A stretch of DNA of 34,609 nucleotides from the NCBI GenBank assembly GCA_048940645.1, contig JBHLOI010000037.1, positions 1-34,609 on the forward strand, in the 5' to 3' direction. Below the pieces are notes generated by a model that ran no database searches, was not told the origin of the DNA, and saw nothing but the letters and a program-made list of their open reading frames with translations. Origin of the DNA: Promethearchaeota archaeon (GTDB lineage Archaea; Asgardarchaeota; Lokiarchaeia; Sigyniarchaeales; SOKP01). The position numbers and the translations under genes are program-made. Within the stretch, counting starts at the first letter, position 1. The number at the start of each line of letters is the position of its first letter. Below are positions 1-34,609 of this stretch, piece after piece.

Positions 1-715
1 TTCCCCTTTCAACTATACCCTCATAATGATATGTTGTGCCATTTTCTTTTAAAAGAGTCAGTGCTTCTTTAATATATCCTTTTGGAGCGGGAAAGACCCC
101 CATAATAACCCTATCTGCTTTTATTCCGGACTTACTTAATTTTATTACTTCTTCCTTACAATCACCATGAATTGGAATGATAAGCTCTTCAAGATGATTA
201 AGTTTGACGTTTTTCTCTAAATAGTTATAAGATTCTATGTTTAATTCAATACTATAAATCTTAGCTGGTTTCGCGTGTCTAGCAATAGGTAATGAAAAAT
301 AACCAATACCAGCGAACATATCCACAATAATCTCTCCATCTCTGACTAAAGTCGCTAAATATTTTCGCTCATTAATATTTCCCTTACTAAATATTATTTT
401 AGTTATATCAAATCGATAAATTACGTCATGTTCTTTATGCTCAACTATAGGATTATCTTCTCCCGCAATCAATTCAATCTTTTCTGGTTTTCTAAAGGCT
501 CCAACTACTTTCCCTAAATTAAGGTAAACAGATCTGAAATTTGGGAAGATTTTTAAACACTTTTCCCCAATTAGGAATTTATTTTTGACTAATTTTGAAT
601 TGAGTTTTAAAACTATAACTGTTCCTAATATCTGAAATCCTCTTGGAAGCAATGAGAGTTCTTCTTCTGAAAGGGAATCTCGTAATTTTTCTTTTAATTG
701 CTCTTTAAATCCCAT
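1..715 (-). CDS. Met-10+/Trm5-like SAM-dependent tRNA-modifying enzyme, most like Taw2/TYW2 (wyosine aminocarboxypropyltransferase); runs off the left edge
   Basis: Not in the ORF track; translated by hand from ATG at 715: MGFKEQLKEKLRDSLSEEELSLLPRGFQILG...HKEHDVIYRFDITKIIFSKGNINERKYL...IVDMFAGIGYFSLP...YSIELN...ADRVIMG...YHYE. Contains the SAM-binding DMFAGIGYF motif and the Taw2-like FSxGNxxER motif. Confidence 0.88.
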   Translation of the reverse strand, partial: MGFKEQLKEKLRDSLSEEELSLLPRGFQILGTVIVLKLNSKLVKNKFLIGEKCLKIFPNFRSVYLNLGKVVGAFRKPEKIELIAGEDNPIVEHKEHDVIYRFDITKIIFSKGNINERKYLATLVRDGEIIVDMFAGIGYFSLPIARHAKPAKIYSIELNIESYNYLEKNVKLNHLEELIIPIHGDCKEEVIKLSKSGIKADRVIMGVFPAPKGYIKEALTLLKENGTTYHYEGIVERG

Positions 716-844
716 TTGTAGCCATTATTGTAAATTAAATCGTATGCCTTAATTTATCAAGCTTAATTATTATATAGTATTAATCTCTAAAATATTATAA
801 TAATTGAAAAGTTAAATATAATAAATTGAAAAATGTGATATTAA

Positions 845-2716
845 ATGCCAAGCTTAGAAGATCCAGAATTTTTAGTTAATGAAAATAAGGTGTGGTTTAC
901 TCCCTCAGAGGAAGGCGGTTATTGGCCGGATGGAGTTCCAAAACAACTAAAAAATGTTGAAGGTGTTGATGTAACGTCATTATGGCAAGGTTTCATAAAT
1001 ATGGCTAATTCTTATGATACTTGGGATAATGATATCTGTGTTTTTGTATATGGACCTTACATCGAAAGAGTTAAATTGCGGACATTATTTGATTATGCCA
1101 AACGATTTGGAACCTTTCTTTACGAGACATTGGAAATAAGAAAGGGTGATGTTGTAGCAATTGATTTACCAAACTCAATCAACTTCGTTGTAGCCTATAT
1201 GGGATGTCAATATATAGGAGCTATAGTACAAGGTATAAATCCCACTTATAAACCAATGGAACTCTTACATTCATTAACAATGACTAAAGCAAAAGTATTT
1301 GTGATGATGGATATGCTCTATATAGCGGGTCCCAAGGATATACTTCCAAAAACCAGTATAAAATACGTCATCCCCTCAAATTTCGTTGATTTCCTAACTG
1401 CTGATGAGGCAACAATCGAGAAATTAGGAATTCCTAATGCTAAAGATAAAATACCGAATGAAACAGAGCATTATAAAGTATATTGGATGGAAAAAATCAT
1501 TAAAGAAACAAAACCTGTCGAAATCGAGACAATAATCGATCCTTGGACCGATCCAGCAGTTTATCTAATGACTGGTGGAACAACAGGTTTACCAAAAGTA
1601 GCAATGTTAAGTCATGCAAATCTGTATACAAATCTTTATATGATAAAACCTTGGGTAAATTTAGAGCCTGGAATGATTACCATTGGTAGTATTCCTTTTT
1701 TCCATAGTTTTGGTATGACTTCAGTTATGAATGGTGCTTTAACTTTGGGTATGCAGATGTTACTTTTCCCAAAGCCACCTTCAGATGATGTATTATGCGA
1801 GACTATTAATAAATTAGATGCTCCACAGGGAGTAATATATGTGGGAGTTGAGATGTTATTTAAACGATTAACTGATTTTGTAAAGAGTATGGGAGTTGAA
1901 GAATTTAAGAAAAAATATGATTTGTGGAAAAAATTAAGTTATGCTGTTCAAGGTGCAGGTCCTTTACACGATTATGTAAGGGTACCATTTGAAGAAATCT
2001 TTTGTCAAATAAGATCAGGTTATGGATTAACAGAAACTTCTCCAGTAGTAAGTGTTGCTCCATTTTGGGGTCCAACGAAAACAGGAAAATTAGGATTACC
2101 TCTACCCGGAGATGATTGGGCAATATTTGATCCTGAAAATTTCGAAGCAGGACCAATTTGTGATGGCACCAAGGAAAGAGGAAATTTCGGAATAGATTAT
2201 ACTGGAGAAATCTGTGTTTCTGGCCCTAACATAATGCTAGGTTATTTAGGAGTACAAAAAGAGCAAGAAGATAATTTAAAGTCATGGGGAGGAAAAACTT
2301 GGCTTCTAACGGGAGATATTGGTTTTATGGATGAGCACGGATGGATTGAAATTCGAGATCGTAAGAAATCTTTAATAAAAGTTTCGGGACACTCGGTATA
2401 TCCGAAAGAGGTAGAGGAACTGATGGGGCATCACAAAATGATTGATGAGGTTGCTGTAGCAGGTATCCCCGATGAAGAAAGAGGCGAAGCGGTCAAGGCA
2501 TGGGTTTCACTTAAGAAAGGATATAGAGTAGAGAAGGACATAACTAGTGAAGATTTAAAGGCATGGTGTTTAGAAAATATGGCTAAATGGAAATCTCCCC
2601 AATACATCGAGTTTATTCGTAAAATGCCCGTAAGCATGACCGGAAAGGTCCAACGTAGGGAATTACAAGAAAAAGATTTAGATAAACTTGAGAAAGGAAA
2701 AGAAATTAAAGGCTAA
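845..2716 (+). CDS. Long-chain acyl-CoA synthetase (AMP-forming ligase)
   Basis: Adenylate-forming motifs LMTGGTTGLPK, GYGLTETSP, LLTGDIG, DRKKSLIKVSG and C-terminal P...TGKV. GTGAT RBS lies 5 nt upstream of the ATG. Confidence 0.95.
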   Translation: MPSLEDPEFLVNENKVWFTPSEEGGYWPDGVPKQLKNVEGVDVTSLWQGFINMANSYDTWDNDICVFVYGPYIERVKLRTLFDYAKRFGTFLYETLEIRKGDVVAIDLPNSINFVVAYMGCQYIGAIVQGINPTYKPMELLHSLTMTKAKVFVMMDMLYIAGPKDILPKTSIKYVIPSNFVDFLTADEATIEKLGIPNAKDKIPNETEHYKVYWMEKIIKETKPVEIETIIDPWTDPAVYLMTGGTTGLPKVAMLSHANLYTNLYMIKPWVNLEPGMITIGSIPFFHSFGMTSVMNGALTLGMQMLLFPKPPSDDVLCETINKLDAPQGVIYVGVEMLFKRLTDFVKSMGVEEFKKKYDLWKKLSYAVQGAGPLHDYVRVPFEEIFCQIRSGYGLTETSPVVSVAPFWGPTKTGKLGLPLPGDDWAIFDPENFEAGPICDGTKERGNFGIDYTGEICVSGPNIMLGYLGVQKEQEDNLKSWGGKTWLLTGDIGFMDEHGWIEIRDRKKSLIKVSGHSVYPKEVEELMGHHKMIDEVAVAGIPDEERGEAVKAWVSLKKGYRVEKDITSEDLKAWCLENMAKWKSPQYIEFIRKMPVSMTGKVQRRELQEKDLDKLEKGKEIKG

Positions 2717-2879
2717 CTCCCTAATTTTTTAATTCAATTATTTTTTTTGACATAATTTTATATATAATGACTTTTACTATAGTTATGCATTATAGTTAGG
2801 GTTTTAGTTGAGATAGCATTTTTTTTGACATTTTTAAAATTAGAATATATTTTCATTAATATAAGAAATTGGGAAAAAG

Positions 2880-3740
2880 ATGGAACAGGCATTTAAGTTA
2901 TTGAAGATTGCATGCCCTTCCTGTGGTATGGCAAAGGAATTAAAAATTCCGGATTCTCTCTTTTCTGAAAAAAAAATAGGTTTTATTAAGATTCAAGTAC
3001 CTCAAGGAGCAGTATGTACCGATCATATTTTTATAGTTCTAACAGATCCAAAAGGTAAAGTTTTAGGATATGAGACCTTTGATGTAGCTATTTCAAAAGA
3101 AAAAGAGCAATTTGAGGATATTAAAGAGGAACAATCAACAGGCCCTTCCTTAAAAGATTTAATAAAAACATTTGGTTTTAATTGCATTGCAGGTTTAATT
3201 CATGCTAAGTTATTTGGTTATTCTTCTTTTATGGTTAGCAGTTTGGAATTGAATACAGATATTAGTGAATTAAAGAATACAATAGAGAGTATAATTCCTA
3301 AGCCTTATAGAAATTCTTCTACTATAGATAAAATTGAGTACGATGGTGAGACTTTTCCTAGTCCGGGTTATTATTATTCAATCCTTACAAGTAGAAGGAA
3401 TAATGTTTTTTTAATTAATCCCTATAAGCATATAATACAATCACCTTGGGAAATAGATATTGAATATGAACAAATGATTATTAACCACGCACTAAATAGG
3501 GATGAAAATGGGATTCAATTTAAAGTATTAACGGAATTTTTACAAAGACTCTTAAAGGATATCGATGAAGCCAAATTTATCCTTGAAAATTGCAAAAAGA
3601 TTTCAGAAAAGGATTTAATTAAAGAGCTGAATGCGAGGTTAACTCTTTCTTCAATCAATAAATCACGAATGAGATTAATTAAAGAATTTATTAAACGAAG
3701 AATCTCACCTGACTTAGCAGCAAAAATAAAAAAAAAATAA
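2880..3740 (+). CDS. Hypothetical protein with N-terminal Zn-binding module (CPSC...CTDH)
   Basis: 286-aa ORF with CxxC plus CxxH ligands followed by a GYE motif, and a helical C-terminus. Confidence 0.75.
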   Translation: MEQAFKLLKIACPSCGMAKELKIPDSLFSEKKIGFIKIQVPQGAVCTDHIFIVLTDPKGKVLGYETFDVAISKEKEQFEDIKEEQSTGPSLKDLIKTFGFNCIAGLIHAKLFGYSSFMVSSLELNTDISELKNTIESIIPKPYRNSSTIDKIEYDGETFPSPGYYYSILTSRRNNVFLINPYKHIIQSPWEIDIEYEQMIINHALNRDENGIQFKVLTEFLQRLLKDIDEAKFILENCKKISEKDLIKELNARLTLSSINKSRMRLIKEFIKRRISPDLAAKIKKK

Positions 3741-3767
3741 AAAGGAATTCTTGGTACTTTCTCTTCT

Positions 3768-5393
3768 TTAAGAATTTAGTCGTTTATATGTTTTTCCCAT
3801 GATTTTATATATATTTAAATATTCCTTGAATAGTTTATCATAAATGGCTCTATTTTCTGGATTTGGTTCAAATATATTTGAAAATTGGATATGTTTTTGG
3901 ATATGATCCCACTCGAGATATCCGAGTCCAACTGAGGCTATAAAAGCAGCTCCACGAGCAGTTGCTTGGATGGGGTTTCTAACTTGCTTTGTTCTCCTAT
4001 TTAAAACATCTGCAAATATTTGGCACCAAACATTACTACTTGCACCACCACCAATTAAATTTAGTTCTGGAATAACTAGATCTTCTTTTGAGATGCTAAT
4101 CCCTCCTTTTTTTTTCTGCTTACGTACAAATTTTTCAACATACGTAAAAAGCCATTTAATATTATATGCTACACCCTCAAAAATTGCTCTAATAAGGTGC
4201 TCTCTTGACATTTCCAAAGAAATATTATATAAACCGCCTCTAACTGTGTGATCATCTGCAGGAGTTCTCTCTCCTATAAGCCATGGGGTAAAAATAAGGT
4301 TATTTGCTCCTGGAGGTGTTTTTTCTACAATTCTATCAAAGATTTTATAGACATCGGGAACAGCCTCTTCCCTTAAAAGTTCATCTTTATGATAAAGGAT
4401 TTTATCTCGTAGAAATGATAATGTGCCTCCCGCTATTTCTTGTTCATTAATTAACATATATCTTCCTGGAATTCCTGAAGCTATTGCTCCCATATTATGA
4501 AAAATGTCTGTCTTTTTATAAGGAACATGACAAATCATCCAATCACTTGTGCCTATATACACATGAGTTTCATAATCTCGAACAGCACCTGAACCAATCG
4601 CAGCAGAAGGAACATCTGGAGCCCCAGCAATTACTTTTGTAGTTTTTTCTAATCCTAATTCGTCAGCTACCTCTTTCTTTACTGGACCTAAAATATCAGT
4701 AGAATTTACCAACTCAGAAGGAAATTTATCCATATCGATTTTCATCATTTTGATTAGTTTTTTAGAATACCTGATATTATGAATATCTCTTATATCAGTT
4801 AACCAATGAGTACCTATTGTCGTATAGGATGAAGCATATTTTCCAGTTAATTTTAAATTGATATAATCTTGGGGTTCTAGAAAAATATGAGTTTTATTAT
4901 AAATATCTGGAAGCTCATTTTTAAGCCATAATATATGTGCGACAGGATCCTTACCACTTAAAGTTGGAGCTCCGCCAGTTCGTTTAACAAATTTTAAAGC
5001 TTTAACAATATTCAATCCGTCAAACTGGATCAAACCTTTATAAAACTTTTTGATATATGGAGCCCCACGAGTATCCATCCAGATAATTGCATTCATTAGA
5101 TGGGTTCCATCTTGGTCTAAAGGTACTGTACCACTCCATTGGCTTGTATTACAAACACCAACAATATCTTCTACAGGGACACATCCAGTATCAATCACTT
5201 GTTTTGCTGTCTTTAATATAGCATTCCACCAGTCATCTGGATTTTGTTCTACGCCTCCTCCTTTTTCTACATATAAGGGAACTTCTTGAAATGCCCATTC
5301 AAGCACATCTCCGTGAGTAGATACTATTGCAGATTTGGGTCCTCCAGTCCCAAGATCTATGGCAAGTATATATTTTTTTTCTGTAATCGTCAT
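3768..5393 (-). CDS. FGGY-family carbohydrate kinase (xylulokinase-like)
   Basis: Motifs LAIDLGTGGPK, IIWMDTR, YIGTS, FTPWLIGERTP, RAIFEGVAY and GGGASSNVWCQIFADVL. Confidence 0.93.
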   Translation of the reverse strand: MTITEKKYILAIDLGTGGPKSAIVSTHGDVLEWAFQEVPLYVEKGGGVEQNPDDWWNAILKTAKQVIDTGCVPVEDIVGVCNTSQWSGTVPLDQDGTHLMNAIIWMDTRGAPYIKKFYKGLIQFDGLNIVKALKFVKRTGGAPTLSGKDPVAHILWLKNELPDIYNKTHIFLEPQDYINLKLTGKYASSYTTIGTHWLTDIRDIHNIRYSKKLIKMMKIDMDKFPSELVNSTDILGPVKKEVADELGLEKTTKVIAGAPDVPSAAIGSGAVRDYETHVYIGTSDWMICHVPYKKTDIFHNMGAIASGIPGRYMLINEQEIAGGTLSFLRDKILYHKDELLREEAVPDVYKIFDRIVEKTPPGANNLIFTPWLIGERTPADDHTVRGGLYNISLEMSREHLIRAIFEGVAYNIKWLFTYVEKFVRKQKKKGGISISKEDLVIPELNLIGGGASSNVWCQIFADVLNRRTKQVRNPIQATARGAAFIASVGLGYLEWDHIQKHIQFSNIFEPNPENRAIYDKLFKEYLNIYKIMGKTYKRLNS

Positions 5394-5538
5394 AATTAAA
5401 TAAAATGTTGTAAAACTAAATAAAGGTTCTATTACCAGAATTGCTTCTCAATTCCATAAAAAATAAAGTTATTTTTTGATGTTATTTTTTAATTATCAAT
5501 CAATTAAAATTATCTAAATAACTGGTTCTTGTATAAAA

Positions 5539-6948
5539 ATGTATAGTATGAAATATGAAGAAAAAATCGCCAGAATTGAAAATATTGTAAACCAACCACT
5601 GAGAAAATTTAAACCAGAAGAATTAAGAGGCATCGTTGAAAGGTATGAAAATAACCATCTAAAATCAAAGCAAGCCTTCGAAAGAGCTCGCAAAGTTATT
5701 CCAGGGGGGGTTGAGCACAATCTAGCCTTTAATTTTCCTTTTCCATTGACTAGTAAACGTGTATATGATTGTTATATGGAAACCATTGATAATGTTATAT
5801 TATTGGACTATTTAATGTGTGGTGGACCTATAATATTAGGTCATAATTATAAACCTTTGACAGAAAAAATTCTAGAAGTTATTAAAGAATCTGCTCCATG
5901 CCATGGTATAACAAGTGAGTACGAGTATCTAGCAGCAGAACAGCTTCAAAAACATTTTCCTTCATGTGAAAATATTAGGTGGTTACAAACTGGGACTGAA
6001 ACAGATATGCTAGCTATTCGAGTAGCTCGTGTTTTCACAGGAAAAAAGCATGTTATAAAAGTAGGTGGAAGTTATCATGGATGGTCTGATCAGCTTGTTT
6101 ATGATATGCATATTCCAGGAACTAAAAGAATGGAATCTCATGGGATTCCTAAAGAAATATATAAATATATTGACTCAATTCCCCCAAATGATATTGAAGC
6201 CCTAAGAGATCTATTTAAGGAAAAGAAAAAAGTAGCAGCAGTACTTATAGAGCCAATGGGTGGAGAAAGTGGAGCAATCCCTATTCGACCCGAGTTTAAT
6301 AAAGAAGTAGAGGAAATTTGTCATCAAAATGATACACTCTTGATTAGTGATGAAGTTGTGTGCGCTTTTCGTCTACATATGGGAGGAGGTCAAGCTTATT
6401 TTAATTATACGCCAGATCTTTCTGTATTTGGCAAAATTGTAGGTCATGGATATCCTTCTGCAGCAGCATTAGGCGGTAGAGCTGACATTATGGCTACTGT
6501 AGCTGCTGGAGTGGGTGGGGGCGCTAAAAGAGCATATTGTGGTGGAACTTTAGCAGCGAATCCTTTAACTTGTGCTGCTGCCTATTGGGCAATAAAATAT
6601 GTAGAAGAAACTAATGCTACCGAGATTGCAGGTAAAGCAGCAAATAGACTCTCAACTGGATTGAATGAAGTATTTGAAAAGTATAATTTACCCTGGTTTT
6701 CTTACAATTATGGTGGCACAGTGCATTTCCACTCCTCGTGTGTATTTGGTTTGGATATTACTGATCATCAACAAGGTCCTCAGATAAAACATCGTAAAGA
6801 ATTTATGGAACATATGGGTGCTGCTTTAGTTGATGAAGAAATCATTAGTGTTGCTGGAAGTCGATTTTATACTTGTATGCTTCATAGCGATGAAATTATC
6901 GATAATACGATAAAAAAGATAGAAAATATCTGCCAAAAGATTGAATAA
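5539..6948 (+). CDS. Class III PLP-dependent aminotransferase (glutamate-1-semialdehyde aminomutase-like)
   Basis: Motifs IPGGV, TGTE, GSYHG, LISDEVV, DLSVFGK (PLP Lys) and GGTLAANP. Confidence 0.92.
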   Translation: MYSMKYEEKIARIENIVNQPLRKFKPEELRGIVERYENNHLKSKQAFERARKVIPGGVEHNLAFNFPFPLTSKRVYDCYMETIDNVILLDYLMCGGPIILGHNYKPLTEKILEVIKESAPCHGITSEYEYLAAEQLQKHFPSCENIRWLQTGTETDMLAIRVARVFTGKKHVIKVGGSYHGWSDQLVYDMHIPGTKRMESHGIPKEIYKYIDSIPPNDIEALRDLFKEKKKVAAVLIEPMGGESGAIPIRPEFNKEVEEICHQNDTLLISDEVVCAFRLHMGGGQAYFNYTPDLSVFGKIVGHGYPSAAALGGRADIMATVAAGVGGGAKRAYCGGTLAANPLTCAAAYWAIKYVEETNATEIAGKAANRLSTGLNEVFEKYNLPWFSYNYGGTVHFHSSCVFGLDITDHQQGPQIKHRKEFMEHMGAALVDEEIISVAGSRFYTCMLHSDEIIDNTIKKIENICQKIE

Positions 6949-7076
6949 CTCTTTATAATATTATTTTAATCTAATTTTATGTTTATTTTGAGCTTCTAAT
7001 TAATTAAGTAAAGTGATTTTGCAAATTTAGATTTAATAAATCAAGTATAATTATTTATATTTCCTTGAATTAATTC

Positions 7077-8444
7077 TTTTAAAAAATTTTATTTTAGAAA
7101 TCACTTATGCTTCATGAAAAATAATAAATTAAGCACATATTTTTTGGCTAAAAATATTTCCTATGAAATTCTTATTGAAGAACAGCTTCAACTTAAAAGT
7201 GAAGCTACACGGCGGGTATTAGAAAGATTTAGCAAAAAAAAGAGTTCACTGAAACTAAAATTTGTGTCATATAAAATTATAAATTCCATAATTTTTGGAA
7301 TATTACCGATTTTCCCATTAATAGCTTATTTGGAACTCACCAACTTTTTTGTAAGTGAATCAGTACATATTCAAATTGCTTTATTTACAAAAAGTTTGAT
7401 TTTCCAAATATTTTTTACTTTACAATTTTTAGACTTCTTTTTAATGGGCTTGTTCAGTTTAATAAATATTATGTCTGGAGAGATTTTTGAATGGTTTAAA
7501 ACACTGCCTTTACCCAGAAATAAATTGAAAAAATTAGCTTTTTTTACTATTATCCATAACTTTGATTTACCAATTCTGGCAAATATATTTGTATTTCCTC
7601 TAATAATGCTCTCCGCTACTCAAAATATAGTTATCTCTCTTATTTCACTTGGAACATCACTTCTGAATACTGTTTTTTCGATTACGCTATTAATAATTCT
7701 AGGGGAAAAAATCGCTAAACGGATAAAGATACAGAATATAAAGGCTAAAAAATCGCTCTTATTTCAATTATTAAATACTTTGAGTTATGCTTTAATTATA
7801 TTTGGGAGTATCTTTATAATCCAGATGACTTTAAGTTCATTAATCAACATTATGATGACTTTATTGAATTTATATTATTCTCCGCTTTATAACCTCATTT
7901 TAAGCTTAATACCATTTCCTTTTAATCCAAGCTATTTAATTTCATTATTTTCAAGCACATCTCCTATACCAGTTCAATTATGGCTTAATAGCTTATTTGG
8001 TTTAGCGTTATATTTAATTTTGATTTATTTCCTTTACCGTAAAGCTCTGAAATCTCTTAACAATATCATATCATTAAAATACAAATTTAGTAAAAACAAA
8101 TTGTTTGATAAAATTGATAAACTAAAAATTCGTATAAGGTCTGTAATTAAGGCTTTTATTCGAAAAGATTTATTAACGATCTCACGAAATTTACAAACAT
8201 TTATGGCGATCATCATGCCTGTAATTATGTCATTTGTGTTTATGACTTTTTTCAATATCAGTTTCATACGGGGTGAAGATTTACTAAGTGGAGATTTATA
8301 TTATACTTGGATTACCTTATTAGGATTAAGCCCGGTTCTCTCTGCGATGATAGTTTATAACTTATTAAATATGGAGGCATCCGGGAAAACGATAATGGGA
8401 ACCCTCCCTATTGTAGTTCGTGATCATGCCAAGGCGAAATTAGT
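7077..8444 (+). repeat. Direct repeat copy A (~1.37 kb), apparently identical to 10189-11556
   Basis: Offset 3112 nt. The translations are identical through ...AKAKLV and the DNA matched wherever I compared it. Confidence 0.92.
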
Positions 8445-9942
8445 AATTATGATAGTAATTCAAATTTTTGCCACATTAACTCCAACTTTAGTATATATAT
8501 TTCACTATAGATTTGTAGAATTGTTTTTAATTGTTCTTACTACATTACCATTTGTTTTGAATTTTTTAATACTTACTCTCTTGTTAAGAGTTCATCTATT
8601 TGGAAAGAAAAAATATTTGTATGTTCTTGATGAAATGCGACCGGAAAATAAGATGAGTAAATGGATTTTAATTTTCTTTGTGGAATATTTCGTCTATTTC
8701 TTAATTATATTAATTTCAAATTATTTATATTATAAATTTACCTTCACAGAATCCCTCCTGATTTTATTTATCATATCATTGAGTTTTATGGCAGTTTTGA
8801 AAATATTTTTTGATAAATTTTTCCCAAAATTTAAAACCGTCTATGATATGAAAAAGGAGATTGAAAAAGTACCTTCAAAATACATTATCAAGCGCCTAAT
8901 TTTTACGATTGCTTTTGGAATATATTTCATTTTTTATTTCTTTTCTCTTCTAATCTATCAAAATTTTGAAATTTTAGTGATACTCTTCTTTATTGGAATT
9001 TTTTTAACCCTAACTAAAGTTGTATCAAAAAGAATCCAACAATCTGGTTTAAAAAAGAGAAGAAGATCTATAAAAAAAAAAGTAATAATACAATATTTTA
9101 TAAAATCATTTTTTAAACATTTTTTAATCTTTTTTGTATTAATTACCTTAATTTTCATTTTTGATAATCAAATTTATCCTTGGAGTTACTATGCAGCCCC
9201 TGAAACTGTCATCCTACAAATTTATGAGTGGAATGATCTTCCATTATGGCAAAGGTATTTTTCATATTTAAGAAACTTATTTACAGGTAATTGGGAATAT
9301 TCAATCTCTTATTTTGAGATAGTTAAAGAAAAGATTCTAGAACATGGGACGCTAACCTTAACAATATTAATCATTCCCATTTGTTTAAGATTATGGTATA
9401 GCTTTAAATTTGATCATTTACAAAATCGCAAAAAAAAATGGAAAAAAGTTATTAGGATTAGTTCCCTATTATATTATTCTATTCCGAGCTTTCTTGTAAT
9501 TTTACTTTTGCTCTACTTCTTTGGTTTTGATATTTATTCTCAATTGAATTATAGAATCCTTTTAGCAATTTTAATTTTATCTATATCTACTCTAAGTAGA
9601 GTAGCAATTAATATAAGAAGAAGTGAGCCTTATACTGATCATTTAACTGATCATGGTAATTCAAATTTAACCCAAACCAATAATACAAAATTAAAATCTT
9701 TAAATTCGTTAAATTCCATAAAGCCTTTAAATATACTTACTATTTCTGCCCTTATTGGAGAATTAATGATTATAGAAAAAATGTTATATCTAAGGGGCCT
9801 AGGTTACCTTTTTCTTGAAGCATTAGATTACAGTAGGTTTATTGAAATTACTACGATATTTTTTCTATTTATTATAATCATTATCTCTATAAGTTTCATC
9901 CAATCGCTTTTTAAATTATATCTTCAGATGAAGTTATCTTAA
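7114..9942 (+). CDS. Polytopic membrane protein, array copy 1: ABC-2-type permease-like N-terminus fused to a degenerate DppB/OppB-like domain
   Basis: Two internal halves with WFKTLPL and MGTLPI...AKAKL plus FIRKDLL motifs typical of ABC-2 permeases. C-terminal LPLWQRYFSYLRNLFTGNW and IIEKMLYLRGLGYLFLEAL resemble DppB. Confidence 0.75.
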   Translation: MKNNKLSTYFLAKNISYEILIEEQLQLKSEATRRVLERFSKKKSSLKLKFVSYKIINSIIFGILPIFPLIAYLELTNFFVSESVHIQIALFTKSLIFQIFFTLQFLDFFLMGLFSLINIMSGEIFEWFKTLPLPRNKLKKLAFFTIIHNFDLPILANIFVFPLIMLSATQNIVISLISLGTSLLNTVFSITLLIILGEKIAKRIKIQNIKAKKSLLFQLLNTLSYALIIFGSIFIIQMTLSSLINIMMTLLNLYYSPLYNLILSLIPFPFNPSYLISLFSSTSPIPVQLWLNSLFGLALYLILIYFLYRKALKSLNNIISLKYKFSKNKLFDKIDKLKIRIRSVIKAFIRKDLLTISRNLQTFMAIIMPVIMSFVFMTFFNISFIRGEDLLSGDLYYTWITLLGLSPVLSAMIVYNLLNMEASGKTIMGTLPIVVRDHAKAKLVIMIVIQIFATLTPTLVYIFHYRFVELFLIVLTTLPFVLNFLILTLLLRVHLFGKKKYLYVLDEMRPENKMSKWILIFFVEYFVYFLIILISNYLYYKFTFTESLLILFIISLSFMAVLKIFFDKFFPKFKTVYDMKKEIEKVPSKYIIKRLIFTIAFGIYFIFYFFSLLIYQNFEILVILFFIGIFLTLTKVVSKRIQQSGLKKRRRSIKKKVIIQYFIKSFFKHFLIFFVLITLIFIFDNQIYPWSYYAAPETVILQIYEWNDLPLWQRYFSYLRNLFTGNWEYSISYFEIVKEKILEHGTLTLTILIIPICLRLWYSFKFDHLQNRKKKWKKVIRISSLLYYSIPSFLVILLLLYFFGFDIYSQLNYRILLAILILSISTLSRVAINIRRSEPYTDHLTDHGNSNLTQTNNTKLKSLNSLNSIKPLNILTISALIGELMIIEKMLYLRGLGYLFLEALDYSRFIEITTIFFLFIIIIISISFIQSLFKLYLQMKLS

Positions 9943-10020
9943 AATATTGAAATTGATTAGTATTTTAGAAAAAGAATTATTCAAAACTTAATAATTCCAT
10001 CTCATCCGAATAATAATTAA

Positions 10021-10074
10021 AATGTCAACAAGAGAATAAAAAAGGTAGAAAGTATTTTCCAAAAGATTGAATAA
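10021..10074 (+). pseudogene. Relic of the 3' end of the upstream aminotransferase gene
   Basis: Translates NVNKRIKKVESIFQKIE*, compared with IDNTIKKIENICQKIE* ending at 6948. The following spacer also resembles 6949-7113. Confidence 0.8.
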
Positions 10075-10188
10075 TTATTTAATATCTTATTTTATTCTAA
10101 TTTTAAATTTATTTTAATTGTTTAATTAATTTAGCATAGTGATTTAACAAAATTAGTATAATTATTTATTTTTCCTTGAATTAATTCT

Positions 10189-11556
10189 TTTTAAAAAATT
10201 TTATTTTAGAAATCACTTATGCTTCATGAAAAATAATAAATTAAGCACATATTTTTTGGCTAAAAATATTTCCTATGAAATTCTTATTGAAGAACAGCTT
10301 CAACTTAAAAGTGAAGCTACACGGCGGGTATTAGAAAGATTTAGCAAAAAAAAGAGTTCACTGAAACTAAAATTTGTGTCATATAAAATTATAAATTCCA
10401 TAATTTTTGGAATATTACCGATTTTCCCATTAATAGCTTATTTGGAACTCACCAACTTTTTTGTAAGTGAATCAGTACATATTCAAATTGCTTTATTTAC
10501 AAAAAGTTTGATTTTCCAAATATTTTTTACTTTACAATTTTTAGACTTCTTTTTAATGGGCTTGTTCAGTTTAATAAATATTATGTCTGGAGAGATTTTT
10601 GAATGGTTTAAAACACTGCCTTTACCCAGAAATAAATTGAAAAAATTAGCTTTTTTTACTATTATCCATAACTTTGATTTACCAATTCTGGCAAATATAT
10701 TTGTATTTCCTCTAATAATGCTCTCCGCTACTCAAAATATAGTTATCTCTCTTATTTCACTTGGAACATCACTTCTGAATACTGTTTTTTCGATTACGCT
10801 ATTAATAATTCTAGGGGAAAAAATCGCTAAACGGATAAAGATACAGAATATAAAGGCTAAAAAATCGCTCTTATTTCAATTATTAAATACTTTGAGTTAT
10901 GCTTTAATTATATTTGGGAGTATCTTTATAATCCAGATGACTTTAAGTTCATTAATCAACATTATGATGACTTTATTGAATTTATATTATTCTCCGCTTT
11001 ATAACCTCATTTTAAGCTTAATACCATTTCCTTTTAATCCAAGCTATTTAATTTCATTATTTTCAAGCACATCTCCTATACCAGTTCAATTATGGCTTAA
11101 TAGCTTATTTGGTTTAGCGTTATATTTAATTTTGATTTATTTCCTTTACCGTAAAGCTCTGAAATCTCTTAACAATATCATATCATTAAAATACAAATTT
11201 AGTAAAAACAAATTGTTTGATAAAATTGATAAACTAAAAATTCGTATAAGGTCTGTAATTAAGGCTTTTATTCGAAAAGATTTATTAACGATCTCACGAA
11301 ATTTACAAACATTTATGGCGATCATCATGCCTGTAATTATGTCATTTGTGTTTATGACTTTTTTCAATATCAGTTTCATACGGGGTGAAGATTTACTAAG
11401 TGGAGATTTATATTATACTTGGATTACCTTATTAGGATTAAGCCCGGTTCTCTCTGCGATGATAGTTTATAACTTATTAAATATGGAGGCATCCGGGAAA
11501 ACGATAATGGGAACCCTCCCTATTGTAGTTCGTGATCATGCCAAGGCGAAATTAGT
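10189..11556 (+). repeat. Direct repeat copy B, apparently identical to 7077-8444
   Basis: Same comparison as copy A. Confidence 0.92.
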
Positions 11557-13063
11557 TATGATGATAATAATTCAAATTATTGCCACATTAGCTCCAGTTT
11601 TAGTATATGTATTACATTATAGAGTTATAGATTTATTAATAACTATTCTTACTACACTTCCATTTGTTTTGAATTTTTTAATGCTTACTTTCTTGTTAAG
11701 AGTCCGTCTGTTTGGAAAGAAGAGATATTTGTATGTTCTTGATGAAATGCGACCGGAAAATAAGATGAGTAAATGGATCTTAATTTTCTTCCTCAATTAT
11801 CTTACTTATTTCTTATTCGTGTTGATATCTAATTACTTATATTATAATTTTGATGTTCTCATGTCCCTCCTAATTTTATTTATTATATCCTTAAGTCTTA
11901 TGGCAATTTTAAAAGTAATCTTTGATAATTTTTTCCCAAAATCTAAAGCTCATACCACTTTAAAAGCTGAAAAACCTGAGATTAAAAAAATTCCTTCAAA
12001 AATAATTATCCAACGATTAGTTTATACGATTGCGTTTGTAATATACATTAATTTTTATTTTATTTCAATTTTTCTGTACCAAAATTTTAAAATCTCATTT
12101 TTACTTCTCATTATTGGAATTTTCTTAACCTTAACTAAAGTAGTATCAAAAAGAGTCAAAGAATATGCTACAAAGAATAAAAAATTATCCATAAAAAAAA
12201 GAGAAATACTAAAATATATCGTAAATTCATTTTTAAAACATTTTTTAATCTTTTTTGTATTAATTACCTTAATTTTCTTTTTCTACAATCAAATGTATGT
12301 TAGTCCTTTAACCCCCGAACCTGTTCAACAAATCATCTCTGATTGGAACCAACTTCCATTATGGGAACGTTATTTAATATATTTAAAAAATCTATTTACA
12401 GGTAATTGGGAATATTCAATCGCATATTTTGAAAATAGAGAAATTAAAGAACAATTATTTGAAGATGGGTCAGGAACTATTACATTATTAATCATACCTC
12501 TTTGTTTAAGACTGCTATTCGCCTTTAAAGATGGGTCCACACAAGATCATAAAAAAGATTGGAAAAAATATATTGGAAAAGCTTCGATACTAGCTTATGC
12601 TATTCCGAGCTTTCTTATCCTTTTGTTTTTACCATACTACTTAGGATTTGAGGTTTTTTCTCAATTGAATTATAGAAATTTAATAGCAATTTTAATTCTA
12701 TCGTTCTCTAGTTTAGGTAGAGTTGCTTTTATTCAAAGAAAAAATGAAATCTCTCCCATTGATCATATAAACTCTGCTTTAATACAACAGAAAATATATA
12801 AAACGAGGAATAAGTCCAGCTTTAAACCTTTAAAATCGTTAAGTTTTTCAAATATATTTACAATTTCCTTCCTTATAGGAGAAATTACAATTGTAGAAAA
12901 ATTATTATTTTTAAGAGGATGGGGTTTTTCCTTCCTTTTTGCTTTAAGTCGTAGCATGTATATTGAAATAACTACTATATTTTTTCTGTTCAGTTTACTC
13001 ATTGTTTCTATAAGTTTCATAGAGTCGCTTTTTAAATTATATCTTCAGGTAAAGATATCTTAA
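10226..13063 (+). CDS. Polytopic membrane protein, array copy 2 (ABC-2-like + degenerate DppB-like fusion)
   Basis: Paralogue of copy 1, with C-terminal LPLWERYLIYLKNLFTGNW and IVEKLLFLRGWG. Confidence 0.75.
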   Translation: MKNNKLSTYFLAKNISYEILIEEQLQLKSEATRRVLERFSKKKSSLKLKFVSYKIINSIIFGILPIFPLIAYLELTNFFVSESVHIQIALFTKSLIFQIFFTLQFLDFFLMGLFSLINIMSGEIFEWFKTLPLPRNKLKKLAFFTIIHNFDLPILANIFVFPLIMLSATQNIVISLISLGTSLLNTVFSITLLIILGEKIAKRIKIQNIKAKKSLLFQLLNTLSYALIIFGSIFIIQMTLSSLINIMMTLLNLYYSPLYNLILSLIPFPFNPSYLISLFSSTSPIPVQLWLNSLFGLALYLILIYFLYRKALKSLNNIISLKYKFSKNKLFDKIDKLKIRIRSVIKAFIRKDLLTISRNLQTFMAIIMPVIMSFVFMTFFNISFIRGEDLLSGDLYYTWITLLGLSPVLSAMIVYNLLNMEASGKTIMGTLPIVVRDHAKAKLVMMIIIQIIATLAPVLVYVLHYRVIDLLITILTTLPFVLNFLMLTFLLRVRLFGKKRYLYVLDEMRPENKMSKWILIFFLNYLTYFLFVLISNYLYYNFDVLMSLLILFIISLSLMAILKVIFDNFFPKSKAHTTLKAEKPEIKKIPSKIIIQRLVYTIAFVIYINFYFISIFLYQNFKISFLLLIIGIFLTLTKVVSKRVKEYATKNKKLSIKKREILKYIVNSFLKHFLIFFVLITLIFFFYNQMYVSPLTPEPVQQIISDWNQLPLWERYLIYLKNLFTGNWEYSIAYFENREIKEQLFEDGSGTITLLIIPLCLRLLFAFKDGSTQDHKKDWKKYIGKASILAYAIPSFLILLFLPYYLGFEVFSQLNYRNLIAILILSFSSLGRVAFIQRKNEISPIDHINSALIQQKIYKTRNKSSFKPLKSLSFSNIFTISFLIGEITIVEKLLFLRGWGFSFLFALSRSMYIEITTIFFLFSLLIVSISFIESLFKLYLQVKIS

Positions 13064-13223
13064 TATATTGAAATTAAGCATAACCCATTTCATTCATTTT
13101 TTCCTTGGAATGAGTGATCAGAATTTTGGACAAAATTATAAGAGATTACTATGATAAATTATATATTTTTCCTTCAATTAAGTCTTTTAAAATAATTTAT
13201 CTTTGTAATCAACTAAAACTTCA

Positions 13224-15386
13224 ATGAAAGATAATAAAATAAGCACATATGCTCTCGCTAAAAATATTTCATATGAAATTATTATAGAAGATCAACTTCA
13301 ACTTAAGAGTGAAGCAGCAAGCCGATTATTAGAAAGATATAGTAAAAGGAGAACTTCTCTTAAAGTAAAATTTCTCTCATATAAAATTATAAACGCAATA
13401 ATTTTCGGAATATTACCCATTTTTCCATTAATAGCGTATATGGACATTAGCCGTTTTCTAGTGGGTGTACCAGTACACAACCAAATTTCTATATTTATAA
13501 AAAGCTTAATTTTTGAAATATTTTTTACTCTACAATTTTTAGATTTCTTTTTAATGGGGATTTTTAATTTGATTGATATTATGTCTGGAGAAATTTTTGA
13601 ATGGTTTAAAACACTCCCTTTACCACGAAAAAAATTGAAAAGATTGGCATTTCTCACCATTTTCCATAATTTTGATTTACCAATTTTAGCAAACACTTTT
13701 GTATTTCCAATAATAATGCTTTTTCTTACACAAAATGTAATTTTATTTTTTATCGCTCTTGGAACTTCAATTTTGAACATTATTTTCTCAATTAGCGTAC
13801 TAATTATCCTAGGCGAAAAAATCGCTAAGTTGATACGAAGGCAGAATCTAAAGACTAAAAAGTCACTTTTAGTTCAAGTATTAAATACATTTAGTTATGT
13901 CATAATCATTTTTGGAAGTATCTTTATTATCCAAATGATTTTAAATTCATTGGTTACTATTCTCATCGCTAGTTTAAATTTATATCGTTCTCCACTTTAT
14001 AATGCTATTTTGAGCTTAATTCCATTTCCTTTTAATCCCAGCTATTTAATGTCAATATTTACCACTACTTCCCAAATAGACATTCCTTATTTGTTAAATC
14101 CCCTTTTTGGTTTTGGTTTGTATATAATTGTAATTTATGTTCTTTTTCGTAAAGCTCTGAAGTCACTTAATAATATAATATCATTAAAATATAAAGTAAA
14201 CAAGAGGAATTTATCAGATGAAAATAATAAGTCAAAAATTCGTATCACTTCAACAATTAAGGCGTTTCTTCGAAAGGATTTATTAATTGCATCAAGGAAC
14301 ATCCAAGCTTTTATGTCCTTTATTATACCAGTAATGATGTCATTTATTTTCATGATTTTTTTTAATATTAGTTATGCCGGTGGTGGAGATTTATTAAGTA
14401 GAGACTTGTATTACAATTGGATTATACTGCTAGGATTCAGCCTTGTGATTTCTGGCATGATAGTTTATAATTTATTCAATATGGAGGCTACTGGAAGAAC
14501 GATAACAGGCTCTTTACCTATTGTTTTTCGTGATCATGCCAAGGCTAAATTAATTATTATGATTTTAATTCAAATAATTGCCACATTAACCCCAGTTTTA
14601 GTATATGTATTTCATTACAGGTTTGTAGAGTTATTATTAACTGTTCTGGCTACATTGCCATTTGTTTTGAATTTTTTAATTTTAACATTCTTATTACGGG
14701 TCCGTTTATTTGGAAAGAGAAAATATTCTTATGTTCTTGAAGAAATTCTACCAGAAAATAAGGTAAGTAAATGGGTGTTAATTTTTGGTTTCGAATATTT
14801 TTTATATTACTTGATTCTTGCGACATCTAATTTTTTATATTTTAATAATAATTTCGTTGTTTTATTTCTAATTTTTTATATCATATCAGTAATTTTTACG
14901 GTAATTTTAATAAGTATTTTTAATAAGTTTTTTCCAAAATATAGCAAGGAAGAACCCCTAGTTAAGAAACCAGTATCAAAATTCTTTAAAAGGGTTCAAT
15001 TTACTGTATTTAGCTATATTATATACTTTTTTCCTTTTTTGATTTCTACATTAATTTTCAACTTTTTTGAAATTTCATTTTTTTTAGGAGGTTTATTCAT
15101 TTTGACTGGAGTTATCTTAATTCGTGAAGTCATAAAAAGTCCTAATAAAAAACATAAAAACAGATCCCACCAGATTAATTTAGAATATAAAAAACCAGAT
15201 GATGATACACGAGTATTGATTTTATTTATTCGTATATTATATTTTAATATATTTTTTAGTTTTATCTTAGTTTATGGCTTCTTTTTGGGAGGTTTATTTG
15301 TTTTAATCGGAATTATTTTAATTCTTGAAATTATATTCTCCTCTCTAAATAAAAATAAAAAAAATCCCCACCAGACTAATTTATGA
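13224..15386 (+). CDS. Polytopic membrane protein, array copy 3 (ABC-2-like; DppB-like domain deleted; ends at TGA)
   Basis: Paralogue with a duplicated 2-TM module at its end. The family C-terminus continues in frame after the TGA. Confidence 0.75.
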   Translation: MKDNKISTYALAKNISYEIIIEDQLQLKSEAASRLLERYSKRRTSLKVKFLSYKIINAIIFGILPIFPLIAYMDISRFLVGVPVHNQISIFIKSLIFEIFFTLQFLDFFLMGIFNLIDIMSGEIFEWFKTLPLPRKKLKRLAFLTIFHNFDLPILANTFVFPIIMLFLTQNVILFFIALGTSILNIIFSISVLIILGEKIAKLIRRQNLKTKKSLLVQVLNTFSYVIIIFGSIFIIQMILNSLVTILIASLNLYRSPLYNAILSLIPFPFNPSYLMSIFTTTSQIDIPYLLNPLFGFGLYIIVIYVLFRKALKSLNNIISLKYKVNKRNLSDENNKSKIRITSTIKAFLRKDLLIASRNIQAFMSFIIPVMMSFIFMIFFNISYAGGGDLLSRDLYYNWIILLGFSLVISGMIVYNLFNMEATGRTITGSLPIVFRDHAKAKLIIMILIQIIATLTPVLVYVFHYRFVELLLTVLATLPFVLNFLILTFLLRVRLFGKRKYSYVLEEILPENKVSKWVLIFGFEYFLYYLILATSNFLYFNNNFVVLFLIFYIISVIFTVILISIFNKFFPKYSKEEPLVKKPVSKFFKRVQFTVFSYIIYFFPFLISTLIFNFFEISFFLGGLFILTGVILIREVIKSPNKKHKNRSHQINLEYKKPDDDTRVLILFIRILYFNIFFSFILVYGFFLGGLFVLIGIILILEIIFSSLNKNKKNPHQTNL

Positions 15387-15488
15387 ATTAAAATTCTCTT
15401 TGGAAAGTTTTTATTTTCTAAAATCATTCTCTTTCTAAATTTCATACAATTGCTTTTTAAATTATATCTTCAGGTAAAGCTATCTTAA
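15387..15488 (+). pseudogene. In-frame C-terminal remnant of copy 3 beyond the TGA
   Basis: Reads IKILFGKFLFSKIILFLNFIQLLFKLYLQVKLS*, matching copy 1 FIQSLFKLYLQMKLS* and copy 2 FIESLFKLYLQVKIS*. Confidence 0.85.
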
Positions 15489-15541
15489 TATATTGAAATT
15501 GAACATAATCCCATTTCATCCATTTTTTTCCTTGGAATGAG

Positions 15542-15559
15542 TGTTCAGATTTTTGAACA
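15542..15559. promoter_or_regulatory. Inverted repeat TGTTCA-N6-TGAACA, possible operator upstream of copy 4
   Basis: Perfect 6-bp palindromic arms ~30 nt upstream of a TTATATA box. A degenerate version (TGATCA-N6-TGGACA) sits at the homologous site upstream of copy 3 (13115-13132). Confidence 0.3.
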
Positions 15560-15654
15560 TTAAATAAAAGGGATAACTATAATAAGTTATATATTTTTCC
15601 TTCAATTAAGTCTTTTAAAGTAATATATCTTTTTAATTAACTAATTTAACTTTA

Positions 15655-18600
15655 ATGAAAGATAATAAAATAAGCACATATGCTCTCGCTAAAAATATTT
15701 CATATGAAATTATTATAGAAGAAAAGCTTCAACTTAAAAGTGAAGCGACAAGCAGATTACTTGAAAAGTATAATAAAAAGAGAACTTCTCTTAAAGTAAG
15801 ATTTCTTTCATATAAAATCATAAATGCAATAATTTTCGGAATTTTACCTATTTTTCCATTAATGGCCTATTTGGATATTAGCCGTTTTCTGGTGGATGTG
15901 CCAGTACACCATCAAATTTCAATATTTATAAAAAGCTTAACTTTTGAGATTTTTTTTACTTTACAATTTTTAGATTTCTTTTTAATGGGGGTTTTTAATT
16001 TGATTAATATTATGTCTGGAGAAATATTTGAATGGTTTAAAACCCTCCCCTTACCCCGAAAAAAATTGAAAAGATTAGCTTTTATCACGATTTTTCATAA
16101 TTTTGATTTGCCAATTTTAGCAAACACGTTTGTATTTCCAATCATAATGCTTTTTGTTACACAAAATATAATTGTATTTTTTATTACTCTTGGAACTTCA
16201 ATCTTAAATAGTATTTTTTCAATTAGCGTACTTATTATACTAGGCGAAAAAATAGCTAAATTAATACGAAGGCAGAACATAAAGGCTAAAAAATCCCTAT
16301 TAATTCAAGTATTAAACACATTCAGTTATGCAATAATAATTTTTGGAAGTATCTTTATTATCCAGATGATTTTAAATTCATTGGTTACTATTCTCATTGC
16401 TAGTCTAAATTTGTATCGTTCTCCTTTTTATAATGCGATTTTGGGTTTAATTCCTTTTCCTTTTAATCCTAGTTATTTAATATCTATATTTACTACCACT
16501 TCCCAAATAGAAATGCCCTATTTGTTAAATCCTATTTTCGGTTTGGGTTTGTATTTAATTTTAATTTACTTTGTTCTTCATAAAGCCCTAAAATCACTTA
16601 ACAATATCATATCATTAAAATATAAAATAAACAAGAGAGATTTTTCAGATAAAAAAGACGGACCAAAAATTCATACAACTTCGAAAATTAAGGCTTTTAT
16701 TCGAAAGGATTTATTAATTGCTTCAAGGAATATCCAGACTTTTATGTCTTTTATTATGCCAATCGTCATGTCATTCGTTTTCATGATTTTTTTTAATATC
16801 AGTTATGCGGGTGGTGGAGACTTATTAAGTAGAGATTTATACTATAATTGGATTATATTACTAGGATTCAGTCTCGTCATTTCTGGTATAACGGTTTATA
16901 ATTTACTCAATATGGAGACTACTGGGAGAACAATAATAGGCGCCCTACCCATTGTTTATCGTGATCATGCCAAGGCTAAATTAATTATTATAATTTTAAT
17001 TCAAATTATTGCCACATTAGCTCCAGTTTTAGTATATGTATTACATTTTAGGTTTATAGAGCTATTATTAACAGTTCTGGCTACATTACCATTTGTTTTG
17101 ATTTTTTTAATTTTGACTTTCTTATTAAGGGTCCGCTTATTTGGAAAGAGAAAGTATTCTTATGTTCTTGAAGAAATTCTACCAGAAAATAAGACAAGTA
17201 AATGGATATTAATTTTTGGTTTCGAATATTTTCTATATTACTTAATTCTTGTAATATCTAACTTTTTATATTTTAGTAATAATTTCATTGGTTTATTCCT
17301 AATTTTATTTATTATAGCAGCAATTTTTACGGCAATTGTAATAAGTATTTTTAATAAATTCTTTCCGAAATTTAGAAAAAAAGAATCCTTGGTTAAGAAA
17401 CCAAAATCAAAATTCGTCAAGAAGTTCCTATTCATTATACTTAGCTACATCATATACTTCATTGCTTTCTCAATTTCCAATTTAATTTATAACTTTTTTG
17501 AACTTTCATTGTTATTAGGTGGATTATTCATTTTAACAGGAGTTATTTTAATTCTTGAAGTTATAAAATCTCCTAAAAAGAAATATAAAAAGAAATCTCA
17601 ACAGAGATTTAAAAAAGAAATCTCAACAGAGATTCTAAATTTAGAAGGTAGTAGGCACCTATTAATTACTTCCATTCGTGTAATATATGTAATTTCGTCC
17701 ATTTTTTTCATTTTAGTTTATGGTTTTTTTTTAGGAGGTTTATTAATTTTAACCGGAATTATTATAATTCTTGAACTTATAATATCCTCTTTAAATAAAA
17801 AGAAATCCATCCAAAATAATTCAAAAATTAAGAATCCTCCGAAAAAAAAAGTGGATATAGTACGCTATATAGTAAATTCTTTTTTAAAACATGTATTAAT
17901 CTTATTTGGGGTGTTATTCCTTAATTTTATCCTTCTTCGGAGTTTACCGGGAGAACCTCTTAGCTCTTATTTACCTGCTAGACCTGTTGCTGAGGAGTAT
18001 TGGAGTTTATATTATGAATTAGGATTTCATTTGCCATTATGGCAACAATTCTTCCTATATTTAGGAAGATTATTTACAGGTAATTGGGGAAATGCTATAA
18101 AGTATTCAGGAATTCCAGTTAAAGAACTCATACTTGAAAGAATATCCAACTATTTTATAATACTAATCATTCCAATTTCTATACTACTATTTTTCAAGAT
18201 TAGAACTTCATTTAAAGAAACTAATAAAAAAAGAATCTATAGAAAGTTGATTAGGGTTATCCTATTATTATTTTTTTCTATCCCTAGTTTTTTACTAGTG
18301 TTATTTATATATTTGTTAAGTAATGAGATTACAATTGAAGTATTTACCCAATTGATTATTATGACATCAATACTGTCTATATCATTGATAAGTAAACTGA
18401 CTTTTATGAAAAGAAGAGATATGCTTAATAATTATGATCCATCCAGTTATGCTATTAAAAAAAAGAAAAGTTTCTTAAATTCTTCAGGTTTCCTTATTAC
18501 TTCAATTTTAATTTCGGAAATGATATTAATAGAAGCTGTATTAAATCTGCAAGGATTAGGTCCCCTTTTTGTGGAAGCCATATGCGTGAGAGACATATTT

Positions 18601-18762
18601 CTAATAGAAGGCATACTTTTTATCTTTACTCTAACCATAGTCTCTGTAAGCTTTCTGCAATCACTTTTAAAATTATATTTTCATATAAAAAACATTAAAA
18701 ATTCTGAATTCAATAAGCTATTGAAAACCAAATCAACCTTAAAGGGCATTCCCATTCATTAA
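15655..18762 (+). CDS. Polytopic membrane protein, array copy 4 (ABC-2-like + duplicated 2-TM module + best-preserved DppB-like domain)
   Basis: LLRSLPGEP...ELGFHLPLWQQFFLYLGRLFTGNWG...PVKELILERI and LIEAVLNLQGLGPLFVEAICVRDIFLIEG match the DppB/OppB consensus. Confidence 0.8.
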   Translation: MKDNKISTYALAKNISYEIIIEEKLQLKSEATSRLLEKYNKKRTSLKVRFLSYKIINAIIFGILPIFPLMAYLDISRFLVDVPVHHQISIFIKSLTFEIFFTLQFLDFFLMGVFNLINIMSGEIFEWFKTLPLPRKKLKRLAFITIFHNFDLPILANTFVFPIIMLFVTQNIIVFFITLGTSILNSIFSISVLIILGEKIAKLIRRQNIKAKKSLLIQVLNTFSYAIIIFGSIFIIQMILNSLVTILIASLNLYRSPFYNAILGLIPFPFNPSYLISIFTTTSQIEMPYLLNPIFGLGLYLILIYFVLHKALKSLNNIISLKYKINKRDFSDKKDGPKIHTTSKIKAFIRKDLLIASRNIQTFMSFIMPIVMSFVFMIFFNISYAGGGDLLSRDLYYNWIILLGFSLVISGITVYNLLNMETTGRTIIGALPIVYRDHAKAKLIIIILIQIIATLAPVLVYVLHFRFIELLLTVLATLPFVLIFLILTFLLRVRLFGKRKYSYVLEEILPENKTSKWILIFGFEYFLYYLILVISNFLYFSNNFIGLFLILFIIAAIFTAIVISIFNKFFPKFRKKESLVKKPKSKFVKKFLFIILSYIIYFIAFSISNLIYNFFELSLLLGGLFILTGVILILEVIKSPKKKYKKKSQQRFKKEISTEILNLEGSRHLLITSIRVIYVISSIFFILVYGFFLGGLLILTGIIIILELIISSLNKKKSIQNNSKIKNPPKKKVDIVRYIVNSFLKHVLILFGVLFLNFILLRSLPGEPLSSYLPARPVAEEYWSLYYELGFHLPLWQQFFLYLGRLFTGNWGNAIKYSGIPVKELILERISNYFIILIIPISILLFFKIRTSFKETNKKRIYRKLIRVILLLFFSIPSFLLVLFIYLLSNEITIEVFTQLIIMTSILSISLISKLTFMKRRDMLNNYDPSSYAIKKKKSFLNSSGFLITSILISEMILIEAVLNLQGLGPLFVEAICVRDIFLIEGILFIFTLTIVSVSFLQSLLKLYFHIKNIKNSEFNKLLKTKSTLKGIPIH

Positions 18763-18780
18763 TCCATAGCAAAAAGTCAA

Positions 18781-18840
18781 TTTTTAATCTTTTTTATTGC
18801 CTTACTTTTAATCTAAGAAGATTATTCACGGGTAATTGGG
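18781..18840 (+). pseudogene. Decayed fragment of a further DppB-like module
   Basis: FLIFFIALLLI followed by frameshifted NLRRLFTGNW. 18813-18840 matches 18061-18088 at 24/28 nt. Confidence 0.65.
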
Positions 18841-18976
18841 TAATTAGGGATATAACAGATTGCCTTATAATGCACCTACTAAAAATTGAAAATGTAACTT
18901 TGATTGACAATGAATTTTTTAAGTTATAAAATCGAAATTTTATTATATAAATTAATAAGTTGAGTGGAGAAAATTA

Positions 18977-20002
18977 ATGGGAGAGCAAATAGAAATTACG
19001 AAACCTTCAAACCTATTTAATGGGGATGGTTCTCTTGTACAAAGAGGCTGGGCTCGAAAGCCAATATTAAAGTACAATAAGGAATATATAGGAAAAGGAT
19101 GGACTCGAATAAAAGAATGGGATCACTTTTCAGTTTTAAACAAAGATTTTGGATTTCAATTAACAATCGGAGATATTGGATATCTTACGCAGATGAGTTA
19201 TGTGTGGCTTGACTTTAAAAATAAAAAGCGAGATGGGCGAGTGCTTTTCAAATTTTTTACTAAGTCTAAACTGTTACCATTAAATTCCTTAGAGGACAAT
19301 ACTGTCGAATTTCCAACTAAAAAGTTTAAAGCCACTATCTCAAAACAAGGGAATAAGCGAATTCTCTTCATTGATGACTCTTCGTTCGAAAAAAAAGGAA
19401 TAAAAGGTACTATAACACTTGAAGATAATCCTAAATGGGATAATACAGTGGTTGTAACTGGGTATCAGGAGGATCCAAGACTATTTTATTATAACCATAA
19501 GATAAATATGATGCCCGCAGAGGGTAAATTGCGATTAGGAGAAAAAGCTTATGAATTCAATCCAGATTCATCATTCGGTTTAATGGATTGGGGACGAGGA
19601 ATTTGGCCATATAAAACTCATTGGTTATGGGGTTCTGCCTGCGGAATCGTCGATGGAATACCTGTTGCTTTTAATATTGGCTACGGATTTGGAGACCTTT
19701 CGACGCACACAGAAAATATTATTTTTTATAATGGAAAGGCCCATAAAATTGATGAAATTACCTTTCACCATGAAAGGCGGAACCCTTCAAAGCCATGGAA
19801 ATTTACCAGTAACGATAATAGATTTAATATGATGCTTAGAGCTCTAATTCCTCATACAGAGAAAATTAATCTCGGAATTATAAAACTAAATTCTTCATTA
19901 ATGCATGGATTGTACAATGGTGATTTAATATTAGATAATGGTGAGAAAATTCATATTAACAATATGTTAGGTCATGCTGAAGATATATTATGGCGCTGGT
20001 GA
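18977..20002 (+). CDS. DUF2804-family protein
   Basis: Motifs GWARKP, RIKEWD, FYYNHK, DWGRGIWPY...WLWGS, FNIGYGFGD and TEN. Confidence 0.85.
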   Translation: MGEQIEITKPSNLFNGDGSLVQRGWARKPILKYNKEYIGKGWTRIKEWDHFSVLNKDFGFQLTIGDIGYLTQMSYVWLDFKNKKRDGRVLFKFFTKSKLLPLNSLEDNTVEFPTKKFKATISKQGNKRILFIDDSSFEKKGIKGTITLEDNPKWDNTVVVTGYQEDPRLFYYNHKINMMPAEGKLRLGEKAYEFNPDSSFGLMDWGRGIWPYKTHWLWGSACGIVDGIPVAFNIGYGFGDLSTHTENIIFYNGKAHKIDEITFHHERRNPSKPWKFTSNDNRFNMMLRALIPHTEKINLGIIKLNSSLMHGLYNGDLILDNGEKIHINNMLGHAEDILWRW

Positions 20003-20043
20003 TTATAAAATTAAAAAAAATTATATTTTAGTTAATAATATTA

Positions 20044-20733
20044 GTGATCATTCTGAAAATAGTTATTTTTGAGCCTCATCCAGACGATCTATTGATGGGA
20101 GCTGGGCAAATCATTTTTAATTGGATTGAACAAGGACATGATATTCACATTATAACGGTTACAGATGGTCGTGCTTGCTACAGAAAAATGAAAGATGATA
20201 AAACGAGTGAGGCTTTAAAAATGACCGAGGATGAAATAGCCATAGAAAGATTAACTGAAGCTAAAAAATCAGTAGAATTTTTAGGTCTGCCTTCGGAAAA
20301 TCTTCACTTATTAAAATTCCCCGATGCAAAAGCTCAAGATTATATAAAGGAAGGCATTAAGACAGTTATACCAATTATTAAGGACGTAGATCGATTATTA
20401 TTACCTAGTGACCATAACTTCCATGAAGACCATCAAGCAACTCATGATATCGCGATTGGAGCTGCTAAAGTATTACAACTAAGAAATATTGAATATTGGG
20501 TATATTTTGTGCCACAATATGGTAGATTTAATAAAGATTCAAAAAATAAGTTAATAACTGTAAAAATTTCCGAAGAATTAAGGCAAAAATTAACTGAGTG
20601 GCTTCAAATCTATCAATCTCAAAAAAGAATGAAAAATACATGGAAATTATATACAAGGTATCTGAAATTTACTAAAGAGTTCATATATGGAAAGTATAAA
20701 TATGAAGATATTGGAAAATTTTATAATTTTTAA
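20044..20733 (+). CDS. PIG-L/LmbE-family deacetylase (start may be CTG at 20053)
   Basis: Zn-binding PHPDD and HEDH motifs, plus TVTDG, RLTEA and YQSQ. Confidence 0.9.
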   Translation: MIILKIVIFEPHPDDLLMGAGQIIFNWIEQGHDIHIITVTDGRACYRKMKDDKTSEALKMTEDEIAIERLTEAKKSVEFLGLPSENLHLLKFPDAKAQDYIKEGIKTVIPIIKDVDRLLLPSDHNFHEDHQATHDIAIGAAKVLQLRNIEYWVYFVPQYGRFNKDSKNKLITVKISEELRQKLTEWLQIYQSQKRMKNTWKLYTRYLKFTKEFIYGKYKYEDIGKFYNF

Positions 20734-20789
20734 AGGCTTTTTAAATTTCCTTCTTAAATTTTTAAGTTAATCCATCATTATGTTCTTAG

Positions 20790-20954
20790 ATGATAAACGA
20801 TAGGCTTTTATCGCAAGCAGTTGATATTATAAAAAGCTCTAAAGAAATTGTTGTATTTACAGGAGCAGGATTAATATTCATCAATCGAGATAACACTATA
20901 ATTTTTGAGAAAATCTCCAAAATGAAAATATTTAAATATGATATTACAATTTAA
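20790..20954 (+). pseudogene. Internally deleted sirtuin (Sir2/CobB-family) relic
   Basis: Hand translation: MINDRLLSQAVDIIKSSKEIVVFTGAG-LIFINRDNTIIFEKISKMKIFKYDITI*. The sirtuin N-terminal motif is joined directly to a C-terminal LxxIN-like motif. Confidence 0.7.
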
Positions 20955-21103
20955 AAATGGGAATTGAACGCAACGATTCATTGTAGGTAAAATCCTCTCA
21001 AGCGGCATTAACTTCGATTTTTAAATATATTTTTTTGAAAGATTAGAAATACCCCCCATATTTATAAAAATTTAAAATCTTTTTCGAGGGATATTGGTAA
21101 AGA

Positions 21104-22069
21104 ATGACTGAGATTACATTAGCTATTTTTATGCTGATTGGAGGATTAGGATTAATTGTTATCTGTAGTATTAAAGCAGTTAAACATTCAGCTATTCTTG
21201 CTGCAGCATTAGGTATATCTCCATTAGTAATTGGAGTTGCTTTAGTTTCTGTGGGAACTGATATATCAGAAATATTTAATTCAATCATATCATGTGCACT
21301 TGGTCATGGAGATATAGATGTGGGAGATAGTGTAGGTTCAGATTTAACTCAGCTCACATTAGTATTTGGATTATTACCATTAGTTTCTGGTGTTTTTTAT
21401 GTTCATAGAAAAGATATCATAATTTTGGGGGCATGTGAAGTATTATCATTAATACTAATATTTACTGTTGTTGAAAAAGGGTATTTTACAAGACTAAATG
21501 CAATACTTATGATTGGCTCCTTAGGAATATATATTTGGCTAATATATAATGCTAATAAAGAAAGTATATTGCAAAGAGTGGAGATGATTGAAAAAATAAA
21601 AGCTCCAAGAAGTAAAAAATTTCATTTACTAATTGCTATATTAGCTTTTGGAGGAGTTACTATCAGTTCCATTATGATAGTTGAATCAGTTATAACTATT
21701 TCTAGTATGCTAAATGTTCATGAATATATTCTTAGCTTCTTTGGAGTGGCTGTGGGAACATCTTTACCTGAATTGGCTGTTGACATTAATGCTCTTAGAT
21801 TAAAACATCATGATATAGCTCTTGGTGATATAATAGGTTCATGTATAGTAGATTCTACCCTCTCAATTGGTATAGGTCAAGCTCTTTTTCCGCAAACAGT
21901 AACTGCCAGTCTTGCGGTTCCTACGGTTTTATATACTTTATTTGCCAGCTTTATTGTTATATCACTTATCGCGGTTAGGAAAAAAGTAGACAGAAGAGCA
22001 GGAATAGTGTTCATTGGGCTATATTTGCTTTCTTATATATTCCTAATCTCCTTCTGGTTGCGTGCTTGA
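21104..22069 (+). CDS. CaCA-family Na+/Ca2+ (cation/Ca2+) antiporter, YrbG-like
   Basis: About 10 TM segments, with alpha-2 repeat GTSLPE...GDIIGS and alpha-1 repeat GTDISE...GDSVGS. Confidence 0.9.
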   Translation: MTEITLAIFMLIGGLGLIVICSIKAVKHSAILAAALGISPLVIGVALVSVGTDISEIFNSIISCALGHGDIDVGDSVGSDLTQLTLVFGLLPLVSGVFYVHRKDIIILGACEVLSLILIFTVVEKGYFTRLNAILMIGSLGIYIWLIYNANKESILQRVEMIEKIKAPRSKKFHLLIAILAFGGVTISSIMIVESVITISSMLNVHEYILSFFGVAVGTSLPELAVDINALRLKHHDIALGDIIGSCIVDSTLSIGIGQALFPQTVTASLAVPTVLYTLFASFIVISLIAVRKKVDRRAGIVFIGLYLLSYIFLISFWLRA

Positions 22070-22103
22070 TAACCTTGGTAATTATTAAAAGGAGTGATAA
22101 AAA

Positions 22104-22208
22104 GTGTCATCATTTATTTGGTTTGGAATAGGAATGATTTATTTAGCAATTATAGTTTTAGTTAATGTGTTTCTGGAAAAGGATGAGGAAAATCCTAGCA
22201 TTCTATAA
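22104..22208 (+). CDS. Putative 34-aa single-TM microprotein
   Basis: Strong RBS AAGGAGTGAT 5 nt before GTG. Translates MSSFIWFGIGMIYLAIIVLVNVFLEKDEENPSIL*. Confidence 0.6.
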   Translation: MSSFIWFGIGMIYLAIIVLVNVFLEKDEENPSIL

Positions 22209-22264
22209 AGGATTAAAAAACTAAGTTCAAGTATAATTAATTTTCTATGTTTATTAGCATAGAT

Positions 22265-22612
22265 TCATTCAGGCATATAGAATTTACATAAACTACACTG
22301 CTTTGCCTTTAATCGTCTTTCTGGTCCTAGAATTATATATTTACTTTGCATTAATCCTCCGCATTTAGGACAATTTTTAGCAAAATTCTCTTTAATAGAA
22401 TTTAATACTATTTGTATACTTTTTTCTAACTTGAGCAACTCGTTTGCATTTTCAATTATTTTTTTTGCAGAAATTAGACCGATTCCCTTAATCCAAGCTA
22501 ATTCTTCTGGTTTTGCTTTTGAAATATCCTCAATAGATTTTACTCCTGCTTTATTTAAATTTAATGCTGCGATTGGACCAATACCCCTTATTCGCTCAAG
22601 TTCATTGGACAT
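22265..22612 (-). CDS. Helix-hairpin-helix DNA-binding protein with C-terminal Zn ribbon
   Basis: Two HhH motifs (IRGIGP, IKGIG) plus CPKC...CSLC. Confidence 0.85.
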   Translation of the reverse strand: MSNELERIRGIGPIAALNLNKAGVKSIEDISKAKPEELAWIKGIGLISAKKIIENANELLKLEKSIQIVLNSIKENFAKNCPKCGGLMQSKYIILGPERRLKAKQCSLCKFYMPE

Positions 22613-22760
22613 AATGCTGAATTTAAGACTATTTACGTATTAGATTTTCTATTAAAGAATTTTTAAGTTTAGAAACTCACATATATTGATATTATATATT
22701 ATTAAATTAATACAGAAAAAAAAATTTTAGATATTAAATATATTTGTTTCTTCTTACAAA

Positions 22761-23474
22761 CTATTTTTCTATTTGACGTCCTACACCTGAATAAATTAAA
22801 TATCCTCCCGCTATCGCTAAGATCAGCCCTATTATTCCCATTATCAATCTAAAATTATCGTCATTAAGCCAATTAGATACAAAAATTCCATACATAAAAA
22901 TTATAAGAGCACAGAATCCAAATATAAATAATCTCCATTTTTTCTTAAGATTAACGTCTTCAAATTTAGCATATATTTGAAACGATAAAATAAGCAAAGG
23001 TACAACCGCTACACTCTCAATGATTAATAAATATATAAAAAATGGTAAACTCCAAACGGGAGACCATTTAGCATTAAAAGTGACTCCATATCCAGGAATC
23101 AGTAGAAAGATCATCATGCAAAACATAACAATACCGTAGATAATTAATACAGCTAATTGTTTCGATGTAGTTATTATCTTTTCAGATTTTAATATTATCA
23201 AGTTGAAAACGACAAGAAATATTGGTGAGTAAAATATTCCAAAATTAGTAATAAAATTTAATATCAGTACAACAGTTACATCTTCAAGAGGTCCATAAAT
23301 GAAATTAACAAAGAGACCAACAGCAGCAGATAAATAGAAGCCTGCAAAAATGATATTCAACCGCTTTCTATCTCGCTTTAAAATTTTAAATGCTAAAAAA
23401 AGAAAGAATAAAAAAATCAATCCCTGAGCGACATAAATCGTAATGATTCGCGTTGTAGTTATAAATAACACCAT
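22761..23474 (-). CDS. Seven-transmembrane protein (HisKA_7TM-like sensor fold suspected)
   Basis: Seven hydrophobic segments counted, no Lys in TM7 and no cytoplasmic output domain. Confidence 0.75.
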   Translation of the reverse strand: MVLFITTTRIITIYVAQGLIFLFFLFLAFKILKRDRKRLNIIFAGFYLSAAVGLFVNFIYGPLEDVTVVLILNFITNFGIFYSPIFLVVFNLIILKSEKIITTSKQLAVLIIYGIVMFCMMIFLLIPGYGVTFNAKWSPVWSLPFFIYLLIIESVAVVPLLILSFQIYAKFEDVNLKKKWRLFIFGFCALIIFMYGIFVSNWLNDDNFRLIMGIIGLILAIAGGYLIYSGVGRQIEK

Positions 23475-23632
23475 AAATTAATCACAATTATTGAATTTTT
23501 TATTAATTTTTGTAATTAATATTGTAATCCTATAATTTAAATGCATTTAACTTTAATTTAAATATGATTGATTAATTTCAATCGTTAATTTTTCTCGTTA
23601 AAAAAAGATAAAATTAAAAAATGTTTTAATTT

Positions 23633-23827
23633 CTATTGTTCACGCCATTCAATTCCACATTTACCGCACCTATACTTCTTACCGTATACTCTTGGATAAT
23701 CACTGATAATGTTTGTTTTATCAACAGATTCATGGATCATATTTTTATTCTCTTCACCACAAGATGGACACTTTCTACGTCCATCAGTTTTATCAATTGT
23801 TAATATTTTATTTGAACCTTCTCCCAT
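23633..23827 (-). CDS. Small Zn-ribbon protein
   Basis: CPSC...CGKC in 64 aa. Confidence 0.8.
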   Translation of the reverse strand: MGEGSNKILTIDKTDGRRKCPSCGEENKNMIHESVDKTNIISDYPRVYGKKYRCGKCGIEWREQ

Positions 23828-23993
23828 ACTAAAAATTTCAACTCCGCAACAACTAATTTATTTTATAATTATTTTTGATTATATAATGAGATTTGTAATT
23901 ATTAAATCTTATCAAGCAGAGTATTTAGATTTGCATACTTTATACTTCATACTGATTTATTTCTATTCCTAAATTCTTTTTATAGGAAGTTTT

Positions 23994-24605
23994 TTAAGAA
24001 TTAAATTGGTCATTTAATTCTTTTCCGTAAGTTTTAGCACGTTCTAATAATTCTGGATTTATATTTCTTAATTTTATCATAAAATTATCGATAAATTTAT
24101 TAAAAATTTCTAATATATCATTATTTTTATTTTGGATTTCGAAGCAGTATAGAAAACCTAAATCCTTAGCTTTCTGAATAAGATTAATTCTACTTATTCT
24201 TAATTTATCTGACAAAAATCCATTCTCGATAAAGAATTTATCAATTCCAACGAGAATTGAAACACCTTTAAACATATATACCTTATTAAATTCCTCAAAA
24301 CCTTTAAAAAGATCTCCATTAAAAGAATTAAGATTATATATGTCAATAATAACGATAATAGCATCTATCCTTCTAATATCTTCATAACGCTCATTCAATT
24401 GAACAAAATCCTTTCCATTAAATACCTTAATTTTCACTGGAATATCGTGATATATTATTAAAAATTCATTTAATTTTTCATTATTATCATTCCTTAAAGC
24501 ATTTCGCTTTAAATAACCAATGAGGAAATCTATTCCCGAGTTATCTGCTCCAATTATTCCAAGATTCAGGCTGAATTTGATTTTTTTCAATACTTCACGT
24601 CCCAA
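23994..24605 (-). CDS. Ras-like small GTPase-fold protein with degenerate G motifs
   Basis: LGIIGADNSGID (P-loop position without GK[ST]), DAIIVIIDIYNLNSF, ILVGIDK, and AKDLGFLYCFE...ILEIF follow the Rab-like pattern. TTG start. Confidence 0.65.
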   Translation of the reverse strand: MGREVLKKIKFSLNLGIIGADNSGIDFLIGYLKRNALRNDNNEKLNEFLIIYHDIPVKIKVFNGKDFVQLNERYEDIRRIDAIIVIIDIYNLNSFNGDLFKGFEEFNKVYMFKGVSILVGIDKFFIENGFLSDKLRISRINLIQKAKDLGFLYCFEIQNKNNDILEIFNKFIDNFMIKLRNINPELLERAKTYGKELNDQFNS

Positions 24606-24685
24606 AAATAATTATTACTGTCTTAATTCTATAATATAAATAGAACTTATTAATATAAAATATTGGTTAATAAACTTATCTTCTA

Positions 24686-25615
24686 ATGTTGGTAATATAT
24701 TTCTTCTTAGTGTTAATGATAGTTATTTGGAGCTTTTCATTTATAATAGTGGATATTTCAGTTGAGTTTATACCTCCTCTCTCTATAGCGCTATATAGGT
24801 TTATCATTGCCTCGATTGGGTTTCTTTTAATTGATTTGTATATTAAACTGAAAAAGAATAAAATCAAGAATAAAACTCCAAAAATAAAAACAAAAAGCTA
24901 TTCTAAAAGAGAATGGATTTATTTAGTCTTGGCAAGCTTTTTTGGAGTTTCTTTTTTCTTTTTTGCTCAATATTCTGCAATCAATCTAATTGGTCCTTCT
25001 CTTCCTGCATTGTTTGTGTGCCTTTTAGCACCCGTCATGATATCTATATTAGCCCTTATTTTCTTTAATGAAAAATTAAATAAATTAAAGATAGGTGGAT
25101 TCATAATTGCATCATTTGGAGGATTTTTGTTAGTATCAGGAGGTAATTTACAGAATATTACTCCAGAATCTCCCAATTTCTTAGGATATATGTTTGCACT
25201 TATGACTCCAATATTTTGGGCAATTTATTCTACAATAACCAAAAAAATTGTTAAAAATAGCTCTAGTAATCAGATGAATAAATATATCTCATATCTGGCA
25301 GTTATTGAGCTATTATTTTTAGTATTAATTAATAATGAATTTAAAATCTTTGTCCAAAACTTCTTTAATCCGATTTTATTTATAAGTTCAATATATCTTG
25401 GGATCGGATGCTATATAGTTGGCTACTACATCTGGCAATATTCTCAAAATAAACTAAAATCAGCAAAAGTGGCTTCTTTTTTATATATTGAACCGTTTCT
25501 TACCTTAATGTTCTCTATATTATTACAGAGAAGTGATGTAGTTGTGATTTGGAACATTTTAGGAGGAATTATTGTTTTAATAGCAGTTCTTATCATTAAT
25601 TATGAAAGGAAGTGA
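24686..25615 (+). CDS. DMT/EamA-family transporter
   Basis: About 10 TM segments, with IWSFSF, PPLSIALYRF, FFNEKL, WAIYS and FLYIEP motifs. Confidence 0.92.
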   Translation: MLVIYFFLVLMIVIWSFSFIIVDISVEFIPPLSIALYRFIIASIGFLLIDLYIKLKKNKIKNKTPKIKTKSYSKREWIYLVLASFFGVSFFFFAQYSAINLIGPSLPALFVCLLAPVMISILALIFFNEKLNKLKIGGFIIASFGGFLLVSGGNLQNITPESPNFLGYMFALMTPIFWAIYSTITKKIVKNSSSNQMNKYISYLAVIELLFLVLINNEFKIFVQNFFNPILFISSIYLGIGCYIVGYYIWQYSQNKLKSAKVASFLYIEPFLTLMFSILLQRSDVVVIWNILGGIIVLIAVLIINYERK

Positions 25616-25684
25616 TATATTCTAAATCAGTTCTTTCAATATTATTTTGATAATAAATTAGATAAAAAAAAATAATTAGAAAAT

Positions 25685-26248
25685 TCATTCAATAATTACA
25701 TCTATATAAAAATCCTGTGGTCCATAGTAAAATGTTTCTTCATATACTAAATCTGGTATAGAAATAGTGAGTTCAACCGCAACGGATACCGTGTAGGTTC
25801 CATTTACGATTTCAATTTCATCAGGACCTAATAAAATGTTTACATTCTGAGTTATTATATTTACTAGATCTTCAAGTGTAAATGTTAGTTCATAAAGTTG
25901 ATCATTGGGAGTTGTTATATTAATATAAATTGTTAGATCCACATATTGACTTAACAACTGAAGGGCTGTAGTTCCAACACTCTTCGCTTCTCCTCCATCA
26001 AAAAGATATTCATAAGGACCTACTTCAACATGTTGTACATTAACACTAGGAGTAGTAAAACCACTAAATTGCATGGTATTATACGAATCACTTGAAGAAC
26101 TAGATAAAGGTGTCATTAAACCAAATCCTGTACCTACAGATAATACATCAACTCTAAGACCATACATGAATACCGGGATTAATGCTACTAATGTACCTAC
26201 AGAAAGTATAGAAACAACCACTATGACAATTATATTTTTTCTTTCCAT
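25685..26248 (-). CDS. Hypothetical membrane-anchored/exported protein, beta-rich and acidic
   Basis: N-terminal hydrophobic helix, Ser-rich linker and NxT sequons (NIT, NGT). Confidence 0.7.
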   Translation of the reverse strand: MERKNIIVIVVVSILSVGTLVALIPVFMYGLRVDVLSVGTGFGLMTPLSSSSSDSYNTMQFSGFTTPSVNVQHVEVGPYEYLFDGGEAKSVGTTALQLLSQYVDLTIYINITTPNDQLYELTFTLEDLVNIITQNVNILLGPDEIEIVNGTYTVSVAVELTISIPDLVYEETFYYGPQDFYIDVIIE

Positions 26249-26405
26249 TTTTTATTCCTGAAAGTATTAATTAAATTTTTTCAATTAATTTGTAAAAATA
26301 ATATAAATATACCTATATAAAGGATTTTGGTATAAATTTTTCCGTTGTTATTTTAAGTGAGAATGTTTTCTGGATGAAATAAAAATAGGAGATTTCATAC
26401 TTAAA

Positions 26406-27830
26406 TTATATAAAGGTAGCAGCAATTTTATCAAGTTGTTTTACAAGAATTTCATCAATAGGATTGATTGAAGATAGTTTTTCTAGTTTTAGAGATTGCT
26501 CTTTTGCTCTTTTTCTGATAGATTTTGATCCTGCATCTTTCCATGCATCTCGAGAAAGTCTATCTATAATTGGACTAGGAAGAAATAATTCTTTTTTAAA
26601 TAGTTTCAAAGTGAGGGGATGTGATAATAATTCCTGTTTTTGATCGTAAGCTTTTAGAATATCTGAAGCAAAGGGAGCTCCAAAATTTTCAATACCTTTT
26701 AAAAATCTTTTTACCATCCCTATAATTTCATTATCAATTAATAATTTTTCAATACTCTGTGTAGATTCAAAATCTATCATTCCAGGTCCAGAAACCATAT
26801 TAATACCTGCTAAGCCTGCTAATAGTGCTCCCATTCCTGCTTCAAATCCTGCTTGCGCGTCGGGTACTTTTGAGTCACTAAGACTCATGTAGGCATGAGT
26901 CGGTAATTTTAAAAATTTACCCATCTCAACATCCCCTATATTTATCATCATTGTCTCTATAGCACCCATTGGAGTTGTACCCCTCCTCATATCTAAAACA
27001 GCTGGAGAACCGCCCCATATCAGTGGTGCTCCTTTTTTAGTTAATTGAACTATCACTATTCCTGCAAGACATTCAGCACAATGTTGGGTAATAGAACCTA
27101 TTAGAGTAATTGGAGCATTAGCACCAGCTAAAGGCATAGAAACGAATTCAGAGGGAATCATACTATTAGCGGCGTCAATAAGAGACTGGGTTGTTAAATC
27201 AGACCATTTTAGAGGAGGACTTGGGCAAGCGTCAAATACTGCTAAGGGTTTTCTAGCTAAATCTTCCTCTGATAACCTGCATGCTAAAAGTAATTCACGC
27301 ATAATTTTAAAACTTTCCTTCCGGAAGGTTCCAGTAATAACTGGTTTATAACAATTTGATAATGCAAGATACAAACGATGCCAGTCTTGAGCCTCTTTTG
27401 GCACATCTTGATAAACAATTGCAGTACTTTGAGCGTCAATAAATTTTAAGTGTTCTACTATTTTTGAAAAGCGTATAAAATCTTTAGATAAAGCCTGTCT
27501 AATTTCACCAGTTTTTTCATCTAGAATAAAAATAGCAGCGGATCCTGGATCAAAGTGAACATTATCTTTCGTTAATGAAAGAAACTTTTTTCCCTCTCGA
27601 TCATATAGATTAATTTCATTAGGTACTGATTCTAAACATTTATCTACCAAATCTGACGGAATAAAATAGCGAGAATTCCTTTTATCAATACCATATTGCT
27701 TGAATATCTTAATAGCATCCTCATTTTCCAGAAATATTCCTTGATTTTCAAGAATATCCCTTGCTTCATTAAAAATTTCAAGTTTATGTTCTTTATCTAA
27801 TAGCTGGATTTTTGGCTTTAAAATCGTCAT
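26406..27830 (-). CDS. MttB-superfamily (trimethylamine/glycine betaine) corrinoid methyltransferase, non-pyrrolysine
   Basis: Motifs SPPLKW, MPLAGANAPITLIG, AECLAG, DMRRG, SDSKVPDAQAGFE and LLIDNEI. No in-frame TAG. Confidence 0.92.
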   Translation of the reverse strand: MTILKPKIQLLDKEHKLEIFNEARDILENQGIFLENEDAIKIFKQYGIDKRNSRYFIPSDLVDKCLESVPNEINLYDREGKKFLSLTKDNVHFDPGSAAIFILDEKTGEIRQALSKDFIRFSKIVEHLKFIDAQSTAIVYQDVPKEAQDWHRLYLALSNCYKPVITGTFRKESFKIMRELLLACRLSEEDLARKPLAVFDACPSPPLKWSDLTTQSLIDAANSMIPSEFVSMPLAGANAPITLIGSITQHCAECLAGIVIVQLTKKGAPLIWGGSPAVLDMRRGTTPMGAIETMMINIGDVEMGKFLKLPTHAYMSLSDSKVPDAQAGFEAGMGALLAGLAGINMVSGPGMIDFESTQSIEKLLIDNEIIGMVKRFLKGIENFGAPFASDILKAYDQKQELLSHPLTLKLFKKELFLPSPIIDRLSRDAWKDAGSKSIRKRAKEQSLKLEKLSSINPIDEILVKQLDKIAATFI

Positions 27831-27853
27831 TTCTTAATCACTTCTAATTTCGC

Positions 27854-28741
27854 TTAAACTAAGGTATCTAAACATAATTTTATCTCTTTTATAGTTTTTG
27901 GAGATGTTCCACAACATCCTCCCACAATTTTCGCTCCTAATTTAACAATTTGTAGAATATCTTTAGCAAAGTCTTGCTCTAATTGATCATAATGGGTAAC
28001 TCCGCCTTCTGCTAGTCTTGGCTTTCCTGCATTTGGTTTAATCGAAATTGGTTTATTAGTAATGTTTTTCATTTCTTTAATTAATTCAATCATCTCATTT
28101 GAGCCTAAAGTACAGTTTCCTCCAATTATATCAATATTCTCATTTTCTACTTTTTCTATGCAGTCTTTCAATGAGTTTCCCATGATCGTGAAAAATCCAC
28201 GTTTAGTCTTTTTATACGTCATAGAGCTAATTATAGGCTTTTTTGAGACTTTTTTTACAGCCTGGATGGCAGCAATCATTTCTTCAATATCAGAAATGGT
28301 TTCTATGTGCCACAAGTCAATTCCAGGTTCTAAATATTTAGTTTGTTTTAAATAACTTAAATACCATTGTTCATATGTCGCTTTTCCTATTGGAGGTTTA
28401 TATTCTCCTGATGGACCAATATCCCCCACTATTAAATGATTAGGCGGGGTAACTTTTTTTAAATTTTCTATAGCTTTTTCATTAATTTCTTTAATATGAT
28501 CTTCAAGTTTATATTTTTGCAGATTCAAATAACTAGAACCAAAAGTATTTGTTTGACACATATCTGAACCAGCCTCAAAGTAAGCTTTGTGAATTTCTGT
28601 GATTATTTCGGATTGTTCAACATTAAGAATATCTGGTAATTTTCCTGGTTTGATACCACGTTTAAATATTTCAGTACCCATTCCACCATCAAATAAAATT
28701 ATTTTAGAATCATCTTTTAGCCATTCTTTAATTAACGTAAT
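27854..28741 (-). CDS. Homocysteine S-methyltransferase-family protein (stand-alone MetH Hcy-binding domain); true start upstream of ATG 28681, probably ATT
   Basis: Motifs ILFDGGMGTE, HKAYFEAGSD, TNTFG, GDIGP, IETISD, GGNC, PNAGKP and GGCCGTSP (Zn ligands). Confidence 0.9.
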   Translation of the reverse strand: MTLIKEWLKDDSKIILFDGGMGTEIFKRGIKPGKLPDILNVEQSEIITEIHKAYFEAGSDMCQTNTFGSSYLNLQKYKLEDHIKEINEKAIENLKKVTPPNHLIVGDIGPSGEYKPPIGKATYEQWYLSYLKQTKYLEPGIDLWHIETISDIEEMIAAIQAVKKVSKKPIISSMTYKKTKRGFFTIMGNSLKDCIEKVENENIDIIGGNCTLGSNEMIELIKEMKNITNKPISIKPNAGKPRLAEGGVTHYDQLEQDFAKDILQIVKLGAKIVGGCCGTSPKTIKEIKLCLDTLV

Positions 28742-28769
28742 AATTTAATCAACTCTAAATTTTATTCCA

Positions 28770-29414
28770 TTAATCTATTAAATTTTTAATTAATTTAACT
28801 GCTTCTATAGCGTTATCGGCATAGCCATCAGCTTTACATTCATTTACCCAATCTTTAGTAACTGGAGCACCACCTAATATCACTTTAAATTTATCTCGTA
28901 TCCCCTTATCCTCTAAAATCTCAATGAGTTTTTTTTGACCGATCATTGTTGTGGTTAAAAGAGCTGAAACTCCAATTATATTAGCATTTTTTTCAAGAGC
29001 AGTGTTAATAATTTTTTCCGCAGAAACATCTGCACCTAAATCATATACTTCAAAACCATTCGCACTTAAAATAGTTGCCACTATTGTCTTACCTATTGAA
29101 TGTATATCACCCTCTATTGTAGCAATTACAACTTTTCCTGATGTAACATCTTCTTTATCCGCCTTTAAATGTGGTAATAGAATTCCCATTGATTCCTGCA
29201 CAATATTTCCTCCAAGCATCAATTCTGGCAAGAAAAACTCTCCTTCTTCCCATAATTCGCCTATACGACGAATACCTGCACCAAATCCCTTTTCAACTAC
29301 GGCTAATAAGTTCATATTTTCTTCTATTGCTTTTTTTGCTAAATTAATTGCTTTATCTCTGTCTAAACTGACAATAGCTTCTGAAATTTTCTTATAAAAA
29401 CTCTCTTGGGACAC
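28770..29414 (-). CDS. Corrinoid (cobalamin)-binding methyl-carrier protein (MttC/MtbC-like)
   Basis: Cap domain FFLPELM and B12-binding motif GDIHSIGK...SALLT...GGAP. GTG start. Confidence 0.95.
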   Translation of the reverse strand: MSQESFYKKISEAIVSLDRDKAINLAKKAIEENMNLLAVVEKGFGAGIRRIGELWEEGEFFLPELMLGGNIVQESMGILLPHLKADKEDVTSGKVVIATIEGDIHSIGKTIVATILSANGFEVYDLGADVSAEKIINTALEKNANIIGVSALLTTTMIGQKKLIEILEDKGIRDKFKVILGGAPVTKDWVNECKADGYADNAIEAVKLIKNLID

Positions 29415-29606
29415 TCAAATCTCTCCTAAAAATTAGAAATTTGTTGATTTTTTACTCATATGAATATTTTATTAAAACTTCCAAGGTTTAAAAAATATAA
29501 CTTATCTCTCTCTTAATCCATAATATTGAAAATATTATCATCTATTATTATTAGATTAATTGAAAAAAATATATATACCTACACTATATGAAACTTAAAA
29601 TAATTT

Positions 29607-30131
29607 TTGAATAATAAATTCGATAATAAAGGTGAAAATAAAATTCCAAGGCGCTATTATGCTAAATCTAAGAAAACTTATGCAAAAGATCAAACTTTTG
29701 ACCAAGATCAAGTAGGAGAAGAAAAAGAACGCTATTTAATTAGTATAGAATTAATGAGTTTAAAGACACTTAAAGATTATGACATTTTTGGCTGGCGAGG
29801 TGAGTTCTATTTTAAAGTAGATGGGCCTAAGGTGTTTAAAGCTAGATGGCCAAATAAGGGGACGATCAAATTGCAAAGAAATCAAGAATTTACCTCAAAA
29901 GCGGATATGTCGCTATGGTCTCAATTTAAAACTGTTCGGGCAGATAAACCTGCAATAGAAACCATAAAAGTAATTTTAAGGGAACGAGATCATTTGAAAA
30001 AAGATCATACTGTATGTGAATATGAATATAAAATCAAGTTACCATCAAAAACTGAATACGTTATTTTACAAGATGAGAAAGAAAAAACAAAAGCTAAGCT
30101 TCGAATTCAAGCAACTAGAACCAGATATTAA
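29607..30131 (+). CDS. Hypothetical protein, possible C2-like beta-sandwich
   Basis: DYDIFGWRGEFYFKV and IKVILRERDHLKKDHTV resemble C2-domain loops 1 and 3. Confidence 0.55.
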   Translation: MNNKFDNKGENKIPRRYYAKSKKTYAKDQTFDQDQVGEEKERYLISIELMSLKTLKDYDIFGWRGEFYFKVDGPKVFKARWPNKGTIKLQRNQEFTSKADMSLWSQFKTVRADKPAIETIKVILRERDHLKKDHTVCEYEYKIKLPSKTEYVILQDEKEKTKAKLRIQATRTRY

Positions 30132-30224
30132 AAGATTTAAGAATATATTCTAATTTTTCTATTTTTTATTTATTAAGAGTAAAATAACTATCTTTATGTT
30201 TAAGTTAAATTGAATAAACTCACT

Positions 30225-31373
30225 TTATAGCATAAATTTCTCATATTCAGAATTACAAGGATGATTATCAGTAACCCAAAATTCCTTTTTAAGTGGAAAA
30301 AGAATTATTGAGCCTAAGGTTCCAGCAGATGGTCCATGTGTGCAGACTGTAAAATCATCTGGCTCCCTATTATCATGATCACTCAAAATATCTTTTATTA
30401 TATTCATCGTAATTTGACCATTGTATTTTATTAATAGTTCAATTTCTCTGTTATACCGTCTTATAGGAGATTCTATAGGTGAAATATCCATATCATCCAT
30501 TTTAAATCGAACATATTCTGGTAAATTAGCATTTTTCAGTTCTTTAGTTTGATAATGATTAGTATGAGCCAAAATGTTATTTTTAGGTCGACGGATTGCA
30601 TGCCGAGTACTTGTAGTTTCAATTACACACGTATCTCCTGAGATATCCATAAGTCCATAATGACATCCATTTGCACGGCCAGTGAATTTAATAATAAAAT
30701 CAATAGCTTCTTGCGTTGTTGCACAAGTTTCTAAAACGTCTTGTACCATGAGGGTACCAGGAACACCTTTTAATCTAAAATCTAGCGGCTCTTTTTTCCA
30801 TGCACGACCATAATTATAACCAATTGCTAAACCTTTCTCATTTAGCCCCATGTGGCAACCTGTAAGAGGGTATTGGGTAAAATTTATATTTCTATAACCA
30901 CTTTCTGGTATTTCTTCACGAATTACTTGGAACGGCTGGAGTACATTGGGAAAATCATAATTACGTCCAAAGATCATTGATTTATCTGATGTAGCTTCAG
31001 GGAGAGCGAATATCATTGAACAAGCTTGAATTGGAGGATTTTTATAGATAGACTTTGGATCACCTGACATCACCTCGATAAAGTGAGCTCCATATATAAT
31101 TCCTCTTTTTATTCCTGCACCTTTTTTTAGAGCCATCATTTTTTCAAACTGATTAGGAAGAAGTTGTTGTAAAGGCTTCTTTATATTCTTCTTGCCCATA
31201 ATACCTAAAGCAAATTTAACTATTGAAAGAGGTATTAGTTTGGAGGTTACTTCAGAAAACATTTTTGAATGGAATACAATATCAAACATATTATGAATTT
31301 TATCTTTCAATTGCTCTCCCTGTTGGAATCCTCTTTCAGCAGGATTTCCTTCTAACTTAATAAAATCAACCAT
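30225..31373 (-). CDS. Peptidase C45 / acyl-CoA:6-APA acyltransferase-family Ntn hydrolase
   Basis: Autocleavage Cys in QACS, plus GRNYD, GLNEKGL and HTNH. Confidence 0.9.
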   Translation of the reverse strand: MVDFIKLEGNPAERGFQQGEQLKDKIHNMFDIVFHSKMFSEVTSKLIPLSIVKFALGIMGKKNIKKPLQQLLPNQFEKMMALKKGAGIKRGIIYGAHFIEVMSGDPKSIYKNPPIQACSMIFALPEATSDKSMIFGRNYDFPNVLQPFQVIREEIPESGYRNINFTQYPLTGCHMGLNEKGLAIGYNYGRAWKKEPLDFRLKGVPGTLMVQDVLETCATTQEAIDFIIKFTGRANGCHYGLMDISGDTCVIETTSTRHAIRRPKNNILAHTNHYQTKELKNANLPEYVRFKMDDMDISPIESPIRRYNREIELLIKYNGQITMNIIKDILSDHDNREPDDFTVCTHGPSAGTLGSIILFPLKKEFWVTDNHPCNSEYEKFML

Positions 31374-31395
31374 TTTAATCCCTTTTTTTTAAATG

Positions 31396-32793
31396 TTACA
31401 ATTTCCTCTCTTGGATTCTTAATAATATAATCGCTATTATAACTATTGATAACGCTACAATAATCTGAATTATACCAAAACCAGCTATCTTTTCTGCAAA
31501 AATATCCCCTAAAGCTAATGAAATTACTAAAGTAGCCAATTCAAATAGAGCAAGATAATTAAGTATCGCCAGAAACTTATTTTCTATAGCTGAAGATTTA
31601 GTATTGAGCGTATTTCTCTGTCTATTTAGCGTTTTTCGTATCCTTGAAATAACATCATCCGTTGCTTTTGAGAATGTAAAACCATCTAATTTATCAATCT
31701 GCTCATTGAACATACTTGTCTTGAACGTGCTTGTAAATAATAATCTAGTAATTTTTGAAATAATTATATCTTTATTCAATTCAAGAATAATCCGGTTTAA
31801 TTCTGTTTCAAGTTTCTCTAATCTATCAATTTTTAGTCTTAAAGTTAATTGTTCCTCCATTGCCCGTGTTTCTGAGATAATTTCATCAAATCTCTCAGCT
31901 ACAACTAAAATGTTTTCCATATGCATAAGGATAAGGAAGCGTTGTACATTTCCAACTTCGGGAGCAAAGATAGTATCAATCATTAAATTCTTCATTGAAT
32001 TTGGATCTAACAATCCAGGACCAGGAATAACGACATTCCCAGCATGTGTAATCATTACAAATTCATCCTTATAAGGAGAGAGATTCTTCAAATTTATTTG
32101 GTCCCTATAAGCAACTGGATCTAACTCACGGTACTTATCAGTTCGCAATGTAAGACTTATAGCATAATGTGCATTTTTTCCAATTTGCGTTCCTACAAAA
32201 CGATAATCAGCTCGATTAAAATTTGGCTTAGCATCCCAAATTATCCAAGTATGATGCCAAGGTTCTAAAACAGATTCTAATTTTGGTTTATCAGCAAAAT
32301 CTCCTTTTTTAAGTAAATCAATGATACTATCTCTTATTTCTAAAAATTTTTCAGTTATAGGCCTTTTAGTATTTTCAAGAATAATATTCTCTGGTTTTGA
32401 TATTTCTATAAAATCCTCAATGGTATGATAATTATCGAAAATCAGCTCACAATGTATTACCAAAACAGATCCATAATGAATATGTCCTTCCAATCTGATT
32501 TTACCCTCGATATGAGGTACTGTTGAGCAGGAAAATCTATCTCTTCCGATTTTAAAACAAACAGGGGCATATAAATGTGATTGACTAGAAATCCACTTTA
32601 AAGGTTGATGACATTTGAAATCTTTTCTCTCATCTTTAATTGCACAATGGTAATCCTTGTAGACTTTATAAGAACTTTCCATTTCTAAATAATCTCTTAT
32701 ATCTGGGAGATTAAAATAAAGACCTAATTCATAAAACTTCCAAAAGACAAGAGTAGCCTTAAAACTATATTCTTCTTCTATAGGGTCTAACAT
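31396..32793 (-). CDS. Hypothetical protein: soluble domain, long helices and two C-terminal TMs (CorA-like topology without GMN)
   Basis: Coiled-coil-like region around aa 290-400 followed by two hydrophobic segments. Confidence 0.65.
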   Translation of the reverse strand: MLDPIEEEYSFKATLVFWKFYELGLYFNLPDIRDYLEMESSYKVYKDYHCAIKDERKDFKCHQPLKWISSQSHLYAPVCFKIGRDRFSCSTVPHIEGKIRLEGHIHYGSVLVIHCELIFDNYHTIEDFIEISKPENIILENTKRPITEKFLEIRDSIIDLLKKGDFADKPKLESVLEPWHHTWIIWDAKPNFNRADYRFVGTQIGKNAHYAISLTLRTDKYRELDPVAYRDQINLKNLSPYKDEFVMITHAGNVVIPGPGLLDPNSMKNLMIDTIFAPEVGNVQRFLILMHMENILVVAERFDEIISETRAMEEQLTLRLKIDRLEKLETELNRIILELNKDIIISKITRLLFTSTFKTSMFNEQIDKLDGFTFSKATDDVISRIRKTLNRQRNTLNTKSSAIENKFLAILNYLALFELATLVISLALGDIFAEKIAGFGIIQIIVALSIVIIAIILLRIQERKL

Positions 32794-32971
32794 TTTTTTT
32801 CAGATGAGTATTTGTTAAAATCAATAAAATCTTAAATAATAATAAAATTCCCTTTTCTCTAAAAAATTTATCCTTCTTTGTTGTCCAAAAACCAAACATA
32901 TTTTTTAATTAAAATCATTATTGATTTAATACTACATAACTGAATATATTGTATATAAAAGGAGATTTTTC

Positions 32972-33607
32972 CTGAAAACCAAACAAAATGATCCGAATAA
33001 TTTAGAATTAGCGATAAGTTTGGCTAATATAAATGATGCTGGTGGTATCCATAATATCTTAATGGAAAATCTAGTTGAAATCGAAGATTTTGATAGCATA
33101 TCTAAAGAAGAAAGGTTTATCTTAGAAGAAAATGGTTTTTTAAGAAAAAAAGTAGATGTGGAGTATTATAAACATTTAATTGATGATCCTACTGTTGATG
33201 TTTATATTGCAAAATATAAAAATAGAAATGTAATTGGCTTTGCTACGTTCCATAAAGATGAGACTGATGTTAAGTCTGTTCGTGATACTTCAATAAATTT
33301 ACATATTATTGATGATCTCTCTAAAGAATTATTAACAAGTAAAAATAAGAAGTTCACCTATTTGGATCAGATAAGCATTATTCCTAAATTTCAACGAAAA
33401 AAAATAGGAACAGCTATTTTAAATAAAGCTTTAGAAGAATTAGAAGATCCTATAGTTTCATTTATTGTGAAAGTTCCTATAACAAATAAAGCATCTGCTT
33501 ATTGGCACGAACAAAATGGATTTAAACTCGCAGCAACATGTGATGGAGCTTATAAAGGAAAAATTTTTGAATGGTGGATATATATCCACTGGAATAGAAA
33601 AAATTAA
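32972..33607 (+). CDS. GNAT-family N-acetyltransferase (start CTG 32972 or TTG 33020)
   Basis: YLDQISIIPKFQRKKIGT (motif A) and NKASAYWHEQNGF (motif B). Confidence 0.88.
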   Translation: MKTKQNDPNNLELAISLANINDAGGIHNILMENLVEIEDFDSISKEERFILEENGFLRKKVDVEYYKHLIDDPTVDVYIAKYKNRNVIGFATFHKDETDVKSVRDTSINLHIIDDLSKELLTSKNKKFTYLDQISIIPKFQRKKIGTAILNKALEELEDPIVSFIVKVPITNKASAYWHEQNGFKLAATCDGAYKGKIFEWWIYIHWNRKN

Positions 33608-33670
33608 AATTAAGGATTTAAAAAACTTAATAAAATTAAAATTGCTTAACCTGAATTGGAAAAAAGGAAG

Positions 33671-33952
33671 TTAGTCTTTTTTATGTTTCATTTCTCCCTT
33701 TTTCTTGTCAGTTAGAAATTCTAAATTTAAATTCTTAGCAAGTTTGAAACCAATATCAAAGAAACTTTTTACAGAATTATAGAATAAATCTCCAATCACT
33801 TCTAACTCCTGCCGACTCTTTTTGTTGGGAGCTTTTGTTTCATCGGAACTTAATGTACTTACTAAATCTTCTTTTTTCTTTTCTATTTCAGCAGTTAAAT
33901 CCTCTATATTCAATTGCATCTCATTAAAATGTGAATCTTGGTTATTCTCCAC
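33671..33952 (-). CDS. Small hypothetical helical protein
   Basis: 93-aa ORF with GTG start, an AAGAAGGT RBS-like element upstream, and co-oriented with the PlsC-like gene. Confidence 0.65.
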   Translation of the reverse strand: MENNQDSHFNEMQLNIEDLTAEIEKKKEDLVSTLSSDETKAPNKKSRQELEVIGDLFYNSVKSFFDIGFKLAKNLNLEFLTDKKKGEMKHKKD

Positions 33953-33973
33953 TTTATTTTACCTTCTTTTTCT

Positions 33974-34597
33974 TTATTCAAATTCTGGAACTTCTTTTAA
34001 CGATTCAATGATCTTAATGATATCCTCTGCTAATTCGTATCTTTGATCTCTATATTTATCACGGTTTAAGTGTTTTTCGACTTTTAGCGGCGTTCCAATT
34101 TTTACACGTATTCCATCTACGTCAATCATATTAAACAGTTTTGTCTTCTCTGAATAGATTGCTAATGGAATAATAGGAGCATTTCCAGCGACAGCAAATT
34201 TAATTATACCTGCCATAGCTTTTAATTGAGTTTCAGGATCCAATTTTGATTCAGGTGTCATTGCCACTAAATCGCCAACCTCATTAAGATAATGAAATAC
34301 TTTATCAATTGGTTCTGTATCCTCTTTGTCATAAGTGCTACGGAACATACCAAGTGCTTTTAAAACAGGTCCATAAATCTGATGGCTCATTAATTTATGA
34401 TGTACCATAAAATGAATCCTACGTCCAGATACTTGGCTTATTATTGCCATATCCCTTAAAGCATTGTCACTTATAGTTGCTAATATTGCTTTGTCTCTTA
34501 GAGGAATATTCTCTTTTCCATCTATCTTCAAATCTGTAAAAAGTTTTAAACCCGCCCAGCTAAATCCTTTAACTGAAGCATATAGAATATCATTCAA
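33974..34597 (-). CDS. PlsC/lysophospholipid acyltransferase-family protein with degenerate catalytic motifs
   Basis: IDGKENIP, RIHFM, LKALG, MTPE, APIIPLAI and VKIGTPL match the family. The HxxxxD motif is replaced by DNALRD. Confidence 0.8.
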   Translation of the reverse strand: MNDILYASVKGFSWAGLKLFTDLKIDGKENIPLRDKAILATISDNALRDMAIISQVSGRRIHFMVHHKLMSHQIYGPVLKALGMFRSTYDKEDTEPIDKVFHYLNEVGDLVAMTPESKLDPETQLKAMAGIIKFAVAGNAPIIPLAIYSEKTKLFNMIDVDGIRVKIGTPLKVEKHLNRDKYRDQRYELAEDIIKIIESLKEVPEFE

Positions 34598-34609
34598 TAA
34601 TTCCTTACT

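Follow-up and report, generated by a model that had tools for sequence, protein, structure and literature searches.

The classes of ABC transporters are defined by the folds of their membrane domains, each of which normally connects to a particular ATPase via a dedicated coupling helix. The locus described here raises the question of how membrane domains of two such classes, exporter and importer, may be held by one polypeptide, and what could power it. The window analysed, 34,609 nucleotides from a Promethearchaeota archaeon, is the entire contig C73. Four co-oriented genes, encoding proteins of 942, 945, 720 and 1035 aa, are found on its + strand. ORF coordinates and alignment agree with the first-pass annotation, which had described four head-to-tail paralogues: the proteins are alignable end to end, with invariant residues spread across the first ~570 aa. 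In copies 1, 2 and 4 the scaffold is followed by a linker of two or four helices, and then by a six-helix domain. The features of the array are the following.

7045-7113, + strand, conserved upstream region of ~70 nt with the TTTTAAAA box, copy 1
7077-8444, + strand, 1368-nt block, 100% identical to 10189-11556
7114-9942, + strand, copy 1, 942 aa (ORF, alignment)
~7114-8838, + strand, 12-TM ABC-2-type scaffold of copy 1
~8839-9093, + strand, 2-TM linker hairpin of copy 1
~9094-9939, + strand, DppB-like domain of copy 1
9424-9618 and 9718-9933, + strand, BPD_transp_1 stretches of copy 1 (summed 38.1 bits in the copy 1 frame)
10036-10156, + strand, repeat of 6910-7030 (3' end of the aminotransferase gene lying upstream), diverged to 81%
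10226-13063, + strand, copy 2, 945 aa (ORF, alignment)
~10226-11950, + strand, scaffold of copy 2
~11951-12217, + strand, 2-TM linker of copy 2
~12218-13060, + strand, DppB-like domain of copy 2
13224-15386, + strand, copy 3, 720 aa, scaffold and 4-TM linker, lacking the DppB-like domain (12TM_1, 33.6 bits)
15387-15488, + strand, relic of the lost DppB-like domain of copy 3 (frame open 33 codons past the TGA)
15655-18762, + strand, copy 4, 1035 aa, about 22 TM (ORF, alignment, models)
~15655-17379, + strand, scaffold of copy 4
~17380-17859, + strand, 4-TM linker of copy 4
~17860-18759, + strand, DppB-like domain of copy 4
18430-18471, + strand, EAA-loop position of copy 4, NYDPSSYAIKKKKS, lacking the EAA-G motif, between module TM4 and TM5

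The TTTTAAAA-box region precedes all four copies (the others at ~10157-10225, 13155-13223 and 15586-15654), and this shared upstream box suggests a separate promoter for each. The aminotransferase remnant marks the boundary of a duplicated unit; tandem duplication in situ, within a syntenic slot that is conserved, would thus have formed the array, and gene conversion probably keeps its scaffold parts alike. The 1368-nt block, which begins 37 nt before copies 1 and 2 and extends through their initial 1331 nt, looks like a recent conversion tract homogenising the scaffold; the C-terminal domains of the same copies are only about 59% identical. Copy 3, in which the 4-TM linker is a duplicated hairpin, stops at the TGA at 15384-15386, and the relic beyond it ends as ...LFKLYLQVKLS*, the C-terminus of the family.

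That the fusion, or the array as such, results from faulty assembly or gene calling is extremely improbable. A perfect 1368-nt repeat is unusual within a metagenome-assembled contig, and the contigs of relatives break inside the array. Full-length fused ORFs (proteins of about 930-1040 aa) were found nevertheless in several independent NCBI, JGI and ENA assemblies, and orthologues exist for each paralogue type. The copy 4 junction is bridged by Logan contigs of two runs (17164-18751 and 17164-19000) with zero differences, and the topology is coherent over it, K+R-rich loops alternating strictly, from N-in to C-in, across the scaffold, linker and module of copy 4. Zero differences were also found in the Logan contig spanning the copy 3 and relic region (14733-15616). 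The two runs spanning the junction may be source samples.

The ~575-aa N-terminal domain common to the four paralogues corresponds to Pfam PF09847 (12TM_1), which groups uncharacterised 12-TM membrane proteins; a literature search found no paper mentioning PF09847, 12TM_1 or DUF2074. The gathering threshold (33.2 bits) is passed by copy 3 (33.6 bits) and by the N-terminal domain of copy 4 taken alone (36.7 bits), while full-length copies 1, 2 and 4 fall under the reporting threshold of the Pfam search. Matches at E <= 0.1 were found in 18 of 25 members of the scaffold family. Predicted structures cover single domains, the scaffold and the DppB-like module. A clear fold assignment for the scaffold came only from the structural search against all representatives, in which the AlphaFold model, of middling confidence (pLDDT 74), matched type V/ABC-2 exporter TMDs with Z values of 8.4-12.7, to be read with caution for helical bundles. 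One TMD is matched by each half (residues 6-323 and 341-573), and the best 16 matches are all type V TMDs (CcmB, ABCG2/1/5/8, ABCA4/3, NosY, PmtCD, Wzm). Both halves are aligned by Cdr1 and by the 12-TM mycobacterial pump chain 8k1m_B. The mycobacterial pump and ABCG5/8 are also the best Foldseek matches (probability 0.96-0.98), none of which reached E <= 0.001, and the scaffold profile retrieved nothing meaningful from PDB sequences (a single match, E 0.38). Type V exporter TMDs consist of six helices plus an N-terminal interface helix, and occur twice per transporter. By its predicted fold, the scaffold is a complete type V (ABC-2-type) exporter membrane half, as the earlier description of a two-halved ABC-2-like permease had anticipated. 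Comparison of the halves by hhalign aligned two TLP...R...KL motifs (E 0.058), a marginal similarity suggestive of internal duplication rather than proof of it.

The C-terminal module of copies 1, 2 and 4 is a DppB-type importer permease by sequence and fold, and the DppB/OppB likeness proposed earlier is thereby established. Pfam gathering thresholds are not reached by BPD_transp_1 in copy 1 (21.5 vs 26.4 bits) or by BPD_transp_1_N in copy 4 (16.2 vs 23.8 bits), and the domain has no Pfam match at all in copy 2. Yet phmmer retrieved 4364 relatives of the module among 1.84 billion representatives, and BPD_transp_1 is present in 100 of 103 aligned sequences (97 phmmer relatives plus six DppB-like sequences from the same genome). 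The NCBIfam model Opp2B matches the module with E 8.7e-22. The module model (pLDDT 89.7), which rests on an alignment composed mostly of canonical DppB proteins, matches OppB/DppB chains with Z 14-20.7 over 228-272 residues, and DppC-type and other type I importer TMDs less well (Z 8-11.5).

In DppB/OppB permeases, the EAA-x3-G coupling loop between TM4 and TM5 docks the ATPase. The loop is intact in the canonical DppB of the same genome (DYIRTARAKG...NALIP), and the EAA-G motif is missing in all 12 fused homologues (copies 1, 2 and 4 and nine more), where a Lys/Asn/Ser-rich stretch of 14-37 residues occupies its position. The loop had been described as replaced by unrelated sequence; loss of the motif holds throughout, but degenerate is the better term: in copy 4 the leading RxxML alone is kept. 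The same position is the lowest-pLDDT part of the copy 4 module model. Fused modules have also lost the extracellular loop between TM3 and TM4, and those of the copy-1 and copy-2 types have a shorter scoop region. The best-conserved segment is the alpha3 helix (0.81). It shares 95% amino-acid and just 77% nucleotide identity with a paralogue, which points to selection; on the nucleotide figure, a recent conversion event with dppB or the contig C6 genes as donor was rejected as the source of this conservation.

The fusion was found in five of 42 genomes of the genus. Fused modules form one clade (support 100/100), and by this tree the fusion has a single origin. Copy-1, copy-2 and copy-4 types have each orthologues in other genomes. 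In the relatives examined, the slot is likewise flanked by the aminotransferase and DUF2804 genes, and it hosts unfused or Acyl_transf_3-fused scaffolds. Scaffold homologues as a whole have no partner (~650 aa), or are joined to a CPBP protease, Acyl_transf_3, Acyl_transf_3 plus TPR, an ABC ATPase domain or the DppB-like module. The view that a conserved scaffold carries accessory domains that vary is thus borne out, even at one and the same slot.

Profile searches of the whole contig detected no ABC_tran, SBP_bac_5, DppC or further BPD_transp_1 match. The lack of ATPase, DppC and binding protein noted in the first pass is therefore real for the contig, but does not extend to a motorless system, as an ATPase of the cognate type is encoded elsewhere and the predicted contact motifs are conserved. 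A cognate DrrA-like ATPase is usually adjacent to the type V exporter permease. On contig C59, a scaffold paralogue (31% identity), carrying a CPBP protease fusion instead of the DppB-like module, has its start inside the stop codon of the preceding gene, which encodes a DrrA-like ABC ATPase of 272 aa; the same ATPase-permease::CPBP unit is repeated in tandem in one relative. The metagenomic protein P0051, found on 11 contigs, joins a permease and an NBD orthologous to the C59 ATPase (65% identity; 363 bits, vs 154 to the next ATPase of the genome). Its permease part scores higher against the window copies (193 bits) than against the C59 paralogue (151 bits). Conservation within the family peaks in three 12-residue windows, LPIVYRDHAKAK (431-442), SGEIFEWFKTLP (121-132) and AFIRKDLLIASR (347-358), which are predicted to be the intracellular coupling and interface helices and would contact the ATPase. 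The only right-family ATPase candidate for the array is the C59 gene, which has a partner of its own.

The reading that appears probable as a whole is that of exporter permeases powered in trans and carrying a DppB-derived, non-catalytic accessory module. Each gene would supply a complete type V exporter membrane half, with two six-helix halves in one chain and both termini cytoplasmic, and it would be driven by a pair of DrrA-type ATPase subunits whose gene lies elsewhere in the genome; this use of an ATPase in trans, as well as any role of the module and the substrate, is what we infer. Having lost the EAA coupling helix, the module would not be energisable as an importer. It keeps the extracellular alpha3 helix and the helix bundle, hence it would most likely have an accessory role in the membrane, perhaps as a partner acting laterally or at the extracellular face, or as a surface for oligomerisation. 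We judge it unlikely that the slot scaffold is instead ATPase-independent (a channel, a scramblase, a structural membrane protein) and the missing ATPase real. Such a role would fit the eight loci (G000, G007, G010, G012, G018, G019, G020, G022) in which no ATPase adjoins the slot gene; two relatives encode an ABC ATPase 2-3 kb away from it, on the opposite strand, beside a small ORF of its own. It would also fit the apparent pairing of every ABC-2-type ATPase with an adjoining permease, no orphan being seen by a crude TM/hydropathy count in a genome 89.6% complete. The predicted NBD-contact motifs are nevertheless the best conserved of the family, and equally so in ATPase-less and ATPase-linked clades; P0051 joins an array-type permease to a C59-type NBD, and the scaffold dN/dS is about 0.15.

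A different doubt concerns the module, which might be a functionless passenger in slow decay, the scaffold alone being of importance. This is somewhat unlikely. The module has been stripped of the EAA loop and the TM3-TM4 loop and its scoop is shortened, the clade of fused modules sits on a long stem (1.28 substitutions per site), and module dN/dS (0.30-0.45) is 2-3 times the scaffold value, estimates that indicate weaker purifying selection on the module. The module was lost from copy 3, and the G019 copy-4-type gene is split into ORFs of 687 and 190 aa. Decay is less readily expected with values well under 1, with an open frame in three paralogue lineages that are older than the divergence of four or more species, with alpha3 strongly conserved despite synonymous change, and with a positive-inside topology maintained throughout. 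For the earlier statement that an importer permease had been co-opted, the sole basis is dN/dS below 1 and the persistence of the three paralogue types in different species; the looser constraint, the loss in copy 3 and the split in G019 qualify it. Another reading is that the module still functions as one half of a peptide importer, together with a DppC-type permease and DppD/F ATPases from elsewhere. The module is specifically B-type by fold, and the genome has one canonical dppBCDF operon (contig C68), nine SBP_bac_5 domains and a lone DppC gene on contig C40, a 94% identical duplicate of the operon gene. But the EAA motif is absent in every fused homologue, and the EAA helix mediates the DppB-DppD contact (PMC12136057), so that this reading is disfavoured as very improbable. 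The C40 gene was discarded as a dedicated partner, since among fusion-bearing genomes a full extra copy occurs in G000 only.

Within the accessory-module reading, what the module lost may be no more than its motor contact on the cytoplasmic side; the selected extracellular face (alpha3, and the scoop in the copy-4 type) is kept, and binding-protein docking could therefore persist. The module might then dock a surplus family-5 binding protein, so that a type V exporter is gated or informed from outside; more broadly, the type I importer TMD might be reused repeatedly as an ATPase-independent module, in fused, DppB::DppC and stand-alone forms. This is a decidedly unlikely extension; if true, it would represent an undescribed coupling of importer and exporter parts. 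Binding proteins are in surplus in this genome, with nine SBP_bac_5 domains vs one canonical translocator.

The combination of an exporter TMD with a DppB-type TMD is previously undescribed, and is found in few genomes; the passages of the Asgard transporter survey PMC7997004 retrieved by keyword mention no exporter-importer TMD fusion. One polypeptide holds here a complete exporter-type and an importer-type membrane domain, the latter selectively stripped of its motor contact, and may represent a natural case of a transporter TMD reused as passive membrane module. Each scaffold half has the fold of the mycobacterial ABC-2 pump (8k1m/8k1n/8k1p) and other type V exporters (ABCG, ABCA, Wzm-Wzt, CcmAB, NosFY), whose N-terminal interface helix and TM2-TM3 coupling loop are likewise predicted in the scaffold; as in the pump and in Cdr1, both halves lie in a single chain. 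The pump is a 12-TM permease with a separate ATPase, while the array genes have no adjoining ATPase, lack sequence-level similarity to any solved chain and add linker helices and a second, unrelated TMD. The bacterial family NF041647 (ABC transporter permease subunit/CPBP intramembrane protease) likewise joins an exporter-type permease to a C-terminal polytopic domain. The C59 protein meets it in the CPBP part only (51.5 bits vs a cut-off of 435), and shares the array scaffold; in the array, a degenerate importer permease takes the place of the protease. The Rce1-like (CPBP) domain is absent from the four window proteins, and is found in this genome in the C59 paralogue only. Modules are swapped at a single conserved slot (no partner, Acyl_transf_3, DppB-like), with CPBP and NBD fusions elsewhere, which makes 12TM_1 a tractable case for domain accretion in Asgard membrane proteins. 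The narrow distribution limits the practical weight.

The module shares with DppB/OppB proteins (8j5q_B, 8z21_A, 8wd9_B, 8z1v_A) the six-helix B-type fold, the N-terminal TM1, scoop/alpha3 and the PGLG loop, and the DppB of the genome is 41% identical to copy 4 over residues 716-889. It differs in the degenerate EAA helix, the deleted TM3-TM4 extracellular loop and the position behind an exporter TMD, at a locus without DppC, DppD/F or DppA. Counterparts are found in the same archaeal lineage, and are themselves uncharacterised: EAA-less DppB::DppC fusions and stand-alone DppB-like proteins (examples are those of G000 contig C6, 614 and 618 aa, and P0078, P0080 and P0087). Like the module, these are DppB-derived, have the EAA loop deleted and have no ATPase or SBP nearby; unlike it, they retain the extracellular loop between TM3 and TM4 together with a DppC-like half, and lack the ABC-2 scaffold. 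In the tree they are sister to the fused modules (97/99, a placement carrying a long-branch warning).

The genome bin G000 measures 3.83 Mb with a completeness of 89.6%, and its contig C73 is fully spanned by the window. The array lies in an AT-rich region (G+C about 25-27%) and is formed by four ORFs:

7114-9942, + strand, copy 1, ORF of 942 aa
10226-13063, + strand, copy 2, ORF of 945 aa
13224-15386, + strand, copy 3, ORF of 720 aa
15655-18762, + strand, copy 4, ORF of 1035 aa

The copies can be aligned end to end, and invariant positions are dense over the first ~570 residues, which make up the shared N-terminal domain (the scaffold). In copies 1, 2 and 4 linker helices join the scaffold to a C-terminal DppB-like domain (the module). 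Copies 1 and 2 are perfectly identical over 1368 nt (7077-8444 and 10189-11556), in a block starting 37 nt 5' of the start codon, and their C-terminal domains share only about 59% protein identity. A region of ~70 nt including a TTTTAAAA box is conserved upstream of all four genes. In the spacer 3' of copy 1 the upstream aminotransferase gene has left an 81% identical relic of its 3' end, and this points to duplication in place. Copy 3 stops after the linker. Beyond its TGA, the frame stays open for 33 codons up to the family C-terminus (...LFKLYLQVKLS), so copy 3 formerly carried a module. An antisense ORF of 160 aa found inside copy 3 (13298-13780, - strand) has most probably arisen by chance in this AT-rich sequence.

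The scaffold matches, barely over threshold, the uncharacterised Pfam family 12TM_1 (PF09847), of which no mention was found in a literature search. No similar solved chain was found among PDB chains by sequence. An AlphaFold model built on an alignment of 56 homologues (pLDDT 74, pTM 0.63) was compared with about 48,000 PDB representatives. The best 16 structural matches (Z 8.4-12.7) are all TMDs of type V (ABC-2 fold) exporters, among which CcmB, ABCG2, ABCH, ABCG1, ABCG5/8, ABCA4, ABCA3, ABCG25, NosY, PmtCD and Wzm, and the top Foldseek matches concur. In the structural alignments of the model, residues 6-323 correspond to one TMD and residues 341-573 to a second; Cdr1 and 8k1m_B, the 12-TM chain of a mycobacterial pump, align over both halves. 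The two-halved ABC-2-like permease proposed in the first-pass annotation is thus correct at the level of the predicted fold, as each half of the model matches a type V TMD. Compared with each other by sequence, the halves are marginally similar (hhalign E 0.058).

Searched with Pfam alone, the module remains under threshold. The last 310 residues of copy 4 were used as phmmer query against 1.84 billion representatives (E <= 0.001), and 4364 relatives, mostly proteins of 300-345 aa, were retrieved. In an alignment of 97 of these relatives and six DppB-like sequences of G000, BPD_transp_1 was found in 100 and BPD_transp_1_N in 96 of the 103 sequences. Structural matches of the AlphaFold model of the module (pLDDT 89.7) are the B subunits in cryo-EM structures of OppABCD, DppABCD and DppBCDF, with a Foldseek E of 4e-8 and VIA Z values of 14-20.7 over 228-272 residues; Z is 8-11.5 for DppC/OppC and other type I importer TMDs. 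The model depends on an alignment composed largely of canonical DppB proteins, but the sequence homology is independent of it. Domain content of the relatives and fold both bear out the earlier assignment of the C-terminal domain to DppB. Largely sustained, too, is the claim that the EAA loop, the coupling loop at which type I importer permeases dock their ATPase, had been swapped for a Lys-rich stretch: at its position all 12 fused homologues examined have 14-37 residues in which Lys, Asn and Ser abound, and in the operon-encoded DppB of the same genome (contig C68) the loop is intact (DYIRTARAKG...NALIP). Fused modules similarly lack the TM3-TM4 extracellular loop of the C68 protein. Published structures place the contact between DppB and DppD at the EAA coupling helix, and show the binding protein DppA touching the TM1-alpha3 'scoop' region (PMC12136057). 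Within the fused clade conservation is lowest at the scoop (0.42) and at the EAA position (0.49), and highest at the extracellular alpha3 helix (LPLWQxxFxYLxxLFTGNW, 0.81). Recent gene conversion was rejected as the source of the latter, because identity to a paralogue is 95% at the amino-acid level but 77% at the nucleotide level.

The array occupies a slot, conserved in the genus, that lies between the genes for a class-III aminotransferase and for DUF2804 and is preceded by genes for an AMP-binding enzyme, a 286-aa ORF and an FGGY kinase. The slot hosts a single unfused gene of ~650 aa in three genomes (G010, G018, G020), a 569-aa gene in G007, an Acyl_transf_3 fusion of 1086 aa in G012 and DppB-fused copies in G000, G019 and G022. 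Of the 42 genus genomes searched, five were found to carry the fused form (G000, G019, G022, G013 and G046); its position in the slot refers to G000, G019 and G022, as the G013 contigs (C215, C216, C244) are short and show no flanking genes. In an ML tree the fused modules form one clade (100/100) with a long stem, and orthologues of each of the copy-1, copy-2 and copy-4 types are present in other genomes. Sister to this clade (97/99) is a group made up of EAA-less DppB::DppC fusions and of stand-alone proteins, a placement exposed to long-branch risk.

Contig C73 has no match to ABC_tran, and the window is confirmed to lack an ATPase. About 37-42 ABC ATPase genes or domains are found elsewhere in G000; no orphan ATPase was detected in this 89.6% complete genome. 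One gene on contig C59 encodes a DrrA-like ATPase, a type serving ABC-2 permeases and the sole one of its kind in G000. It overlaps the start of a gene encoding an 863-aa protein, 31% identical to the scaffold over residues 5-613 and ending in a CPBP (Rce1-like) protease; the two genes together lie at L011:3943-7339. The same arrangement was found in G008 (L022:7356-14263), and the unit is tandemly duplicated in one relative. Frames of this type (~870-890 aa) occur in most genus genomes, often as tandem ATPase-permease pairs, with adjacency to the ATPase confirmed at the C59 and G008 loci only. Permease::CPBP fusions constitute an already named family (NCBIfam NF041647). The database protein P0051 (873 aa, on 11 contigs) ends in an ATPase domain (NBD) that shares 65% identity with the C59 ATPase (363 bits; next G000 ATPase, 154 bits), and its permease is nearer to the window copies (193 bits) than to the C59 paralogue (151 bits). 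Three of the four most conserved 12-residue stretches in 56 family members are 121-132 and 431-442, the predicted TM2-TM3 coupling regions, one per half, and 347-358, the predicted second interface helix. They are equally conserved in ATPase-less and ATPase-linked clades. From this and from the NBD fusion in P0051 we infer that the array proteins have kept the ability to dock an NBD, provided in trans.

The array proteins are probably type V exporter permeases: the scaffold would be powered by an ATPase supplied in trans, and the module would be a DppB-derived accessory membrane part no longer drivable as an importer. The mycobacterial pump 8k1m, a 12-TM ABC-2 permease with a separate ATPase, is already solved; no description of a type I importer TMD fused to a type V exporter TMD was found in the annotations and literature searched. 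The assortment of scaffold partners (CPBP protease, Acyl_transf_3, TPR, NBD) gives only a hint that an exported surface molecule is processed or modified. A scaffold working independently of any ATPase, as the lack of an ATPase gene beside the array might suggest, is rather unlikely given the conserved coupling regions. That the module is a decaying passenger, a view overlapping the main one, is doubtful, if a shade less so. Between orthologues, NG86 dN/dS values are near 0.15 in the scaffold, 0.30-0.45 in the module and 0.2-0.5 in the linker, hence the module is under constraint, weaker than that of the scaffold. In G019 a copy-4-type gene is broken into two ORFs, one of 687 aa for the scaffold and one of 190 aa for part of the module (L018, G019:C192, 1901-4743, - strand), and may be either a pseudogene or a natural split form. 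With the EAA position rewritten, an importer half still at work is very improbable.

An artefactual fusion or array is hardly credible. The copy-4 junction is bridged, with zero differences, by Logan contigs from two runs (17164-18751 and 17164-19000), which may be the source samples, and several assemblies from NCBI, JGI and ENA that bear Asgard/Promethearchaeota labels contain fused proteins of about 930-1040 aa. A hydropathy scan of copy 4 found 21 of about 22 helices, and its K+R-rich loops keep to a strict alternation, N-in at the start and C-in at the end, through scaffold, four linker helices and module. An even number of linker helices is required if a DppB that starts N-in is to follow an exporter TMD that ends C-in; copies 1 and 2 have two.

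Contig C6 of G000 hosts tandem DppB::DppC fusions of 614 and 618 aa (L013:5905-7749 and L013:7902-9758), whose B half has cleanly lost the EAA loop. Neither ATPase nor binding protein genes were found nearby, the neighbours being FAD_binding_4, CCG and FTR1 genes. Similar frames (~560-650 aa) occur in many genus genomes, and stand-alone EAA-less forms are known (P0078, P0080, P0087). These proteins may be an uncharacterised, ATPase-independent offshoot of Dpp/Opp permeases. Nine SBP_bac_5 domains are found in G000 (contigs C28, C11, C46, C68), at least two of them in one 2167-aa open frame of C28; as the only canonical dppBCDF translocator is that of C68, family-5 binding proteins are in surplus. 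At C40:34160-35170 (L048:4161-5168) a gene for a DppC-type permease stands alone between Ras-family small GTPase and radical SAM genes; its product retains the EAA loop and shares 94% identity with the C68 operon DppC. A full extra DppC copy was seen in G000 only, and may stem from recent duplication or from a strain variant included in the bin.

Other genes of the window are:

18977-20733, directly 3' of the array, DUF2804 (341 aa, 359.6 bits) and PIG-L family de-N-acetylase (229 aa) genes, 41 nt apart
30225-31373, - strand, AAT/choloylglycine-hydrolase-type Ntn hydrolase, 382 aa
33020-33607, + strand, GNAT acetyltransferase, 195 aa

The Ntn hydrolase and GNAT genes appear not to be connected to the array. 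In the relatives examined the slot gene is likewise followed by DUF2804, and PIG-L is replaced in G010 and G018 by an ABC ATPase and a small ORF.
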